From assembly GCA_963800805.1 (NCBI GenBank), contig CAWDCK010000014.1, positions 18,170 to 82,169 on the forward strand: a stretch of 64,000 nt of DNA, read 5' to 3'. This document shows, piece by piece, positions 1 to 64,000 of the stretch. Position numbers and translations under genes: made by a program. The notes under the pieces were generated by a model. That model had not been told where the DNA came from and did no database searches. It worked only from the letters and a program-made list of their open reading frames with translations. The DNA comes from an uncultured Armatimonadetes bacterium (GTDB lineage Bacteria; Armatimonadota; Fimbriimonadia; Fimbriimonadales; Fimbriimonadaceae). Numbering within the stretch: the stretch's first letter is position 1; every line of letters begins with the position of its first letter.

Positions 1-839
1 GCGGACAACCCGGCGTTGATATGGCATTCACCACGCCCGAGCAAGAAGCCGAACAGCTTACCGATGCAACCTATGTCTTAGAAGATGCCGCCGTGGCCCA
101 GAAATCAGACCTTCTGATTTTGCCCGAGGGTTATGCCGGAAGTGTCTACCAATTGCCCCCATTAACCCCACTTGGACCAAATCCAAGAGTTCCAGTAATC
201 ATGGGCGGACAAAGGTTTGCCGATGACACAAGTTACCAAAGCGCAATCTATTGGGATGGCACTCAATGGGATTTTGCCGATAAAACGAGGCTAGTAATCA
301 TGGGTGAATATGTCCCATTTCGAGACCAACTCCCATTTTTGAAAAACTTCAATGTTGCGCTCGAAGATCTCAGTCCGGGGCCTTATCTCAAAACCCCAGA
401 AATCAACGGGATGAAAATTGGCCCACTCATTTGCTTTGAAGGAGTCTTTCCCGATCTTGCCGCACAACACTGTCTAAACGGAGCCCAAGTTCTCATCCAA
501 ATGTCAATCGATGATTGGTACGAAGAAACGCCTGCCTATCAACAACTATGGCAATCATCCGTTTGGAGATCAATTGAATCCGGACTTCCCATAGTCAGAG
601 TTGGCGCAAGAGGTCAATCCCTTTTTACCGATTACCGGGGCCGCATTGCCAATCTCGTTCCTGTCGGCAAATTAGAGCCGTTCCGTGCAAACGTCAAAGT
701 CCCTGCAAAATCCGATGCCTTCCCGTATCGAATCGCCTTCGTATATCTTTGCTGGATTTCGACGGCTCTCATCTTTGCAAAATGGGCGGTTCAAAAAATA
801 AAAAATCCGGCTCGCAAATCAAGCAAACCGGATAAGTAA
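1..839 (+). CDS. lnt: Apolipoprotein N-acyltransferase, C-terminal CN-hydrolase domain (5' truncated by window)
   Basis: Nitrilase-fold motifs LILPE, DKTRLVIMGEYVP and ICFEG, plus C-terminal TM helix. The frame is open back to position 3, so the ATG at 21 is probably internal. Confidence 0.9.
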   Translation, partial: GQPGVDMAFTTPEQEAEQLTDATYVLEDAAVAQKSDLLILPEGYAGSVYQLPPLTPLGPNPRVPVIMGGQRFADDTSYQSAIYWDGTQWDFADKTRLVIMGEYVPFRDQLPFLKNFNVALEDLSPGPYLKTPEINGMKIGPLICFEGVFPDLAAQHCLNGAQVLIQMSIDDWYEETPAYQQLWQSSVWRSIESGLPIVRVGARGQSLFTDYRGRIANLVPVGKLEPFRANVKVPAKSDAFPYRIAFVYLCWISTALIFAKWAVQKIKNPARKSSKPDK

Positions 840-852
840 TCAACTTAAGAAA

Positions 853-1599
853 TTACTTGGATTTCTTTCGTCTAAGAGCGGCAAAAGCACCAAGACCAAG
901 AAGCGTCAAAGTAGCTGGTTCGGGAACAGCTTCACCTTCAATGAGGAAAGGAAGTTCCATTGGAGTCAAGGTTGTACCGTTAGCAAGCGGAGTCCAAACG
1001 CCAGTGCTGACATTTTGCTGTTGTGCATTTGCACCGGCAAAAGTGGCTTCGCCAAGTGAACCAGTCAATCCTGGTACAAATGGGCCGCTGGTAGAACTAC
1101 CTAGTAAGTTGAACGTCACCCAATAGGTTCCAGCCGACAAGTTCAATGAAGACAAGTTAAAAGTTGCCGATTGAATGTGTCGTGTGTCGTTTACGGTCGA
1201 AGTCGAGATTCGATAAACCTCGGTCAACGCAGCCGATGTGAAAGTACCAGTTCCAAGAACTGAACCAGATGCATCAACGGATCGAATTTCTAATGAACCA
1301 CCGTTCAATGTAATACCAACCGCATTGGTTTGATAAGCATAAACGGTCACGGAGTTCAATATCGAGTTGGCACTTAGAGTAAAGTCTTCAGCCAAACGGA
1401 AACTTGCGTTTCCGGATGCACCTAGAGTCGTCGAATTTGCCGTATTAAGGCGAGAGTAAAAGCCACCAGCTGGCCGAGTTTCTGTTTCAAGTCCCAAGGC
1501 AGAACTCAAACCATTTGCTTGACCATTATGGAATAGCGTAGCTGCTTGTGCACTACCAGCCAAAGCCGCCAGTGAAAGCAAAATAAAATATCGTTTCAT
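853..1599 (-). CDS. PEP-CTERM sorting domain secreted protein
   Basis: N-terminal signal peptide and C-terminal VPEPATLTLLGLGAFAALRRKKSK. Confidence 0.92.
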   Translation of the reverse strand: MKRYFILLSLAALAGSAQAATLFHNGQANGLSSALGLETETRPAGGFYSRLNTANSTTLGASGNASFRLAEDFTLSANSILNSVTVYAYQTNAVGITLNGGSLEIRSVDASGSVLGTGTFTSAALTEVYRISTSTVNDTRHIQSATFNLSSLNLSAGTYWVTFNLLGSSTSGPFVPGLTGSLGEATFAGANAQQQNVSTGVWTPLANGTTLTPMELPFLIEGEAVPEPATLTLLGLGAFAALRRKKSK

Positions 1600-1665
1600 T
1601 TGTCCTCTTTAAAGAATCACATTGTTTCGCACACGAACCAATGTAGGTTAACAATATCATACTTT

Positions 1666-1707
1666 GGTACTTATACTACTAGTAAAAGTACCTGATACTA
1701 GTTAACA
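1666..1707 (-). promoter_or_regulatory. Candidate operator region upstream of PEP-CTERM gene
   Basis: Inverted repeat GGTACTT (1666-72) / AAGTACC (1686-92), and TACTAGT repeated at 1677 and 1696. The minus-strand AGGTACTTTTA (1683-93) is identical to 59321-31 upstream of another PEP-CTERM gene. Confidence 0.45.
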
Positions 1708-1749
1708 AAACCGATAACTAATTTCTATCCCGACTTCTGTTTAGTTCAA

Positions 1750-2631
1750 TTAGCTTCTCAAAACTAAAACATTGTGCGAAGTACTGACGACTTGATGGAA
1801 ACTAACACTACCCAGAGTCAATCGTTCAAAAAAGCCATGTCCTTGCGCGCCTAAAATTAAGAGATCGGCATGGTTAGCCAAGTAGGCCTCATCCAAAACT
1901 GGACCTGGCCGGCCCATAACTGCTTCCGAACTCAACTTGGCTCCCAAAATAGAAAACTCTCTACTCAATTTTTCGTTTTGCTGAGACAGGTTCATAGAAA
2001 CTTCACTCTGTGCAGATTTTGCAAACTGAGCAATCGCCTCGGCATGCTGCAAACTAACACGCTTTGTAGAGCCGTAAGCTGAAACAATATGAATCGATTC
2101 CAATCCGGTTGGTTTCCAGCTCAGTAGCTGCGATTTGCACTTTTCAAAATAGTTCGAGTGATCTGTTCCTAGTACGGCTTTCACTTTGCCGATCCCGACA
2201 TTCTCATCTTTTACAACGAGAACACTAGCTGAACAAGAAGTGACTAAACCTTTTGCCACAGATCCAAAAAACAGAGATCCCAAGTAATCCTTGGTGCGAC
2301 TCGCCACCGCAACTAAGTCCATCTGTTCTCTTTCTGCATACTCCCTTAGTTGAACCGCAGCATCTCCAAACGCTTGATGTTTAACAACTTTAGAAGCTCC
2401 CTTAACCAGCGCTTCTGCTTTTTCTAACTGAGCCAAACCATCTGCCTTGATTTGCTCATTGATTTCAGAAAGAACCCCGCCCGCCGTTGGCTCCGGAAAA
2501 CTACCATCAACCATAACCGAACTAACACAGTTCACAAGATGGATTTCCGCACTAGCAAATCCCAATCGAGCAACCATTGAAAGCGCCGGTTGATACACTC
2601 CCCCAGAATCAACGCCAACTAATATTTTCAC
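1750..2631 (-). CDS. Universal stress protein (tandem USP domains)
   Basis: MKILVGVD start, DLVAVASR...GSVAKGLV and DLLILGAQGHG...GSVS motifs; GTG start. Confidence 0.88.
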   Translation of the reverse strand: MKILVGVDSGGVYQPALSMVARLGFASAEIHLVNCVSSVMVDGSFPEPTAGGVLSEINEQIKADGLAQLEKAEALVKGASKVVKHQAFGDAAVQLREYAEREQMDLVAVASRTKDYLGSLFFGSVAKGLVTSCSASVLVVKDENVGIGKVKAVLGTDHSNYFEKCKSQLLSWKPTGLESIHIVSAYGSTKRVSLQHAEAIAQFAKSAQSEVSMNLSQQNEKLSREFSILGAKLSSEAVMGRPGPVLDEAYLANHADLLILGAQGHGFFERLTLGSVSFHQVVSTSHNVLVLRS

Positions 2632-2711
2632 AAAAATAGTTTACTAGCAAACCTCAGTGACACTTTCAGCCGAATCTACACCAAAATGTAAGTCTTGGAC
2701 TAAAAAAACAC

Positions 2712-2799
2712 TGGAGGAGGGAAGGGGATTCGAACCCCTGAGACCTTTCGGCCTGACGGTTTTCAAGACCGTTGCATTCGACCACTCTGCCATCCCTCC
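2712..2799 (-). tRNA. tRNA-Ser (anticodon UGA), class II with long variable arm
   Basis: Acceptor stem GGAGGGA/TCCCTCC, anticodon arm ACGGT-CTTGAAA-ACCGT, variable arm AGGCC-GAAA-GGTCT, T arm AGGGG-TTCGAAT-CCCCT, encoded CCA. Confidence 0.96.
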
Positions 2800-2870
2800 G
2801 TTTCAGAAGAACATGATTCTACTCTCCAAGTAAAACGCCTATCCGAACTTAGACCCTTTCGTCCAAACTT

Positions 2871-4598
2871 CTAACCCGATTCGAGTCGAATAAGCTCGTC
2901 TCTAACAAACGTTTCCAACCCAGAATCTCCCGCTGCATGTCCAAGAGCCCGAGAATAAGCCTGCCGAGCCCCCATGGAATCTCCCGCCGTCAACATCGTC
3001 CTTCCCGCTTCAACGTACAAACCAACGGCCTGCTCCTTTATCTGCTGAGCGCGCTCCGGTACGGTCATTGCCGCCAATGCAAAGGCCTTATCCGCATTGG
3101 TCCATCTCTCTCTTCTATCCGAAGCTATATCCGTCGTCGCCCCCTCCCAAACTCCTGATTCAGCCTGCAACATTGTAGCGTTAAGATCAAAATCAGCAAC
3201 TGGATCTGGTGCAACGTCTCGCGTCTCCATGCCAACATTAGGAACCTGCTGTGCAACAGATTCCGGCTGAGGAGATGTTGCCGGCACTGTCGGAATCATA
3301 TTCTGCTGGCTTTGAGCCTTGCCCGGTATAGATTCTGCCGCCGCGCTCATCCCTACAATCAAAAGCCAAGCCATCGCCCCAACTACCAAAAAGGCAAAAA
3401 GAATCTTCCAAAACAATGCTTTCGTTTCCGGCTTAAACAAGGGTTGCCGAGGCGGTGGAGGATAGTAAACCGGAACCTGCATCCCCGGGCCCGGAGTCAC
3501 CCCGCCATACGGAGTCGTTTGATACGGCACTTGCGCTCCCCCATATTGCGGAGGTGAACCATATGGTTGAACTGGTGGAGCCGTCACACCAGAACTAGGA
3601 TACATCGGGTTCGGCGTGCCGTAAGGAGTGTAAGGTTGCTGATAAGCGGGAACAGGCATTTGCCCATAGTTGTAAGGACTTTGAACCTGATGCGGCAACC
3701 CCGCAACTCCTGCCGAATTCGTTAGACTGGGTGGAGCTTGCCCATAATTCGAGACACCCGGGTCAAGAACTGAAGATCCAAAACTTCGCTGAACTTGCTT
3801 CAATTCCTGAATAAATTCTTCCGCCGAATCTTGCCTTAAAATCGGACTCTTGTCCAAAGCTTTATTGAGTGCCATCCAAAGCAAATGATTAGCCTGCGCT
3901 GGCTGCGGAGGATTGAAATTCATAATGGCATAGGTAATAGCCATCACATTATCTCCCGTAAAAGGCTTTGTTCCCGAGAGCATTTCGTAAAGAACAATCC
4001 CCATGCTAAAAATATCACTGCGCTGATCAATCTCCTTCCCATTGATCTGCTCCGGAGACATATAACTGGGAGTTCCAAAAACCTGGCCATCCATGGTCAA
4101 ATTCGGTTCAAAAGTTAATCGAGCAATGCCAAAATCCGTAAGCTTAATGGTGCCATCGCTCAAGATCTGAATGTTTTCTGGCTTAACATCCCGATGAACA
4201 ACCCCGTGCTTATGAGCAAAGCCTAAAGCTCTTAAAACTTCAATGGCAATTTCCAAAGCCCGTTCTGGAGAAACTGAGCCATCATCAAGCGTCTTTCGCA
4301 GAGTTTCTCCGTCCAAAAACTCCATCGCCAAGTAATAACGATCCGCTTCCTCTGCAACTTCGTAAACAGTAACAATGTTGGGATGAACAAGGCTCCCGGC
4401 CGCTTTCGCTTCTCGTAAAAATCGTTTAACTCGATCTTCCTTTTGAGAAGTCGATGCCCCTTGCGGCATTGCCAATTCCTTAACGGCCACACGACGATTC
4501 ATAATCGCGTCGTAGCCCTCATAAACTATGTCATTAGAGCGCGCAATTTCCCGAATAATTTCATACTTTCCTAATTGAGAAGGTATTCCTTGGCTCAT
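2871..4598 (-). CDS. Hanks-type Ser/Thr protein kinase with P/Y/G/Q-rich linker, TM helix and extracytoplasmic helical domain
   Basis: VAVKEL, HRDVKPEN, DFGIA and GTPSYMSPEQ motifs; TM segment LFWKILFAFLVVGAMAWLLIVGM. Confidence 0.93.
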   Translation of the reverse strand: MSQGIPSQLGKYEIIREIARSNDIVYEGYDAIMNRRVAVKELAMPQGASTSQKEDRVKRFLREAKAAGSLVHPNIVTVYEVAEEADRYYLAMEFLDGETLRKTLDDGSVSPERALEIAIEVLRALGFAHKHGVVHRDVKPENIQILSDGTIKLTDFGIARLTFEPNLTMDGQVFGTPSYMSPEQINGKEIDQRSDIFSMGIVLYEMLSGTKPFTGDNVMAITYAIMNFNPPQPAQANHLLWMALNKALDKSPILRQDSAEEFIQELKQVQRSFGSSVLDPGVSNYGQAPPSLTNSAGVAGLPHQVQSPYNYGQMPVPAYQQPYTPYGTPNPMYPSSGVTAPPVQPYGSPPQYGGAQVPYQTTPYGGVTPGPGMQVPVYYPPPPRQPLFKPETKALFWKILFAFLVVGAMAWLLIVGMSAAAESIPGKAQSQQNMIPTVPATSPQPESVAQQVPNVGMETRDVAPDPVADFDLNATMLQAESGVWEGATTDIASDRRERWTNADKAFALAAMTVPERAQQIKEQAVGLYVEAGRTMLTAGDSMGARQAYSRALGHAAGDSGLETFVRDELIRLESG

Positions 4599-4705
4599 CC
4601 GCTTGCTACACTTATCATCGGAACTTTTTTACACTGTCATTCAATTCAACGAAGAAATCATTCCTAAAGGTTCGCTCAAAGAAAAATAATTCGTGAATTA
4701 ACCTT

Positions 4706-5362
4706 TTAAACAGAGATTGTGGAAAGAGAGTCCAAAACTGAAAACTCCGCTTCAGTTTTGCTCCTCACTTCGTCCACTGTAACCCCTGGAGCTGTTTCTT
4801 TTAAAACCAAACTTCCGTTTTCAACCTCGAAAACTGCTAAATCCGTAATGATTAAATTCACGCAATTCTTTCCCGTTAATGGGAGCGAACATTCTTTCAG
4901 AATCTTTGGATCTCCGTGTTTATTCGTATGATCCATCACGACGACTACGCGCTTAACACCCGCTACTAAATCCATGGCGCCTCCCATTCCCTTCACCATC
5001 TTTCCAGGAATCATCCAATTCGCCAAATCACCTTCTCCGCTCACTTCCATTGCCCCCAAAATCGTCAAATCAATAGCTCCTCCCCGAATCATTCCAAAAC
5101 TTGTCGCGCTATCAAAATAAACTGTTCCCGGAATCTCGGTAATCGTTTGTTTACCGGCATTGATCAAATCTGGATCAGCCTCTCCCTCATATGGAAACGG
5201 ACCCATGCCAAGCATGCCATTCTCGCTTTGCAAAACAACTTCCACGCCCTCTGGAATATAGTTCGCAACTAAAGTCGGAATTCCAATTCCTAGATTTACA
5301 TAAAACCCATCTTGCAGCTCCGCCGCTGCCCTTTTCGCCATTTCATCGCGAGTCAGTGCCAT
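4706..5362 (-). CDS. scoB: 3-oxoacid CoA-transferase subunit B
   Basis: [16 protein letters not shown] (catalytic Glu) and GMGGAMDLV motifs. Confidence 0.93.
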
Positions 5363-5586
5363 GACCTTATTCTACTTGAACCGGATTCCAGGAAAACATA
5401 GCCGGCGCAATGCCCAATACTCGCAATTCTAATCAAATCCTCAACAGTTTCCAATCCGATGAAATGCCAGAATTTGCGTTTCTCTAGCCCGCTATCAAAA
5501 TCGAAAGCCCAAAATCAATTTAATCAGATTCAGCTTTTCTCACAAATCAAAAATCGAAACTACCAAAAAGTAAATCTTAACTCTCT

Positions 5587-6294
5587 TTAGTCGTGGGTGC
5601 GAACGGTAAGTCGCTCGATTCGCTTTTCATAATTTTGGCCAAGAACAAGCTTATCAACATGAATCCCTGGAGTATGAATCTCATCAGCATCAAAAACGCC
5701 GAAGTCAACAACTTCTTCTACTTCAGCAATAGTGACCTTCCCTGCTGCCGCCATCATAGGATTAAAATTGCGCGCCGTCTTTCTAAAAACCAAGTTCCCC
5801 CAGCGATCCGCTTTCCAAGCTTTAACAATCGACAAATCCGCTTTCAATGCCGTCTCCAAAACATACCATTCGCCATCAAACTGCCGAGTTTCTTTCCCTT
5901 CCGCTACCAAAGTGCCATACCCAGTTTTCACATAAAACGCCGGAATCCCGGCTCCACCAGCTCGACATCGCTCGGCTAAAGTTCCCTGCGGATTAAATTC
6001 AAGCTCTAACTCTCCGCTCAAATATTGCCGCTCAAACTCCGCATTTTCCCCCACATAACTTGAAATCATCTTCTTGATTTGCCGAGTTTGCAATAACAAT
6101 CCAAGACCAAAATCATCAACTCCGCAGTTATTACTAATAACCGTAATGTCTTTCACTCCAGAATCTCTCAAAGCCAAAATGAGGTGCTCAGGAATTCCAC
6201 AAAGGCCAAATCCCCCGGACATAATCGTCATTCCATCAAACAACAATCCGTCTAATGCAACCGTCGCATCACTCACTAACTTATCCATACCCAT
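5587..6294 (-). CDS. scoA: 3-oxoacid CoA-transferase subunit A
   Basis: [23 protein letters not shown] and IHTPGI motifs. Confidence 0.93.
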
Positions 6295-6366
6295 AGTTTA
6301 GCCTCTTTCTCACTCCGATAAGACCAATGCAAAAGACATCGTTATGTCAAACTCTCTTAATAAGAA

Positions 6367-7812
6367 ATGAACACCAACAAGCTTGACCGCACAACAATTT
6401 TGGTGTCCCTTCTTTGCTTTTTGCCTTATCTGGGGTTCTGGATTTACGGCCTTACAGACTTAGATGAAGGGTTTTATGGAGCCGTCGTCACCGATATGCT
6501 CCGCCGAGGAGACTGGATCACTCCCACCTATAACGGAATTCCTTGGTTTGAAAAACCAATTCTTTCTTACTGGTTAGCAATGCCGGGGTTATCAATGTTC
6601 CCCAGTAATGATTTCATCGCGCGCCTTCCATCTCTCATTTGCACCCTGGCCGCAACTTTTATCATTTTCAGATTTGCCAAAAAACACTTCGATTTGCCAA
6701 CCGCTCGCCTGGCAGCTCTCATTTTTTCTTCAAGCCTTCTGGTTGTTGCCCTCGGCCGACTCATGATGACCGACCCCGCTCTCAATCTCTGCATCATCAT
6801 CGCGCTAACAACCTTTTACGACTCGCTTACAGAGAAAACACAGTCAAAAAGATTGATAACCGCCGCCGCCCTCGGCTTCGCTGTCTTAGCCAAGGGCCCA
6901 GTTGCCCTTGTGCTTTTTGTCTTGATTGCCGGACTAACTTATTGGCGACTACCTTCTCTCCGCCCACATTTCAGATCCTTCTGGGTGCTAGGAACACTCC
7001 TCATGATCGCCGTCATCTCAACGTGGTACATCCCCGCATATTTGGCGAACCCCACAACATTCATCCAACAATTCTTAATCGAACAAAATATTGGAAGGTT
7101 CAAAGGCGGCGATGTCGCCCACACCGTTCCCTGGTACCTCAACGGAATCTATTTCCCTATCATTGCCATTCTTGCCATGGCGCCATGGATTGCATCGGCT
7201 CATTCCGCAAGTTGGCATAACACAAAAACCGGAACCGGAAACCCTCAAAACCTGAGAAAATTCCTATGGATTTCCGCCCTGGTAGTCATCGGATTCTTTA
7301 CGATTAGCAAAACCAAACTCCCCCACTATATCCTTCCCGGTATCGCCCCTCTTGCTTTGCTTGCCGCCGAGGCAATATCACATCGACACCCCAAAAAACG
7401 ACCCGAAACCTTTTGGCTCAAAGCCGCCGGAATTTGGGCGACAATCGTATTCATCATTGCAAACGTTGCTCTCTTTTCCTACCACCAAAAGCAATTTGCC
7501 GAAATCCAATCAATTGCCAAATTCCTTCAAAAACAAAGCCAAGATGTAACGATCCTCAGCCTCGGAAGAAACGGATCAGATCCAACAATTAAACTCACTC
7601 TCGAACAGACTTCCCACCCCTCAATTCTTTTCTACTTGCGAAGAACCGTCACAATGACAAGCCAGGAAGATCTCCCAAATGCAAAACCAGGAAGTTACGT
7701 AATTTCAAGAAAAACATCAGGATGGCAACCCCATTTACAATACGTGTTAGTCAACCCATCAAACTACAATTGGAAATCTAACTCAGAGTTCAATCTCTTT
7801 CAGATTCAGTAA
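6367..7812 (+). CDS. ArnT/PMT-like GT-C membrane glycosyltransferase (family 39/83)
   Basis: DLDEGFY, WFEKPIL, LAKGPVAL and KTKLPHYILP motifs; many TM helices. Confidence 0.85.
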   Translation: MNTNKLDRTTILVSLLCFLPYLGFWIYGLTDLDEGFYGAVVTDMLRRGDWITPTYNGIPWFEKPILSYWLAMPGLSMFPSNDFIARLPSLICTLAATFIIFRFAKKHFDLPTARLAALIFSSSLLVVALGRLMMTDPALNLCIIIALTTFYDSLTEKTQSKRLITAAALGFAVLAKGPVALVLFVLIAGLTYWRLPSLRPHFRSFWVLGTLLMIAVISTWYIPAYLANPTTFIQQFLIEQNIGRFKGGDVAHTVPWYLNGIYFPIIAILAMAPWIASAHSASWHNTKTGTGNPQNLRKFLWISALVVIGFFTISKTKLPHYILPGIAPLALLAAEAISHRHPKKRPETFWLKAAGIWATIVFIIANVALFSYHQKQFAEIQSIAKFLQKQSQDVTILSLGRNGSDPTIKLTLEQTSHPSILFYLRRTVTMTSQEDLPNAKPGSYVISRKTSGWQPHLQYVLVNPSNYNWKSNSEFNLFQIQ

Positions 7813-7815
7813 AAA

Positions 7816-7891
7816 TGGTGGGCCCAGCGGGACTTGAACCCGCGACCAAGCGATTATGAGTCGCCTGCTCTAACCACTGAGCTACAGGCCC
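7816..7891 (-). tRNA. tRNA-Ile2 (anticodon CAU, lysidine type)
   Basis: GGGCCTGTAGCTCAGTGGTTAGAGCAGGCGACTCATAATCGCTTGGTCGCGGGTTCAAGTCCCGCTGGGCCCACCA. The D and anticodon arms match the E. coli ileX type rather than Met/fMet. Confidence 0.9.
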
Positions 7892-7917
7892 AAATTTCAA
7901 TCTAAGAATACCTCCCG

Positions 7918-8610
7918 CTAACTGCCTCGCTGGTCCGTTACCCTAACCCCATCTCGCGGTTTTGTCGAAAACCAATCCTTTGCAAATCGATAATTGGGAA
8001 TTCTAGAAAACACAACATCTCGAATTTTTTGCCGGCCCGATCCAAAAAAACCAGAATTCTCAACATCATATTCAACCCATAGAATAGCGTTATGAGACAC
8101 AAAAACTCGACAATCCGATTCCAGTTTGTGCCGGAAAGAAAACACAACCCCATCTTCCAGTGTCTCCGTTTTCACTTCGCCTTCGCCAACAAAAGCATCA
8201 AATGCCTCCTTTCCCGCAAAAGCCTGAAGCAATAAACCTCCATCGTCCGGCGCCTTAGATCCAGGACGAACTTCGATAAACGATTTTGGAGCCACCATCA
8301 GAGTCACGTCCTGATTCAAATCATCAATTAAAAAATTCTTCCCATCACTAATCCCTCGCGCCATATCACCAAAAAAACCGTTGTATTCCAATCTATATTT
8401 GCGACCATCTCGACCCAAATCGGTCATTCCGTCCAACTCCCAACCAACCGTCCCTTCCGATTGACGAAACTGCTCATAAACAATCAATCCCTTAAACTTA
8501 GAATGAGCAACAAAGGCTTCCAAAAGCTCCGTTCTCCCATCCAAGTTCCCCCAACTCAAAGCCGGAATCACTAAAGTTAAAATCAAAACAATTCGCGAGA
8601 GAAACCTCAT
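7918..8610 (-). CDS. Hypothetical secreted protein, possibly LolA-like fold
   Basis: ATG at 8610 gives a signal peptide (MRFLSRIVLILTLVIPALSWG). The RLEY...ISDGK pattern recalls LolA-type proteins (inference). The ORF-track extension to 8703 overlaps alkA. Confidence 0.6.
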   Translation of the reverse strand: MRFLSRIVLILTLVIPALSWGNLDGRTELLEAFVAHSKFKGLIVYEQFRQSEGTVGWELDGMTDLGRDGRKYRLEYNGFFGDMARGISDGKNFLIDDLNQDVTLMVAPKSFIEVRPGSKAPDDGGLLLQAFAGKEAFDAFVGEGEVKTETLEDGVVFSFRHKLESDCRVFVSHNAILWVEYDVENSGFFGSGRQKIRDVVFSRIPNYRFAKDWFSTKPRDGVRVTDQRGS

Positions 8611-8661
8611 AAACCAACTATACCGATCAAAAATCAACCAATGGTATGGTGAATCACGATC

Positions 8662-9282
8662 ATGCTGAATAATCCAACCTTTGTCAAAGAAGCCGTTGAT
8701 CATCTCACAAAATGCAAATTCCTAGCCCCCATCATCGAAAGCCAACCAATCCCAGAATATTCAATTACAACCGATCCCTTCTATTTCCTCACAAGAGCCA
8801 TTGTCTTTCAGCAACTCTCAGGCAAGGCCGCATCAACAATTTTTGCTCGATTCGAATCAAAAATTAAAAATATCCAGCCAAATACAGTTCTCACATTCAC
8901 AATCGAAGAACTAAGATCAGTCGGAATTTCTCGACCGAAAGCCACCTACATTCTAGATCTTGCAACCAAAATTGAACAATCTCAAATTCATCCTGAAAAG
9001 TGGTTTGAGCTCTCCGAGCCAGAACTCAGAAAAGAACTCACTTCCGTAAAAGGTCTTGGCGAATGGTCAGCCGACATGTTCCTTATTTTCGCCCTTTGCA
9101 AACCAGATATCTGGCCCGTAACAGACCAAGGAATTAGAAACGCCGCAAAACTCTTAACCTCCTCGGAAACCCATCTCACTCCCGAAAAACTCAATGCAAT
9201 TGCTGACCAATTCCGACCATATCGTTCAGTTGCCGCTCACTACTTTTGGCGTGCTGTCGATGTAAGAACAACCCAAAAGTAA
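8662..9282 (+). CDS. alkA: DNA-3-methyladenine glycosylase II (AlkA/HhH-GPD family)
   Basis: IVFQQLSGKAA, HhH VKGLGEWSADMFLIF, WPVTD and RPYRSVAA motifs. Confidence 0.88.
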   Translation: MLNNPTFVKEAVDHLTKCKFLAPIIESQPIPEYSITTDPFYFLTRAIVFQQLSGKAASTIFARFESKIKNIQPNTVLTFTIEELRSVGISRPKATYILDLATKIEQSQIHPEKWFELSEPELRKELTSVKGLGEWSADMFLIFALCKPDIWPVTDQGIRNAAKLLTSSETHLTPEKLNAIADQFRPYRSVAAHYFWRAVDVRTTQK

Positions 9283-9296
9283 AGTAAAATAGGCTC

Positions 9297-9909
9297 GTGA
9301 AAAGGCCAATCCTACTTCTCATAGCAATGCCACTATCCGCATTTGCCCAAGAAAACAATGGTCAAGCTCTCTGCCCGCTCTGAGCCGCCGGCGGATATTC
9401 AGTCAGTTCGACTGAATCAAGTCAGTGGATGATTAACTCCATCCACATTCCTAACAGTGCCACTTCTACCGAAACCTTTTATTTGGTATCGTCCAAATTC
9501 CACAGTTAGCTTAGGAATTGCCCATCTTTTTAAGCAAAACAGCTTCCGATACCTAGCAACTCTAAAGCTATTCAATGAATCAGAAAACTATCCTGGCGTC
9601 TTTGCTTCCGCCGGAGTTCAAGGAATCGGAACTGGTAATCCGGGATACTCATTAGTGGCTGAAAAAAACTTCCAAATTCAAAGTAACTCCCTCAACATTT
9701 TTTCTGGAATAGGTTTCAGATCCAATGAAAACCACGCCCATCTTGTCGGCGGTGCCAAATGGGGTCTCACCAAAAATCTAACAATCGGAATCCAATCTGA
9801 TGGGCACCAATACTATCCATTCATAAACCAATCCGAAGGAACATCCATCTTCGGCATTTACCTTATTGGTGGCAAAACACCTGCATTTCAAGTTGGTATA
9901 AGGTTCTAA
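9297..9909 (+). CDS. Candidate selenoprotein: signal peptide + CxxU + beta-barrel-like domain, interrupted by in-frame TGA (9381-83) and a +1 frameshift (likely TTTT 9477-80)
   Basis: GTG 9297 reads MKRPILLLIAMPLSAFAQENNGQALCPL(TGA)AAGGYS...TETF. Removing one T joins it to the 9457-9909 frame (IWYRP...FQVGIRF), giving about 203 aa. A SECIS-like hairpin lies at 9397-9417. Confidence 0.65.
9397..9417 (+). promoter_or_regulatory. Bacterial SECIS-like stem-loop
   Basis: Perfect 8-bp stem ATTCAGTC/GACTGAAT with a 5-nt loop AGTTC containing GU. The stem starts 13 nt after the TGA and the loop G is 23 nt after it. Confidence 0.6.
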
Positions 9910-9916
9910 ATAAACG

Positions 9917-10501
9917 CTATAGCCGAACCTGGCCACGAAGTTTTTCCAGAGTTTTTTCTCCAACTCCAGATACATAAGCCAAATCCTCTACCGATTGAAA
10001 TGGCCCATTTTCTTCTCGATACTTGATAATCGCTTCCGCCAAAACCGGACCAACATCCGGCAAACTCTCAAGCTCTTTCAATGATCCCAAGTTAATTGAA
10101 ACCGGACCCCCATTCTGAACCGGCGGACCACTCAAATCAAGACCACGGAATGGAACTGTAATCTGCATACCATCCTTAACCGGCGAGGCCAAATTAACCC
10201 CTAATTCATTAGCATCGGGCAGCATCCCTCCCGCTAAGTCAATGACATCCACTACTCTAAAGTCAGACCTAACCTTATAAACTCCGGGACGTTGAATGGC
10301 CCCGGCAATATAAACCTGGATCTCTTCCACCTCGTGCTGCGTTTCCGGAACTCTCGGTTGAGAACTTGGCTCTTCAACTTTCAAACCCGATCCTTGAGGC
10401 TGAATCTGTGAACCCCATGCGGCTAATCCAAGTAAAACTAAAAACCCAGCTCCAAAAACGCCAGCTTTTTGCTTCCCCGATAGTTGATCCCAAAGGCTCA
10501 T
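9917..10501 (-). CDS. comEA: ComEA family DNA-binding protein (TM + SLBB + HhH)
   Basis: VYIAGAIQRPGVY (SLBB), INLGSLKELESLPDVGPVLAEAII and VSGVGEKTLEKL (HhH). Confidence 0.88.
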   Translation of the reverse strand: MSLWDQLSGKQKAGVFGAGFLVLLGLAAWGSQIQPQGSGLKVEEPSSQPRVPETQHEVEEIQVYIAGAIQRPGVYKVRSDFRVVDVIDLAGGMLPDANELGVNLASPVKDGMQITVPFRGLDLSGPPVQNGGPVSINLGSLKELESLPDVGPVLAEAIIKYREENGPFQSVEDLAYVSGVGEKTLEKLRGQVRL

Positions 10502-10569
10502 CTCAAAACTAATTGTATCTCCAGATCCAATCGTTCCAATTTTTCCAAAATAAAAGTACAGACCAGATC

Positions 10570-11436
10570 TTAATGGGATCCAACGATTTCAGCAGCCTCA
10601 ACAGTATTCTCCAGCAAACTGGCTACTGTCATCGGACCAACTCCACCCGGTACCGGAGTGATAAATCCCGCGACCGATGAACATGATTCATATTCGCAAT
10701 CTCCAACATCATGACTACGCCCCTCGACCTTGTTATATCCTGCATCAATCACAACAGCCCCTGGTTTCAACCAATCGCCTTTAACCAATTCGGCTTTGCC
10801 AACCGCGGCTACAACAATGTCCATCGTCCTGCAAAGTTCCGCCAGATTCTGCGTTCGAGAATGAGCAATCGTTACCGTCGCATTCCTTTCCAACAGCATC
10901 AAGGCCATCGGCTTACCAAGAATATTGCTCCGACCAATAACAAGGGCATTCTTTCCCTGACACTCAATCTCATACTTTTCAAGAAGCCGAGTAATGCCCA
11001 GTGGCGTCGCACACCGAAAACCAGGAAGCCCCGCCGTTAACCGACCCAAGCTTGCCGCTGTAATCCCATCAACATCTTTCCGATCTCCCAAACAATTCAA
11101 AACCGCATCTTCATCCAAATGCTTCGGCAAAGGATGCTGAACAAGCACGCCATGAACAAGTGGATTTGCATTGAGAGAAGCCACATATTCTTCCACTTCT
11201 TCTTGTGTGCTTTCAGCAGAAACTGAATAGGAGCCAGATTCAATCCCAACCCAGCTCGCCCACTTTTTCTTCATCGCAACATAAGCCAAACTTGCCGGAT
11301 CCTGCGACGCCACAACCGCTTCAATCCGAGGTTGAACGCCTCGTGCTTTCAGGGCCGCCACTCGACTCTTCAGAGACTCTCGCACTTCCCGCGCAAGTTC
11401 TTTTCCATCCATAATGACTGCCATATTCGATTCCAA
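10570..11436 (-). CDS. folD: Methylenetetrahydrofolate dehydrogenase/cyclohydrolase
   Basis: KDVDG, IGRSNILGKP and TPVPGGVGPMT motifs. Confidence 0.96.
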   Translation of the reverse strand: MESNMAVIMDGKELAREVRESLKSRVAALKARGVQPRIEAVVASQDPASLAYVAMKKKWASWVGIESGSYSVSAESTQEEVEEYVASLNANPLVHGVLVQHPLPKHLDEDAVLNCLGDRKDVDGITAASLGRLTAGLPGFRCATPLGITRLLEKYEIECQGKNALVIGRSNILGKPMALMLLERNATVTIAHSRTQNLAELCRTMDIVVAAVGKAELVKGDWLKPGAVVIDAGYNKVEGRSHDVGDCEYESCSSVAGFITPVPGGVGPMTVASLLENTVEAAEIVGSH

Positions 11437-11438
11437 TT

Positions 11439-11942
11439 CTAACCCTTCGTGCGACTCAGATCATGGTCCTTTGCCAAAACCATATCTCTCATACCATCCT
11501 GATACTCCCTAAGCTTTTCGGATAAATCTGAATCAAAAGCACTTAAAATCCTCACCGCTAATAGACCTGCGTTTTTTGCTCCCCCAATCGCCATCGTCGC
11601 TACCGGAATCCCGCCTGGCATTTGAACAATGGAATAGAGCGAATCCAAACCATTCATAGACTTAGTGTGAACCGGAACTCCAATAACAGGAAGCGTCGTC
11701 ATGCTCGCTACCATTCCCGGCAAGTGGGCCGCCCCGCCCGCTCCCGCAATAATAATTTTCAATCCCCTTTCTGTCGCCGATTTCGAATATTCAATCATTC
11801 GGTCTGGAGTCCGATGAGCAGAAACAATATGCAACTCATAAGGAACACCAAATTCCATCAAAACCGCCTCCGCTTGCTCCATCGTCGGAAGGTCACTGTC
11901 CGAGCCCATGATCAACCCAACAATTGGTGATGCCATTTCCAA
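11439..11942 (-). CDS. purE: N5-carboxyaminoimidazole ribonucleotide mutase
   Basis: IMGSDSD, SAHRTP and [11 protein letters not shown] motifs. Confidence 0.97.
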
Positions 11943-12071
11943 ATTCTACTCGGTTCACTGATCCTAACCATTATGTGGAAAAGTTTTCATTTTTTTTATT
12001 CAGACCGCTCCTCATTTCGCCTAGCCACCGTCTGAAAAGCAATCGAGCCGAAAGATCGGCTAAATATTGCT

Positions 12072-13241
12072 ATGGAAATTCCCCAGGAAGACGAAATGAA
12101 CCCGATAAATCTCTTTGAGAGCAAGGCCATTATCAAAGTCATTGGCGTCGGGGGCGGTGGTTGTAATGCCATCAACCGAATGGTTGAATCGCAAGTTGAT
12201 GGCGTCGAATTCATCGCAATGAACACCGACGTCCAAGCGCTAGATGCAAATGTTGCTCCCATCAAAGTCACTCTCGGTAAAAATACAACCCGAGGACTTG
12301 GTACTGGCGGAAGTGCAGAAAAAGGCGAAGCCGCCGCTAAAGAAGCGGAACGAGAAATTTTAGAATTACTCGACGGAGCCGACATGGTATTCATCACCGC
12401 TGGTATGGGTGGCGGTACCGGTACCGGGGCTGCTCCTGTCATCGCTGAATTAGCAAAGCGATTAGGAATTCTCACCGTTGCGGTTGTCACTAAACCATTT
12501 GATTTTGAAGGGCCAAAGAGAATTAAAGCCTCTCGCGTCGGCCTCGAAAATCTGGAATCAAATGTCGATACTCTTATTGTCATTCCAAACTCGAGATTGA
12601 CTGATATCGTTGAAAGAAAAACAACTCTCGCGCAAGCATTTGTCGCCGCCGACGATGTCCTCCGACAAGGCGTCCAAGGCATCAGCGACATCATCACCAA
12701 ATCTGGCTTGATTAACGTAGATTTCGCCGACGTAAAAACCGTCATGTCAAATGCCGGAGTTGCCCTGATGGGAATGGGAATGGCAACGGGAGACAACCGG
12801 GCCAGAATCGCGGCAGAAATGGCTGCAAATTCACCAATGCTGGAAACAAGCATTCAAGGCGCCAAAAGAATCCTGGTCAACATCACAGCCGGGTCATCCT
12901 TTACAATCGGAGAAGCCCAAGATGCAATGGAGTACATCATGCAACTTGCGGACGCCGACGATGCCGACATCTTCATGGGGCAAGTGCTCGATGAAAATTT
13001 GGGAGAAGCTGTTTCGGTGACTCTTCTTGCGGCTGGTATGGCAATGGGCGGGCCTAGAAAAGCCGATGCGACAGTGTTTGAAAAACCAAATGCTGTATCA
13101 AGTCGACCTCAACCAAGTCAGACCGATTCAAGCCAACCGCATACTCGGGCAACAATTCAACCTATCGAAATTGAAGAAATTGAACTCGACATTCCTACCT
13201 TCTTGCGTCGGCAAAGATCAGCGCATAGTCCAAATCAGTAA
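12072..13241 (+). CDS. ftsZ: Cell division protein FtsZ
   Basis: GVGGGGCNA, tubulin signature GMGGGTGTG, INVDFADV, and C-terminal core LDIPTFLR. Confidence 0.98.
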   Translation: MEIPQEDEMNPINLFESKAIIKVIGVGGGGCNAINRMVESQVDGVEFIAMNTDVQALDANVAPIKVTLGKNTTRGLGTGGSAEKGEAAAKEAEREILELLDGADMVFITAGMGGGTGTGAAPVIAELAKRLGILTVAVVTKPFDFEGPKRIKASRVGLENLESNVDTLIVIPNSRLTDIVERKTTLAQAFVAADDVLRQGVQGISDIITKSGLINVDFADVKTVMSNAGVALMGMGMATGDNRARIAAEMAANSPMLETSIQGAKRILVNITAGSSFTIGEAQDAMEYIMQLADADDADIFMGQVLDENLGEAVSVTLLAAGMAMGGPRKADATVFEKPNAVSSRPQPSQTDSSQPHTRATIQPIEIEEIELDIPTFLRRQRSAHSPNQ

Positions 13242-13274
13242 CATTTTTTATCGGCAACGTACTGGTCCAATATG

Positions 13275-13304
13275 GCCCCGTCTCTTGTAGGCGGGGCATT
13301 TTTT
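13275..13304 (+). terminator. Rho-independent terminator after ftsZ
   Basis: GCCCCG(TC)...(GG)CGGGGC stem followed by a T6 tract. Confidence 0.75.
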
Positions 13305-13321
13305 CTTTGAGCCGATTACTT

Positions 13322-14152
13322 TTAGCGAAGCCCAAATCCTTTTCGATTCAAAATGTCTTTCCAAACTTCTCGGCCATTCAAGTCGCCCGAGATTCTTCGA
13401 CCACTTCGCATTGACCAAGTAACATCCCCTTTCATATTCTGAGATTCATAAAACTTGGACATTCTCAAATCGTATTCTTTGGTATCAGGCTCTCCGTATT
13501 GCTCCTTAAACCAAACTGAATTCTGCTGAATCCTGGGCTTGATTTCGGCCGTACAATCTTCCGAAGGCCAGCCCAAACACAAACCAAACAATCCAATCGA
13601 TCTTTCCGGAAGTTTCAGCAGTTTGCCAATGGCGTCAGGATCGTTTCTCAGGGCACCAATGTAACAAGTGCCAATTCCTAGTGCCTCCGCTGCGCAAACC
13701 ATTCTCTCCGCCGCTAAAGCGGCATCAATGCATGCCATAACCCAAAACTCTGTATAGTCCAATGAACTAGCCGATGCTCCAGACTGAATCGCCGCTTCAT
13801 AAACGCGATGATGATCCGCGACAAATGCAAAAAACCAATCGGCGTCGCGAATCTGGCTTTGATCGCTACAAAGATTTGCCACCTCATTTCGCCGTTCTGG
13901 ATCCTGAACACTAACAACCGACCACAATTGTAAATTACTAGAGGTCGCCGCACTCTGGGCCGCTGCAACCAGCGAGCTAACAACTCGCTCATCAATCGGT
14001 TCTCCCGAAAACTGTCGCACAGAGCGATGGTTCAAAAATCGATCAATGGCGCATTGGCCTTCAAAAGACTCACCATATCTGGCCGACCACGATGTAGCTA
14101 CAGACTCATCAAACATGAGCCCATTATGATCAGTCCTTTTTGGAGAGCTCAA
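13322..14152 (-). CDS. NfrA/NfsA-type NADPH-dependent nitroreductase (FMN oxidoreductase)
   Basis: HRSVRQF, AATSSNLQ, GTCYIGALRN and KPR motifs. Confidence 0.88.
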   Translation of the reverse strand: MSSPKRTDHNGLMFDESVATSWSARYGESFEGQCAIDRFLNHRSVRQFSGEPIDERVVSSLVAAAQSAATSSNLQLWSVVSVQDPERRNEVANLCSDQSQIRDADWFFAFVADHHRVYEAAIQSGASASSLDYTEFWVMACIDAALAAERMVCAAEALGIGTCYIGALRNDPDAIGKLLKLPERSIGLFGLCLGWPSEDCTAEIKPRIQQNSVWFKEQYGEPDTKEYDLRMSKFYESQNMKGDVTWSMRSGRRISGDLNGREVWKDILNRKGFGLR

Positions 14153-14717
14153 CTAAAACGTCGTAAGTCACGGCATCGAGCAATACATTTTGAATCCAAA
14201 GTCTTAGCTTATCTTCTTGGCTCACTTTTTCAGGATCAGCAACTCCAAAGTATCGAGGATCAATACTGTTACCGGCGGCTTTCATCTGCCCCTCGTTCAA
14301 AGTCTCCTTCATCGCCAAGTAGATGTTTGCCGTGTTCACAACCGACATCTTTCCGCGATTGGCAATGAAAGTCGATCGCAAGTTCCCAAGTTCAGCCATA
14401 AGTTTTTCATCAGGGATATCACCCTTTTCTGTACATCTCTTGACTTCTGCCGCCACTCGTGCCTCTACCTTCTGTAAAGCTTCTAGTTCCTTCTTTTCAT
14501 TGTCCTTGAAAGTTTGTCGCACTTTTTCAATTTCAACGATTAACTTTTTGATCTGATCTTTCGTCATCAATACCGGCAAGATCTGATTCAAGACATCTAA
14601 TCGATGAATTTTGTCAGTAATTTTTGTGGCCTCAGAATTCTGAGAAAATGACAAGCTCGGAACCGCTAGCCCTAAAACTAACAATGCCAATACTAGATGA
14701 AACGCGCGCATAATCAT
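14130..14717 (-). CDS. Hypothetical secreted helical protein
   Basis: Signal peptide followed by an amphipathic, charged helical sequence; overlaps both neighbours in an operon. Confidence 0.65.
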   Translation of the reverse strand: MIMRAFHLVLALLVLGLAVPSLSFSQNSEATKITDKIHRLDVLNQILPVLMTKDQIKKLIVEIEKVRQTFKDNEKKELEALQKVEARVAAEVKRCTEKGDIPDEKLMAELGNLRSTFIANRGKMSVVNTANIYLAMKETLNEGQMKAAGNSIDPRYFGVADPEKVSQEDKLRLWIQNVLLDAVTYDVLVELSKKD

Positions 14718-15091
14718 AGTTTGCCCGATCTATTGGACGATTGATCGTCTTTCGGCGTTTCTATTGGGGAAATTTGTCGAGCGGCTATCATCGCTCCCAA
14801 TGTTTGCAAGCCAACAAAGATCGCTCCAAAAATCGTCACCCCAATCCAACCATAAACGGTCAGTATTCCCCCCCTCATACCACCCCAGCTTGACACCAAA
14901 ACTACCCCCAACATCATCACAACACCCCCAAAAAGCATGCAAACGGGGCTCAACCAACGGGGAACGTTGTCCAAAAAAGACGACTTTCCGTAACGCTTAA
15001 AAAGTAATATTCCACCAGCCAGCCACACGGCAAAGCTACCAATTCCTTGAAGCCAAATCAATAACTTCAATTTACCTCTGATAAAATTCAC
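14714..15091 (-). CDS. Hypothetical membrane protein (3 TM)
   Basis: Three hydrophobic segments; 4-nt overlap with the next gene. Confidence 0.6.
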   Translation of the reverse strand: MNFIRGKLKLLIWLQGIGSFAVWLAGGILLFKRYGKSSFLDNVPRWLSPVCMLFGGVVMMLGVVLVSSWGGMRGGILTVYGWIGVTIFGAIFVGLQTLGAMIAARQISPIETPKDDQSSNRSGKL

Positions 15092-15095
15092 CGCA

Positions 15096-15999
15096 ATGAT
15101 TCTTGTATACGGAACAATCTGCCTAGACCGGATTCAAAAAGTACCATATCTTCCTCAATCCGGAGGCTACACCGAAGTCACTAGCCAAGAAGATCACCTC
15201 GGCGGAGAAGCTATGAATACGTCTACCGCTCTAAAAATCTGGGGAACTGATATTCGCTTGTCCGGCAACCCTATCGGAAAGTCCCCTCGAGCGGACTGGA
15301 TTATTGAGCAAGCACAACGCAGAAATTTACCAATCAATGAGATCCCTAAAGTAGATGCAACCGCTCCCAGTTTGCGAAATTTATGTCACCCCTGACGGCG
15401 ACCGAACAATCTTCGGTTTTGGGTTCAACGAAGCCGCAAAACTATGCCAACCTCAAAAACTCGACCTCAAAAATGTAGACTGGCTGACACTCGATTCTGG
15501 AAACAGAGAATCCTCTGACGTCCTCATTTCCCAGGCTAAAGAACTCGGAATCAGAATTTATGCCATGGATCTGCTACCAAATGAAAAGCTACCGCCAAAT
15601 AGTTTTTGGCAAACCAGTTCCGATAGCATTGGACGCCGAGGTGACATTCAAAAAAATGTAAATTTAGTCAAAAAAATGGTGAAGGAGCAAGATGTCCTCT
15701 GTATCCATTCTGATGGCGCAAATGGGTTCGTTGCCGGTGGCCCAAACCAACCTGTAAGACACTATCCACCATTCCCGGCTGAATCTGTTGTAGACACAAC
15801 TGGGGCCGGAGATTGTTTTCGCGCGGGAATGCTATTTGGACTCAATCAGAATTGGCCAAATTCAAAAAGCTTCCAGTTTGCGTCTGCAGCCGGATGTCTC
15901 AATTGCCGAGCTTTTGGAGCAACCGATGGTATTCCAGCAATTCATGAAGTTGAGGAATTGATTGCAAAAAATCCGCAAATTGCGCGATCATACGAATGA
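15096..15999 (+). pseudogene. PfkB family carbohydrate kinase split by a single +1 frameshift (CCC at 15366-68); pseudogene or assembly error
   Basis: ORF 15096-15395 carries the N-terminal GGEAMN motif and ORF 15355-15999 carries DTTGAGDCF. Deleting one C gives the continuous DATAPVCEIYVTPDGDRT. Confidence 0.85.
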
Positions 16000-16007
16000 T
16001 CTGGTAA

Positions 16008-16412
16008 ACCGTCAGAATAAAGAAGACGAACCAGTTTGAGCGCACTCGCGCCGATCATAGCCGAGAAACAGCGGAAGATTACGTTGAACTGATCGCTGAG
16101 TTAATCCTAGAACGTGGCGAAGCTCGGACAACAGATTTAGCCGATCGACTAGGAGTCAGTAAAGTCACGGTCACTAAAACTATTCAACGATTATCTCGGG
16201 AAGGACTCGTCAGCTCAGAGCCATATAGGAGCATCTTCTTAACACAAGAGGGTACGAATCTGGCTGAAAAAAGTCGACTACGCCATGAACTTGTACTCAG
16301 CTTTTTGTTAAAACTTGGAGTCAGCCAACAAACTGCAGAAATAGACTCGGAAGGAATCGAGCATCACGTAAGTGACGAAACTTTAAGGGCCATGAAAAAA
16401 TTCATTGGCTAA
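16008..16412 (+). CDS. mntR: Manganese-dependent transcriptional regulator MntR (DtxR family); start codon unresolved, missed by ORF track
   Basis: Frame reads KKTNQFERTRADHSRETAEDYVELIAELILERGEARTTDLADRLGVSKVTVTKTIQRL...RHELVLSFLLKLGVS...DSEGIEHHVSDETL, ending at TAA 16410-12. There is an in-frame TAA at 16005-07 upstream. Confidence 0.88.
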   Translation, partial: TVRIKKTNQFERTRADHSRETAEDYVELIAELILERGEARTTDLADRLGVSKVTVTKTIQRLSREGLVSSEPYRSIFLTQEGTNLAEKSRLRHELVLSFLLKLGVSQQTAEIDSEGIEHHVSDETLRAMKKFIG

Positions 16413-17215
16413 AGCACATCAATAATTCCACTAAAGACGCGCCTTGGCGATGATGAAACTTCAACTGGTAAGTCCCAGCGATCTATTACTATTCCTAAGG
16501 TTCCTCCTCCCGATGCCACTCTAATTGTTCCTGTCACTCCCGTTTTTCGAGAATGGACAACGGCAGAAGCAATTGCTCCAGTTCCACATCCAATGGTTTC
16601 TCCAACGCCGCGTTCCCAGATTCTGACTTTGATTTCCCGGTCATTCAAAACTTTTGTCCACATGACCGTCGTTTTCTGCGGAAAAATACTTGCATTTTCA
16701 ATCTGTCTACTTATTTTTTCAAACGCAGGTGATTCCGGCAATTCATCAACCATGACTACAAAGTGAGTACTGCCAGTGCTAAGGGCCGTTCCGGAGACAC
16801 CAAAAATCTCTTTATCTACAAACTCTACTGTTGAGCAAACTGGAACTAAAATCGGATCAAACTCCGCCGCCGGCATAATGGTAGATACATTTCCATTACT
16901 TATCTGAGTTCGAATCGTCCTTCCATTTTGGCGTTGCTCAAAATGAGATCCAACCCAACCTTCCGTGAAAGCGTACAGCCCAGAGCACCTCAGTCCATTT
17001 CCACAAAAGTCTTCCGATCCATCAGGATTAAAAAAACGGACTCTTACCGATCCTGATTCCGGAGCTACTACTATCAATCCATCATGACCAATTGAAAACC
17101 TTCTGTCGGCAGTGAATTGTGCGAAGTATTCTGGGCTCAAGCCCCCTAAATCAATCTCTCTCACCAGGACAAAATCATTACCAATAGTTTGAGTCTTTAC
17201 AAAAGGCACTATCAC
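16409..17215 (-). CDS. dapF: Diaminopimelate epimerase
   Basis: GNDF, FCGNGLRC and ERGVGETIGCGTGA motifs. The likely GTG start at 17215 forms a GTGA overlap with the upstream stop. Confidence 0.92.
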   Translation of the reverse strand: MIVPFVKTQTIGNDFVLVREIDLGGLSPEYFAQFTADRRFSIGHDGLIVVAPESGSVRVRFFNPDGSEDFCGNGLRCSGLYAFTEGWVGSHFEQRQNGRTIRTQISNGNVSTIMPAAEFDPILVPVCSTVEFVDKEIFGVSGTALSTGSTHFVVMVDELPESPAFEKISRQIENASIFPQKTTVMWTKVLNDREIKVRIWERGVGETIGCGTGAIASAVVHSRKTGVTGTIRVASGGGTLGIVIDRWDLPVEVSSSPRRVFSGIIDVL

Positions 17216-19167
17216 GGTGTTAAGTGCTCCAAACGATAACTTGTCAAGTCGAGAGTGGATCGCAACCATGTCCCATCAGGGCATACAAGTGCAAACCACC
17301 AGGCCGATGGTCGATAGCCAGCTTTTTTGAGTCCTTCTGTAGCCACAATTGCTTCCCTAATCAATCGCAATCGCATCATTTCTGCCTCTAAACCAATATC
17401 ACGTCGCCTTTCTCTGATTCGCACCATTTCATGCGATGAAACTAGCGCTTCTTGAGCCATCGCTTGGTTTTGATATTGCGCCCTCAATTCTGTCAGTTGC
17501 AAATCAACTTCGAGCAAATCAATGTCAAATTGTGCCCTTCTCGCTAACTCAGAATCATCTGGACTCTGTTCAAAAATCGCACTTCGCCAATGCTCTCCTT
17601 TCGCGTGCTGAAGCGCATTCCGCCTCGATCTCGCCGCTCTCATTTTCAGGACGGTCTTCTTTTTTCGTCGTTTACTTTCGGAAAGTTCAAAAGCCAAAGT
17701 CTCAAGAAAATCCTGCATTCCTTCGTATTCCTGGGCGAGACACTTCCATTGACCACCAACTTGATCTTGTAAGAATCTTAAAAGCTCAAGTGGTCTGTTC
17801 AAATCTTTGAGCGATTCTAGTTGCGTTGCCTGTGTCGCCGAGACTTCTCGCCATCGAACCGCAAAACTTGGTGCACTTAGCTCCAAAGTGCCAAAAGGAC
17901 GTTGTAAAGGTTCTGGCAACTTTAACCATGCGCAACAGTTTGTCATTGCATCCCAAGGCTCATATTGGACTCTCATGATCGGATTAAGCCTCATTTCAAA
18001 TCCCGCCGACACTAGATTTCTCGCCATTTCCCCAGACCGCCATACATAGGCGCTGGCGCCTTCATGAAAGACAAATACAAACTCTTTTGCCAGCATGAGG
18101 ATGAGAGTAATTGCCTTACCAACTAAAACGATTTCTGATCCAAATTTTCTTTCTAAAACTTCTGCCAATTCTAGAGCAGATTCCGGTCGCTTTTTATACG
18201 AAAATCCCACTGGCGATTTCGTCATCAACAAGCCGCCTTTGGATCCCAACCTTAACGTACCACGACCAATTCCAGGAATATAGACATCAAATGGCAACGA
18301 ACCAGCTCCAAACCTATCTAATGGATAAATATCCGAACCAGCAACACAACTGTCGTAAGCGGTCTCTGTCTGCATTCGTGTCTTGGGATCAAGAAATAAA
18401 TCAAGTATTTTGAATCGTTCAAGATGCGATGTCTTAGTATTAAACTTTAAAAGCTGAGTGGTAGCGGAAGTGTCAAAATCAAGTGATTCCCCAATCAACA
18501 TTTCAGATATGGGCCGTATAAGCTCTTGAAAGAAGCTGCCCAAACTATCGTCGTCAACACGATCCACAGCGTCACAAACCATCGCCATAAATCTGTCGGC
18601 TGCTAGCAATGAGTCTGCATGGTGCTCTCCAGAAACTAAACGCAAACTTTCATCTATAGCCCATTTCAAAGTGTCATAAATAACCGGAAAAAGCTTAGAA
18701 AGTTTCTTTTCAGCGGTTATTCGCGATTCTTTGGATAACGAAACAACTCCACGCCAACCCCAGGCTTCCGTAATTTCATCTAAAAAACCGGGTCGAAGAT
18801 GCTCAACTTTGCTAACCTTTCCTCCTGATGCCGTTAATGCTTCACGAGTTACAACAGTCTCCGAACCGAAAAGGCAGCTCATTTCGCCTGCCGCGCTCCA
18901 TAAGTTTTGGGTCGTCGTGTCGTTGTGAGGCAATGCCACAAATCCTTGCAAATCTCTCTTACTTGTGAATTTCGCGAAGTAATCCGTATCGTGTACTCCC
19001 GCTACGAATTTTCTCTGAGATCCTAGTTGCCGAATCCTTTGCAGAACTCCCGCTTTCATGGGCTCATCCCAAAAAACTGTCTGACCTAAGGCAAGTAGCG
19101 CAGCATCTGGAGCGATTCGATCCAGTTCTGCTAATACACCTTTTAAGCAATTACAGTCAGATTCCAT
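17212..19167 (-). CDS. Large hypothetical protein with C-terminal coiled coil (possible remote BshC-like)
   Basis: 651-aa open frame with natural composition, translationally coupled to dapF. The function is inferred only. Confidence 0.75.
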   Translation of the reverse strand: MESDCNCLKGVLAELDRIAPDAALLALGQTVFWDEPMKAGVLQRIRQLGSQRKFVAGVHDTDYFAKFTSKRDLQGFVALPHNDTTTQNLWSAAGEMSCLFGSETVVTREALTASGGKVSKVEHLRPGFLDEITEAWGWRGVVSLSKESRITAEKKLSKLFPVIYDTLKWAIDESLRLVSGEHHADSLLAADRFMAMVCDAVDRVDDDSLGSFFQELIRPISEMLIGESLDFDTSATTQLLKFNTKTSHLERFKILDLFLDPKTRMQTETAYDSCVAGSDIYPLDRFGAGSLPFDVYIPGIGRGTLRLGSKGGLLMTKSPVGFSYKKRPESALELAEVLERKFGSEIVLVGKAITLILMLAKEFVFVFHEGASAYVWRSGEMARNLVSAGFEMRLNPIMRVQYEPWDAMTNCCAWLKLPEPLQRPFGTLELSAPSFAVRWREVSATQATQLESLKDLNRPLELLRFLQDQVGGQWKCLAQEYEGMQDFLETLAFELSESKRRKKKTVLKMRAARSRRNALQHAKGEHWRSAIFEQSPDDSELARRAQFDIDLLEVDLQLTELRAQYQNQAMAQEALVSSHEMVRIRERRRDIGLEAEMMRLRLIREAIVATEGLKKAGYRPSAWWFALVCPDGTWLRSTLDLTSYRLEHLTP

Positions 19168-19340
19168 TTATACAGTTCAGATGCCTATTTCTATAATCTA
19201 AGGTCAACACTATCAGTTCCCCAAGGTTTCTACGTCAATTTTTCCAACTCTCGACCCCTCAACCCTGGTTTTTTTGCGAGGTTTAGCCAATATACAAATT
19301 ATAACGGGTTCTTTGGAGCCAATTCGGAGTTCTCGAGTAA

Positions 19341-19619
19341 ATGAGTCGAAGCCAAAACGCAGCAAACGGCAAAGTAGTCAGCATTAGTATGGCATCCCAA
19401 ATTACGGGTGTTGAAGTGCATACCCTTCGATATTGGGAAAAAGAGTTTGAGGGCTACTTGGATCCTATTCGAACCGCTGGGGGCCAGCGCAGATATCGAG
19501 CGGAGGACATTCAAACCGTTTATGAACTGAAGATTCTGCTACGAGAGCAAATGTTTTCGATTGCTGGCGCACGGAAAGTCTTGTCCGAACGTCAATCAAG
19601 TTTCCGTCGAGCGGCTTAA
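19341..19619 (+). CDS. MerR-family HTH transcriptional regulator (DNA-binding domain only)
   Basis: SISMASQITGVEVHTLRYWEKEF...RTAGGQRRYRAEDI motif. Confidence 0.88.
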   Translation: MSRSQNAANGKVVSISMASQITGVEVHTLRYWEKEFEGYLDPIRTAGGQRRYRAEDIQTVYELKILLREQMFSIAGARKVLSERQSSFRRAA

Positions 19620-19626
19620 AAATACG

Positions 19627-20499
19627 TCAAGGAAGTTCCGGCTCATCTGGTTTTTCAATTTGCGCAACAGATTGGAGCTTGTTTAGCTTTTCTGTAAAAA
19701 TTGCAAGTGGACGATCTTCCAGCCCGGCGCTTTCTCCTTTGATTAGCCTATTCAACGCTGCACATTCGGCTTGACTAAAACGAACACTTCCCAAAATATG
19801 CTCTTCAAAAGCTTCGTAAGCTGCTGGGGCTACGGCTTTGGCACATTTAGCCATGGCTTCGGCATAAACTCTGATTTCATATTGCGCATGGGAATCCATT
19901 CGCAATTGCAAAAACCGAAACAAATTATGCAAATCGCATTGCCAATACCATTCTGTATACAAGTTCAATGGTAAATTCGTGCGAGCAATTTCTCTTGCCA
20001 GTCCTTTTTCGAGCATGCCTTCATAGTTCGAATATAAATGCTTTTGGTCTGCCTTAATCTCTTCAATCAATTCACTAGCTAAGGATTGATCAAGGGATTC
20101 ATCGGACCGAGCTTGCTTATTGTCAGAACTTTGAAACCGCATCTGATTAATTTCCGGGACATAAAATTCATCCTGCATCACCGAATACCGACCGCTAATC
20201 TCATTCAATCGCGCCGTGCGATGTCGAACCCATTGCCGGGCAACAAAAATTGGCATCTTACAATGGAATGTCAAGACAACTTGTTCAAAAGGACTCGTAT
20301 GCTCGTTTCTTAACAGGTAGTGAATCAAACCACGATCTTGGCGGTAGCTTTTAGTTCCGGAACCATAACTGACTCTTGCGGATTGGACAATTCGCTGATC
20401 TCCGCCCATATAGTCAACTAATCGAACAAATCCTTTGTCAAGAACCTTAATTTCTTGATCTAACAATGCTTCTGCTTCAGGAACTATCGTGCGGCCCAT
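19627..20499 (-). CDS. thyX: FAD-dependent thymidylate synthase
   Basis: HTSPFE, ThyX motif RHRTARLNEISGRY, AREIAR and HAQYEIR. Confidence 0.96.
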   Translation of the reverse strand: MGRTIVPEAEALLDQEIKVLDKGFVRLVDYMGGDQRIVQSARVSYGSGTKSYRQDRGLIHYLLRNEHTSPFEQVVLTFHCKMPIFVARQWVRHRTARLNEISGRYSVMQDEFYVPEINQMRFQSSDNKQARSDESLDQSLASELIEEIKADQKHLYSNYEGMLEKGLAREIARTNLPLNLYTEWYWQCDLHNLFRFLQLRMDSHAQYEIRVYAEAMAKCAKAVAPAAYEAFEEHILGSVRFSQAECAALNRLIKGESAGLEDRPLAIFTEKLNKLQSVAQIEKPDEPELP

Positions 20500-20552
20500 T
20501 GTCTCTATTCTGACACGAAGATAACTATTGTTCCGTCTCTAAACCCAGACCG

Positions 20553-21008
20553 ATGAATACTGGCACCAAAATCGGAATAATCATTGCTTGTGTGTTTTGC
20601 GTATTGTGTTGTGGTGGAGGAATGCTTATGCTTGGCCAGATTACCGATGCCGTTGGGAAAAAAGAGAACGAAGCCGCCAAATTTGGTGATCGTGCTATCC
20701 TCCAAATCCTCACTAAATATCAAGCGCGCGAGATCGTGTCTTTAGCCTCTCCTGATTACAAAGCCGAATTTGACTCCTCAGAATTTCAGGTTTCTTTAGA
20801 TAAATACAAGAAAGCGCTGGGAGCATTTCTGAGTGGCAAAGGATCTGCAAGTCCCGTACAAATTCAAAGTGCCGACGGAAAATCAACTTTAAAGATGGAA
20901 TACGTTAATCTGGCTACGTTTGAAAAAGGCGATGCCAGAGTTAATATGGAACTTGTCATGATCGAAGATGTTTGGAAAATCAATCGATTCGGACTCGAAC
21001 CAAGATAA
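20553..21008 (+). CDS. Hypothetical membrane-anchored protein, NTF2-like fold
   Basis: N-terminal TM ending in CVLCCGGG, and C-terminal VNMELVMIEDVWKINRF typical of SnoaL/NTF2-like proteins (inference). Confidence 0.65.
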   Translation: MNTGTKIGIIIACVFCVLCCGGGMLMLGQITDAVGKKENEAAKFGDRAILQILTKYQAREIVSLASPDYKAEFDSSEFQVSLDKYKKALGAFLSGKGSASPVQIQSADGKSTLKMEYVNLATFEKGDARVNMELVMIEDVWKINRFGLEPR

Positions 21009-21009
21009 T

Positions 21010-21603
21010 CTATTGAGGAATCATCTTTAGAAAATTGCCAATCATTTCCATTCCGCCCTCAGAAAGGATTGATTCCGGATGAAACTGAACGCCTTCAATC
21101 ATTTTTGACTGATGTCGTAATCCCATGATCTCTTGATCATCAGTACTGCGAGCGGTGATCAAGTACTCCGAAGGCAGACTCGATTCTTCAATAACTAATG
21201 AATGGTAGCGGATTGATTTCAAGGGCGAATGAAGCCCTTCAAACACGCCTTTACTATCGTGCTTAACCAAACTGCTTTTTCCATGCATCATTGTTCTGGC
21301 CCGGCGAATCTCGCCACCGGCCTCAAATCCCATCGCTTCCATTCCTAAACAGACTCCAAAAATGGGAATGGCCAAAAAAGGACTCTCCGATCCTCTCGCT
21401 GCTTTTAAGATATCTAGGCAGACTCCACTTTCTTCCGGAGTACATGGCCCAGGAGAAAGAAGGATTCCGCTAGCACGAAGTTGTACGACATCATTCAAAT
21501 CTAATTGATCGTTTCGAAAAACTTTTACTTGTGCCCCATTTCGACCAAGATATTGAACCAAATTGTAAGTAAAACTGTCGAAATTATCAATAACTAAGAT
21601 CAC
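21010..21603 (-). CDS. trpG: Anthranilate/aminodeoxychorismate synthase glutamine amidotransferase component II (TrpG/PabA)
   Basis: IDNFDSFTYNL, SPGPCTP, GVCLG, RYHSL and QFHPES motifs. trpG and pabA cannot be distinguished here. Confidence 0.88.
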   Translation of the reverse strand: MILVIDNFDSFTYNLVQYLGRNGAQVKVFRNDQLDLNDVVQLRASGILLSPGPCTPEESGVCLDILKAARGSESPFLAIPIFGVCLGMEAMGFEAGGEIRRARTMMHGKSSLVKHDSKGVFEGLHSPLKSIRYHSLVIEESSLPSEYLITARSTDDQEIMGLRHQSKMIEGVQFHPESILSEGGMEMIGNFLKMIPQ

Positions 21604-21733
21604 ACAACCACCTATTACAAAAAGATTTGCTTGCCCAAATTGTTAAAAAACAGTATGAACCATGTTCAATCATGTACAATCTCAAGCGTTCATCAAAGTG
21701 ATGGGCAAATAAAGTTCACGGAGGAACAAATAT

Positions 21734-21823
21734 ATGGGCAAAGGATTGTCATTACTCGACGTACTCATGGTACTGTCTGCTGCGATTTTACTCTACGCGG
21801 TTATCATTCCATTTTTCAAATAG
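21734..21823 (+). CDS. 29-aa prepilin-like microprotein (class III signal + hydrophobic helix only)
   Basis: SD GGAGG at 21720-24, 9 nt before ATG. Translation MGKG|LSLLDVLMVLSAAILLYAVIIPFFK has an acidic residue at +5 and Pro at +22. Confidence 0.65.
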   Translation: MGKGLSLLDVLMVLSAAILLYAVIIPFFK

Positions 21824-22297
21824 AAAGTTGCTGGGTTCAAACGTCCTAAGTTTCTGATTGTGGTCCTAATTACATCCCGAGCCTTAGCCTGTTCTTAACA
21901 TTGCGAGGGAAATTGAGTTCGCAGCTGGTGCCGCACAAATACCGCAACGAAGGTGATTTAAAAGGGGCGAGATCTAGCGCGATTACAACAAGCAGTTCAT
22001 TGCGCGAGAAGTTAGATTCTTGCGCTTTTTTTTGTCAGTTTAATGATGGAAGATTTGGCTCTAGAGGAACAAAACCATTCTGATTAGAAAGGAGTAATGC
22101 AACCCAAATCGAATAGTCAAAATTTAATTGATACTCTGCCTAAATCTCCTGATCTTTTTTTTTTTAACTCTCGTGCAGAAAGACGACTTCCCACGAAAGG
22201 TTGTGGGGAAAAGTAGAAAGCAAGAGAAAAACACCAACATCTAGCGTTTGAAGTAGGTTGCTGACAAATTGAGTTCAAAACCAAATTCTGAGTGAAC

Positions 22298-23416
22298 TCA
22301 TTTAATCTTCAGAACAGGAGCATAGAGAAATTGACGAATACCTTTTTCGTTCAGACCACCAAAGTCCCACACCAGTCGAAACTCCGGACTAAAGCGAACC
22401 TGATATTGACTTAACTCTTTTCCAGTCAATGGCATCCCGGGCGTCTCAGTTTTTAAAAATTTAAATTGATCTGCTCGGTAGTACTTTCCAAAAACGTCCG
22501 ATTCAAACTCATCACCAAAAACATACGCAACATCCGATTCAATTCCGTCTTTCCCAAGTCGCTCCATGAGAGAACTGGCGATATCAGTTTTCCCAGGATT
22601 TTCAATTACTGAAATGCCAATGCCAGGATCAGCTACAGCTTCAACTATTTCTAAAAGATCTTGAGGATTAAACGCTCCAGAAACAAAAACTTTAGAATTC
22701 AGCAGTCTGGGATCTATTTTTATTGCCTTTTGATTCAAAGCACCAGCGCGCTTTACAAACTCTTCAAGCTCAATTATCTTGCCTTGTCCATAGTCAATCG
22801 AACCCTCCCTTAAATTATTGATCGGACCCATTATCTGAGATGAATTGGCATTTTGTGAGTATGAATCAACAGTTTTTTTAGGCGTTCGACCATCGACCCA
22901 TGTTTCACAAATCTTGGATCCATTTAGATCGGTCACATTCGCTCCAAATGTAACTGATAAAAATAACTTTTGGGGGCTATTTCCTGCGATGGCTTTATCC
23001 CAACCTCCAGGAGGCATATTTGCCATTCTCAATATTCCAGTACGGAGTTCTGAGTCCAGATCATTCAATGAAATCCCTTCTGACTTCATCCTATACAAAT
23101 CTTCGCTCCTCATTTTCTGGAGCCAACCGATGGTTTTTTCCCGATCCAGCTCTGTCCGAATTGGACTCAAATCAGGCATTAAAACATAATGACCACTGAC
23201 TGCTTTGATTTGACATTGACTACTACTTGCCAATACTTCCAAGCCATACATTCCCATCGGCGTGCTGGGAAACTTTCGAATTGGACACTTCTCGGGCATT
23301 ACAAAAACAATGCTGGCTCTTTCACGCTGGCAATAAGAAGCAAGAAGTTGTTCTTGTGATTGTTCAGAAGCCGTTAACGACTCTATCAACAATGCCGGAA
23401 TCAAAAAGTTAATCAT
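22298..23416 (-). CDS. Hypothetical exported protein
   Basis: 372-aa open frame with a hydrophobic N-terminus; ATG immediately follows the upstream TAA. Confidence 0.7.
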   Translation of the reverse strand: MINFLIPALLIESLTASEQSQEQLLASYCQRERASIVFVMPEKCPIRKFPSTPMGMYGLEVLASSSQCQIKAVSGHYVLMPDLSPIRTELDREKTIGWLQKMRSEDLYRMKSEGISLNDLDSELRTGILRMANMPPGGWDKAIAGNSPQKLFLSVTFGANVTDLNGSKICETWVDGRTPKKTVDSYSQNANSSQIMGPINNLREGSIDYGQGKIIELEEFVKRAGALNQKAIKIDPRLLNSKVFVSGAFNPQDLLEIVEAVADPGIGISVIENPGKTDIASSLMERLGKDGIESDVAYVFGDEFESDVFGKYYRADQFKFLKTETPGMPLTGKELSQYQVRFSPEFRLVWDFGGLNEKGIRQFLYAPVLKIK

Positions 23417-23962
23417 TTAATCACCGGCTCCGCCCGATACCGTACAAGGGGTTTTGGACTGTGAAATAGTTTCGTATCCAACGGCAGTTAAAGCGGGCAA
23501 GTCACATTGTCCATTTATCGTGCAAGATACTTCAGGATTCTGCCAATGCCACTTAAGTTTTGCACCGCCAATACAGGAATTCCCATCAACAGGAGCATAA
23601 ACATTAAGAATGATAGGATTACTGGTTGGTGGTGCAGGAGCTCTCATAACACACTTACCATTTATTCCACAAGTCCCTGTATATCTAATCTCAGGCACTG
23701 GAATCGTAAAGTGAGCATATCCACCATTTGGATCACAAATACACACTGGGCCCTCAAAAATTATTGTTTGCTCACCAATATAGAGCCCATCTTCTACATA
23801 AGTTGTTATTGCTGAAACAGATCGTACAGTTGCTTGTACGATAATTCCTGTCGGTGGTGGGTCATCAAGGCCCGATGTAGCTACACCAGCAAACCCAAGT
23901 GCGCATCCAAGTACGACCGAACAAATGCCCAAAATACAACGCTGTATCATCCCTTTTGACAT
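23417..23962 (-). CDS. Hypothetical Cys-rich secreted protein
   Basis: Likely ATG at 23962 or 23950, N-terminal signal/TM helix, and 8 Cys in the mature part including two CxINGxC motifs. Confidence 0.7.
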   Translation of the reverse strand: MSKGMIQRCILGICSVVLGCALGFAGVATSGLDDPPPTGIIVQATVRSVSAITTYVEDGLYIGEQTIIFEGPVCICDPNGGYAHFTIPVPEIRYTGTCGINGKCVMRAPAPPTSNPIILNVYAPVDGNSCIGGAKLKWHWQNPEVSCTINGQCDLPALTAVGYETISQSKTPCTVSGGAGD

Positions 23963-24059
23963 ATAAGTCAAGCGAAAGTATAACTTTGGCGCAAGTAAGA
24001 CCCAGGACAAACGCGCGTGTAACTAACAATCACCCACAAGGTACTAACACTAAAGGATA

Positions 24060-25880
24060 CTAATCTGAAGATCGTCGTTCGGCAACTCTACGCTCACTAT
24101 GATCCAAAACCTTTTTACGGAATCTTAAAAGCTTCGGTGTACATTCTAAAAGTTCATCATCTCGCAACCAACTCAGTGCTTGCTCCAAACTAAACTCTTT
24201 GTGAGCCTTCAAAGCAGTAGTGTCATCGCTAGTTGCAGACCTCATATTGTTTGCTGCTTTAGATTTCGTCACGTTTACAATCATGTCGTCATCCCTTGCG
24301 TTCTGGCCAATAATCATTCCGGGATAGACATCTGTAGAAACTGGATAGAAAAATATTCCCCGTTCCATCACGTCTTCGTATGCGTAACGAGTAATTTTTC
24401 CAGCATCTTTAGAAATTAGACTTCCGTTGACTCGACTTTGAATCGAGCCCCGATACTTTTCATAACCTTCGAAAACCGTTGACATAATGCCAGTTCCTCG
24501 AGTTAAAGTTAAATATGTTGACCGGAAACCAATGATTCCACGCGTCGGAATAGAGGCCGTTAAATGACTTCGACCATTTCCGAGTGTTCCCATGTCTTGA
24601 ATTTCCCCTTTCCTTCGGCTCAATTCTTCCATGACTGAACCAAGAGCTTCATCCTCAAATTCACAAGTTAATTGTTCAATTGGCTCAAGGCGTCCAAGTT
24701 CATTTTCTCGGTAGATAACTTGAGGACGTGCAATAGCCATTTCAAAGCCTTCTCGACGCATAGTTTCGATCAAAACGGATAATTGCATTTCACCACGGGC
24801 AGCAATTCGCACAGTATCAGCCGGCGCAGTCTTATCAATCGTCAAACTGACGCTAACTGTTTCTTCTTTCTCCATTCGCTCCCGAATTTTTTGAATAGTT
24901 AAGAATTTCCCACCATCTTTGCCGCTCAAAGGCGAAGTGTTTGCATAGAAATTCATCGTCAACGTGCTAGGCTCAACTTCGATTCTTGGCATTGGCTCAA
25001 CAAATTGAGCGTCGCATACAGTATCACCAATCAATACGTCACTGATTCCCGCAATCATAACAATTTCGCCGGCTTCTCCGACTTCAATTTCTTCGAGCTT
25101 TAATCCAACATATCGCCAAACTTTTGTAACGTTAAACCCAATATGCTTGCCATCGACGTTAACCTGAGTCATGCGATCGCCGGCCCGAATTCTGCCCCGC
25201 AATAACTTACCGCCAAACATTTTCCCCAAGTAATCGCTATGGTCGAGATTATTGACCTGCAGTTTTGATGGACCTTCTTCCTGAACTTTAGGTGGAGGAA
25301 TCTCTCGGACAATGGCTTCAAATAAGTGGCGCATATCAGAATCGGTATCTTCCGGATTCAACCGAGCAAATCCCCCTGCTCCACTTGTGTAAATCACAGG
25401 AAAATCTAAATCTTCTTCTTCTGCACCTAAGTCGATAAATAAGTCAATCGTCTTGTCATATGCGTCTGCCGGACGGGCACCTTCTCGATCAATTTTATTA
25501 ACACAAACAATGACCTTACAGCCATTGTCCAATGCCTTTTTCAAGACAAACCTAGTCTGCGGCATTGGCCCTTCGTTGGCATCAACAATAAGCAAAACGC
25601 CGTCAACCATGCTCATGACCCGCTCAACTTCTCCACCAAAATCGGCGTGACCAGGAGTGTCAACTATGTTAATCTTTGTTCCACTGTAGTTGCAACTTGC
25701 AACTTTGGAAAGAATCGTAATTCCTCTTTCGCGCTCAAGATCATTACTGTCCATCATTCGATCGCTAACAGCTTCATTCTCGCGAAACATTCCCGATTGT
25801 TTAAAGATCGCATCGACCAACGTTGTCTTTCCATGATCAACGTGAGCGATAATTCCAAGGTTACGAATGTTTTCAGACAT
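24060..25880 (-). CDS. typA: Translational GTPase TypA/BipA
   Basis: IAHVDHGKTT, ERGITI, DTPGHADFGGEVER and NKID motifs. The likely start is ATG 25880 (MSENIRN). Confidence 0.97.
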   Translation of the reverse strand: MSENIRNLGIIAHVDHGKTTLVDAIFKQSGMFRENEAVSDRMMDSNDLERERGITILSKVASCNYSGTKINIVDTPGHADFGGEVERVMSMVDGVLLIVDANEGPMPQTRFVLKKALDNGCKVIVCVNKIDREGARPADAYDKTIDLFIDLGAEEEDLDFPVIYTSGAGGFARLNPEDTDSDMRHLFEAIVREIPPPKVQEEGPSKLQVNNLDHSDYLGKMFGGKLLRGRIRAGDRMTQVNVDGKHIGFNVTKVWRYVGLKLEEIEVGEAGEIVMIAGISDVLIGDTVCDAQFVEPMPRIEVEPSTLTMNFYANTSPLSGKDGGKFLTIQKIRERMEKEETVSVSLTIDKTAPADTVRIAARGEMQLSVLIETMRREGFEMAIARPQVIYRENELGRLEPIEQLTCEFEDEALGSVMEELSRRKGEIQDMGTLGNGRSHLTASIPTRGIIGFRSTYLTLTRGTGIMSTVFEGYEKYRGSIQSRVNGSLISKDAGKITRYAYEDVMERGIFFYPVSTDVYPGMIIGQNARDDDMIVNVTKSKAANNMRSATSDDTTALKAHKEFSLEQALSWLRDDELLECTPKLLRFRKKVLDHSERRVAERRSSD

Positions 25881-25944
25881 GACGGGAAGCCGTAAGGTAC
25901 CGCTTTTGAGTCTTTTCCAAATCAGACCAGACCCGACTACAGGT

Positions 25945-27036
25945 TCAAACTTGAGATAATCGAGCCTTTCGAGCACGAAAGAACTTCAATGCCAAGCCAC
26001 CGAAGAATAGAATTCCACCTCCAATCCAAAGTAATTTCAAACCGTTTTCTTGTGGATTTTCCAAAGAAGTTGAAACGCGGAATGGAGGAACCGGAACGTA
26101 ATCATCAAAAAAGTCCTTATCAGTATCTGGATGCTGACCCATTGAAAGCTTTTGAGAAACAAAATCGGTGTAATGAGCACGAAACTCATCGCCGTTTTTG
26201 CGCATTTCTCCAAAGTTTTTCAAATTACTCTCTTTAAACTTATCCTCTAACATGTAAGAAAAAGTAAATCGGTTTAAGAATGCATCTTCGAATCGAGAAC
26301 GTTGGCCTTCAGATTCGAGTTCTGAGATTCTGAGGTCAATCAAATGAGCTGTCTGCCCGGCATCTAGATCTAATGAAATTTTCAACAAATGGAACATATC
26401 AATCGAGTTCCAGCCGTTGCCAATTGCCATGATTCCTAAGACTCCCTCTCGAAAAGCTTTTCGATCTTCATCCGTTTGCAAAAATTCTTCAAAAAGGTCT
26501 GAATTGGGTTCTAATAATTCCATAAGGACGGCAATTTGAACCCACTCACGGCCAAAATGAGCATCGGGATTGATTTCCACCGCTAACTTAAGATCATCAA
26601 TTCCTCGTTGCACATTTTTGCGGAAATCTTCACCATTTGCTGCCAATCCCATATGAGCGTAAAACGTTCCGCGATTGGCATACAATCGATATTCAGCTTC
26701 GGCTCTTGCTTTTTCATCTAGTTTCAATTTGGAAAGAGCAATTTTCTTTTTAACCATCAAATCAATTGCATCGGCATGTCGATTCAACTTGTCGCATGCA
26801 ACGGCGGCATCATCGAACTCGCCAAGACTCCAATCCGATTCCGGTTTCAGTTTTAGCCGTTCCAGCCGTATTTCGTAGTACTTATCCGGGGGCCTCTCAA
26901 ATCGCCCCGATACTGCATCTTGGATTCCTGGCAACCCTTTGAGCTCAAATTTAAGCGTATCAATATCCCAAGCGCAACCGAAAACCTGAATTGATCCAAT
27001 TAAAAGGAATAGTAGGCAAGTTAAAATTCTCCACAT
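25945..27036 (-). CDS. Hypothetical exported TPR-like protein (CAWDxDTL N-terminus, C-terminal TM anchor)
   Basis: Signal peptide, helical repeats (YANRGTFYAH...AVEINPDAHFGRE), and a C-terminal TM followed by a basic tail. Confidence 0.7.
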   Translation of the reverse strand: MWRILTCLLFLLIGSIQVFGCAWDIDTLKFELKGLPGIQDAVSGRFERPPDKYYEIRLERLKLKPESDWSLGEFDDAAVACDKLNRHADAIDLMVKKKIALSKLKLDEKARAEAEYRLYANRGTFYAHMGLAANGEDFRKNVQRGIDDLKLAVEINPDAHFGREWVQIAVLMELLEPNSDLFEEFLQTDEDRKAFREGVLGIMAIGNGWNSIDMFHLLKISLDLDAGQTAHLIDLRISELESEGQRSRFEDAFLNRFTFSYMLEDKFKESNLKNFGEMRKNGDEFRAHYTDFVSQKLSMGQHPDTDKDFFDDYVPVPPFRVSTSLENPQENGLKLLWIGGGILFFGGLALKFFRARKARLSQV

Positions 27037-27084
27037 AACGATTGTTCTCAATTTCGCTTGACGTGAGAAAGAAAAGTTTCTAAA

Positions 27085-27531
27085 TTAAAAACGAGGAAGA
27101 TAAGGATAAACCTCGCGGCTCAAGGTATTTGGCAAAACTTTCCACTTTCCATCAATTTTTACAAGGTTAACCTGAAAGTTCTCTTCATATGGACTCATCG
27201 AATCAAGCCGAAGTACTTTCATCCGAACGCCTACTTGGTTTTTGGATTGAGGAAGTACGGACTCAGTCTTCCAAGCAAAACTATAATATTTACTGCGCTC
27301 AGTTGAAGTTTTCCATGCTTTCTCCAATTCAGCGACATCCATGCCTTTCACGCTTGAAAGCTCTGCCAGAGTTTTGGAATCGCCTTTTGCTAAAGCAGAC
27401 ATAAATGTGCCGGCCGTGACCTGGGGAGTATCACCACCAATCATCACCAAACCAACAACAACAACCATTCCTCCAAGGCCCGCTGGAATCATCCAGTGTG
27501 TTTTTCCACTTTGCTTCATTTTCGAATTCAT
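27085..27531 (-). CDS. Hypothetical membrane-anchored NTF2-like (DUF4878-like) protein
   Basis: TM, then PQVTAGTFMSALAKGD...VNLVKIDGKWKV pattern. Confidence 0.65.
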   Translation of the reverse strand: MNSKMKQSGKTHWMIPAGLGGMVVVVGLVMIGGDTPQVTAGTFMSALAKGDSKTLAELSSVKGMDVAELEKAWKTSTERSKYYSFAWKTESVLPQSKNQVGVRMKVLRLDSMSPYEENFQVNLVKIDGKWKVLPNTLSREVYPYLPRF

Positions 27532-27534
27532 ATC

Positions 27535-27954
27535 CTAACTAAAATCATTCATCTGAGCTTGAAGTTTCAAACTCGAACCAGCATCTATAATCCATCGATT
27601 TTCTGGCTTTCTGACAACTAAACGTATTGCTCCTACTATTCTGTTCCCAGAATGGACATAAACAACATCAACATAAGACAAGCGTCCTTCGGTCGTGACT
27701 CTCCCTAACTGAATCTGCACACCCCGTGCCAATGCATCAGAAATCTGTAATCTCAAAAATCGACCAGTTTCAAGTTCGCCGTCAACCATCAAATTCAAAA
27801 CTTCCGCTGAATCACCTTCTAAAATAGCTTGATGAAATCGACGGACTGTAGTCTCCGGCCCCCTATTGGCAGAAAGTGCAAACACGCTCAAAGTCAATGC
27901 TGAGAGTGCTATTGCCGAAAATACAGATTGCGAAACGAAATGTGTTCCCCGCAC
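27535..27954 (-). CDS. Hypothetical exported NTF2-like (DUF4878-like) protein
   Basis: Signal/TM, then PETTVRRFHQAILEGD...LVVRKPENRWII pattern. Confidence 0.65.
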   Translation of the reverse strand: MRGTHFVSQSVFSAIALSALTLSVFALSANRGPETTVRRFHQAILEGDSAEVLNLMVDGELETGRFLRLQISDALARGVQIQLGRVTTEGRLSYVDVVYVHSGNRIVGAIRLVVRKPENRWIIDAGSSLKLQAQMNDFS

Positions 27955-28036
27955 GAATCATAGGATACTAAGTTTTACTGAACGAAAGGCACCTGGTTCC
28001 GTCTAAACTTGCCATATAATTCTATATAGAACCTTA

Positions 28037-29284
28037 ATGAGTGATTTTAAAATGAAAGAAAGCATTACAAGAAGACAGCTAATTGGTAAGGGTGGGGTTC
28101 TTGCCGTTGGGCTGATGGCTCCTGCTTGGTTAGCAAATGTAGCTCGTGCTGATATCGCCAAACTTGGTTCTGGAAAGTCGTTAGATCCTGATAATGTCCT
28201 CATCGTTTGCCAACTGTCAGGCGGAAACGATGGGCTCAATACTCTTGTTCCTTTCTCAAATCCAGATTACTACAAAGCCAGACCTTCAATCGGAATTCCA
28301 AAAGAAACTGTTCTCGAATTTGAAAGCGGTATGGGTTTCCATCCCGAAATGGCAGGATTAGCCCAACTTTACAAAGAAGGAAAAGTTGCCGTTATTCAAG
28401 GAGTCGGATACCCTCGCCCTAACCAAAGCCACTTTAAGTCAATGGACATCTGGCAGTCGGCAAGTCCCGATGGTGTCATGAAATATGGTTGGGTAGGTAG
28501 AGCTATGGACATATCTGCTGCCGGAGGTCCGCTCAGCCCAATTGCTGGAATTGGACTCAGTACGGAAAAGCCATTAGCATTAACGGCAAAGCAAGCAAGT
28601 ATTCCTTGCTTTGCTAGTCTCAACGATGTGCTAGGAATGGTAGGCGATCCAGAAACGGAAAAAATGCTCAGAGAAATCCAAGGTATGGATGCGATGGAAG
28701 GAACTGCGGTTCGCACCATTCAAAAAGCCAACAACACTGCCTTAGATGCTATGAATTTGCTTAAGAAGCAATTAGATGGATACAAGAGCAATCAAACTTA
28801 TGGCAACGATCGGTTCGGTCAAGGCTTCCGACAAATAGCACAACTCGTCGCTACTAGCCCCCAAACGCGAGTAATTTATTTTAGTGCCGGAGGATTCGAC
28901 ACCCACTCTGGTCAGGCAAATTCCCATGCTGCCCTGCTCAAAGGTTTCAGTGACGCTGTCCTCAATCTTCAAAAGGAGCTTGAAGCCATTGGAAAAGCCG
29001 ACAAAGTCACAATCCTTGTCTTTTCTGAATTTGGTCGAAGAACTTATGAAAATGGAAGTGCCGGTACAGATCACGGCAAGGCTGGCCCCATGTTCATGAT
29101 TGGGAAAAACGTTAAAGGTGGACTATATGGCCCTAAACCGGATTTCCAATCGTTGGACAACGGTGACCTGAAATGGGAGATTGATTTCCGCCAAGTCTAT
29201 GCGTCTGCACTGGATGACTGGCTCGATACCGATTCAAAATCTGTCCTCGGCGAATCGTTTACTAAACTAAATTTGATTAAGTAA
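28037..29284 (+). CDS. DUF1501 domain protein, probable Tat substrate
   Basis: ITRRQLI twin-arginine leader; LSGGNDGLN, GGFDTH, SEFGRR and GTDHG motifs. Confidence 0.88.
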   Translation: MSDFKMKESITRRQLIGKGGVLAVGLMAPAWLANVARADIAKLGSGKSLDPDNVLIVCQLSGGNDGLNTLVPFSNPDYYKARPSIGIPKETVLEFESGMGFHPEMAGLAQLYKEGKVAVIQGVGYPRPNQSHFKSMDIWQSASPDGVMKYGWVGRAMDISAAGGPLSPIAGIGLSTEKPLALTAKQASIPCFASLNDVLGMVGDPETEKMLREIQGMDAMEGTAVRTIQKANNTALDAMNLLKKQLDGYKSNQTYGNDRFGQGFRQIAQLVATSPQTRVIYFSAGGFDTHSGQANSHAALLKGFSDAVLNLQKELEAIGKADKVTILVFSEFGRRTYENGSAGTDHGKAGPMFMIGKNVKGGLYGPKPDFQSLDNGDLKWEIDFRQVYASALDDWLDTDSKSVLGESFTKLNLIK

Positions 29285-29923
29285 TTAATCAAATTCCAAA
29301 TTGAATACCGAAGAAAAAGCCTCGATTACGCGGGGCTTGACTTCGTCTACCTCAACTTCTCTACCCAAAACATGAGTTAAAGAAGTGACTCCATAACCAG
29401 AAATTCCACAAGGGACAATTCCTTCAAAGCCTTCCGTTCCATTGTTGCAATTCAATGCAATTCCGTGCAAACTTACCCATCGTCTTATTTTTACGCCAAT
29501 TGCCGCTATTTTTTCATCCTCAATCCAGGCCCCTGTAAATCCCTCAAATCGCCGACCAGATAGCCCATAGCGTTGCAACACTTGCAGCATCACCTCTTCT
29601 AAGTCCCTCATCCATCGATGCAAATCTTTGCCGTGCCGACTAACATCAAATATCGGATAAATCACTAACTGTCCCGGACCATGGTAGGTGACATCACCTC
29701 CCCGGTCAGTTTTGACAATCTCAATTCCCATTGCCGAATACTCGCCCGTATTTAGCAGTAAATTGGATTCATGAAAGTTGGCGCCTAATGTCAGGACTGG
29801 TGGATGTTCAACAAAAATTAATGTGTCTTTTCCACCGGCCAGCACGATCTCTACCGCTTCAAGTTGTCGATTCCACGCTTCTTTGTAATCCATTTGACCA
29901 AGGTCAATTATCTTCCCCTTCAT
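29285..29923 (-). CDS. lipB: Lipoyl(octanoyl) transferase
   Basis: EHPPVLTLG, DRGGDVTYHGPGQL, KIAAIG, HGIALN and IVPCGI motifs. Confidence 0.96.
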   Translation of the reverse strand: MKGKIIDLGQMDYKEAWNRQLEAVEIVLAGGKDTLIFVEHPPVLTLGANFHESNLLLNTGEYSAMGIEIVKTDRGGDVTYHGPGQLVIYPIFDVSRHGKDLHRWMRDLEEVMLQVLQRYGLSGRRFEGFTGAWIEDEKIAAIGVKIRRWVSLHGIALNCNNGTEGFEGIVPCGISGYGVTSLTHVLGREVEVDEVKPRVIEAFSSVFNLEFD

Positions 29924-31737
29924 AAGTCACCAATCGGATCTTGCACTATAAAGACAGCCTTACCATCAATAGAATTTGCAAGTTCAACTAACTCTGCCTC
30001 TGGCAATTCTCTTGCTGTAGAATCCGATACGGCAATTCCACCCACAGGAGCAACTTTTTCAATATGGGCAGCGATATCAATCAATTCACTAAAAGGAGCA
30101 TCACCAAAATCTGCACTTGTCTCTCCCGTATGCATGCCAATCCTGATTCGAAACTTCTTATCGAGGCGATTCCGTTTTCGATTAAAGTCTCGCATTTCAG
30201 AATGAATATCTCGGGCCGCGTCAAGTGCAACATGACTACCCGGAAAAGCGACAATTGCCCCATCTCCGGCCGTGGAAAAAACATATCCACCGTGTCGCTG
30301 GCTCACCTCATCAACAAGGTTTTGATATTCTCGGAAGCTATATTCAATTCGCAACGGATCATTATCGGCTTTCAATCGAGTCGAGCCTGCAACGTCAACT
30401 GACATAACACAAGCTTGTCGATTTCCTAGGTTAAGGCGCCATTGTAGCAAAACCATTTCCGAAACCAACTGCGCCGCATCATTGCCTTTTAACCTGCGTT
30501 TTCGCCAATAACTTGTGTCAATTGAAGCCGCAAACCCAGAAAAAACCCCAATTGCAATAACAAATGGTAATCCGTTCCAAAATCGCTCACTTTGAAATGT
30601 ATTGATCGCGTATTCCCATCCATATGGCGGATATGGAAACAAATAAGCAATGCCTGTCCCAAGCCAAGACATTAACACCGCAAATAAAGATCTCAAGGGT
30701 CGCCCACCTAAGTATCCAACTCCCGCCATGACCACAAGGCCAACAAAGAATGTTGTAACCATAATCACCATTGCAGCCGGATGGGACATGGCAACTTCAT
30801 CATCCCAACTAAATCCACCGGTCAGACTTGAATATGTCCCGACAACAGCCACTTCAAAAATTCCAGAGAAAAACCCGAAAGCAACTCCCAAAATTGGAAA
30901 CCACTTCATATTTCGAGTTCTTTCGAGTAGTGTTCCTTTCGTTGAACGAGTTAAGTCGCTGGACTGTAAGCCCTGAATAGCTTGCTGGACCTCTAATAGC
31001 CGTCCTACAAGCTCTTGCCGTGACAATCGCTTCTCACGTCGAACCTCGCGTCGCAGGGCTACAAAGCCACCAACAACACTCATGCCCGTGCCAAGCAAGG
31101 CATATAAAGTTCCCACTAAAACTCCTGAAATCAAAATGAGAACAATTTGTGAGCCCAAATTGAATGATTCGATCATGCCAACCAAAACAATTCCAATCGC
31201 AAGGAGCGCTCCAGCAAAAACAGGATATCGTGCTCTACCATGTCGGAAGAAGCAAACGACATGCAGGCTTAATGTTGTCAGCAACATCGCAATGCTAATT
31301 GCAAAAAATGTTTGGTTCGAAAATCTGCTTCCATTTGGAAAAAAGCGTTGAATAACAAATATGGACATCAAGACTAGTCCGGAAATCAAGATCGCCCAAA
31401 ATGGTCGTTCTGTTATCGAACGTAAAAATTTCAAGACTCCTTGAGAAAGAAACTCGAAAATAGTCTGAGCCTGATTTTTTATCCTCCAGAAAATCTTTCC
31501 AAATCTTTCAAATGATGACTCTTGCTCAACTGGACCTCTTAAACCAACTTGAACGTTTTCAACAAACTCGAGTGGAACCCCTATCTTTTCGGCAATTGCA
31601 CTTGCCGGCTCATTGATACTTTTTGGATTGTCTCTAAAGTAGTCAACAATTTGTGAAATCTTAGAATCTAGATTCACAAATTGCTCAGAATGATTTTGTT
31701 CCGCTTCAATCATTTCCGTTGTCCCATCATTAGCCAC
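29920..31737 (-). CDS. Multi-TM protein with C-terminal class III nucleotide cyclase-like domain
   Basis: Two TM bundles; SVDVAGST, TAGDG and IRIGMHTGE cyclase-fold motifs. Confidence 0.82.
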   Translation of the reverse strand: MANDGTTEMIEAEQNHSEQFVNLDSKISQIVDYFRDNPKSINEPASAIAEKIGVPLEFVENVQVGLRGPVEQESSFERFGKIFWRIKNQAQTIFEFLSQGVLKFLRSITERPFWAILISGLVLMSIFVIQRFFPNGSRFSNQTFFAISIAMLLTTLSLHVVCFFRHGRARYPVFAGALLAIGIVLVGMIESFNLGSQIVLILISGVLVGTLYALLGTGMSVVGGFVALRREVRREKRLSRQELVGRLLEVQQAIQGLQSSDLTRSTKGTLLERTRNMKWFPILGVAFGFFSGIFEVAVVGTYSSLTGGFSWDDEVAMSHPAAMVIMVTTFFVGLVVMAGVGYLGGRPLRSLFAVLMSWLGTGIAYLFPYPPYGWEYAINTFQSERFWNGLPFVIAIGVFSGFAASIDTSYWRKRRLKGNDAAQLVSEMVLLQWRLNLGNRQACVMSVDVAGSTRLKADNDPLRIEYSFREYQNLVDEVSQRHGGYVFSTAGDGAIVAFPGSHVALDAARDIHSEMRDFNRKRNRLDKKFRIRIGMHTGETSADFGDAPFSELIDIAAHIEKVAPVGGIAVSDSTARELPEAELVELANSIDGKAVFIVQDPIGDL

Positions 31738-31761
31738 TCACATTGCACAACGTCCAAAACT

Positions 31762-31797
31762 AAAAAATCGTTCTTAATCCAAGGACTAAGAACGATT
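31762..31797 (-). terminator. Rho-independent terminator after the histone-like gene
   Basis: 11-bp inverted repeat AATCGTTCTTA/TAAGAACGATT with a minus-strand U tract (A run 31762-67). Confidence 0.75.
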
Positions 31798-31817
31798 GGA
31801 TAGTGTTTGTTTCTAAT

Positions 31818-32099
31818 TTACTCTTCTGTTTTAGCGGCAGCTTTTTTTGCTGGAGCTTTTTTCTTTGGAGCAGCTTTGGCTTCACCTTCGGCCTTAGTCG
31901 CTTTTTTTGCCGCTGGCTTTTTTGCTGCTGGTTTCTTTTCAGCCGCTTTCTTAGCTGGAGCCGTCGTTGCCGGAGCTTCTGCCTTAGCTGACTTCTTAGC
32001 ACCGGATTTCTTACCTGCAATCGCTTCTTTTATCAGCTCCTTTACGCGCTCTTCTTTTCGGCGCCGTCGCTGACGAATTTCTTTGTTACGAACTCTCAT
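31818..32099 (-). CDS. Small basic Lys/Ala/Pro-rich protein, histone H1-like tail
   Basis: SD AGGAG upstream, Arg-rich N-terminal helix, repeated PAKKAA/KKPAAKK, and its own terminator. Confidence 0.8.
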   Translation of the reverse strand: MRVRNKEIRQRRRRKEERVKELIKEAIAGKKSGAKKSAKAEAPATTAPAKKAAEKKPAAKKPAAKKATKAEGEAKAAPKKKAPAKKAAAKTEE

Positions 32100-32160
32100 A
32101 AAACTGGTCTCCTGATCTCACAATCCAGGTAACCGCAAAGGATACCTCCGACGATCGAAC

Positions 32161-33132
32161 TTAAACCAGGGACCGAATTGATTCTAAATCATCCGAACTG
32201 AGAACTGCAACACCAACATGCTGGATAACTCTCGCCGAAGCCTCAACTGCCAGCCGAAAAACATCCATTTCAAAGCCTAAAACACCCATCCCTAAAGCGA
32301 TAGACGAAATCGCCGTATCACCTGCGCCAGCGACGTCATAAGCTTCAACTGAAGGTGCCGGAACAACCAACTCTTGTTCTTCAAATGTAGAAACTAATCC
32401 AAGGTCGCCAAGAGTGATGACGACGCCTTTTACATTTAGCTTTGCTTGCAGCGACTTTGCGGCACTCAATGCAATTTCACGATTTGGAATCGAGTGTCCA
32501 ATGCAATCTTCCGCTTCTTTACGATTCAAAGTTACAAGATGTGAGCCAGCAAAGAAATGGGCAGAACTTGGTTTTGCGTTGGCAACAACCGGCACACCTC
32601 TAGAAACTGCAATTTCAATCAGCTCTTTACAAAGGGACTTCGTTAAAACTCCTTTGCGATAATCACTCAAAAGAACAACATCTGCCTTTTCGATTGACTT
32701 TTGATATCGATTCCTCAATTGCGCTGAAAACTCTTCGATTAAGTCTTCATCATCTTCTTCATCAATTCTCAATACTTGGTGACTATGATTAGCAACAACT
32801 CTAGTCTTACAGGTTGTCGGTCTTCCTGGAATCTCAAGGATTTCTGATCGTAGTCCGGGAGTCTCAGCCAGGGCCGAAACAAATGAACTTCCTTTTGAAT
32901 CTTGCCCAACAACACCAATTACTGTTGCCGATGCACCCAACGCTACAATGTTCTTGGCAACGTTCGCTGCTCCTCCCGGAACCATGCGATGGTCTCGCTT
33001 TCGAACAACCATGACTGGTGCTTCAGGAGATATACGATCAATAGAGCCAAATATATACTCATCAATCATGACATCGCCAACTATTAAAACATGCTGTCCT
33101 GATAACTGATCTAATAGCCGGCTCAGACTCAT
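32161..33132 (-). CDS. rfaE1: D-glycero-beta-D-manno-heptose-7-phosphate kinase (RfaE/HldE domain I, PfkB family)
   Basis: VGDVMIDEY, RISPEAPV, PGGAANVA, SDYRKG and DVAGAGDT motifs; no fused adenylyltransferase domain. Confidence 0.85.
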   Translation of the reverse strand: MSLSRLLDQLSGQHVLIVGDVMIDEYIFGSIDRISPEAPVMVVRKRDHRMVPGGAANVAKNIVALGASATVIGVVGQDSKGSSFVSALAETPGLRSEILEIPGRPTTCKTRVVANHSHQVLRIDEEDDEDLIEEFSAQLRNRYQKSIEKADVVLLSDYRKGVLTKSLCKELIEIAVSRGVPVVANAKPSSAHFFAGSHLVTLNRKEAEDCIGHSIPNREIALSAAKSLQAKLNVKGVVITLGDLGLVSTFEEQELVVPAPSVEAYDVAGAGDTAISSIALGMGVLGFEMDVFRLAVEASARVIQHVGVAVLSSDDLESIRSLV

Positions 33133-33908
33133 AGTTTGGATTTTTCTCCAATCATGTCTTGTTGCTTTTTAACAGCAAGATCAAGTTCTTTGGTTGCTCC
33201 CGCCTTTTCTAAGAGTTGAAAGACCTTTGTCCAGGCTTTTTCAACATGCATTGGACGAGATTGTAAAAATGCCAATCCAGATTCCGTGCTTGCATCAACG
33301 ACTACCGATTGATGAACTTCTATTGTAGATTCAAGGAGTTTGGCAAGAGGAACATCACGTCCTTTTCCTTCAATTTCGGGAGTGATCTCGTAAAGCATAG
33401 CCATCATAATTGGTGCCGATCCTTCCTTACTGGCGTCAAACGTCGACTTAACCAATGCGAATGCTTCATCTAGTTTGCCTAAATGAGCTTTTACTCTTGC
33501 TAGTTGCAAACTATCGTTAACCAAACGGTCTTCGTCCGGAGCAATTTCTACCGCCCGCATAAGCAGAGTCTCCGCAGCTTCCCACTGCCCATCTTGGCGT
33601 AAAACATCCGCATACTTCCAAGCCGACTTAGACGGGACTAACTTAACATCAATTGTCTTTGCGTACTCATGAACAAGCACCGAAATCGCCTTATTTCGTT
33701 CTTCACCTGTCAATTCACCTTTTTGAACACGCAAATCAAGCGCGGCATAGGCAATGGCAATGTTTCTTTGCATGAGCCCTCCATCCATCATCTCTCTATT
33801 CGATAAGGCATTTGGATCAGGCAGGGTCTGAATATAACATCCCGATAGCACTAACGCGATCACAATGGCTAAGATTGATTTAAACCAAATTTGATCGGTA
33901 ACGCTCAT
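33129..33908 (-). CDS. Hypothetical TPR-like lipoprotein
   Basis: Lipobox LVLSGC and helical repeats; overlaps both neighbours. Confidence 0.7.
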   Translation of the reverse strand: MSVTDQIWFKSILAIVIALVLSGCYIQTLPDPNALSNREMMDGGLMQRNIAIAYAALDLRVQKGELTGEERNKAISVLVHEYAKTIDVKLVPSKSAWKYADVLRQDGQWEAAETLLMRAVEIAPDEDRLVNDSLQLARVKAHLGKLDEAFALVKSTFDASKEGSAPIMMAMLYEITPEIEGKGRDVPLAKLLESTIEVHQSVVVDASTESGLAFLQSRPMHVEKAWTKVFQLLEKAGATKELDLAVKKQQDMIGEKSKL

Positions 33909-35205
33909 GATTAAAAAATGGATCGCGATAAACTTCGTTTCCGCAATAAGTCAATACGGCCTTACCCGTCAGTTTCATGCCACCAAAAGGTGAATTCTTG
34001 CCCTTTGAAAAAGTTCTGTGCACATCATATTCCCATTCTTGATTAGGATCGATCAAAGTGATTTGAGCCACTGGAGTACCTCCTGGCGAAAGCGTGCCTG
34101 CTTCCAATCCTAGTATCTCTGCCGGAGCCGTGCTCAATTTTCGAATTGTCTCCAATGGAGTCAAAACCCCAGTTTGGGTGATATGAGTGAGTACAACTCC
34201 AACTGTACTTTCCAGACCCGTCATTCCAAACGGAGCTTCCTCAAAAGGAACAGAAACCTCAAACGGAGCATATGGAGAATGGTCACTCGCAATACAGTCA
34301 ATTGTTCCGTCATTGAGTGCTTGCAACAACAAGTCCAAGTCAACTTGAGTCCTGAGCGGCGGAGTTGTTTTAAACCGAACATCAAACTCGCCAACAGATT
34401 CCTCCGTCAATATCAAATGGTGAGGACAGACTTCGCAGGTAATAGGAGCACCGAGATACTTAAACTGACGAACCATTTCAACTCCGCCCCAAGTACTCAG
34501 CCTCAAAATATGTATCCGGCATCCGGTATTCAATGCAAGAACACAGTTCCGCATGATCATAATTTCCTCTGCGCTTCTTGGCATGCCAACTAATCCCAGC
34601 ATTGCCGAAATCGCACCATCATTCATCACCGAATCTTTGCTCAGTGCCAAATCTTCACAGTGCGCCATAATTGGCAAGTCAAGCTGCAGACAAAACTCCA
34701 TGGCTCGCATCATCACGCTTGAATCTTGAACTGGACCACCTTCGTCACTTACGGCTACAACGCCAGCTTTTTTCAAAGCTGCTAAATCGGCAACTTTCAG
34801 TCCATTTTGCCCAACTGTTAATGCGCCAACTGGAGCAACAAAAATTCCTCCTGCCCCTGGAGAAGCCGCTCGATCCAAAATAAAATCTATCAATGCCGGA
34901 TTGTCAAGGGCCGGAGTTGTGTTTGGCATACAGCAGATCGTCGTAAAACCACCTGCCGCCGCCGACTGAGTTCCTGACTGAATCGTCTCCCGACCTTCTT
35001 GCCCCGGTTCTCTCAAATGCGTATGCATATCAACAAGGCCCGGAGTAATCCAATATCCTTGACAATCATAAAGCTCATCAGCATCCGAATCGTCAAGATC
35101 GATTCCAATTTCCGTCACTTGTCCATCTACAACAACAACGTTCCCAACAACATCCAAGTCTTGCGAGGGATCAAGAATTCGCCCACCTTTAAAAACTGTT
35201 TTCAT
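33880..35205 (-). CDS. pyrC: Dihydroorotase (type I)
   Basis: DMHTHLREPG, MPNT, EVCPHHL and ASDHSP motifs; adjacent to pyrB. Confidence 0.93.
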   Translation of the reverse strand: MKTVFKGGRILDPSQDLDVVGNVVVVDGQVTEIGIDLDDSDADELYDCQGYWITPGLVDMHTHLREPGQEGRETIQSGTQSAAAGGFTTICCMPNTTPALDNPALIDFILDRAASPGAGGIFVAPVGALTVGQNGLKVADLAALKKAGVVAVSDEGGPVQDSSVMMRAMEFCLQLDLPIMAHCEDLALSKDSVMNDGAISAMLGLVGMPRSAEEIMIMRNCVLALNTGCRIHILRLSTWGGVEMVRQFKYLGAPITCEVCPHHLILTEESVGEFDVRFKTTPPLRTQVDLDLLLQALNDGTIDCIASDHSPYAPFEVSVPFEEAPFGMTGLESTVGVVLTHITQTGVLTPLETIRKLSTAPAEILGLEAGTLSPGGTPVAQITLIDPNQEWEYDVHRTFSKGKNSPFGGMKLTGKAVLTYCGNEVYRDPFFNHERYRSNLV

Positions 35206-36134
35206 TCTTCTTCCTCACGCCCGCCGAAAATCCATTTCAATGCTGCCATCCTAACAAATACACCGTTTGTAACTTGATCCAAAATTGCGCTTTGTGGGCC
35301 ATCCGCTGTCAAGTCATCCATTTCTACACCGCGATTTAGCGGACCCGGGTGCATGACCAATGCATCTTCTGCCGCAACTCGCAAACTAGTTCGATTCACT
35401 TGATACAATCGAGTGTATTCGCTGGTTGAACTGAGCCGACCATCTTCCATTCGTTCGCGTTGTAAACGCAAACACATCACAACATCACAATCTCGGATCC
35501 CTTCACGTAAATCATAAAAGATTTCGCCTGGTAATTGGCTACTGTAGGCGGGCAAAAGTGACCTTGGCCCAACAAACCGAACTGCGTTGCCCAACTTGCT
35601 CAAACACCAAGCATTACTTCTCGCCACTCGTGAATGTAGAACATCGCCCACAATTGCAATCTTCAAACCAGAGAGCCTTCCCTTACGCTCCAAAATTGTC
35701 AATGCATCGCCCAAAGCTTGTGTCGGATGCTCATGTTGGCCGTCTCCCGCATTAACAAGCGGACCCTCAAAAAACTCTGATGCTAATTGGGCCGATCCAG
35801 ATGCACGGTGACGGATAACAACCCCCTCTAATCGTTCATGCTTTAGCGTCAAAACGGTGTCTTTTAGCGATTCACCCTTGTTCAAACTACTTCCCGAATT
35901 TGAAAAATTAACAACTCGGTATCCAAGGTAACCCGCCGCTTGCTCAAAGCTCACTCTAGTACGAGTGCTATCTTCAAAAAACAATAATCCAACCGTTCGC
36001 TTCTGAGTTTGTTCTGCTGATTCTCCCGTCAAGATGATATTCTTAAAATCAGCCGCTAAGTTGATAATCTCTTTTAACTGTTCAGCTTCTAAATGCCGAA
36101 TCGCTATCAAGCTTCTACTCATCGCGTGCACCAC
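35202..36134 (-). CDS. pyrB: Aspartate carbamoyltransferase catalytic subunit
   Basis: FFEDSTRT, NAGDGQHEHPTQ, HSRVARSN and MHPGPLNRG motifs. Confidence 0.96.
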   Translation of the reverse strand: MVHAMSRSLIAIRHLEAEQLKEIINLAADFKNIILTGESAEQTQKRTVGLLFFEDSTRTRVSFEQAAGYLGYRVVNFSNSGSSLNKGESLKDTVLTLKHERLEGVVIRHRASGSAQLASEFFEGPLVNAGDGQHEHPTQALGDALTILERKGRLSGLKIAIVGDVLHSRVARSNAWCLSKLGNAVRFVGPRSLLPAYSSQLPGEIFYDLREGIRDCDVVMCLRLQRERMEDGRLSSTSEYTRLYQVNRTSLRVAAEDALVMHPGPLNRGVEMDDLTADGPQSAILDQVTNGVFVRMAALKWIFGGREEEE

Positions 36135-36657
36135 TATTTCCCGCCAATATCAGCTCGACCGAATCTTCTATTTCTGGTTCATTAACTCGAACTAAAATAT
36201 GATCTTCTCGCAACGTTTCAACTTTCCGACCAGTGTAATCCGGTTGAATCGGCAATTCTCGATGTCCACGATCAATCAACACCGCTAACTGAACTGATTT
36301 TGGTCGGCCGAATTTTAGCAACGCATCCATTGCCGCACGAATCGTTCGACCCGTAAAAATGACTTCGTCGACCAAAACCACTCTTTTGCCCGTAATCTGA
36401 AACGGAATATCGCTGGAATCAACAACTTTTTCCGGATCATCGTCCCGATTCCCCGTAACGTCAAGCTTGCCAACGGGGACAGTCTCACCTTCAATTTGAG
36501 TAATTGTAAAAGCTAATCGCTTGGCAACCGGATATCCGCGCCGTAAAATGCCGACAACGACAAGATCCTCGCACCCAGCATTGTCATCCAGAATTTCGGA
36601 AGCCAACCGCGCTAGTGTCCGCTTAATTCCAACGGCATCCAAAAGACGTTCACCCAT
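36115..36657 (-). CDS. pyrR: PyrR-family protein / uracil phosphoribosyltransferase
   Basis: VLVDEVIFTGRTIRAAMDAL and DRGHRELPIQPD motifs; first gene of pyrR-pyrB-pyrC. Confidence 0.92.
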   Translation of the reverse strand: MGERLLDAVGIKRTLARLASEILDDNAGCEDLVVVGILRRGYPVAKRLAFTITQIEGETVPVGKLDVTGNRDDDPEKVVDSSDIPFQITGKRVVLVDEVIFTGRTIRAAMDALLKFGRPKSVQLAVLIDRGHRELPIQPDYTGRKVETLREDHILVRVNEPEIEDSVELILAGNSGARDE

Positions 36658-36677
36658 TGTCTCTATTATGCCATGGA

Positions 36678-36704
36678 GGAACTCAGCTTAACCGGCTGAA
36701 TTCC
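36678..36704. other. Stem-loop between S9 peptidase gene and pyrR
   Basis: GGAACTCAGC-TTAACCG-GCTGAATTCC, with no U tract on the minus strand. Confidence 0.5.
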
Positions 36705-36718
36705 TTCAATTCAAACAA

Positions 36719-39307
36719 TCAGTTTCCGCCTTTATCAGAAAAATCTGCTCGTCCGCGGTAGTAATCACCTAACAAATGTTCGGCAAAATACTCCATCGTC
36801 ATCTGATTAAAGTAGCCGGTGTATGGACCAAATCCATGAGCTTGACCCGGCATGATCATAAAATCAAACCGTTTGTTGGCTTTTATCAAAGCATTGACCA
36901 ATCTCACGCTTCCGGCAGGATGTACATTGTTGTCCATGTCACCATGAACAATAAGCAAATGTCCTTTTAGGTTAGCGGCAAGCTCGTGATTGGCAGGAAC
37001 TTTGATATCAAATCGAGTTTTCGTATCCGATTTACCATCTTGGGCCGCAGAATCGGCTTGCATCAACAAAAAGGCATCTTCAAGGTCAGAAACGATTGGG
37101 TCACTGCCAGCCGTCCGGCCACGATTAGCCGTTGAAGTTCCTGTCGATTCCAATGGCACCTCTTTCAATCCATGATGCTGTTCACTCCAATTCTGGTTAT
37201 AAACATTGTTATCATGATTTCCCGCACTTGAAACGCCAACTTTGAAGAACTCATTAAACGGAGGCAAGAGCAAGGCTGCCCCTGTCATAAATCCGCCACC
37301 AGAATGACCATAGATTCCAACACGATCAGTATCGATCCATGGATATCTACGACCGAGTTCCTCGATTCCAGCTTTCTTATCGGCCAAGCCATAATCGCGA
37401 AGGTTAAAGTATCCGAAGCTGTGATAAGCATTGGAACGTGCTGGGTTTCCACCTCGGTTGCCAATCTGAATAACAATAAATCCTAATTGTGCCAATTGCT
37501 GCAGCGAAGTCGAAGTTGTAAAAGTGGAAGAAACGCTCTCGGTCTGCGGCCCTGGGTAAACGTACGCAATGATTGGATACGATTTCTTGGCGTCAAAGTC
37601 GCCCGGCTTCCACATATTTCCATAAATGTCATTCACGCCATCCGCAGCTTTCACAACAAATGGTTCAGGCATTTTCCAGCCTGCTGCAACTAGGCGAGAA
37701 ATATCCATTTCTTCTAGCGGCATGACTTCATTACCGTCTTTATCAAGTAGAGAAATCTTGCTCGGCAAATCAATTCGGCTAGCTGTATTCACGATAAATT
37801 GCTTATCATCCGAAAGACTAGCACGGTGATCAGCCGAACCCGGGTTCAATAATTGCAAGTTATTCCCATCGAGTTTCACTCGATACAAGTGATTAAAATA
37901 AGGATTTTCTCCTTCTTCTCTACCCTGGCCACCAACCCAGATCATTTCCGATTTTTCATCCAATTCTGCAATGCTAGATGCTCGCCAAGGACCACTCGTA
38001 ATGGCATTTTTCAACTTTCCATCATTGCCATAAAGATAATAATGCCCCCAGCCTGACCGCTCAGAAAACCAAACAAAATCTCCACCTGGCTTCACATATC
38101 TCACATTTTGAGTTTCTAAAAACGCATTCTCAGTTTTCTCAGTCAGCAAAACTTTCATTGATTTTGATTTCAAATCAAGTTCTATCAGCTCCAAATTTCG
38201 TTGCAATCGATCTCTTCTCACAAATCGTAGAGAGTCACTGGTTGTGTCTTGGAAGTGAATATCAAAAATCCGCTGATCTTTATATCTCTCAACCGGAAGT
38301 TTTTCTAGCTTTTTTGCTTCTCGATCAAAAGCAAAAACTTCAACTTGACTCACGTCAGCATCGCCAGGCATCGAATACTTATAGGTAAGCAATGTTGGAC
38401 GAGGTTCGGAAAGCGAATTCACCAGCCAAAGGTCTTTGACTTTACGGCTATCTCCTCGCGTTACATAAAAACGATTGGAATCTTTGCTCCAAGTTACTCG
38501 CGCCCGAACTCTGCCTTCCTTGTCTCCAGATTGCTGGCCCTGCGTTTGTTCTCCGTCATCTTCAGAACCCGTTCCTTGACGGGCACCAAAACTGTAATTA
38601 TCCGCCCCGTCAGTGGTCAATTGAATCGGATCAGATTCCTTTTCCCGCTTCTCATCCAAGTATTCAACATAAAAAAGGTTGTGATCCTTGGCGTAAACGT
38701 AACCCTTTTTGTCAGGAGATTCATTCTTAAAAGCGTTCGCGTTTCCGGACTGTGCGCCACCACCGCCACGGCGGCCCGTATTATCAGATTGGTTGCTTCG
38801 GACTTCACCAAGCTTCTTCAGTGCCCCCGATTTTCGATTATATTCGTAGCGCATATTGTCGCAAACAAAGCGCATGATCAACTCATCTTTTTCGTCAAAA
38901 GTGACAGTGCTGATCCGCAAAGTAGTGGAATCAATTGGTTTGAAATTTGCCTCAGTAATCAATGCCGCCATTTTTGCCGAATCAAATAATGGCTCCTTCT
39001 TTTTGGCTTTAGAGTCAACTAGCCAGTACTTCGTACCGGTCGAATCACTCCAGCTATACCAAAAACGATTTGTCTTATTGATCCATCCTGGGCTTAAATT
39101 CGAACTATAAAGATATGGAGAAAGTGAAGCCGAGGTGTACTGGTTTGCCAATTTCCAATTTGCAACATTCTTATGTTGATGAGTATCTAATTGACCAAAT
39201 GAAAGGGAACTGATTCCAATGGCAGCCGTTGCCAAAATTAACATCCGCGATCGAAAACAACGAGACATGATTGAGAGTTTTAGCAGAATACAACGCTGCT
39301 TCAACAT
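36719..39307 (-). CDS. S9B dipeptidyl peptidase IV-like serine peptidase, secreted
   Basis: DPP IV N-terminal propeller region, GHSGGG nucleophile, HGDMDNNV and GQAHG catalytic motifs. The true start is probably 13-21 codons downstream. Confidence 0.9.
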   Translation of the reverse strand: MLKQRCILLKLSIMSRCFRSRMLILATAAIGISSLSFGQLDTHQHKNVANWKLANQYTSASLSPYLYSSNLSPGWINKTNRFWYSWSDSTGTKYWLVDSKAKKKEPLFDSAKMAALITEANFKPIDSTTLRISTVTFDEKDELIMRFVCDNMRYEYNRKSGALKKLGEVRSNQSDNTGRRGGGGAQSGNANAFKNESPDKKGYVYAKDHNLFYVEYLDEKREKESDPIQLTTDGADNYSFGARQGTGSEDDGEQTQGQQSGDKEGRVRARVTWSKDSNRFYVTRGDSRKVKDLWLVNSLSEPRPTLLTYKYSMPGDADVSQVEVFAFDREAKKLEKLPVERYKDQRIFDIHFQDTTSDSLRFVRRDRLQRNLELIELDLKSKSMKVLLTEKTENAFLETQNVRYVKPGGDFVWFSERSGWGHYYLYGNDGKLKNAITSGPWRASSIAELDEKSEMIWVGGQGREEGENPYFNHLYRVKLDGNNLQLLNPGSADHRASLSDDKQFIVNTASRIDLPSKISLLDKDGNEVMPLEEMDISRLVAAGWKMPEPFVVKAADGVNDIYGNMWKPGDFDAKKSYPIIAYVYPGPQTESVSSTFTTSTSLQQLAQLGFIVIQIGNRGGNPARSNAYHSFGYFNLRDYGLADKKAGIEELGRRYPWIDTDRVGIYGHSGGGFMTGAALLLPPFNEFFKVGVSSAGNHDNNVYNQNWSEQHHGLKEVPLESTGTSTANRGRTAGSDPIVSDLEDAFLLMQADSAAQDGKSDTKTRFDIKVPANHELAANLKGHLLIVHGDMDNNVHPAGSVRLVNALIKANKRFDFMIMPGQAHGFGPYTGYFNQMTMEYFAEHLLGDYYRGRADFSDKGGN

Positions 39308-39396
39308 AAATATTGTTTCTAACTCAATATCTTCAACCTAACAAATCTTGATGATTCGGCAACTTCAGGATTTGCGCCCATCAAAATTAACTAAAA

Positions 39397-40167
39397 TTGA
39401 CATCAATGCTAATGATGATCCCCTTTGTACTACTGAATGAGCAGGCGAAAAATGAGATCGAAACATATCCCGTCGTCATGATTCACGGGGCCGGAGGAGG
39501 AGCATGGGAGTACGATTTTTGGACCTCTACTTTTCGAAAAGGTGGCTTTCACACAATTTCAAAAAACCTTAATCCAATAAACGGAAGATATCAAGACACA
39601 TCCTTTCAAGATTATAAAAACCAAGTCATCGAGTGGATTCCAAACCTGCAACGACCAATTCTTATTGGAGCTTCAATGGGCGGAATTCTTGCGCTGTCAA
39701 TTTCGTCACTGGTAAGTCCAAAGGCCATAATCCTAATCAATCCTGTTCCTCCCGTTGGCTTTCGAAATCCTCCAAAAACTCCATACCCTCAACTAATCGA
39801 ATGGGAAAATGGACCGCTAAAAGATTCGATAGATGCCATGCCAGACTCTGATCAGGAAACGATAATCTGGGCCCATAAACTTTGGCGGAATGAGTCTGGA
39901 ACTGTGCTCAATACAATTTCAAACCCCGGTATCAAGATTCAAAACCCCGAATGTCCAATCCTCATGGTCATTTCAGAAGCCGATACCGATATCCCTCCAG
40001 AAACATCCAAAAAACTTGCGCAACACCTCAATGCCGATACTCTTCTCCTACCAAAAACATCCCATGTCGGGCCACTTCTCGGTAAAAATGCAGAGTCAAT
40101 TGCTAAATCTGCATTGAATTGGTTAAGAAAGAATCTGAATTGCCAGGGCCAAAAAGCGAGGCAATGA
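39397..40167 (+). CDS. Alpha/beta hydrolase
   Basis: IHGAGGG, GASMGG nucleophile elbow, EADTD and SHVG motifs. Confidence 0.85.
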   Translation: MTSMLMMIPFVLLNEQAKNEIETYPVVMIHGAGGGAWEYDFWTSTFRKGGFHTISKNLNPINGRYQDTSFQDYKNQVIEWIPNLQRPILIGASMGGILALSISSLVSPKAIILINPVPPVGFRNPPKTPYPQLIEWENGPLKDSIDAMPDSDQETIIWAHKLWRNESGTVLNTISNPGIKIQNPECPILMVISEADTDIPPETSKKLAQHLNADTLLLPKTSHVGPLLGKNAESIAKSALNWLRKNLNCQGQKARQ

Positions 40168-40265
40168 AAAGGTTGGTATCTTAATACCGACGAGATCAAA
40201 GATGCTCTCTTCCTCAAAATATTTTTCATATATCATTTTTGAGTATGAATAGAGATGACTAAAAA

Positions 40266-41273
40266 ATGAGCGAAGCTTCTGTCAGCATTTTTCATGGCCC
40301 AAATCAGCCGTTAACAATTGAAAGCCAACATCTCCCAATTGGAGAGCTTCAGAGCAATGAAGTTTTGATTAAAATTCAATTGGCAACAATTTGTGGTTCT
40401 GATATCTGGTCATTTTCAGGAAGTCGACCTACCAATGCCCCTCTCACGATGGGCCATGAAGGTGTCGGCATTGTTATCGAATCAGCCCGCAGAGATATTC
40501 AACCGGGACAAAGAGTAGTTTGGTCAATTGTCGATGCCTGTGGAAGATGTCCGTATTGTACAGATTACGACTTGCCCCAAAAATGCGATCAACAACTCAA
40601 ATATGGACATACAGACAGCAATCTAAGCGGAACATTTGCGAGCCACATGCTTCTCCGGGCCGGCACGACCATTCTTCCTGTTTCTCCGGATCTCAATGAT
40701 GCGCTTGCCTCAACTCTTTGCTGCGCTTGGTCAACTGCCGAAGCATGCCTAGAACAACTACCTACAGATGCCCGAACCATCACTGTCGTGGGATTGGGAA
40801 TGGTTGGAATTGCGGCTGCATTTTTGGCTCAAAGAAATGGCAGAACCGTATATGTCCTTGATAGTCGAGAAGACAAGCAAGCCTTAGCAAGAGAGATCGG
40901 ACTCCAAACTTCAATTCCTGTTCAGGTTGATGCCGTTATCGAAGCAACTGGGCACATCCAACCTTTTGAGCAAGCATTAGACCAACTCCGAACCGGAGGC
41001 ACTGCCGTAATCGCCGGACTCGTTCATCCAGAATCTCACATCACTTTCCCCATTGAACGACTTGTCAAAAAATCTTGGCGTTGGATCGGAGTGCACAACT
41101 ACAATCCCAGGCATCTCCATCGAGCTCTTGTAAACGCCCATGCGTTTCAAGACAAAATAGAACCAGCAAGAGTTTTCAGCCCTGCATTTGAACTTGAAGA
41201 AATTGATTCTGCCATGAAAGAAGCGCATTCCGGAAAATGGCTTCGTGTTCCCCTAAAACCTCCAACAACATAA
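40266..41273 (+). CDS. Zinc-binding alcohol dehydrogenase (MDR family)
   Basis: ICGSD, GHEGVG, structural Zn CGRCPYC...C, and GLGMVG Rossmann motif. Confidence 0.88.
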   Translation: MSEASVSIFHGPNQPLTIESQHLPIGELQSNEVLIKIQLATICGSDIWSFSGSRPTNAPLTMGHEGVGIVIESARRDIQPGQRVVWSIVDACGRCPYCTDYDLPQKCDQQLKYGHTDSNLSGTFASHMLLRAGTTILPVSPDLNDALASTLCCAWSTAEACLEQLPTDARTITVVGLGMVGIAAAFLAQRNGRTVYVLDSREDKQALAREIGLQTSIPVQVDAVIEATGHIQPFEQALDQLRTGGTAVIAGLVHPESHITFPIERLVKKSWRWIGVHNYNPRHLHRALVNAHAFQDKIEPARVFSPAFELEEIDSAMKEAHSGKWLRVPLKPPTT

Positions 41274-41306
41274 AAAAACCTCAGCCAATTGCAATCTTGG
41301 CTGAGG
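41272..41306 (-). terminator. Intrinsic terminator between convergent genes
   Basis: CCTCAGCCAA/TTGGCTGAGG 10-bp stem with an A7 run on the left, which is a U tract on the minus strand. Confidence 0.75.
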
Positions 41307-41326
41307 GACATATTCTCTATGAAAGA

Positions 41327-43882
41327 TTAGTTTCCGGTTTTTGAGCCATATTTTTTTGCGGCACAAATTCCACATCCGTCATGTTCAATCTCCGAATCAT
41401 CAACTCCAAATGGAAATGTAAATGATGGAGCTGCTGCGGCTGCTACTGCTGGCGGGAACTTCAATGCTTGATCCATCAGCATCACAAGGTCATTAAGATG
41501 CTCAAGCGTCAAAGAGTCCTTAATCTTCGGCAATGCTGCTGTAATTGCCGATTTTTCAGCTTTCATTTCAGCCAATGCATAAGCCCGAATATCACTTGTT
41601 GGCGATGATAGCTTTTCAATGAGAGTATTGACCATCGTTCTCTGAACGGATCTTCTATAACGATCAACTTTAGGAGCCGACATTGTCAACTCAGACCAAA
41701 CAGCAACACGTAGATCGTTTAGCATTTCCTTCACAGAATATGCCTTTCCTCCGTATGAAGATTCATTATCTAACATTCGGCCGAGTCGACCATTGTTAAG
41801 TAATCCACTGATCACGCGATTTTGAGCAGAAGTGATTCGTCCTGCGCCAGAGTCATTGCCAGTGCGTGCAACAACATCAATTGGATTCAACCAAGTTGGT
41901 GCAACTAAAACGTTGTCGCCCAGCCACTTCACAGCCGCTTTTTGCCGATCCTGCGGAACTGGGTTATAGACCAAACCGCCGCGTCCCGCATGATAGTCGG
42001 TTTGAACGACACCGCCTACCATAGTCGTCACATGACCAATATATCGATTAAATTGCGACCAAAGCGAACCGTGCCATGTAGCCAGATCACTGTAGTCTTT
42101 TCCAAATTTTGAAGTGCCCGGCAATAAGTAACCGACAGACCGTTTTAAGTTCGTTACACCATAAGTGCTTGCCACAACAGCATCATCTCCCAATGCTTCA
42201 GCTTGCGCTGTAGGATCAGAACCGTTAAAGTTATCGTAAAACCTGAGAAGGGGATTTGCAACCTGCATTCCGGCCCAAGCATCTAATGTTGCAAATTCAT
42301 CTTCAGGTTTAGAAGCCGAAATTGGAGCATAACCCCATTTGATCGAATACTTATCATAAGGGCCAACAATCGGAATCAAATTCGCGCCGTCTCCAGGTTG
42401 AGCGACATAGTTAAATCGAGCGTAATCCATAATTGATCCCGCCGTTCCATTTTCGCTAGTCCATTTCGGATCTCTGAGCCATTCTGTTGGCACCATTGCC
42501 GAACTCTTGCCGTTATGGGGCAAGCCCAAGGTATGACCAACTTCATGGGCCACAACAAATCGCAATAGTTCTCCTGTCAGCTCAACTGGAAATGGCATTT
42601 TTTGGGCTCGCGGATCATTTGCCGATGCTTGCGAAAAATACCACTCATTAGAAAGCTTTAACACGTCATGCCACATAATCACGTGAGCACTGAGGATCTC
42701 GCCACTTCTCGGATCAGCGACATGGGGGCCCATCGCATTGGCAATTGGCAGTGGAGCCCACCGAATTACAGAATGTCGAACATCTTCTGGACTCCAATTC
42801 GGGTCTTCTGCTTCTGTAGGGGCATCTTTCGCAATAATCGCATTCTTAAATCCAGCTGCTTCAAAAGCGACCTGCCAGTCCTCAATTCCTTTCTTGATAT
42901 AGGAATGCCAAATCTCAGGGACTTCGCGACTAATGTAATACACGATTGGCTCAACTGGCTCACTCAGTGCTGCTGAAGGATCTTTTTTCTCTAACCGGTA
43001 TCTGGAAATATATGCATGAGCTTCAGTTCCTTGACCTTGGCCATCATATTCTGTAAAACCGTATGAAAAGTATCCAACGCGGGAATCAGCAAGCCGTCCC
43101 ATCATTGGTTTTTCGGGCAATAGAACAAGGCTTGTGTGAATTGAGCCTGTAGCACTGCCTCCTCCGCTACGCCCCGCCGCAGCTGCGCCACTCACGGTTC
43201 GTGTCACTTCAACATTGATATTTTCTGGAAAAGCAACAACTCGATCGACAAAAGACCGTGAAGCATCAATGTTTCCGGCGGAACCACCCCTAAATTCGGG
43301 AATCCCATTGATAAAAAATCGTGAAACATCAACAAGCATGCCTCCTGATTCCGAAGTCGCTTTCACATCCAGAGATAACACAATCGGATCAATATTTGAA
43401 CCAGCGACTGCACGTTTCATGGCTTCGCCGCCTTTTGCTCTTACCGAATAATCCACGGTGCGAACCAATATAGCCTTGCCTCGCTTTTCAAATCTAATGA
43501 CTCCCGTATCCAAATCAGAACCGGAATAGCCACCAGAAGGAGTCGTCTTGTTTTCGGAATAAATAAGAAACTCGCGGTTAAGCATTGCTTCTGAAATTTC
43601 AAACAAAATTGAGTTCTCTTTAACATAGGCGTTAAACATCCCTTCCTGCTTAACATAATCTTTAACGGCCTTATCCCAATCCGACTCTTTAGGCTTATCA
43701 TCCGCTTTTTGAGGATCAGTTGGCTTTGTGCCGCCATCTTGAACCGCATCAAGTACTGAACTTATTGGCGTCGAGCTAGGCGAATAGTTGTCAGATATTG
43801 CCAACGGCAAAAATGTCCCTTTGGCAAGAATCGAGGCTGCAACAATTGTCATTCCAAATGTCATAAGTGAATCACCACTCAA
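41327..43882 (-). CDS. Secreted zinc-dependent metalloprotease (DUF5117/DUF4953, EcxA-like)
   Basis: HEVGHTLGLPHN zincin motif, SIMDY Met-turn and DPRSGEIL. The likely start is 43864. Confidence 0.88.
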   Translation of the reverse strand: MSGDSLMTFGMTIVAASILAKGTFLPLAISDNYSPSSTPISSVLDAVQDGGTKPTDPQKADDKPKESDWDKAVKDYVKQEGMFNAYVKENSILFEISEAMLNREFLIYSENKTTPSGGYSGSDLDTGVIRFEKRGKAILVRTVDYSVRAKGGEAMKRAVAGSNIDPIVLSLDVKATSESGGMLVDVSRFFINGIPEFRGGSAGNIDASRSFVDRVVAFPENINVEVTRTVSGAAAAGRSGGGSATGSIHTSLVLLPEKPMMGRLADSRVGYFSYGFTEYDGQGQGTEAHAYISRYRLEKKDPSAALSEPVEPIVYYISREVPEIWHSYIKKGIEDWQVAFEAAGFKNAIIAKDAPTEAEDPNWSPEDVRHSVIRWAPLPIANAMGPHVADPRSGEILSAHVIMWHDVLKLSNEWYFSQASANDPRAQKMPFPVELTGELLRFVVAHEVGHTLGLPHNGKSSAMVPTEWLRDPKWTSENGTAGSIMDYARFNYVAQPGDGANLIPIVGPYDKYSIKWGYAPISASKPEDEFATLDAWAGMQVANPLLRFYDNFNGSDPTAQAEALGDDAVVASTYGVTNLKRSVGYLLPGTSKFGKDYSDLATWHGSLWSQFNRYIGHVTTMVGGVVQTDYHAGRGGLVYNPVPQDRQKAAVKWLGDNVLVAPTWLNPIDVVARTGNDSGAGRITSAQNRVISGLLNNGRLGRMLDNESSYGGKAYSVKEMLNDLRVAVWSELTMSAPKVDRYRRSVQRTMVNTLIEKLSSPTSDIRAYALAEMKAEKSAITAALPKIKDSLTLEHLNDLVMLMDQALKFPPAVAAAAAPSFTFPFGVDDSEIEHDGCGICAAKKYGSKTGN

Positions 43883-43918
43883 TCAATATGACACGAATTC
43901 AGGATTAGTTCCTTAGTT

Positions 43919-44551
43919 TTATGTAAGTTCTGCTTTTCCTTCCGCCAGCAAAGAATCATCCGAAACTTCGACAACCGCGTGAGTAACCGTTTGGTCTAAG
44001 ACATCTAAACCAAGTTGCCCGGCAAGTTCATGGGCACGATGAAGCATTTCAGAATGAAAATCTCTTCGCTCTAACGATTCAAGATAATTCACGGGCTGAG
44101 TATCAACCAAAAATCCTTGCCGCAACGGATCTTTCCAAACCATGACTAAGCGATATTGGTCGAAAGATTCGGCATTAGGGTCGTTTTCGTGCTTTCCAGC
44201 GTCCAGAAATGTATCCTTTCTTATGGCAAGACACTGAAATTTAGCGACACATTTTCCCCGTTCACCCCAAAAGAAAATTGGTAAAAAACCTTTAACATTT
44301 TGGTAGGTGCCAGCACGCAAATTCAAGGAAAATCTGACTGTGTATAGAGAAACCAACATTGCACCGATAAACAACGCCCCCGCGACATAAACTTCCGGCC
44401 AATTGACTGACCTTATATTTTGTGTAGCGTGCATCAGCACAAGCCCAGCAACAACAACAACTGCAAGCCCCCACAATCGTTGCCGATTAGGAGTCTGCCA
44501 TGTCAAAATGGAACCATCCTTTTCGTTCTTTTCCTCTAAATAGCCACTCAT
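43919..44551 (-). CDS. Hypothetical membrane protein (2 TM)
   Basis: Two hydrophobic helices followed by a soluble domain. Confidence 0.65.
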   Translation of the reverse strand: MSGYLEEKNEKDGSILTWQTPNRQRLWGLAVVVVAGLVLMHATQNIRSVNWPEVYVAGALFIGAMLVSLYTVRFSLNLRAGTYQNVKGFLPIFFWGERGKCVAKFQCLAIRKDTFLDAGKHENDPNAESFDQYRLVMVWKDPLRQGFLVDTQPVNYLESLERRDFHSEMLHRAHELAGQLGLDVLDQTVTHAVVEVSDDSLLAEGKAELT

Positions 44552-44854
44552 AAAAACTTAACCGTAACTTGATTATAAGATATTTTCAAAGAATTGAAGA
44601 AATATTGAACGAATTTAATGCCTGGCTCCGTCCCCGAGAGGCTACTAAAACCCAGATTTGCGCCCAGACCAACTTCATTCCAATTGGTAAACTCACATCA
44701 AATGGTGCCGGATGGGCAATGTAAAAAAGCACAAAACCAAGAGGGAAAACAATCGACTCTCTTTAATGGCCATGTGTTTCAGGCTCCCATCGCCCAAGAT
44801 TCTATCATTCGCCAAATCAGTGCGGTGCTGGACACAAAGGAACAAACACAACCC

Positions 44855-46279
44855 ATGCCTAACGAAAACTTTGATGCCGATGTAATTGTTATTGGAGCTG
44901 GCCCTGGAGGCTATGTTGCTGCCATTCGATGCGCTCAACTTGGAGCGAAAGTCACCGTTATTGAAAAAGAATATCTCGGTGGTACATGTCTAAACTGGGG
45001 ATGCATTCCTTCAAAAGCCATGATTGGAAGCGTTGAGCGGCTAAACGACGTCAAACATGCCGGCGACCTCGGCGTTGTATTACCGGAAGGGGAAATCAAA
45101 ATGGACTTCCAAAAAATGATGGCCCGCAAAGACAAAATTGTCCAAACCCAGCGAGGCGGTGTTGGTTATCTTTTCAAGAAAAATGGAATTACTCATGTTG
45201 AAGGATTTGCAAAATTCATCGACAAAAACACTATCGAAGTCGATAAAGACGGAAAGAAAACAAAGTTAAAGGCAAAGAACTTCATTCTTGCCATGGGTTC
45301 TTCTGTTATTCACATTCCAATTCCAGGTCTAGAAGGCAAAAGTGAGGATGGAGTCTGGACAAGTGACGATGTGATCGCCGCTACAGAAGTTCCAAAGCGA
45401 ATGTTAGTAATTGGTGGCGGCGCCGTCGGAGTTGAGTTCTCTTATGTTTTCAATGGCGTGGGAACTGAAGTCACTATCGTAGAAATGATGCCGCACCTTA
45501 TTCCATTCTTTGATGAAGACCTTGGCAAAGAGCTTGGAAAACAGCTTTCAAGGTCTGGAATCAATGTTAAAACTGGATCAAACCTTGATAAAGTTGAAAA
45601 ACTACCCGGAGGAGGCTGGAAGTGCTTTGTCACATCAGCCGGCAAAACGGAAGAAATCGAGGTCGATGTTGTGCTACTTGGTGTTGGTCGAAAAGCAAAT
45701 ATCGATGGTATGGATCTCGATAAAATTGGTGTTAAATTACACCGTCGTGGTGTTGAAGTCAAAGACGATACACTTCAAACCCATGTCGATAATATATATG
45801 CAATTGGTGATGTCACTGGTCGTATTCAATTGGCTCACGTTGCCAGCCATGAAGGAATTGTTGTCAGCCATAATATATTAGAGGGCAAAAGCGAAAAAGT
45901 CAGCTATAAAGCTGTTCCAAATGCCGTATATACCGTTCCCGAAGTTGCTTCGGTAGGTTTAACAGAGGGCCAAGCTCGCGAACAATACGGAGAAATTAAA
46001 ATTGGGAAAGGTACTTTCCGACCGAATGGAAAAGCCATGGCGTCCGGTCACCAAGAAGGATTTGTAAAAGTTATCTTTGATGCGAAATATGGTGAATTCC
46101 TAGGCATGCACATGATTGGCAGTCACGTCACAGACATGATTCACGAAGGTGTTATTGCTTACAACCTGGAAGCAACTCTGGAAAGTTTAGTCATGTCGAT
46201 TCATGCGCACCCAACAATGGCCGAAGTAGTTCTCGAAGCATTTGAAGATGCGCACGGCATGGCAATTCACAAAGCCTAA
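44855..46279 (+). CDS. lpdA: Dihydrolipoyl dehydrogenase
   Basis: IGAGPGGY, GGTCLNWGCIPSK redox motif, GDV and HAHPTMAE. The start is set at ATG 44855 after AAGGA. Confidence 0.96.
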   Translation: MPNENFDADVIVIGAGPGGYVAAIRCAQLGAKVTVIEKEYLGGTCLNWGCIPSKAMIGSVERLNDVKHAGDLGVVLPEGEIKMDFQKMMARKDKIVQTQRGGVGYLFKKNGITHVEGFAKFIDKNTIEVDKDGKKTKLKAKNFILAMGSSVIHIPIPGLEGKSEDGVWTSDDVIAATEVPKRMLVIGGGAVGVEFSYVFNGVGTEVTIVEMMPHLIPFFDEDLGKELGKQLSRSGINVKTGSNLDKVEKLPGGGWKCFVTSAGKTEEIEVDVVLLGVGRKANIDGMDLDKIGVKLHRRGVEVKDDTLQTHVDNIYAIGDVTGRIQLAHVASHEGIVVSHNILEGKSEKVSYKAVPNAVYTVPEVASVGLTEGQAREQYGEIKIGKGTFRPNGKAMASGHQEGFVKVIFDAKYGEFLGMHMIGSHVTDMIHEGVIAYNLEATLESLVMSIHAHPTMAEVVLEAFEDAHGMAIHKA

Positions 46280-46291
46280 CAAAAAGACAAA

Positions 46292-46363
46292 GTTTGCCGC
46301 TCGGGCCCGAGGCCAATCCCTCGGATTCTCATCCTGAGAATCCTCCGCCCCCGAGCGGCGGAC
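46292..46363. repeat. GC-rich branched inverted-repeat element between convergent lpdA and tag
   Basis: Outer stem GCCGCTCGGG (46296-305) / CCCGAGCGGC (46350-59) encloses hairpins CCGAGG/CCTCGG and ATTCTC/GAGAAT. Confidence 0.6.
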
Positions 46364-46367
46364 AATT

Positions 46368-46940
46368 TTATCGAGACCACCAAGGATTGGTCTTTCGAAT
46401 TTTCTCCAAAACAGGGCACCCCTCAACGTGAGCTCCTGGCAAATACCCAAGGCTCATCAGAAACTCGCCCGTTATCTCTCCACCTGTAAATTTGAATGTA
46501 TTCTTAAACAGTTTTACCCATAGAATTTTGTCCACTCCTAACTCCAAAGCGTTTTTGTCAAGCCAATTCTCAAACGAGCCAAACTCACTTTGAAGAGCCA
46601 GAATCACTTGAGCATTATGGATCGCCGCCATGATTTTTAACCGATTACGAATGATTCCAGAGTCAGACAATAACTCATTAACTTTTGTGTCTCCAAAATT
46701 TGCAACTTTTTGAATTTCAAAATTATCGTATGCCAAAGAAAACCCAGTTCGTTTCTTAAGAATTGTCTCCCAACTTAGCCCCGCCTGATTGATTTCTAAA
46801 ATCAAACGTTCAAAAAGAGCATTATCATTGTCACGAATAGGAAAACCATATTCGTTGTCATGATAAGATTTATGAACCGGATCAATTCCTAGTTTAGAAA
46901 CTGCCCCACAATATCCAGGCAACTCTGAAAACGTAGACAT
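46368..46940 (-). CDS. tag: DNA-3-methyladenine glycosylase I
   Basis: YHDNEYG, LEINQAGLSWETILKKR, IIRNRLKI and FKFTG...FLMSLG..AH motifs. Confidence 0.92.
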   Translation of the reverse strand: MSTFSELPGYCGAVSKLGIDPVHKSYHDNEYGFPIRDNDNALFERLILEINQAGLSWETILKKRTGFSLAYDNFEIQKVANFGDTKVNELLSDSGIIRNRLKIMAAIHNAQVILALQSEFGSFENWLDKNALELGVDKILWVKLFKNTFKFTGGEITGEFLMSLGYLPGAHVEGCPVLEKIRKTNPWWSR

Positions 46941-47059
46941 ATCTATACATTACCAGTCTGAATCCAAATTATTTTCCCGAATGAACATTTAGTAAAATTT
47001 TTCGTCTCTACTCAAACTATTTGGTGACATCTTTCATGAAAACTCCATACTTAAAGAAT

Positions 47060-48325
47060 ATGAAGTGGCGCGCATTCTTTCCGCTCCTGGCTATTTTGGC
47101 CCTCTCTAGCATTGGTTTTGCCCAGGAATCAAATTCCGGACAAGCCACACCACCCGAAAAGCCAGCTCTAACGGCTGAATTAAAAGCCGAAATTATCGCT
47201 GGAATTACGGAAATTGTTGATAAACGTGCTTTTGTCCCAGGATTAGATTTTAAGAAATGGAACGAGCTGATTATCAAACATCAATCTAATTTTGATAATG
47301 CAAAAGATGAAAACCAGTTTGTTGGAGCCGTAAACAGAGCCCTTCGTGAATTCGGAATTTCCCATGTAGGATTAAGAACTCCCCGTTCAGCCGCCGCTCG
47401 TCAAGGATCAGGTGTAACGGTTACTGGACACGGTTTGACGGCTGAAAAAACTCCAAAAGGATTAAAAGTCACAAGCATCATTGCGCAAAGTCCAGCTGAA
47501 AACGCCGGCTTAAAAGCCGGTGACCTGATTGTATCAATCAACGGCCAACCAGCAGAAGATGCAAACAGCATTCCCGTCAGTGATGGCGCACCTGTGACTT
47601 TAACCATCATCAATACAGAAGGAAAGGAACTCACCATTCCGCTAGTTGCAAAACAATTTGTAACTGCGACAACCGATGAACTGACTTGGATTGACTCGGA
47701 TACTGCTCTAATTCGAATTCGAAGCTTTAGTAAAGGCTACGAGCGAAGCAATATCGAAAAAATGGTCACCGAGGCCAGCAAAGGTAAGCGAATCATAGTT
47801 GATTTGAGAAACAATGGCGGTGGAGCCGTTTCAAACTTAGGACATCTCCTAGGACTCTTTATTGATTCAGAAAAGCCCGTTGGAACCTTCGTGAATAGAC
47901 AAAATGAACAAAAATATCTAGTAGAAACTAAAGATAAAGAACCCTCCGTCATCAAAATTGCGGACTGGCTGACACAAAAATTTCGACCTTATAAAAACCG
48001 TAATGTCAAAGATGTCTATTCCGGAAAAGTTGCCGTTCTAGTCAATCGAGGCTCTGCCAGTGCAAGCGAAATCTTTGCCGCTGCAATGCAAGATGTAGTC
48101 AGTGCAAAAGTTATCGGAAGCGCAACTCGGGGTGCAGTATTGGCTTCAACATACGGAAAGCTTCCCGGGGGATACGAGCTTCAATTCCCAGTCAGCGACT
48201 ATGTGACAATCAAGGGTATTCGGTTAGAAGGAAACCCTGTTAAACCCGATATCGAAGCATCCGGTAAAGATGTCACCGGACAAGATGCTGCAATTGCTGC
48301 TGCAATTAAGGCTACTTCAAACTAA
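47060..48325 (+). CDS. S41 family C-terminal processing peptidase with PDZ domain
   Basis: Signal peptide from ATG 47060, PDZ (SPAENAGLKAGD), DLRNNGGG and SASASEIF motifs. Confidence 0.88.
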   Translation: MKWRAFFPLLAILALSSIGFAQESNSGQATPPEKPALTAELKAEIIAGITEIVDKRAFVPGLDFKKWNELIIKHQSNFDNAKDENQFVGAVNRALREFGISHVGLRTPRSAAARQGSGVTVTGHGLTAEKTPKGLKVTSIIAQSPAENAGLKAGDLIVSINGQPAEDANSIPVSDGAPVTLTIINTEGKELTIPLVAKQFVTATTDELTWIDSDTALIRIRSFSKGYERSNIEKMVTEASKGKRIIVDLRNNGGGAVSNLGHLLGLFIDSEKPVGTFVNRQNEQKYLVETKDKEPSVIKIADWLTQKFRPYKNRNVKDVYSGKVAVLVNRGSASASEIFAAAMQDVVSAKVIGSATRGAVLASTYGKLPGGYELQFPVSDYVTIKGIRLEGNPVKPDIEASGKDVTGQDAAIAAAIKATSN

Positions 48326-48365
48326 AAATATCGCCAAACATTACAAAAGAAATCCTTTTCTATTT

Positions 48366-49115
48366 TTAGAAAGGGATTTCTTTTTCAACTGATTTCAATC
48401 CAAAAACTTCAACATCTACACCCGGAGAAAAGTGAGCATAGTCGGGTGTACCCGAAACTAAAATTCCAGAAGAATGAACCAATTCATCTTGAATACTTAA
48501 GACTTGAGCTCTTGAGATCCTATAAGGATCATGGAATACTCTGCCAACAAACAACCGATTCCCTTTTTTAGAAAACAACGCATATCGCTCTACAAACCAA
48601 AACTCCAAACTCCCCACCTCCGCCAAATACGGTTCTTCAAAGACTTTTGATTCCAGATCCGAGTTAATCTTTGTTCCTTTCCGTTGAGATAGATACTGAA
48701 TCGAATCATCCAAAAAACTCAGGTGCATTGTGGACCAAAAATACGGAAGCCCAAACCAAAACCTGGCTATCTTGACTGCAACTAAGTTTGCCGCCTCTAA
48801 ACTCAAAAAATAGACTCCAGGAGTACCACTTGAATCCAAAACATAAACCCGAACATTTGTTTCATGAAAAGCATTAAAGCCGGGAACCATTGGCAAACCT
48901 CGTAATCGAATTCCAGACATTGTAAATGGAACCAAGCCAACATATGTTTTTCCATCAAATGTATCAACTTTAAGTTCGGGTGGAATCAGTTTTTCAATTT
49001 CGCTTGGATCAACCTCCCAATGGAGGAAAGTCAAGTCCGACCATCTCTGATACATCACTGGAGGGCCAACCGGACGGGATCGCACCTTCAAGCGGTCAAT
49101 ATCAGCACCAATCAC
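48366..49115 (-). CDS. YqjF/DUF2071 family protein
   Basis: MYQRWSDLTFLHW, FHETNVRVYV, GVYFLSLEA and FVERY motifs. Confidence 0.85.
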   Translation of the reverse strand: MIGADIDRLKVRSRPVGPPVMYQRWSDLTFLHWEVDPSEIEKLIPPELKVDTFDGKTYVGLVPFTMSGIRLRGLPMVPGFNAFHETNVRVYVLDSSGTPGVYFLSLEAANLVAVKIARFWFGLPYFWSTMHLSFLDDSIQYLSQRKGTKINSDLESKVFEEPYLAEVGSLEFWFVERYALFSKKGNRLFVGRVFHDPYRISRAQVLSIQDELVHSSGILVSGTPDYAHFSPGVDVEVFGLKSVEKEIPF

Positions 49116-49118
49116 TCC

Positions 49119-49520
49119 CTAATCAACCTCAGGATAACGATTATCCAACCCGCAAGCCACCCCACCAAAGAACCATTTACTGATCAACCCTCTGTTCCTA
49201 GCGACCATCCAGTAACCACAACGAATTGGCCATATCAAGGGAGAAACTCTCAAAAATTTGGCAAACCACCCCCAACCAAGTCTTTCCATGATAAACAAAA
49301 TCCCATCTGCACCATTAAATTGTCTGCCATCATTACTGATAACAATGACTTGGCGCTTTGCAAGTTCAAAAATCTCATCTGTCATTGGCGGCCGAGGTGT
49401 ATTTTGATATGTGACAATTTGAAAATTGCGGGCTTTATCTTTACGGCGCACCATTTTTGCCGATGCGGAACATAGTCCACATTCTCCATCCCATATCATC
49501 CAATGGCGCTGATTGCTCAT
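49119..49520 (-). CDS. DCC1-like thiol-disulfide oxidoreductase (DUF393)
   Basis: WDGECGLC (DxxCxxC) motif and YWMVARNR. Confidence 0.85.
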   Translation of the reverse strand: MSNQRHWMIWDGECGLCSASAKMVRRKDKARNFQIVTYQNTPRPPMTDEIFELAKRQVIVISNDGRQFNGADGILFIMERLGWGWFAKFLRVSPLIWPIRCGYWMVARNRGLISKWFFGGVACGLDNRYPEVD

Positions 49521-49549
49521 CTACATATCATTCTAACGCTATTCATTTA

Positions 49550-50404
49550 TCACTGTGTTGACGACATGAAACTAAAGACTTTCTCTATCCTCGAGAAAAG
49601 CTGATCTCGAAATTGCTTTTCTGCCTCCCATTCGAGTATCGCTTCTTCGACTTGAACTGGCTGTAATACAACTCGATCTGTCGGCTTCAATTGCCCTAAC
49701 TTCCATTGGTCAGATCTTGCGATAGAACCGATTTTTTCATATCCCCCAATTGTTGGACCATCAACTCCGTGAATGAGAATTGTGCCGTCCGGAGTTAACT
49801 GAACAATTCCCGGCCCACTGGCTTCGCTCACTCCTGCCGCCGAGACTCCATCTAAGTTCGATTTCACCCGAATACCCATCCGACTCGTCATGGTGACTTC
49901 TCCAATCACTTCTGCAAAATCAAACCGAGGAATCCATTTCAAGTGTCGCAGGTCAAACTCAATTTGCTCGGCTATGCGCCAATTTCCAATTTGTTTTTGC
50001 TGGAAACCAAAATCATATTGATCTCCTGCTCTCATTGGCTGAGTCGGAGCTTCTTTCTCGACGGTAATCCCTGCCAAATATGCAGTTCCAACTACCGATT
50101 CAAACTGAACAGTTTGGCCCGCCTTTAACGAAACTCGACTAAAACCGTGTTGAAACTCGCCATCTAATTCAAATCCTCCTTTCCAACACCCAATACCAAT
50201 AACTCCATGGGAATCAGATCGAAACTTGCAAGGCCCACTGATTTCCAAAACGATTCCATCTCGCAACCCCGCAAGTCCAAGAGCAATTCCCGCCAGTTTT
50301 TCATCCGCTGGCCCTCCGGCTGGAAACCCCAAATGCCGAAATCCTGAACAGCCAGGGTGAACGACACGATTGATTTGAAAAGTAGATTCAACAATTAAAC
50401 TCAA
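49550..50404 (-). CDS. pxpC: 5-oxoprolinase subunit C (allophanate hydrolase subunit 2-like)
   Basis: HLGFPAGGPAD, SRMGIR, VQLTPDG and DGPTIGGYEKIG motifs; in an operon with pxpA and pxpB. Confidence 0.82.
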   Translation of the reverse strand: MSLIVESTFQINRVVHPGCSGFRHLGFPAGGPADEKLAGIALGLAGLRDGIVLEISGPCKFRSDSHGVIGIGCWKGGFELDGEFQHGFSRVSLKAGQTVQFESVVGTAYLAGITVEKEAPTQPMRAGDQYDFGFQQKQIGNWRIAEQIEFDLRHLKWIPRFDFAEVIGEVTMTSRMGIRVKSNLDGVSAAGVSEASGPGIVQLTPDGTILIHGVDGPTIGGYEKIGSIARSDQWKLGQLKPTDRVVLQPVQVEEAILEWEAEKQFRDQLFSRIEKVFSFMSSTQ

Positions 50405-51078
50405 TAACCAACCTCGTATCCCGCGGACTCCAATCCAGCCCGGACAGCTTTTATCGTGTCCACACAGTCACTTTCATCCCCATGTAAACAAATGCTATCC
50501 ACTTTCGGTGCCAGATGCAACGCTTGTTCCACCTTTTCCGAAATCGATTTCAACATCGCATTAGGTTCCGTCCGTGGAAGTAACGAGCCATCGATTTGAT
50601 ACCGACGATCAGCAAAGCCTTCTGTTATAAACGGAACTCCAACTGTTTCAGCAATTGTTTTGTGAAAACTATCGGATAATCCCATTAGTGGCCTTCGATG
50701 ACGAACCAGTAATGCGACTAAAGCACTTCCGGCAAAACCATGTCCAACGGCCGATTCACTATAAAAAGCACCATGCGGCTTAATATAATCTAAGCGCGCA
50801 TTCCAAGAGGAAAATTGCCTAATCACGCTGGCCAGCAAATCACCTTCCAATCCAGAATCCTCAAAATTTCGACGCCCAAACCCTTCTCGATCCGGGTATC
50901 CAGGGTGCCCCCCAATTCGCAGACCTTTCTTTCCAGCAATAGATGAAATTGATTGCGTAATTTCAATTGAACCAGCATGAAACCCAGTACAGATATTAAC
51001 ACTTGTAGCATATTGCATCAGTTCTATATCCCACTCATAGCCTTCTGCAATATCAACATTTAAGTCAATTTTCTTCAA
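50401..51078 (-). CDS. pxpA: 5-oxoprolinase subunit A (LamB/YcsF)
   Basis: IDLNVDIAEG, NICTGFHAG, GHPGYPDREGFGRR, IKPHGAFY and ICLHGD motifs. Confidence 0.92.
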   Translation of the reverse strand: MKKIDLNVDIAEGYEWDIELMQYATSVNICTGFHAGSIEITQSISSIAGKKGLRIGGHPGYPDREGFGRRNFEDSGLEGDLLASVIRQFSSWNARLDYIKPHGAFYSESAVGHGFAGSALVALLVRHRRPLMGLSDSFHKTIAETVGVPFITEGFADRRYQIDGSLLPRTEPNAMLKSISEKVEQALHLAPKVDSICLHGDESDCVDTIKAVRAGLESAGYEVGY

Positions 51079-51727
51079 CAGTTACACTCCTCTTACCAAA
51101 TCTTGCTGCAAATTCGATTTCTGAAATGGCTTCAAAGATAACTTTATCACCCACATTTATCTCGCAAGTTGGAGGCTCTAAAGTCATAAGCTTATGGGGA
51201 GATCGACCAATGAGCCACCATCCACCTGGCGTCTCCTGAGGATAAATTCCAACCTGTCGTCCCGAAATTCCTACCGACCCCGATGGCACCGAACTTCGAG
51301 GAGTAGCGCGCCGTTCCAACTGCGATAATTCATTGGGCAAATACCCCAGATATGGAAATCCAGGAGAAAAACCAATTGCATAGCATTCAAACGTAATCGA
51401 TTGAAATCGCTCAATGAAATCCTCTTTCTCCATGTTAAATACCCTTAATGCCTCAACGAAATCTAAACCTAATTCAAAGCAAATTTCTAAATGAATTATC
51501 CGCTCTTTTTGCTGGAAATAGTTGTTTTTTTTGCAGACAATTTGTAGTATTTCAATAATTTCTTCAACATTGATTGCGTCTACAATTACTCCAACTGATC
51601 TGTAGCTGGGAATGACGTCAATAACACCTTTAATTTCTTCCCTTCGTATAGAATCTGCAATCATCGCTGCCGAACATTCAAAATCTCGTAAAATCAAAAG
51701 AGATTCGCCAATTCGGTCAATCGTCAT
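51065..51727 (-). CDS. pxpB: 5-oxoprolinase subunit B
   Basis: IGFSPGFPYLG, PRSSVPSGSVGI and YPQETPGGWWLIGR motifs. Confidence 0.9.
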   Translation of the reverse strand: MTIDRIGESLLILRDFECSAAMIADSIRREEIKGVIDVIPSYRSVGVIVDAINVEEIIEILQIVCKKNNYFQQKERIIHLEICFELGLDFVEALRVFNMEKEDFIERFQSITFECYAIGFSPGFPYLGYLPNELSQLERRATPRSSVPSGSVGISGRQVGIYPQETPGGWWLIGRSPHKLMTLEPPTCEINVGDKVIFEAISEIEFAARFGKRSVTVEEN

Positions 51728-51744
51728 AAATACAGCATATCCCC

Positions 51745-52191
51745 ATGTCTCAAAATCTTAAAAACACATTGAAAATTGTTCTCGGACCAAAATCCCAAAT
51801 TCCCTCATATGCAACATCCGGGTCTGCCGGAATGGACCTCCGATCCACTGAATCTGTAACTCTGAACCCTGGCGAACGCAGACTGGTGCCAACCGGATTA
51901 AAGATTGCAATCCCTCACGGATTTGAGGCGCAAATCAGACCAAGATCTGGCCTTGCCCTTAAACACGGAATCTCAATGGTAAACACTCCCGGAACAATCG
52001 ATTCCGACTACAGAGGAGAGGTTGGAGTGATTCTGATCAATTTAGGTCAGTTTACGGTTACACTAGTTGAAGGCGAAAGAATCGCCCAAATGGTGATCTG
52101 TCCCATCGAACAAGTTAACATTGAAGTCGTCAAAGTATTGGACGAAACAGATCGAGGAGATGGTGGCTTTGGAAGCACAGGAATCAAATAG
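51745..52191 (+). CDS. dut: dUTP diphosphatase
   Basis: [20 protein letters not shown] and [10 protein letters not shown] motifs. Confidence 0.97.
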
Positions 52192-53257
52192 CAATAAAAT
52201 CAATTGTCCCGCATGTCAAGCATCAAATGCCAAAAAGGCAAAAGTTTGTGCAGTTTGCGGAACGCCCCTTCATGTTCCCAAAGGAGAAATGGATTCCGCC
52301 ATTTACCAAGATCTAGGGCGAGCAAACCTATATCGAATGAGGGGACAAACTAAAGAAGCCATTGATTTATGTCTTTCCATTTTAAGAAAAGCTCCCAATA
52401 ATATAACGGCTCACTCGCTACTCGGAGATATCTATTACGATCAAGATGACCTCCGACAAGCCGCCGAATGGTACGAACTAGCTAGCCAACTCGATCCAAC
52501 AGCAGAAAGAGAAAAGCAACTTCTCGAAAGGATTCGCAATCGAATTGAATCTAGCGACCATCTACAAACCCTGGAACAACTTGGAGTTCAAGAATCTGCC
52601 CCTCCCGTTCGCCGATATCTTTACGGTGGAATTGCCCTGATCGTGGTTGTTGGAGTTCTCGCATTTTTTGCGGGGAATGCGGTTCAGCCAAATTCAATGG
52701 CAAACAAACCCTTAGTCAATCCAATTACAGTTCCGCAAAATCCAAATGCAAGTCAATTGGAACCAAATGTCGTTGTCGATTCAAGCGAGCGCAACAGTAT
52801 TGCCAATGATATGGAAACTCTTGCCCTCCTAAAGCAAGGACAAAGAAAAGATTTCCTTCTTGATGCAATTCAAATTGTCGATACTGAAGAAATCATCATG
52901 ACTGTGCGTTTCGATTCAACCTATCCGGCATCAGTCAATGCTCTTTTTGCCGCCTCCGATGTTTTCACACTTCGGCCAAATACAATGGCGGCTACCATCC
53001 GCGTTATCAAAGACCAACGAATCTATTTCAGCGGACAAGTCACCCGTCAAGCATACGACGAGGCTCAAGCCCTTTCATCTCAATCAGATCCAAATTTCGA
53101 AACGATTGCTGCTCAAGCCTTTCCAACTGCGTTCAATGCGAGTCCCACAAATGTAACCGTCCCCCCGCCGGTAGCAAATTCAAATACAACCGAAGCGACC
53201 AAAGAGGAAACTCCAACAAAAGAAACTACGCCCAAATTAAATCAGGACGGAGAATAA
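52160..53257 (+). CDS. Zinc-ribbon + TPR + TM protein
   Basis: CPAC...CAVC, TPR-like [10 protein letters not shown]...[13 protein letters not shown], and a TM helix. The start is set at ATG 52160 after GAGGAG. Confidence 0.75.
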
Positions 53258-54515
53258 TTGTCTGAGTGCGCTCTGGTCCAATACTAAGAATTGCGGCCGG
53301 TACCCCTGTGAATTCTTCGACAAACCGAACGTAATCCTGAACCGATTTCGGCAAATCTTCCCATTTCTTTGCGCCTGAAATATCTTCAGTCCAACCAGAT
53401 AAAGTAGTCGTACCTGCAGAAACTTTCGACCAATCATCGGCGGAATAAGGCATCGAATCACATATCTGTCCATCAACACTGTAAGAAGTGGCCACATCTA
53501 AATCTCCAACTCCAGCCAAAACATCTAACCGAGTTAAAATAAGACCACTCATCGAGTTAATCCGACAAGAGTGACGCAAAGCTACCAAATCAAGCCATCC
53601 GCAACGCCTCGGCCGCCCCGTTGTCGTCCCATATTCGTGCCCCTGATCTCGGATCTGCTGTCCTATAGAATTATCCAGTTCCGTGGGAAATGGACCTTCG
53701 CCAACTCGCGTTGTATAAGCCTTCGCCACTCCCAAAACATTGTTGATATCTCGCGGCCCAATTCCGGTTCCTAAGCAAGCACCACCCGCAATTGGATGAG
53801 AGCTCGTAACGTAAGGATACGTCCCATGATCTAAGTCTAAAAACGCGCCTTGTGCTCCTTCAAAAAGAACTTTTTTTCCGGCAATCACGGCTTCTTGCAA
53901 TGCCAATTCGCCATCCTTAACAAATGGGCGAATTCGATCAGCATAGGACGAATATTCTTGGAAAATAGCATCAAAGTCCATTTCCTTTCCACCGAGCAAA
54001 ACCATAAGCCGATTCTTAAATTCAAGAACCGTTTTCAATCTTTCCGCAAAGATCTCAGGATCAACGAACTCACCCATTCGTATTCCGAGTCTCTGAACCT
54101 TGTCGGTATACATAGGGCCAATTCCTCGACTAGTTGTTCCAATTTTGTTAGAACCTCGCGCCGATTCTTCTAGTACATCGAGTTCTTTATGATAAGGAAA
54201 CACAACGTGGGCCGCCGGGCTAATTCTAAGCTCTCCCAGCTCAGATTGAATTTCAAGCGTTCGATCAAGTTCTTCAAGCAAACTCTTTGGACAAATGGCC
54301 ATGCCTCCGCCAAGAATAGACAATGCATCAGGATGCAATATCCCAGCCGGAAGCAAATGAAATTTAAAGGTTTGGTTTCCAATAATAACGGTGTGCCCCG
54401 CATTATTTCCCCCGCTATACCGAACAACAATCTCAGCTTCATGACCGAGTACATCAACCATTTTCCCCTTAGCTTCATCTCCCCATTGAGCTCCAACAAT
54501 TACTAGCGTAGACAT
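53226..54515 (-). CDS. purA: Adenylosuccinate synthetase
   Basis: QWGDEAKGK, GGNNAGHT, EGAQG, YPYVTSS and GTTTGRPRRCGWLD motifs. Confidence 0.97.
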   Translation of the reverse strand: MSTLVIVGAQWGDEAKGKMVDVLGHEAEIVVRYSGGNNAGHTVIIGNQTFKFHLLPAGILHPDALSILGGGMAICPKSLLEELDRTLEIQSELGELRISPAAHVVFPYHKELDVLEESARGSNKIGTTSRGIGPMYTDKVQRLGIRMGEFVDPEIFAERLKTVLEFKNRLMVLLGGKEMDFDAIFQEYSSYADRIRPFVKDGELALQEAVIAGKKVLFEGAQGAFLDLDHGTYPYVTSSHPIAGGACLGTGIGPRDINNVLGVAKAYTTRVGEGPFPTELDNSIGQQIRDQGHEYGTTTGRPRRCGWLDLVALRHSCRINSMSGLILTRLDVLAGVGDLDVATSYSVDGQICDSMPYSADDWSKVSAGTTTLSGWTEDISGAKKWEDLPKSVQDYVRFVEEFTGVPAAILSIGPERTQTIILRPDLIWA

Positions 54516-54551
54516 TTTTATTTTTAAGTCCTCTCAAAATTCGCACCGTGC

Positions 54552-54636
54552 AAAAACAAAAAAGCCGGCGGTTCCTTTTGACCTCATGGCTCGAGGATCC
54601 GCCGGCTGTTACACCGATAAGCCTTATCTCGACTCA
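54552..54636 (-). ncRNA. Candidate cis-regulatory leader RNA with intrinsic terminator upstream of purA
   Basis: Minus strand GAGUCGAGAUAAGGCUUAUCGGUGUAAC-AGCCGGCGG-AUCCUCGAGCCAUGAGGUCAAAAGGAA-CCGCCGGCU-UUUUUGUUUUU, directly downstream of an extended -10. Confidence 0.55.
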
Positions 54637-54640
54637 GATT

Positions 54641-54649
54641 ATTATATCA
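54641..54649 (-). promoter_or_regulatory. Extended -10 promoter element (TGnTATAAT) for the purA leader
   Basis: Minus strand TGATATAAT, a perfect sigma70 extended -10. Confidence 0.6.
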
Positions 54650-54728
54650 TTTTGATGACTGAAACACGATCAGTCCCAACTTTAAGAAATGTGTTTTTCG
54701 CCACTTTTTTTGACCATCTGAGTATTAT

Positions 54729-55193
54729 TTGAGCATGATCGTTGAAAAGGTTTGGCTACCAGAAGTTAAATATTATTGTGTTTTCCACAACGGACCCTAT
54801 CCCAAAATTGAAACTGCATTTCACAAATTGTTTCAGTTTGCAAATAAGCATAACTTGCCAACCGAAAATTCAATTGGAATCTTTTACGACGACCCTAACA
54901 ACACTCCTGCCGAAGAACTCAAATCTCATGCTGGCATTCCGGTAAACAGCGACCAAGTTTTATCCTCACCCGATATTGAAATCATTTCAATTCCGGAAGG
55001 CAATTATTTTAAAACCACTCACATGGGCCCCTATAGTGGGCTTTTTGATACGTGGCAAACATTTATGGTCGAAACGTCTCAATCAATAGATGAACCTGAC
55101 TACCAATGGACTTTTGAAATCTATGTTAACGATTGCGAATCGGTTCCAGAAAACCAAATTCAAACCGAACTCTATTGTCGAATAAAAGACTAG
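54729..55193 (+). CDS. GyrI-like small-molecule binding domain protein
   Basis: HNGPYPKI, IGIFYDDP, HMGPYSGL and FEIYVND motifs. Confidence 0.85.
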   Translation: MSMIVEKVWLPEVKYYCVFHNGPYPKIETAFHKLFQFANKHNLPTENSIGIFYDDPNNTPAEELKSHAGIPVNSDQVLSSPDIEIISIPEGNYFKTTHMGPYSGLFDTWQTFMVETSQSIDEPDYQWTFEIYVNDCESVPENQIQTELYCRIKD

Positions 55194-56308
55194 CTTTTTG
55201 AAATTCGATTTCTTCGCCGGAGTGCCGCCAAAGCTGCAACGCCTAGCAAAGTCAAAGTCGCTGGCTCAGGTACTGCATCGTATTTTAAATCCGCAAAAAC
55301 TGGCAAATGTCCACCATTGATACCGGCCACATCGATGAGTGATTGAGCAATTGAGCTACCAACCATGCCATTTCCTGTAGTTGTCAAAGCTGCGTCAAAG
55401 CTCGTTCCATCATTCCCCCACACTCGATAACTGTGGTTAGCATCGTTCCAGGTCGATGTGCTGTAGCTTGTGCCAAACGCACCCAAATAGTCTGTTCCAA
55501 TTCCATCGCCTAAGCCTCCTCCCATCATGATCATGTCAAGTCGATCATCCATCCCGCCAGCTCCCGAAGGGTCTTGCGTATGAACAAACCGATAGTTAGC
55601 ATTGTTATTCCAAGAACCTAATGTATTGATAGGATCAAAAAACTGACCGCGAGAATTGGATCCTGCATTTGAAAGAGTGCCAAACGCACTTTGGCTCGAT
55701 GTCTGCCAGTTGAAATCTCCCAAAACCATAATCTGATGATCTGCCGCCAGGCTGTTTGCATTAGCGCGAATCGCCTGCGCTTCAATTTGTCGCCGATTTT
55801 GATCGTCAGAACTTGAACCAGATTTCATATGAACGTTGTACACGCTCATGACTTCATTCGCCGAAGAATTGCCATTGATCTTAAAATCAAATCGCCAACT
55901 ATCTCTGGGGTTTGCAGAGGTTCCCCCGGCACCTAATACTAATGTTGGCGCGAGAGCAGTGACTTTGCCCGTGCGGAAAAACATCGCTGTATCACTTGTT
56001 GAATTTGTTCCAGTCAACGAACCATACATGACATCCCAGTCACCAGTACTTCCAGATGCGGAATTCATTACGCTCTTCAAAGTATTGGCCGCCGAAACAG
56101 ATTGAATTTCTTGTGCAAACAACACATCTGGCGAAAAACTCCGACCCTGAAACTGGCCAAATATTGAATTTTGAATTTCTGCCGCTCGGTTTGAACCCGT
56201 ATAACTAGAGATATTCCAAGTGCCAATACGCAAATTGTCCGCTGATGCCAATGCCGAAACTAAACAGAGCCCAATAACACTGCTATTTCGAAGAAATACA
56301 AAATTCAC
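55190..56308 (-). CDS. PEP-CTERM protein with endonuclease/exonuclease/phosphatase (EEP) domain
   Basis: Signal peptide, IGTWNI, FAQEI, HMKSG, LGDFN, RLDMI, HLPVFADL and VPEPATLTLLG...RRRNR. Confidence 0.88.
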   Translation of the reverse strand: MNFVFLRNSSVIGLCLVSALASADNLRIGTWNISSYTGSNRAAEIQNSIFGQFQGRSFSPDVLFAQEIQSVSAANTLKSVMNSASGSTGDWDVMYGSLTGTNSTSDTAMFFRTGKVTALAPTLVLGAGGTSANPRDSWRFDFKINGNSSANEVMSVYNVHMKSGSSSDDQNRRQIEAQAIRANANSLAADHQIMVLGDFNWQTSSQSAFGTLSNAGSNSRGQFFDPINTLGSWNNNANYRFVHTQDPSGAGGMDDRLDMIMMGGGLGDGIGTDYLGAFGTSYSTSTWNDANHSYRVWGNDGTSFDAALTTTGNGMVGSSIAQSLIDVAGINGGHLPVFADLKYDAVPEPATLTLLGVAALAALRRRNRISKS

Positions 56309-56392
56309 GAATTGAGTTTAGTGAATATCCCTCTCAGCCACTCGGGAAATTACGGGTCAAATTACTAGGTTTTCGTAAAGATTTACAAGAGC

Positions 56393-58204
56393 TTAACTTG
56401 CTTCGTCTAAATCAATGTCTTTCTCCCAGAAACAAACTCGATTCCTGCCTTGCCCCTTTGCTTGATAAAGGGCTTTGTCTGCACTCTTTAAAACTTCCAA
56501 CCCAGAACGAGTTTGAGAGCTCAATTCAGCAACTCCAAAACTTGCGGTAATTGGTCGATTGTCCCATCGATATACCTCGATCGACCTGCGAATTCTCTCC
56601 GCAAGATCATAGGCTTCATCGGCATGATGTGAGCACACTATTGCAAATTCTTCTCCCCCATACCTGGCAATCTCTTCGTCGGCCCCACATTGCTCCTGAG
56701 TCAATTTTGAAACCTGCTGCAAAACTGTGTCACCTACCGAATGGCCAAATTCATCATTCAAATTTTTGAAATGATCAAGGTCAAACATAATTACTGAGAA
56801 ACTTTGGTTCTGACTTGAGGCAGATTCAAAGGCTTCTCTCAAAATTCTATCCAAACTTCGTCGGTTATAAAGCCCGGTCAATGAATCTCTTGCTGCAAGC
56901 TTTTCAAGGTTGTTCTCCCGCTCAACCTGTTCGGTTATATCTTGGATTTGTGAAACCAGGAAAAGGGGTTTTCCAGATTGATCGCGAATGATCCTGCCAT
57001 GAACGTTTGCATTAACAAAATTGCCAGACTTGGTCACAAACCGCTTTGAGAAAGTGTATTCATCCGACTCACCCGATAATGCTGCTTCAAAAATAACTTG
57101 ACTTTCGTTTAAGTCTTCTTTATAGGTCACATCAGAAAATCCCAACAACAATAGTTCTTCACGCGGATATTCCAGAAGGTCGCAGAATGATTGATTCACT
57201 TCCCTCCAACTCCCATCAAGATTAAGCATAACCATCCCTACAGGAGCAGTTTCAAAAATATGCTCTAGCAAGTTTTTACTCGCTTCAAATTCGGCCGATT
57301 GCGCTTTTCGAGAAATAGCTAGCCTTTGCACTTCAACCCATTCCTTAACCGAAAATGCCGTCAAACAAGCCAAAACTAGCGACATGCCAAAAATCCAGCT
57401 TGGTAACGGAGAAGCCCAACTTTGAATTGTTGCTACTTTTGGTATGACTTGAATTCTCCATTGCGAACTGTAAAGCGACATGTTTTCTTCGGCATGAAAA
57501 TGAGATGCTTTAGTATTTTCCGAAGTTGTCGAGAAAATTGGAGTACCTTCTTCCAAAATCTTGATATCGTATTTCGATAAATACTCTGAAGGAATGTCAG
57601 AAATCAAATCATTCATGATGCAGACTCCTGCCGATATCCCTAGAAATTTGCCATCTCTAAATGCCGGTGCGTAAATCAAAAACCCTTGTCCACCCTGAAC
57701 AAGATTTAAAATCTTCGAAATGGTTTTCTTGCGTTCGTTCACCGCTCTAGAAACCGCTGTTTTTCGCTTTAGTTCAAAGGTCAGATCTAAATTGATGGCT
57801 TTTTCATTGCCTTTTGTTGGCTCAAGCCATTTGATCCGCAAATCTGATCCTATCCACTCTACAACCTTAAACTCAGCAATATCTTTAACATAGTTACTAG
57901 CATCTAATCGCCAAGAATCTTCACTATGCATATATCCAGCAGCCATTCGGTCGGACATTCGGTTTAACACATCTGTATTAGACTGCAACCGAGTTTCTAA
58001 AAACGTTTTTATTCCGCGAGCCGCTTCTTGAGAAGATCTTCGATTTTGCTCGGCCTCATCAACCAAGGTCCGCGAAAGAAGTAATGACCCGATTCCCAAG
58101 ACAAAAATAAAGCTACAAACTGGCAACCACCGACAAAATTTGCATATTCGATTTTTTAGACCGAGTTTCTCGGGACGAGTACTCGGACACAAAATTTGCC
58201 GCAC
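56393..58204 (-). CDS. Diguanylate cyclase (CHASE-like sensor + PAS + GGDEF)
   Basis: Two TMs flanking a periplasmic domain, a PAS domain, and DSLTGLYNRR, FDLDHFK and RYGGEEF motifs. Confidence 0.92.
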   Translation of the reverse strand: MRQILCPSTRPEKLGLKNRICKFCRWLPVCSFIFVLGIGSLLLSRTLVDEAEQNRRSSQEAARGIKTFLETRLQSNTDVLNRMSDRMAAGYMHSEDSWRLDASNYVKDIAEFKVVEWIGSDLRIKWLEPTKGNEKAINLDLTFELKRKTAVSRAVNERKKTISKILNLVQGGQGFLIYAPAFRDGKFLGISAGVCIMNDLISDIPSEYLSKYDIKILEEGTPIFSTTSENTKASHFHAEENMSLYSSQWRIQVIPKVATIQSWASPLPSWIFGMSLVLACLTAFSVKEWVEVQRLAISRKAQSAEFEASKNLLEHIFETAPVGMVMLNLDGSWREVNQSFCDLLEYPREELLLLGFSDVTYKEDLNESQVIFEAALSGESDEYTFSKRFVTKSGNFVNANVHGRIIRDQSGKPLFLVSQIQDITEQVERENNLEKLAARDSLTGLYNRRSLDRILREAFESASSQNQSFSVIMFDLDHFKNLNDEFGHSVGDTVLQQVSKLTQEQCGADEEIARYGGEEFAIVCSHHADEAYDLAERIRRSIEVYRWDNRPITASFGVAELSSQTRSGLEVLKSADKALYQAKGQGRNRVCFWEKDIDLDEAS

Positions 58205-58308
58205 CCATATATTCTTGGTTGTTCCAAGACAATTCCTTTCATTATCGAACCATTTTCTTGCGAAAAAAATGTCAATTTTTACCCTTCACTTTTTATCAAA
58301 CTTTTTTA

Positions 58309-59238
58309 TCAGGCCAACTTTTCCCCTCTAGCTTCCACAAAAAGTGAATACCAGTCCTCGCGTGACATTAGAATCTCTGTAGATTTTTCGGCCGACTTTA
58401 TTCTTTCTGGATTTGTACTACCTACAATCGGAATGATTCGACTCGGATGCCTGAGTAACCAGGCAAAACATACACCCGCCCGATCTGTTTTATATTTTTC
58501 AGCCATCTCCCCAATCAGCTTCCAAATAGATATTCGATCCACATGCTCCGGTTCCGAGTCCGATGCTAACCAACCTCCCGCCACTGGTGACCAACTCAAC
58601 GGCGTCATTCCAAGCTTCAAACATTGATCTAAGGTGCCATCCCGGAATCGATCCAAGTGACCAAAACTCACTTCCACTTGGTTGACAAGGAGTGGATCCG
58701 GTAAAGCCGCCTGCAATGTCTCGACAAAACTCGGAGAAAAATTGGAAACTCCAAACCACCTCACTTTCCCCGATCCACTCAACTCTGAGAACGCTTCTGC
58801 CACTTCATGAGGGTCCATAAGATAATCAGGTCGATGCAATTGATAAAGATCAATTCGATCCGTTTGCAATCGTCTCAGTGATTGTTCACAACTCCATAAA
58901 ATATGCTTTTTGCTGAAATCATAGCGATGAGGAGAATCTTCACCCGCGTCTCCTGCCCAACGAATCCCGCATTTGGTAGCTAACAAAATCTCATCACGCA
59001 TTGTCGGATTCTCCTTCAGTAGTCGACCGTGAATGGATTCACACTCGCCATGCGCATAGATGTCGGCATGGTCAAAAAGTGTATATCCAGACTCCCAAGC
59101 TGCAAGTAAAGCTGAGCGACCTACGGCTTCCAATTCCGGTGAAAACTTAGAACGATCCCAGGTTCCGGCAATTCGCATACAACCATATCCAACGGCAGAA
59201 ACTTTCGTTCCAGATCGGCCCAAATCAAAGAATCTCAT
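58309..59238 (-). CDS. Aldo/keto reductase
   Basis: FDHADIY, LATKCG, DLYQLHRPD, GVSNF and PIVGSTNPERI motifs. Confidence 0.92.
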   Translation of the reverse strand: MRFFDLGRSGTKVSAVGYGCMRIAGTWDRSKFSPELEAVGRSALLAAWESGYTLFDHADIYAHGECESIHGRLLKENPTMRDEILLATKCGIRWAGDAGEDSPHRYDFSKKHILWSCEQSLRRLQTDRIDLYQLHRPDYLMDPHEVAEAFSELSGSGKVRWFGVSNFSPSFVETLQAALPDPLLVNQVEVSFGHLDRFRDGTLDQCLKLGMTPLSWSPVAGGWLASDSEPEHVDRISIWKLIGEMAEKYKTDRAGVCFAWLLRHPSRIIPIVGSTNPERIKSAEKSTEILMSREDWYSLFVEARGEKLA

Positions 59239-59310
59239 GCCAAAAGTTTAGCTCAAACTCTAAAACTGGCAATTCTTACAGTCAATAATTGCGAATTCTC
59301 CGTTTTAGCA

Positions 59311-59335
59311 ACTAAATATTAGGTACTTTTATTAT
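59311..59335 (+). promoter_or_regulatory. Candidate operator motif upstream of PEP-CTERM gene
   Basis: ACTAAATATTAGGTACTTTTATTAT aligns with minus-strand ACTAG-TATCAGGTACTTTTACTAG at 1679-1702. Confidence 0.45.
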
Positions 59336-59373
59336 TCAGCTTATTCATTTAAGCCAAATTTTGAGAGAGGAAT

Positions 59374-60195
59374 ATGAAGAATTACAAATTGTTAAGCATC
59401 GCATTTGCTATGCTCAGTGTTTCAGCGGCAAATGCTGTCCTAGTCATAGACCGGGGCCTTCCAACAGCAAACCTAAACAATATTTCTGGAGCAAATCGCT
59501 CCAATGTTTCATGGGGATTTGGTCAAAATCCAGAAGACTATTTCACTGGTGATGATTTCACATTAGGATCCACCGGCGATGCCAACAACCCAATTTGGAA
59601 AGTTAACAAAATCACAACATGGGCAACTAGTGGCCCAAATGGAGATGCAAACTTTTTCCTTGGCGATCGATATACAAATGTCCGATTGTACGCTGGTGGC
59701 CTTTCAGGTATCGGAGTAATCTCAAGCGGAAACTTTTCAATTGGTCAAAGTAATACCGATAACGCAAACATCACAATTACCAAAGTAACCTACCAAAATG
59801 GCGATGGTTATCAAGTTCCAAATAACAACTATGTTCAGCTTTGGAAAGTAGAATTCAGCAACTTAAACTTAATAGTTAACCCAGGTGACTTAACCCAGTT
59901 TGGTGTTACTGGTGCTGCACGAGATCAGAATTCTGGCAACACTTGGTTCAATCATGCTTCCAATGCCGCACTTAGTGGCAGCACACAAGATGGATCCGAC
60001 GACCTTTACCGCTACCACACCGTCAACGACCTAATTAGTGGATCTGGTGCATGGACATCTGCCGGAAATGGTTGGGACAAAGCTAGTGATGTTAACGTCC
60101 TTGTCGATGCCGAAGCTGTTCCCGAACCAGTGACTCTAGTATTGGCCGGAGCATTATTACCATTGCTTGCAAAACGAAGAAAGAAATCTATCTAA
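59374..60195 (+). CDS. PEP-CTERM sorting domain secreted protein
   Basis: SD GAGAGG, signal peptide and C-terminal VPEPVTLVLAGALLPLLAKRRKK. Confidence 0.92.
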   Translation: MKNYKLLSIAFAMLSVSAANAVLVIDRGLPTANLNNISGANRSNVSWGFGQNPEDYFTGDDFTLGSTGDANNPIWKVNKITTWATSGPNGDANFFLGDRYTNVRLYAGGLSGIGVISSGNFSIGQSNTDNANITITKVTYQNGDGYQVPNNNYVQLWKVEFSNLNLIVNPGDLTQFGVTGAARDQNSGNTWFNHASNAALSGSTQDGSDDLYRYHTVNDLISGSGAWTSAGNGWDKASDVNVLVDAEAVPEPVTLVLAGALLPLLAKRRKKSI

Positions 60196-60202
60196 TTGGA
60201 AC

Positions 60203-60248
60203 AATCAAGCCGCTTCAATGATGTTAATGTTGAGGCGGCTTTGATTTT
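60203..60248 (+). terminator. Intrinsic terminator between convergent genes
   Basis: AGCCGCTTCAA (60208-18) / TTGAGGCGGCT (60230-40) stem followed by TTGATTTT. Confidence 0.65.
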
Positions 60249-61264
60249 AACCACGCTTCAGCATCTGTCATCATTTTGGACCCGTGCCTGAGAACATACT
60301 CTTTAAAACTAGGCTGAACTGCCGATTTTGCTACCATCCACAGATAAACACTGGCTTGTCGCGCCGCTAAGAACTGGGGCAAGTACAGCAATTGCTCTCT
60401 CTCTACTATCCCATTCTCATCGTATCCTGACAAAAAATGTTCAAGCGAACCATATTGACCAGGTTCAATACTATAACTTCCAAAAATAACCGCCAAATCA
60501 TAAAGCCAAAATCCATCACCACAATCATCAAAATCAATTGGCCTTGCTTCTTTTGGCGTAAACAAAACATTTCGTTCGTGCAAATCAGCGTGAATCAGAC
60601 CCCAAGTCGAGGAGCATTTCCCAAGGTGCTCTTCAACTTGTCGAAAGGCCATCGCCGACCTTTCCATCGTTAATCTGTGCTCATCCGGAACCCTAGCCCA
60701 AGCATCTTTCACCGGAATATCTAACGGACAAGTTTCCCCAAAAAGGCCCTCCCAATCCCAAGCCCCTCTCCGAAACGACTCAGGACGCTCCCAATGCTTC
60801 GCATGCGAGTGCATTTGTCCGACAAGTCGCCCTAAACTGTGAGATCTTGAGCGATCTAGATCAGTAACAAACCGACCATTCATCCAACGCATGAGAGTGA
60901 CAGGACGGTACAAATCCCCAGATTGAACATGTGCCACAACTCCTCCTTCTAAAGTTCGAATTGGTTCCGGAACAACCAAGTTTACATCCCTTTTCAAAGC
61001 TAAAAGCCATTCCATTTCTCCCGGAATCAAGCTTTCAAACAATTCGCCACGGCCATGCAGTCGCAGGAGAAATGTGTTTGATCGATAAGCCTCCGAGTCT
61101 TTGCCCCCCTGTCCTGTCGCAACCCGAAAAGTGGCGTTCTCTCCATGAAAAATCAGACGAATAGAGTGCCACTCTATGCCAAATTGCGGCAAAACTCGGC
61201 GAGCCATTTCACTCAATCGGCGAACTTGACCAAGATAACTCAAATCATGCCAACTGGTGGACAC
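60224..61264 (-). CDS. APH-family phosphotransferase (homoserine kinase type II-like)
   Basis: GENATF, LIHADLHERN and IDFDDCG motifs. Confidence 0.85.
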   Translation of the reverse strand: MSTSWHDLSYLGQVRRLSEMARRVLPQFGIEWHSIRLIFHGENATFRVATGQGGKDSEAYRSNTFLLRLHGRGELFESLIPGEMEWLLALKRDVNLVVPEPIRTLEGGVVAHVQSGDLYRPVTLMRWMNGRFVTDLDRSRSHSLGRLVGQMHSHAKHWERPESFRRGAWDWEGLFGETCPLDIPVKDAWARVPDEHRLTMERSAMAFRQVEEHLGKCSSTWGLIHADLHERNVLFTPKEARPIDFDDCGDGFWLYDLAVIFGSYSIEPGQYGSLEHFLSGYDENGIVEREQLLYLPQFLAARQASVYLWMVAKSAVQPSFKEYVLRHGSKMMTDAEAWLKSKPPQH

Positions 61265-61293
61265 AATTCATCTTAACTGATATTCCTAAACCT

Positions 61294-62508
61294 TTATGGC
61301 AAGGAATGCCCCATTTTCTCGCGTTTAGTATTCAAATACTTCTCATTAAACGCGGTTGGCTGGGCAACTATAGGCACGGTTTCAACCACTTCTAAACCAA
61401 ACGCCTGCAGGCCGACTCGCTTTTGAGGGTTATTACTCATAAGGCGCATCTTCCTAACCCCTAAATCGTACAAAACCTGCGAGCCCAATCCGTAATCTCG
61501 TAAATCGGGTCGAAATCCTAATGCCTCGTTGGCTTCAACGGTATCCATACCCCCATCCTGCAATTCATAAGCTTTGAGTTTGTTAACAATACCAATCCCC
61601 CGACCTTCTTGAGCAATGTAAAGCACAATTCCGCTTCCTTCAGCTTCAATCATTTCCAAGGCCATTGCAAGCTGATCACCGCAATCGCATCGCAGAGATC
61701 CTAAGATATCGCCGGTCAAACAACTACTATGCACTCGCACTAAAACCGGTTCATCGGGATTGATTTCTCCCTTGACAATTGCCAAAAACGGCTCAGTTTC
61801 TACTTCAGCCTCATAAGCGTACAAAGTAAAGTCGCCATGATGAGTAGGAAAATGAATCGGTCCCGCGGCGCAGGAAACCAGTTTTTCATTCTTGCGACGA
61901 AATTCAATCAAATCTGCAATGGTAATCATGGCTAAACCATGCTCCGCCGCATAGGCTTCCAGTCCCCCGCCAAGCCTCAGCATCTCGCCATCATCGCCAA
62001 CTATCTCAACTCCCACAGCCACTTCTTGGAAACCTGCCATTCGCGCCAAATCAACCGATGCTTCGGTGTGCCCAGCTCGTCGCAGAGTGCCACCTTCTTC
62101 AGCCCGTAATACCAACATGTGACCAGGGCGCATCAATTGGTCTGGACGAGATTCAATATCACAAAAAACAGCAACCGTTCTTGCTCGATCTCCCGCACTG
62201 ACGCCAGTTGTTGTTCCTTCTACGGCATCTGCAGTTTCTGCCATTGCCGTTCCAAGGCGAGCTGTATTTTGTTTGGTCATCATCGGAACACCAAGTTCCT
62301 CCAACCGACTAGGAGTTGTCGAAATGAAAGGAACTCCTCGACCAAATCGAATCATGAAATTCATGGCTTCCGGAGTGCAAGCTTCTCCCGCCATAATCAA
62401 ATCGCCTTCGTTTTCCCGATCCGGATCATCGACAACAATTATCATCTTGCCTTCTTTAAGCAAGTCTAGAGCTTCGGGAATGGAAGAAAAAGCCATCGGC
62501 AAAACCAT
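61294..62508 (-). CDS. ribBA: Bifunctional DHBP synthase / GTP cyclohydrolase II
   Basis: DDPDRENEGD, RAGHTEA, RVHSSCLTGD, RCDCG and QEGRGIG motifs. Confidence 0.96.
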   Translation of the reverse strand: MVLPMAFSSIPEALDLLKEGKMIIVVDDPDRENEGDLIMAGEACTPEAMNFMIRFGRGVPFISTTPSRLEELGVPMMTKQNTARLGTAMAETADAVEGTTTGVSAGDRARTVAVFCDIESRPDQLMRPGHMLVLRAEEGGTLRRAGHTEASVDLARMAGFQEVAVGVEIVGDDGEMLRLGGGLEAYAAEHGLAMITIADLIEFRRKNEKLVSCAAGPIHFPTHHGDFTLYAYEAEVETEPFLAIVKGEINPDEPVLVRVHSSCLTGDILGSLRCDCGDQLAMALEMIEAEGSGIVLYIAQEGRGIGIVNKLKAYELQDGGMDTVEANEALGFRPDLRDYGLGSQVLYDLGVRKMRLMSNNPQKRVGLQAFGLEVVETVPIVAQPTAFNEKYLNTKREKMGHSLP

Positions 62509-62641
62509 TCTACGTCCCCATACAATATCAAAGCCAATCAGACCTATTCAATTCTTCGCGATCATTCCAACATTCACTACCAAATTGTCTACATCTAAAG
62601 CCTAGTCAACAGAGCACGATATAGGTAACACTTGAAGTCAT

Positions 62642-64000
62642 ATGCGTAAGTCTCAGGTAATTGCTTCTGGTTGGGAGTTTATAAACTCATCAAGAGAAAA
62701 CCTACCAATAATGAGCAAACCTGGAGTGCCAGACTGGCTTGAAGCCAGAGTTCCAGGATATGTGCACACCGACCTCGTCCGGCAAGGCATCATTGCGCAT
62801 CCCTTTTATCGAATGAATGAAGCCGGGTGTCAGTGGGTTGATCACGTTGACTGGAGCTATCGTACAAATTTCAGTCACGAAACAGATACAAACCACACCT
62901 CGCATATCCTTCATTTTCACGGTCTCGATACTGTCTGCGAAATTTTCCTCAATGGACAATTGATTGGCAAGCATTCAAATGCCTTTCTTCCTCTTGCCAT
63001 TGATGTTTCTAAGGTCATCAAGCCTGGCGAGAACTCTTTACAAATCGATTTCAAATCAGCCTTTAAGGCCGGTGAAGCCAAGAGAAAAGACTATTTTGCA
63101 AAACATGGACTAAAAGATCCAACTGCAAACTTCGATGAGCGTTCATTTGTCAGAAAGCCTCAATATATGTTCGGCTGGGATTGGGGCCCTCGCCTCATCA
63201 GTTGTGGCATTACTGCTCCAGTAGAACTCATTTCAAGTTCACAAGAACCAGAAATTTCCAATGTAAATGTAAAACAAACTCACGGCAAAGATGGCTCAGT
63301 TTTAGTGCGAGTAGAAATCGAAACCTCAATTGCCATTAACCAACATATTTTAGAAGCCAGTTTAAGCGATGAAACTTACTTCGAAGATCTAGTTCTAAAA
63401 CAGATTTCAGATACAAATTATGCTGCCGAACTAAATATTGAAACTCCAGAACTATGGACTCCATTTGCCGAGATCCCTCATCTTTATGATCTCAATATTG
63501 AAATCTATCGCGAAGATGACACGATTATTCAAGAGATTGAAAAGAAAATCGGTTTAAAAACTATCCAATTGGTTCAAGAGAACGATGAATTCGGAGAATC
63601 ATTTGAATTCAATCTCAACGGAGAGCCAATTTATATTCTCGGTGCAAACTGGATTCCAGACCACTCATTCCCAGGCACAATAACTCGAAGTCAAGTTTTT
63701 GACAAAGTGCAAGCTGCCAAAGATATGGGAATGAATATGCTCCGAGTCTGGGGAGGAGGTCTCATGGAAAGCGAAGATTTCTATGATGCTTGTGACCAAA
63801 TTGGAATCCTTGTTTGGCAAGATTTCCCCTATGGCTGCGCATACTATCCCGATGACACCGAACACCAATCAGAAGCTACTGAAGAAGCTGAATTCCATAT
63901 CAAACGATTGCGCAATCGAGCCTGTTTAGCCATTTGGTGCGGAAATAACGAAAACCACACAATGTTCGATGACAAATGGGGCGGAATAGAAAACAATCCA
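62642..64000 (+). CDS. Glycoside hydrolase family 2 beta-mannosidase (3' truncated by window; absent from ORF track)
   Basis: From ATG 62642: VPGYVHTDL, GLDTVC, RKPQYMFGWDWGPR, GANWIP, RVWGGG, VWQDF and WCGNNEN. Confidence 0.92.
   Translation, partial: MRKSQVIASGWEFINSSRENLPIMSKPGVPDWLEARVPGYVHTDLVRQGIIAHPFYRMNEAGCQWVDHVDWSYRTNFSHETDTNHTSHILHFHGLDTVCEIFLNGQLIGKHSNAFLPLAIDVSKVIKPGENSLQIDFKSAFKAGEAKRKDYFAKHGLKDPTANFDERSFVRKPQYMFGWDWGPRLISCGITAPVELISSSQEPEISNVNVKQTHGKDGSVLVRVEIETSIAINQHILEASLSDETYFEDLVLKQISDTNYAAELNIETPELWTPFAEIPHLYDLNIEIYREDDTIIQEIEKKIGLKTIQLVQENDEFGESFEFNLNGEPIYILGANWIPDHSFPGTITRSQVFDKVQAAKDMGMNMLRVWGGGLMESEDFYDACDQIGILVWQDFPYGCAYYPDDTEHQSEATEEAEFHIKRLRNRACLAIWCGNNENHTMFDDKWGGIENNP

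Follow-up and report, generated by a model that had tools for sequence, protein, structure and literature searches.

We conclude, with a probability of about 0.85, that the window (the whole 64-kb stretch of DNA analysed here) contains a single gene that belongs to an undescribed, small family of secreted β-barrel proteins restricted to Armatimonadota, and that an in-frame UGA in this gene is recoded as selenocysteine (Sec). Recoding would follow the standard bacterial route: a hairpin just 3' of the UGA would recruit SelB with its Sec-tRNA(Sec), and the ribosome would go on in frame 0 to ...ETF and then into the barrel. The decoding step, in which SelB and Sec-tRNA(Sec) acting on the hairpin would read UGA 9381 as Sec, appears well supported by the comparison of related loci. 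The parts of the gene are collected in Table 1, together with related genes in other genomes.

The GTG start, the signal peptide, CPL-TGA, the hairpin, the open frame beyond it, the TTTT run and the 150-aa ORF of the original prediction all match the letters of the window. GTG 9297-99 starts MKRPILLLIAMPLSAFA-QENNGQAL, and comparable signal peptides are present in the relatives, mostly, by our reading of the sequences, with A-Q-E or A-x-A before the mature N-terminus. Frame 0 is open as far as a TAG at 9507-09. The 150-aa ORF lies in frame 1 (9457-9909), is shut off upstream by TGA 9430 and terminates with the β-signal FQVGIRF followed by TAA 9907-09. The genes on either side are unrelated, namely an HhH-GPD glycosylase (8662-9282) and a convergent ComEA-like gene (9917-10501). 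Elsewhere in the window, the long minus-strand ORFs at 7918-8703, 17212-19167, 22298-23416 and 25945-27051 have no Pfam match at E<=0.001.

Table 1. Positions of the putative selenoprotein gene and its parts in the window, and of associated genes at related loci (positions after an L number refer to that locus).
Feature	Position	Strand	Description and basis
Whole gene	9297..9909	+	203 aa if UGA is Sec and one base of 9477-80 is dropped; translation
GTG start and 17-aa signal peptide MKRPILLLIAMPLSAFA	9297..9347	+	Sequence read directly; predicted cleavage before QE
C-P-L-U motif (TGC CCG CTC TGA)	9372..9383	+	Putative Sec codon UGA at 9381-83
Frame-0 coding segment 3' of UGA, AAGGYSVSSTESSQWMINSIHIPNSATSTETF	9384..9479	+	Aligns to family consensus VAGGYxASSAxxxxWxxNTVYAPxTxTxAETF
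SECIS-type hairpin	9397..9417	+	Stem 9397-9404 with 9410-9417, loop AGUUC 9405-09; covariation
TTTT run with one surplus base, frame 0 to +1	9477..9480	+	Sister-strain contigs one base shorter
Frame-1 segment, most of predicted 12-stranded β-barrel (second strand onward)	9481..9909	+	AF2 of Cys-type homologue P0005; Foldseek
Thioredoxin-like neighbour	L019:9273-9941		
UxxU paralogue	L019:8648-9283		
UxxU paralogue	L015 ~7932-8561; L017 ~1035-1670; L018 ~7524-8153		
UxxU paralogue	L021 ~3481-4104; L030 ~8236-8844		
UxxU paralogue	L023 3760-4374	-	

Conservation across the TGA column

A database search with the joined protein, in which U was read as C and one T was removed, produced 58 homologous proteins with E-values down to 6e-55. 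No Pfam domain was found in any of the 58, and the named ones are annotated as 'hypothetical protein' from Fimbriimonadaceae or unnamed bacteria. Most are 130-176 aa long. Many of them are annotated as starting directly after the TGA or further inside, and seven start with M/V-AGG[Y/F], exactly one residue past the TGA column. The one full-length protein among them, P0005 (211 aa), reads ...AQNQAH-CPLC-AAGGY at this position.

The DNA of homologues was read in two metagenome places and in 30 species-representative genomes, the latter located by the family motif GVQGIGTGN. One of these genomes (L033) is cut off before the region. Thirty-one related loci, 29 of them in species-level genomes and two in metagenome places, encode a signal peptide, then C-P-L-TGA-[V/A/M/I/T]-[A/G]-G-G-[Y/F] and then the barrel in a single frame, and TGC occurs at the column only in the P0005 locus (L002/L003) among the homologue loci read as DNA. 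The genome records are those of Armatimonadota (Fimbriimonadaceae, 'Chthonomonas', Armatimonadetes) except for L008, a 'bacterium' MAG, and one contig labelled as archaeal; the complete genome CP021423.1 is among the carriers. The locus on a 321-kb contig labelled 'Methanoregulaceae archaeon' MAG (L014, JADZEW010000026.1) is nearly identical to that of the Fimbriimonadaceae MAG L016 and shares its tRNA-Met neighbour; the contig is probably bacterial and mis-binned.

Distant relatives (P0062, P0068, P0085, P0096 and P0100) carry Cys at the column, as CPLC or CPIC, and distant full-length members read CPLCVAGGF, CPICVANGY, CPLCAAAGY, CPLCPGGGY and CPLCSGSG at the motif. Only nine columns are invariant in an alignment of 31 full-length sequences that includes distant members, and C, P and the U/C position account for three of them. 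It is highly probable that C-P-[L/I]-[U/C] is an invariant motif of the family and sits ~10-40 residues past the signal-peptide cleavage site on a flexible N-terminal tether. The family is small: a profile search across 1.84 billion representative proteins returned just 45 clusters.

These data agree with what had been predicted for the CxxU column, with TGA in the 31 related loci and Cys in the Cys-type relatives, and for the similarity across it, as alignments of homologues are conserved on both flanks in one frame. The homologues follow frame 0 past TGA 9381 and not frame 1, which rules out the reading from ATG 9358 with TGA 9430 that the original prediction had itself disfavoured. Standard annotation had been expected to split the gene, and gene callers indeed truncate every Sec-type member examined, which explains why the family has been invisible as a selenoprotein.

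Coding conservation after the UGA is also evident between strains. We compared the window with contigs of closely related strains from public metagenomes and found that all four SNPs located between the UGA and 9477 leave the protein unchanged in frame 0 and alter it in both other frames. Of the nine SNPs past 9480, six are silent in frame +1. TGA closes 16 of the 60 long ORFs of the window and is therefore not globally reassigned, ruling out this explanation for the in-frame codon. Judged by sequence comparison, the locus appears to combine the features of a bacterial selenoprotein gene, with an in-frame UGA, Cys homologues and coding conservation on both sides.

The hairpin downstream of the TGA

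The original prediction placed a SECIS-like hairpin after the TGA. In the window this is a perfect 8-bp stem (ATTCAGTC/GACTGAAT) with the loop AGTTC that begins 13 nt past the TGA. Perfect 8-bp hairpins on the plus strand of the window number seven compared to 5.1 in shuffled sequence, and the fold z-score of this one is only -1.43. Within the window alone the hairpin is thus not beyond chance, so the case rests on the relatives, and it is the comparative data that give it significance.

Across the 32 Sec-type sequences (the 31 related loci and the window), the loop invariably starts exactly 24 nt after the U of the UGA. Its sequence is RGUUC in 31/32 and GGUGC in the remaining one (L035), leaving the G, the first U and the final C invariant. 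The 8-bp structure is paired in 85% of alignment cells, and each of its eight pairs has changes on both sides. Pairing rises to ~98% in the six inner pairs, and one column shows GC, AU, CG, GU, UG and UA. Covariation amounts to 0.513 versus 0.149 in shuffled alignments (0/500 shuffles reach the observed value) and does not exceed 0.088 once the partner strand is shifted by 1-3 columns. The helix is not preserved in the Cys-type locus L002, where only four of the eight pairs form in the same register. Bacterial SECIS elements carry a G at loop position 1 or 2, a rule quoted in PMC13582414, and the loop keeps this G while the stem is conserved with covariation, in line with the prediction. Taken together, the stem-loop, with its loop G and its short fixed distance 3' of the UGA, appears to be under selection.

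No Rfam family matched the hairpin at its gathering threshold or at E<=10. A regular-expression scan and a covariance model (R1) revealed no convincing further selenoprotein gene with the same hairpin in ~0.55 Mb; R1 missed the hairpins of the paralogue described below, probably as the GG-TAY coding flank is also part of the model. The fixed 24-nt spacing and the RGUUC loop would provide a lineage-specific SECIS signature that could be used for finding more selenoprotein genes.

The surplus base and rival readings of the locus

At the family junction ...ETF-[ILVF]-W-Y, the window reads GAA ACC TTT T/AT TTG G. Sister strains from three runs in three studies are one base shorter here and have a single intact frame, X1 reading GAAACCTTTTTTTGG (ETFFW) and both X2 and X10 reading GAGACTTTCATTTGG (ETFIW). 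Removal of one T, as originally proposed for joining the two frames, restores the family junction and brings the window into line with these strains. As the sister strains lack the surplus base, we attribute it to a local error of the assembly or to a frameshift mutation of very recent origin, at roughly 60:40.

If the frameshift is real, the gene would be dead in the window genome and would yield only a 70-aa truncated product or nothing, a serious alternative that we place somewhat short of an even chance. It draws on the absence of the surplus base from three independent strains and on the rarity of one-base indels relative to sister strains in the first 20 kb, where the others are at 12002 (intergenic), 15358 (at the very start of an ORF) and 1489 (in a single strain), so that the assembly is not generally error-ridden; in addition, no run with the exact window variant at 9477-80 was found among public runs. 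Set against this, the surplus base is the sole lesion, the invariant family residues downstream are all intact, most SNPs downstream remain synonymous in frame 1, and a strain-mixture consensus or a homopolymer error could give the same surplus base. The difference at 12002 consists of an extra G in runs X1, X2 and X3, between a PurE-like ORF (by sequence reading) and the next gene, and perhaps marks a further minor error or variant of the window assembly. Indel polymorphisms separate the X3 strain from the window, with 404 nt (5302-5707) and 19 nt (at 1685) missing from X3.

Neither SelA, SelB and SelD (tblastn with E. coli queries) nor tRNA-Sec (ARAGORN) was found in the 64-kb window or in ~547 kb of related loci; since these cover only small parts of the genomes (64 kb here and ~20 kb per relative), the absence says little either way. 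The sole weak SelB-like match in the window, at 24060-25976 on the minus strand, proved by Pfam to be a TypA/BipA GTPase (GTP_EFTU 2.9e-56, BipA_C 4e-37). In the literature on Sec in Armatimonadota or Fimbriimonas, the only relevant study we found is one on hydrogenases from 2026, which reports that some Armatimonadota MAGs carry selC together with Sec-type hydrogenases, that tRNA-ReC-like genes are present in 5/5 Armatimonadota genomes with UXXU-type hydrogenases, and that tRNA-ReC is enriched in UXXU genomes (PMC13582414).

The UGA might be read as Cys, wholly or partly, by a tRNA of the tRNA-ReC (SelC*) type to give CPLC, which we regard as improbable. Such decoding likewise uses SelB and a SECIS, its tRNA genes occur in all five of the Armatimonadota UXXU-hydrogenase genomes, and a UxxU paralogue adjoins the CPLU barrel family in seven loci. 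On the other hand, canonical selC was found alongside tRNA-ReC, and the genomes in question are not shown to be of lineages that carry the barrel family (PMC13582414). Moreover, the TGA and the SECIS have been kept in the 31 related loci even though a single TGA-to-TGC or TGA-to-TGT change would give Cys directly, which argues that Sec is what selection preserves.

It is very improbable that TGA 9381 is a true stop separating a tiny signal-peptide ORF from an unrelated downstream ORF, with the hairpin arising by chance or serving in regulation. This would fit the stop that gene callers annotate, the many database homologues that start after the TGA and the chance-level hairpin statistics of the window, but 31 related loci conserve both frame and sequence through the TGA, there are full-length Cys-type homologues, the covarying hairpin keeps a constant distance to the TGA, and the downstream ORFs would be left to encode an outer-membrane barrel with no signal peptide. 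A programmed +1 ribosomal frameshift on UUU-U at 9477-80, where tRNA-Phe could slip on the run, is excluded for practical purposes because the shift is not conserved, the sister strains and the 31 related loci being in a single frame there, and the A site holds neither a stop nor a rare codon.

The predicted barrel, its neighbours and known systems

An AF2 model of the Cys-type homologue P0005 contains 12 β strands (residues 52-210). The barrel has a pLDDT of ~90 in the initial model, rising to ~95 when the alignment is deepened. Even then the CPLC segment reaches only 56-61 and has no secondary structure, and for this reason the motif segment looks like a flexible tether N-terminal to the barrel. 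Because AF2 does not place the motif confidently, we infer both where it lies with respect to the barrel and what chemistry it has. No thioredoxin-like domain was found in the barrel protein, the motif lying in the unstructured tether rather than in a thioredoxin-fold helix. Foldseek searches against the PDB gave outer-membrane barrels as all top matches (FapF, KdgM, NanC and a designed 12-stranded barrel), with E-values from 8.5e-5 (FapF) to 1e-3, TM scores of 0.62-0.65 normalised to KdgM and identities of 7-15%. The C-terminal part, originally described as β-barrel-like, is thus predicted by the AF2 model and Foldseek to be a 12-stranded outer-membrane barrel. In the full-length alignment the family C-terminus reads ...G-x-R-F; signal peptide, a predicted closed, even-stranded antiparallel barrel and an aromatic C-terminal β-signal are the features expected of an outer-membrane barrel.

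At the sequence level, the protein has no Pfam match at E<=1, and neither have the distant members; NCBIfam release 20 gave 0 matches, even at E<=1, and no PDB sequence matched. Its tie to KdgM/NanC or to any Pfam porin family is one of shared fold class only. The internal motifs of the family, GVQGIGTGNPGY, EKN and G-x-G-x-R-S-N-E, are unusually strong for a porin, and we know of no counterpart for the invariant GVQGIGTGNPGY, EKN and RSNE motifs.

Clustering of neighbouring ORFs across the loci revealed two recurrent partners of the barrel gene. The first, adjoining it in nine loci (L015, L017, L018, L019, L021, L023, L030, L031 and L034), encodes a TlpA-like thioredoxin of ~220 aa. It combines a signal peptide with a TlpA/ResA-type domain containing WATWC[KGEI]PC (Thioredoxin_8, 1.6e-14) and with a YHS-like module, CxxC...YYFC, that misses the Pfam cut-off (YHS, 3.4e-5). 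Based on gene order, this protein is probably a periplasmic reductase partner of the barrel. The second, present in seven of these nine loci, is a paralogous barrel gene whose N-terminus reads P-T-TGA-T-G-TGA-P-G-E-G (U-x-x-U). Its product is distantly related to the CPLU barrel family (21-25% identity). A hairpin of 7-9 bp with the loop AGUUC or GGUGC follows, and in six loci a script placed the start of the loop exactly 24 nt past the second TGA; the seventh, L023, was read by eye. With its two TGAs and the same SECIS signature, the paralogue is a second candidate selenoprotein gene in these genomes and likely represents a second undescribed selenoprotein family in which one SECIS would serve two UGAs. 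It is possible that co-resident tRNA-Sec and tRNA-ReC split the two close UGAs between Sec and Cys. Within the 64 kb of the window, neither the TlpA-like partner nor the paralogue was found.

Directly upstream of the UxxU barrel gene in L017 and L019 lie an ArsR-family regulator and a 25-aa Cys-rich ORF, MSITKCPCCEGECTCPKECPNCDCC. In L019 the regulator (HTH_5, 1e-16) and then the Cys-rich ORF occupy 8158-8647, and L017 has an equivalent region. The two hint at a connection with metals.

As to function, we tentatively suggest that the Cys-Sec pair forms a periplasm-facing redox or soft-metal/chalcogen-binding centre that is reduced by the TlpA-like thioredoxin. Such a centre would act on something passing through, or handled at, the barrel. 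The main alternative is a structural or gating selenenylsulfide. More speculative, and rather unlikely in our view, is that the barrel family and the UxxU paralogue are 'seleno-porins' whose tethered Cys-Sec or Sec-Sec centre, served by a dedicated periplasmic YHS-TlpA reductase, captures or reduces a thiophilic metal, metalloid or chalcogen at the outer membrane; the adjoining ArsR regulator and Cys-rich peptide of some genomes would, with the same reserve, be part of this picture. If true, it would amount to a selenium-dependent redox or metal system of the envelope with no characterised counterpart.

Returning to Sec incorporation, the paradigm of a bacterial selenoprotein gene with a SECIS inside the ORF is E. 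coli fdhF, and the bSECIS rules reportedly go back to Zhang and Gladyshev in 2005. The gene described here resembles bacterial selenoprotein genes in its in-frame UGA, in the Cys homologue at the same column and in a stem-loop that lies shortly downstream within the coding sequence with a G in the first two loop positions. It differs from the known ones in belonging to a new protein family and in its short helix and 5-nt RGUUC loop, the hairpin being known here as a helix of 6-8 bp alone, with neither a lower stem nor a bulged U shown. With it, Sec use would extend to Fimbriimonadaceae-type Armatimonadota.

Barrels of the TonB-dependent receptor and MtrB-PioB types are much larger than the ~160-aa, 12-stranded barrel predicted here. 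Prokaryotic selenoprotein families are tabulated with InterPro-based domain IDs in a 2026 review (PMC13188914, Table 1), and the outer-membrane types that we find there are the TonB-dependent receptor FCYXU type (NF049945, CxxU) and the GSU2204/MtrB-PioB family (NF041027). As far as the entries of that table go, the CPLU barrel family appears to be absent from the known selenoprotein families, because no Pfam or NCBIfam model matches it. Both tabulated types likewise have Sec in an outer-membrane β-barrel, and the FCYXU type shares the CxxU arrangement; in addition to the difference in size, the family described here is set apart by a motif on an N-terminal tether and by the lack of an NCBIfam match. 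Outer-membrane proteins with Sec are rare, and the family would add one more.

KdgM/NanC (4fqe, 2wjq) and FapF (5o68) share the predicted fold with the barrel family, but lack the Cys/Sec motif and are only 7-15% identical to it. The MtrB-type barrels of metal reducers have a conserved N-terminal CXXC motif and so likewise place a redox- or metal-type CXXC near the barrel N-terminus; they differ in barrel size, and the resemblance is a lead only. The neighbouring thioredoxin-like protein fits the pattern of TlpA/ResA/ScsC-type reductases and their clients, a pairing drawn from gene order only, and barrel, UxxU paralogue and adjacent TlpA-like reductase would together make up a compact three-gene module for the use of Sec in the cell envelope.

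What the first reader, a model, noticed from the sequence alone, without database searches (positions are those of the whole stretch)
21720..21823. 29-aa microprotein that is nothing but a type IV prepilin leader and helix
Seen in sequence: a strong GGAGG 9 nt before ATG 21734, then MGKG|LSLLDVLMVLSAAILLYAVIIPFFK-stop. Established knowledge: prepilins have a short basic leader ending in Gly, a hydrophobic +1 residue, Glu at +5, a hydrophobic stretch of about 20 residues, and often Pro at +22 (e.g. G|FTLIELLVVIAIIAILAAILFP). This ORF has G|L, Asp at +5 and Pro exactly at +22, but stops 3 residues later, so it has no globular head. Inference: it may be a minimal pilin, or a decoy or regulatory substrate of prepilin peptidase or the pilus assembly machinery. 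The overlapping 72-aa ORF in the track (21631-21849) hides it.
Basis: partly seen in the sequence, partly recalled or inferred. Interest (0 to 1): 0.7.

Follow-up and report, generated by a model that had tools for sequence, protein, structure and literature searches.

The report
Conserved pilin-stem-like membrane microprotein gene
A real, conserved 29-codon gene in an uncultured groundwater Armatimonadota bacterium encodes a single membrane helix that resembles the buried stem of a type IV pilin, but it lacks the conserved cleavage site a true pilin needs, so it is most likely an uncleaved small membrane protein of unknown partner.

Summary
The sORF is exactly as described: GGAGG 21720-21724, ATG 21734, stop ending at 21823, encoding MGKGLSLLDVLMVLSAAILLYAVIIPFFK. 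It is a real gene. Seven distinct 29-33-aa homologues exist in a Fimbriimonadales-related clade (Armatimonadota). Where context is known, they sit in the same slot: divergent from trpG and upstream of a conserved sRNA-like element. Selection is purifying (dN/dS about 0.1, and only synonymous changes between close strains). The stop always falls 2-3 residues after an invariant Pro-Phe, so this is not a decayed pilin gene.

The pilin resemblance is measurable but marginal. The family profile's best non-family matches are prepilin N-termini in register. This holds among 6,842 ORFs from the fetched loci and in the PDB (Geobacter PilA-N, E 0.02-0.04). PF07963 and TIGR02532 do not match.

The residue at -1 is G,G,E,G,R,R,Q, the leader is only 4-7 residues, +5 is always Asp, and no pilus genes lie in the 64 kb. 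A conserved role as a prepilin-peptidase substrate is therefore unlikely.

Best reading: an uncleaved N-in single-pass microprotein acting by intramembrane binding, possibly to type IV filament components. It belongs to an undescribed family. Interest is moderate.

The parts
21673..21680 (+). Extended -10-like box TGTACAAT, the likely promoter of the sORF (predicted start near 21687, 5' UTR about 47 nt)
   Evidence: Read from the sequence. The block TTCAATCATGTACAATCTCA is identical in L163-L165, while the surrounding 130 nt are only 53% identical. The promoter assignment is an inference.
21720..21724 (+). Shine-Dalgarno GGAGG, 9 nt before the start codon
   Evidence: GTTCACGGAGGAACAAA is conserved in L163. 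GGAGG is absent upstream of all 59 long ORFs in the window.
21734..21823 (+). Microprotein gene, 29 codons plus TAG: MGKGLSLLDVLMVLSAAILLYAVIIPFFK. It has a short basic N-terminus, one transmembrane helix with invariant Asp9, invariant Pro26-Phe27 and a C-terminal Lys.
   Evidence: There are seven homologues with invariant D, P and F. dN/dS is about 0.1. It is called as a 29-aa gene on Logan contig L161. The L082-type homologue is in JGI/IMG as 'hypothetical protein'.
21824..21893 (+). Spacer between the sORF stop and the sRNA box. No terminator-like site was found, so read-through into the sRNA is plausible. The region is hypervariable between strains and carries a 24-nt insertion in L162.
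   Evidence: The spacer is 69, 71, 66 and 40 nt in four lineages.
21894..21902 (+). Conserved box CTTAACATT (consensus TTCTTAACAWT), the putative promoter element of the downstream sRNA
   Evidence: It is invariant in alignment A3 across five lineages. It is one of only 7 YTTAACAWT sites in the 64 kb.
21908..22033 (+). Candidate sRNA of about 125 nt: variable body, invariant GATTACAACAAGCAGTTCAT (21981-22000), hairpin 22002-22025 and T8 run 22026-22033. This is probably also the 3' end of the sORF transcript.
   Evidence: Terminator-like site. Conservation in L163, L166/167, L176, L082/L172 and L004. RNAalifold predicts only the terminator helix, with changes on both sides of 3 of 6 pairs. Strain variants turn the G22006-T22021 wobble pair into A-T or G-C. 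There is no Rfam match.
21639..21647 (-). A second copy of the TTTAACAAT box, oriented towards trpG and 36 nt before its start
   Evidence: The same box (TCTTAACAATTTGG) sits on the sORF strand 20-35 nt before the sORF start in L082/L172 and L004.
21010..21603 (-). trpG/pabA-type glutamine amidotransferase, the conserved divergent neighbour (context only, not shown to be functionally linked)
   Evidence: Pfam GATase E 1e-52. Synteny in L004, L082/L172, L163 and L176.

Best explanation
The sORF 21734-21823 is a real protein-coding gene of an undescribed microprotein family (29-33 aa). The family is confined, as far as seen, to a clade related to Fimbriimonadales (Armatimonadota).

Shown here: it has its own conserved -10-like box and, in the window and its 71%-trpG relative L163, a strong SD that is unusual for this genome. 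It is under purifying selection. It keeps a fixed architecture: a 4-7-residue basic N-terminus, a helix of about 21 hydrophobic residues with invariant Asp at helix position 5, invariant Pro-Phe at 22-23, and 2-3 more residues ending in a basic residue. It also keeps a fixed address, divergent from trpG and 40-71 nt upstream of a conserved sRNA-like element whose terminator it probably shares.

Inferred: the peptide inserts N-in/C-out like a prepilin stem but is not processed by prepilin peptidase. It stays in the membrane as a bitopic helix. It works as characterised small membrane proteins do, by binding a larger membrane protein or complex within the bilayer through the conserved N-terminal half of the helix (Leu3, Asp5) and the Pro-Phe end.

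Its sequence is closest to the alpha1N stem of type IV pilins. It may descend from such a stem, which makes type IV filament components the most obvious candidate partner, but this is not demonstrated.
For: - Real gene: homologues; dN/dS 0.10-0.11 and synonymous-only differences between close strains; CDS better conserved than both flanks; stop position conserved; the only relatives among 1.84 billion representatives at E<=0.001 are two 29-aa proteins.
- Address: the order trpG, sORF, sRNA, typA is seen in the window, L176, L082/L172 and, with a 479-aa gene inserted, L004. The short L163 contig shows trpG, sORF and sRNA.
- No terminator-like site lies between the sORF and the sRNA.
- Pilin-stem likeness: the family HMM ranks true prepilin N-termini 1st, 2nd, 3rd and 7th among 6,842 ORFs of at least 80 aa, against 400 other ORFs with a transmembrane segment (Mann-Whitney p = 6e-4). 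In the PDB profile search, 4 of 5 hits are pilins aligned in register from -2 to +22, and the top two are Geobacter PilA-N at E 0.024 and 0.04. The weak NCBIfam hits are all to pilin or pseudopilin N-termini.
- Not processed as a family trait: -1 = G,G,E,G,R,R,Q, while the review states that Gly-1 is absolutely critical.
Against: - There is no direct evidence of transcription or translation. No RNA runs hold this sequence.
- No partner has been identified, and no membrane-complex gene is adjacent.
- The pilin likeness rests on marginal E-values (0.02-0.3) and could be convergence of short N-in helices.
- Four of the seven members, including the window's, do have Gly at -1, and three of them pass the PilFind rule. 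Cleavage in that subclade is therefore not excluded.
- The family is patchy. It is absent next to trpG in L166/167 (which keep the sRNA), in F. ginsengisoli within 10 kb either side of trpG, and in several other relatives.
Confidence: 0.55

Rival explanations
1. It is a pilin-stem mimic. The uncleaved or poorly cleaved helix docks where prepilin alpha1N stems dock (prepilin peptidase, the PilC/GspF platform, PilN/O, or other pilin stems in the membrane pool). By doing so it tunes or blocks assembly of one of the type IV filament systems in these bacteria.
For: - The likeness to prepilin N-termini is in register and includes an acidic +5 and Pro +22.
- Conservation is concentrated in helix positions 1-11 plus Pro22, as in pilins.
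- Relatives carry pilin-like genes, and in L002 the slot divergent from trpG holds a prepilin peptidase followed by two N_methyl genes.
- Some pilin-like proteins in the fetched loci also lack Gly at -1, for example KRR|FTLIELL in L057.
Against: - No pilus, T2SS or competence-pilus assembly gene lies in the 64-kb window. Nor do the genes called on the 12-kb loci L172 and L176 carry pilus-related Pfam families.
- E-values are marginal.
- Asp rather than Glu is invariant.
- No co-occurrence analysis was possible.
Confidence: 0.2
2. One reading: it is a true minimal pilin or a genuine prepilin-peptidase substrate. It would be cleaved after Gly4, N-methylated, and either incorporated into a filament or used to titrate the peptidase.
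For: - The window peptide and two relatives pass the PilFind rule [GAS]-x4-[DE] followed by 14 uncharged residues.
- Their -1 residue is Gly, +1 is hydrophobic, and Pro is at +22.
- Headless short pilins exist (Geobacter PilA-N), and they are the best PDB matches.
Against: - Gly-1 is replaced by Glu in P0122, which is otherwise identical to L163's peptide, and by Arg, Arg and Gln in three other lineages. Processing therefore cannot be the selected function.
- The 4-residue leader is shorter than any described (6-26 residues).
- A mature product of 25 residues would lack alpha1C and any head.
- PF07963 and TIGR02532 do not match, although PF07963 detects pilin-like genes of an Armatimonadota relative.
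- There is no linkage to pilus genes.
Confidence: 0.1
3. It is a type I toxin-like membrane peptide. Its synthesis would be held in check by the adjacent conserved sRNA, and overproduction would depolarise the membrane.
For: - It is a 29-aa hydrophobic peptide with charged ends.
- Its SD is unusually strong for this genome.
- A conserved sRNA-like gene lies within 70 nt in four lineages.
Against: - It is single-copy and syntenic across deep divergence (trpG 53-71% identical), and it is under purifying selection. This is unlike the patchy, multicopy type I loci.
- No paralogue is present in the window.
- The sRNA is on the same strand, not antisense.
- The predicted sRNA-mRNA duplex energy is no better than for shuffled sRNAs in five lineages (z from -1.5 to +1.6).
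- The sRNA persists without the sORF in L166/167 and is 1.6 kb away in L004.
Confidence: 0.08
4. The peptide itself does not matter. The ORF would be a chance reading frame, or a leader whose translation only regulates trpG or the downstream sRNA.
For: - It is short, and it lies in a regulatory intergenic region next to trpG.
- It may share a transcript with the sRNA.
Against: - Amino-acid-level conservation comes with many synonymous codon changes (for example Leu TTG/CTT, Lys AAA/AAG, Pro CCA/CCC) and dN/dS of about 0.1.
- Asp, Pro and Phe are invariant at fixed spacing.
- There are no Trp codons, which argues against a trp leader.
- The sRNA has its own conserved promoter-like box and can exist apart from the sORF.
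Confidence: 0.04

Closest known systems
Class III signal peptide / alpha1N stem of type IV pilins and pseudopilins (Pfam PF07963 N_methyl, TIGR02532)
   Same: A short basic N-terminus is followed by about 21 hydrophobic residues, with an acidic residue at position 5 and Pro at 22. The motif K-x-[LMF]-[ST]-L-[LV]-D-[VIL]-L parallels K-G-F-T-L-I-E-L-L. Prepilin N-termini are the best non-family matches, aligned in register.
   Different: There is no conserved Gly at -1. The leader is 4-7 residues rather than 6-26. Asp replaces Glu. The family models do not match. There is no alpha1C and no globular head. No pilus genes are nearby.
Geobacter PilA-N ('Geopilin domain 1 protein', PDB 9egp, 7tgg, 2m7g/6vk9)
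   Same: It is a naturally headless, very short pilin and gives the best PDB hits to the family profile (E 0.024-0.04).
   Different: The deposited chains are 61-90 residues, about two to three times the 29-33 aa seen here. The aligned N-terminus is a canonical KG|FTLIELL. From my own knowledge, PilA-N also has a separately encoded partner, PilA-C. The family here stops 2-3 residues after Pro22-Phe23 and is followed by an sRNA, not a protein gene.
Characterised bacterial small membrane proteins (KdpF 29 aa, AcrZ, MgrB, MgtS, PmrR, CydX); comparison from my own knowledge
   Same: They are under 50 aa with a single transmembrane helix, are encoded by independently translated sORFs, and act by binding larger membrane proteins.
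   Different: There is no sequence similarity to any of them (no Pfam or NCBIfam family hit). The gene is not in an operon with a candidate partner.
Dual-function sRNA loci such as SgrS/SgrT; comparison from my own knowledge
   Same: A 5' sORF is followed on the same strand by a conserved single-stranded motif and a terminator. Some relatives keep the RNA without the sORF (L166/167).
   Different: The sRNA part has its own conserved promoter-like box. In L004 it is separated from the sORF by a 479-aa gene. Co-transcription was not shown.
Type I toxins (TisB 29 aa, Fst, Ibs, ZorO); comparison from my own knowledge
   Same: Similar size, hydrophobicity, and a neighbouring small RNA.
   Different: There is no antisense arrangement and no complementarity. 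The gene is single-copy, syntenic and under purifying selection.

Membership tests
Type IV prepilin (class III signal peptide) | The hydrophilic leader ends in a conserved Gly at -1, the residue critical for prepilin-peptidase cleavage (PMC4471445) | tested here: not met
   The window has Gly4, but across the family -1 is G,G,E,G,R,R,Q.
Type IV prepilin (class III signal peptide) | Leader peptide of 6-26 residues | tested here: not met
   The leader is 4 residues in six members and 7 in L004.
Type IV prepilin (class III signal peptide) | Glu at +5 interrupting the hydrophobic tract | tested here: inconclusive
   Asp is invariant and Glu never occurs. PilFind accepts D or E, whereas the review describes Glu5 as almost invariable.
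Type IV prepilin (class III signal peptide) | About 21 predominantly hydrophobic residues after the cleavage site, often with Pro22 | tested here: met
   Positions +1 to +21 are hydrophobic apart from Asp5, and Pro22-Phe23 is invariant.
Type IV prepilin (class III signal peptide) | Match to PF07963 (N_methyl) or TIGR02532 | tested here: not met
   No match at E<=10 for any of the 7 members. As a positive control, PF07963 hits two pilin-like genes of L002 at 32 and 21 bits. The only other hits are sub-threshold matches to GspG, ComGE, ComGC and GspI N-termini.
Type IV prepilin (class III signal peptide) | PilFind rule: [GAS]-x4-[DE] plus 14 uncharged residues, with one transmembrane segment near the N-terminus | tested here: inconclusive
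   I re-implemented the rule from PMC3244431. The window, L163 and P0123 pass; P0122, L176, L082 and L004 fail.
Type IV prepilin (class III signal peptide) | Alpha1C plus a globular head, or at least a soluble C-terminal part | tested here: not met
   The protein ends 2-3 residues after Pro22-Phe23 in all members. No downstream coding remnant exists; that region is a conserved non-coding element.
Type IV prepilin (class III signal peptide) | Genomic or functional association with prepilin peptidase, an assembly ATPase and a platform protein | tested here: not met
   No such genes were found among the window ORFs scanned, and no canonical prepilin motif occurs in the 64 kb. The rest of the genome was not available.
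Type IV prepilin (class III signal peptide) | Actual cleavage and N-methylation | not testable with these tools
   This needs biochemistry or peptidomics.
Bacterial small single-pass membrane proteins (under 50 aa) | An independently translated sORF encoding one transmembrane helix, conserved at the protein level | tested here: met
   The SD and start codon are, the hydrophobic core, and dN/dS of about 0.1. Translation itself was not observed.
Type I toxin-antitoxin | An antisense or complementary sRNA that pairs with the toxin mRNA | tested here: not met
   The neighbouring sRNA is on the same strand. Duplex energies are no better than for shuffled sequences in 5 lineages.
Type I toxin-antitoxin | Toxicity on overexpression | not testable with these tools
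   This needs an expression experiment.

The most novel reading that the evidence does not exclude
This would be the first 'stem-only' type IV pilin derivative: a 25-29-residue alpha1N look-alike kept as an independent gene. It would sit in the inner membrane among prepilins and control a type IV filament machine, either as a decoy for the peptidase or platform or as a chain-terminating subunit. It might be produced from the same transcript as a conserved regulatory sRNA.
Probability: 0.2. Interest if true: 0.75.

Novelty: new member of a known kind. Interest (0 to 1): 0.4.

Why it matters
If the conservative reading holds, this adds one more conserved but unannotated small membrane protein family, in a poorly studied and largely uncultured phylum. 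It also illustrates how gene callers report a spurious overlapping 72-aa ORF instead of the real 29-aa one.

If the pilin-stem reading holds, it would show that the alpha1N helix alone can be a selectable functional unit. It would also give a natural tool for probing how pilin stems are recognised in the membrane by the peptidase, the platform and other pilins.

The adjacent conserved sRNA candidate, which has no Rfam family, and the shared TTAACAAT box are separate leads for gene regulation in Armatimonadota.

Tried and rejected
- Direct protein-database search with the microprotein: the tool refuses queries under 40 aa. A concatenation of six family members found nothing at E<=10, so that index probably does not serve such short proteins.
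- The exhaustive phmmer search worked with a 30-residue window translation and gave only two relatives.
- Rfam: nothing for the region or for three related loci. No tRNA or tmRNA is nearby.
- RNA evidence: the only runs holding the sequence are groundwater metagenomes, some of unknown library type, kept as contigs. There is no transcript information.
- Within-species comparison (L162 and runs X1-X3): 0 changes in the sORF. This is uninformative because trpG also differs at only 3 of 594 sites.
- Antisense promoter-like site at 21819-21790: rejected. Its hexamers are forced by the FFK and LLY codons, it is absent from L176, and promoter-like hits are not above the shuffled expectation.
- trp leader peptide idea: rejected, because there are no Trp codons and the peptide is under protein-level selection.
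- sRNA as an antitoxin pairing with the sORF mRNA: no complementarity beyond shuffled controls.
- A hidden ORF inside the sRNA: no frame is conserved (reading).
- TTAACAWT as a general promoter motif: not enriched in the window (7 sites against 3.9 expected).
- Decayed pilin gene: rejected, because the stop position is conserved and no full-length relatives exist.
- More relatives via trpG look-ups (P0006, P0007, P0008, P0010, P0033, P0104): these loci have no sORF next to trpG.

Full report
**1. The observation**

GGAGG lies at 21720-21724, followed by a 9-nt spacer, ATG at 21734 and TAG at 21821-21823. The ORF encodes MGKGLSLLDVLMVLSAAILLYAVIIPFFK.

It sits in a 694-nt gap between two minus-strand genes. 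One is a trpG/pabA-type glutamine amidotransferase at 21010-21603 (Pfam GATase, E 1e-52). The other is a 372-aa protein with no Pfam match at 22298-23416.

On the sORF strand, the only terminator-like site in the gap is a 9-bp hairpin followed by T8 at 22002-22033. There is no Rfam match, tRNA or tmRNA here.

**2. The organism**

trpG's closest relatives in one-genome-per-species GTDB contigs are Fimbriimonadales/Fimbriimonadaceae and other Armatimonadota MAGs, at 55-63% identity. Metagenome contigs give nothing closer than 58%. The large protein collection gives one relative at 71% and many at 58-65%, several named Armatimonadota or Fimbriimonadaceae.

Runs that hold the window sequence are groundwater metagenomes. 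The window therefore comes from an uncultured, deep-branching relative of Fimbriimonadia with about 42% G+C.

**3. The sORF is a conserved gene**

A tblastn search of the fetched loci found peptides of the same type in the same slot, divergent from trpG and about 90-130 nt from its start.

| Source | trpG identity to window | Peptide |
|---|---|---|
| L004 (Fimbriimonadaceae ACE_ARM8 chromosome) | 58% | MQPRLKQLTLVDILLGLSIISMIIVLVIPFIVH |
| L082 and L172-L174 | 53% | MANRFRLLDLIMITTLIACLTAIAYPFIAR |
| L163-L165 | 71% | MGKGMSLLDVLMVLSAVILLYAVVVPFFK |
| L176 | 62% | MDKRLTLLDALMLLSGVTLVIAVLIPFFR |

An exhaustive phmmer search of 1.84 billion representatives returned only two proteins at E<=0.001, and both are exactly 29 aa. 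They are MGKEMSLLDVLMVLSAVILLYAVVVPFFK and MGKGLSILDVLMGLSALMLLVAVLLPFFR. The L082 form is in JGI/IMG as 'hypothetical protein' on four contigs. The window form was called as a 29-aa gene on a Logan contig.

In all seven distinct sequences, Asp (+5), Pro (+22) and Phe (+23) are invariant at fixed spacing, and the stop falls 2-3 residues after Pro-Phe.

Selection acts on the protein.
- Window vs L163: 10 synonymous differences over 20.2 sites and 5 non-synonymous over 57.8 sites, dN/dS 0.11.
- L163 vs L176: dN/dS 0.10.
- L172, L082 and L174 differ by 2-3 synonymous changes only.
- The CDS is 82% identical between window and L163, against 53% upstream and 62% downstream.

The overlapping 72-aa ORF has stops in L163 and is spurious.

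The SD is notable. None of 59 long ORFs in the window has GGAGG within 20 nt of its longest-ORF start, and only 12 have any 4-mer core. GGAGG is retained in L163 and AAGGA in L176.

A conserved TGTACAAT box at 21673-21680, identical in L163, is the likely promoter. That assignment is an inference.

**4. It is not a remnant of a pilin gene**

The stop position is conserved across lineages whose trpG proteins are only 53-71% identical to the window's. No full-length protein shares this N-terminus in 1.84 billion representatives. The DNA downstream is a conserved non-coding element, not decayed coding sequence.

**5. How pilin-like is it?**

Curated models say no. PF07963 and TIGR02532 match none of the seven members even at E<=10. 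PF07963 does match two pilin-like genes in the Armatimonadota locus L002, so the model works in this phylum.

The resemblance is nevertheless specific rather than a generic transmembrane-helix likeness.
- An HMM of the seven sequences was run against all ORFs of at least 80 aa from about 1.35 Mb of fetched DNA (6,842 ORFs). It places genuine prepilin N-termini at ranks 1, 2, 3 and 7, aligned over HMM positions 3-28. The 400 other ORFs with a transmembrane segment scored lower (Mann-Whitney p = 6e-4).
- The same profile against the 177,635 distinct PDB sequences gives five hits at E<=10, and four of them are type IV pilins in register. The top two are Geobacter PilA-N at E 0.024 and 0.04, aligned as K-G-F-T-L-I-E-L-L...I-P.
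- The weak NCBIfam hits (E 0.015-0.6) are all to N-termini of GspG, ComGE, ComGC, GspI and a pilin-like cassette protein.

**6. Why it is probably not a prepilin-peptidase substrate**

Berry & Pelicic define the class III signal peptide as follows: a 6-26-residue leader that in bacteria invariably ends in Gly, then 21 hydrophobic residues with Glu5. They state that the Gly is 'absolutely critical' for processing (PMC4471445).

This family does not fit that definition.
- The -1 residue is G,G,E,G,R,R,Q. P0122 is identical to L163's peptide except for this G-to-E change.
- The leader is 4-7 residues.
- +5 is always Asp.
- The PilFind rule, re-implemented from PMC3244431, passes only the window, L163 and P0123.
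- No pilus, T2SS or competence-pilus assembly gene was found among the window ORFs scanned. A ComEA-like gene at 9917-10501 is the only loosely related item.
- No canonical prepilin motif occurs anywhere in the window.

Two caveats apply. Pilin-like proteins without Gly at -1 do occur in the fetched loci, for example KRR|FTLIELL in L057 and RRA|FTMIELL in L002. In L002 the slot divergent from trpG is occupied by a prepilin peptidase gene followed by two N_methyl genes. That is an intriguing coincidence but an uninterpretable one.

**7. Context: a conserved sRNA-like element**

Starting 40-71 nt after the sORF stop in four lineages, on the same strand, there is a conserved element with three parts:
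- a box TTCTTAACAWT (window 21894-21902);
- a variable body of about 80-100 nt;
- an invariant motif GAT(C/T)ACAACAAGCAGTTC (21981-22000) directly before a hairpin and T-run.

RNAalifold supports only the terminator helix, with changes on both sides in 3 of its 6 pairs. Strain variants convert the G22006-T22021 wobble pair to A-T or G-C.

The element is present without the sORF in L166/167. In L004 it is separated from the sORF by an inserted 479-aa gene. It is therefore an independent unit, probably a trans-acting sRNA with a single-stranded seed. The sORF mRNA most likely uses its terminator, because no terminator-like site lies between them.

The predicted pairing between this RNA and the sORF mRNA is no better than for shuffled controls. 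That argues against a type I toxin-antitoxin relationship.

**8. Mechanism**

Shown: this is an independently expressed-looking, selected gene for a single-helix peptide, with a conserved intramembrane Asp near the N-terminal end and a conserved Pro-Phe at the other end.

Inferred: it has an N-in/C-out topology, with basic residues before the helix as in prepilins. It is not cleaved. It acts by helix-helix binding to a larger membrane protein.

I put 0.55 on this conservative reading. The alternatives are:

| Reading | Confidence |
|---|---|
| Partner is specifically type IV filament machinery (stem mimic) | 0.20 |
| True pilin or prepilin-peptidase substrate | 0.10 |
| Type I toxin-like peptide | 0.08 |
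| Peptide irrelevant | 0.04 |

**9. Novelty**

No Pfam or NCBIfam family matches the peptide. The two literature searches aimed at pilin-like or prepilin-peptidase-related small proteins returned nothing relevant.

This is a new family within the known class of small bacterial membrane proteins. Its sequence likeness to pilin stems is unusual and testable. Interest is moderate at 0.4. It would rise to about 0.75 if the stem-mimic reading were confirmed.

Noticed in passing
window 21894-22033 (+); also L163, L166/L167, L176, L082/L172/L173, L004 (about 4075-4235, -): A conserved sRNA-like gene with no Rfam family. It has a TTCTTAACAWT box, a variable body, an invariant GAT(C/T)ACAACAAGCAGTTC motif and an intrinsic terminator. 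It lies between trpG and typA across lineages, and in L166/167 it is present without the sORF.
   Followed up: partly
window 21639-21647 (-) and 21894-21902 (+); L082 and L004 upstream of their sORFs: The near-palindromic box YTTAACAWT(TTGG) recurs before trpG, before the sRNA and, in other lineages, before the sORF. It is not enriched window-wide (7 sites against 3.9 expected). It may therefore be a specific operator or promoter element shared by this small gene group rather than a general promoter motif.
   Followed up: partly
whole window (59 long ORFs): This genome seems to use Shine-Dalgarno sequences rarely. None of 59 long ORFs has GGAGG, and 12 of 59 have any 4-mer core, within 20 nt of the longest-ORF start. 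True start sites were not curated.
   Followed up: partly
window 21824-21945 compared with L162 and runs X1-X3: The spacer after the sORF stop is hypervariable between strains. It shows about 18% substitutions plus a 24-nt insertion in L162 that repeats the adjacent AAAATTGCTTGGGTTCAAA, whereas trpG differs by 0.5% and the sORF not at all.
   Followed up: no
window 22298-24010 (-): Two genes without any Pfam match (372 aa and 197 aa) sit between the sRNA and typA. They are absent from the syntenic loci L172, L176 and L166, which suggests a lineage-specific insertion.
   Followed up: no
L002 1954-5947 (-), Fimbriimonadaceae MAG ATF_19: In this relative the slot divergent from trpG holds a prepilin peptidase gene (A24_N_bact + Peptidase_A24). 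It is followed by two N_methyl pilin-like genes, one of which has Ala at -1.
   Followed up: partly
window 16409-21603 and 24060-29284: There is a conserved gene order across distant Fimbriimonadia-like genomes (L166, L172, L176): dapF, a ~650-aa protein with no Pfam match, merR, thyX, a ~150-aa protein, trpG, then typA, two small proteins and a DUF1501 gene. The ~650-aa protein is conserved but uncharacterised.
   Followed up: no
L174 526-651 (-): On this short JGI contig, trpG next to the sORF appears truncated to a 41-aa N-terminal piece, followed directly by a phosphoribosyltransferase gene. This is either a deletion or an assembly chimera.
   Followed up: no
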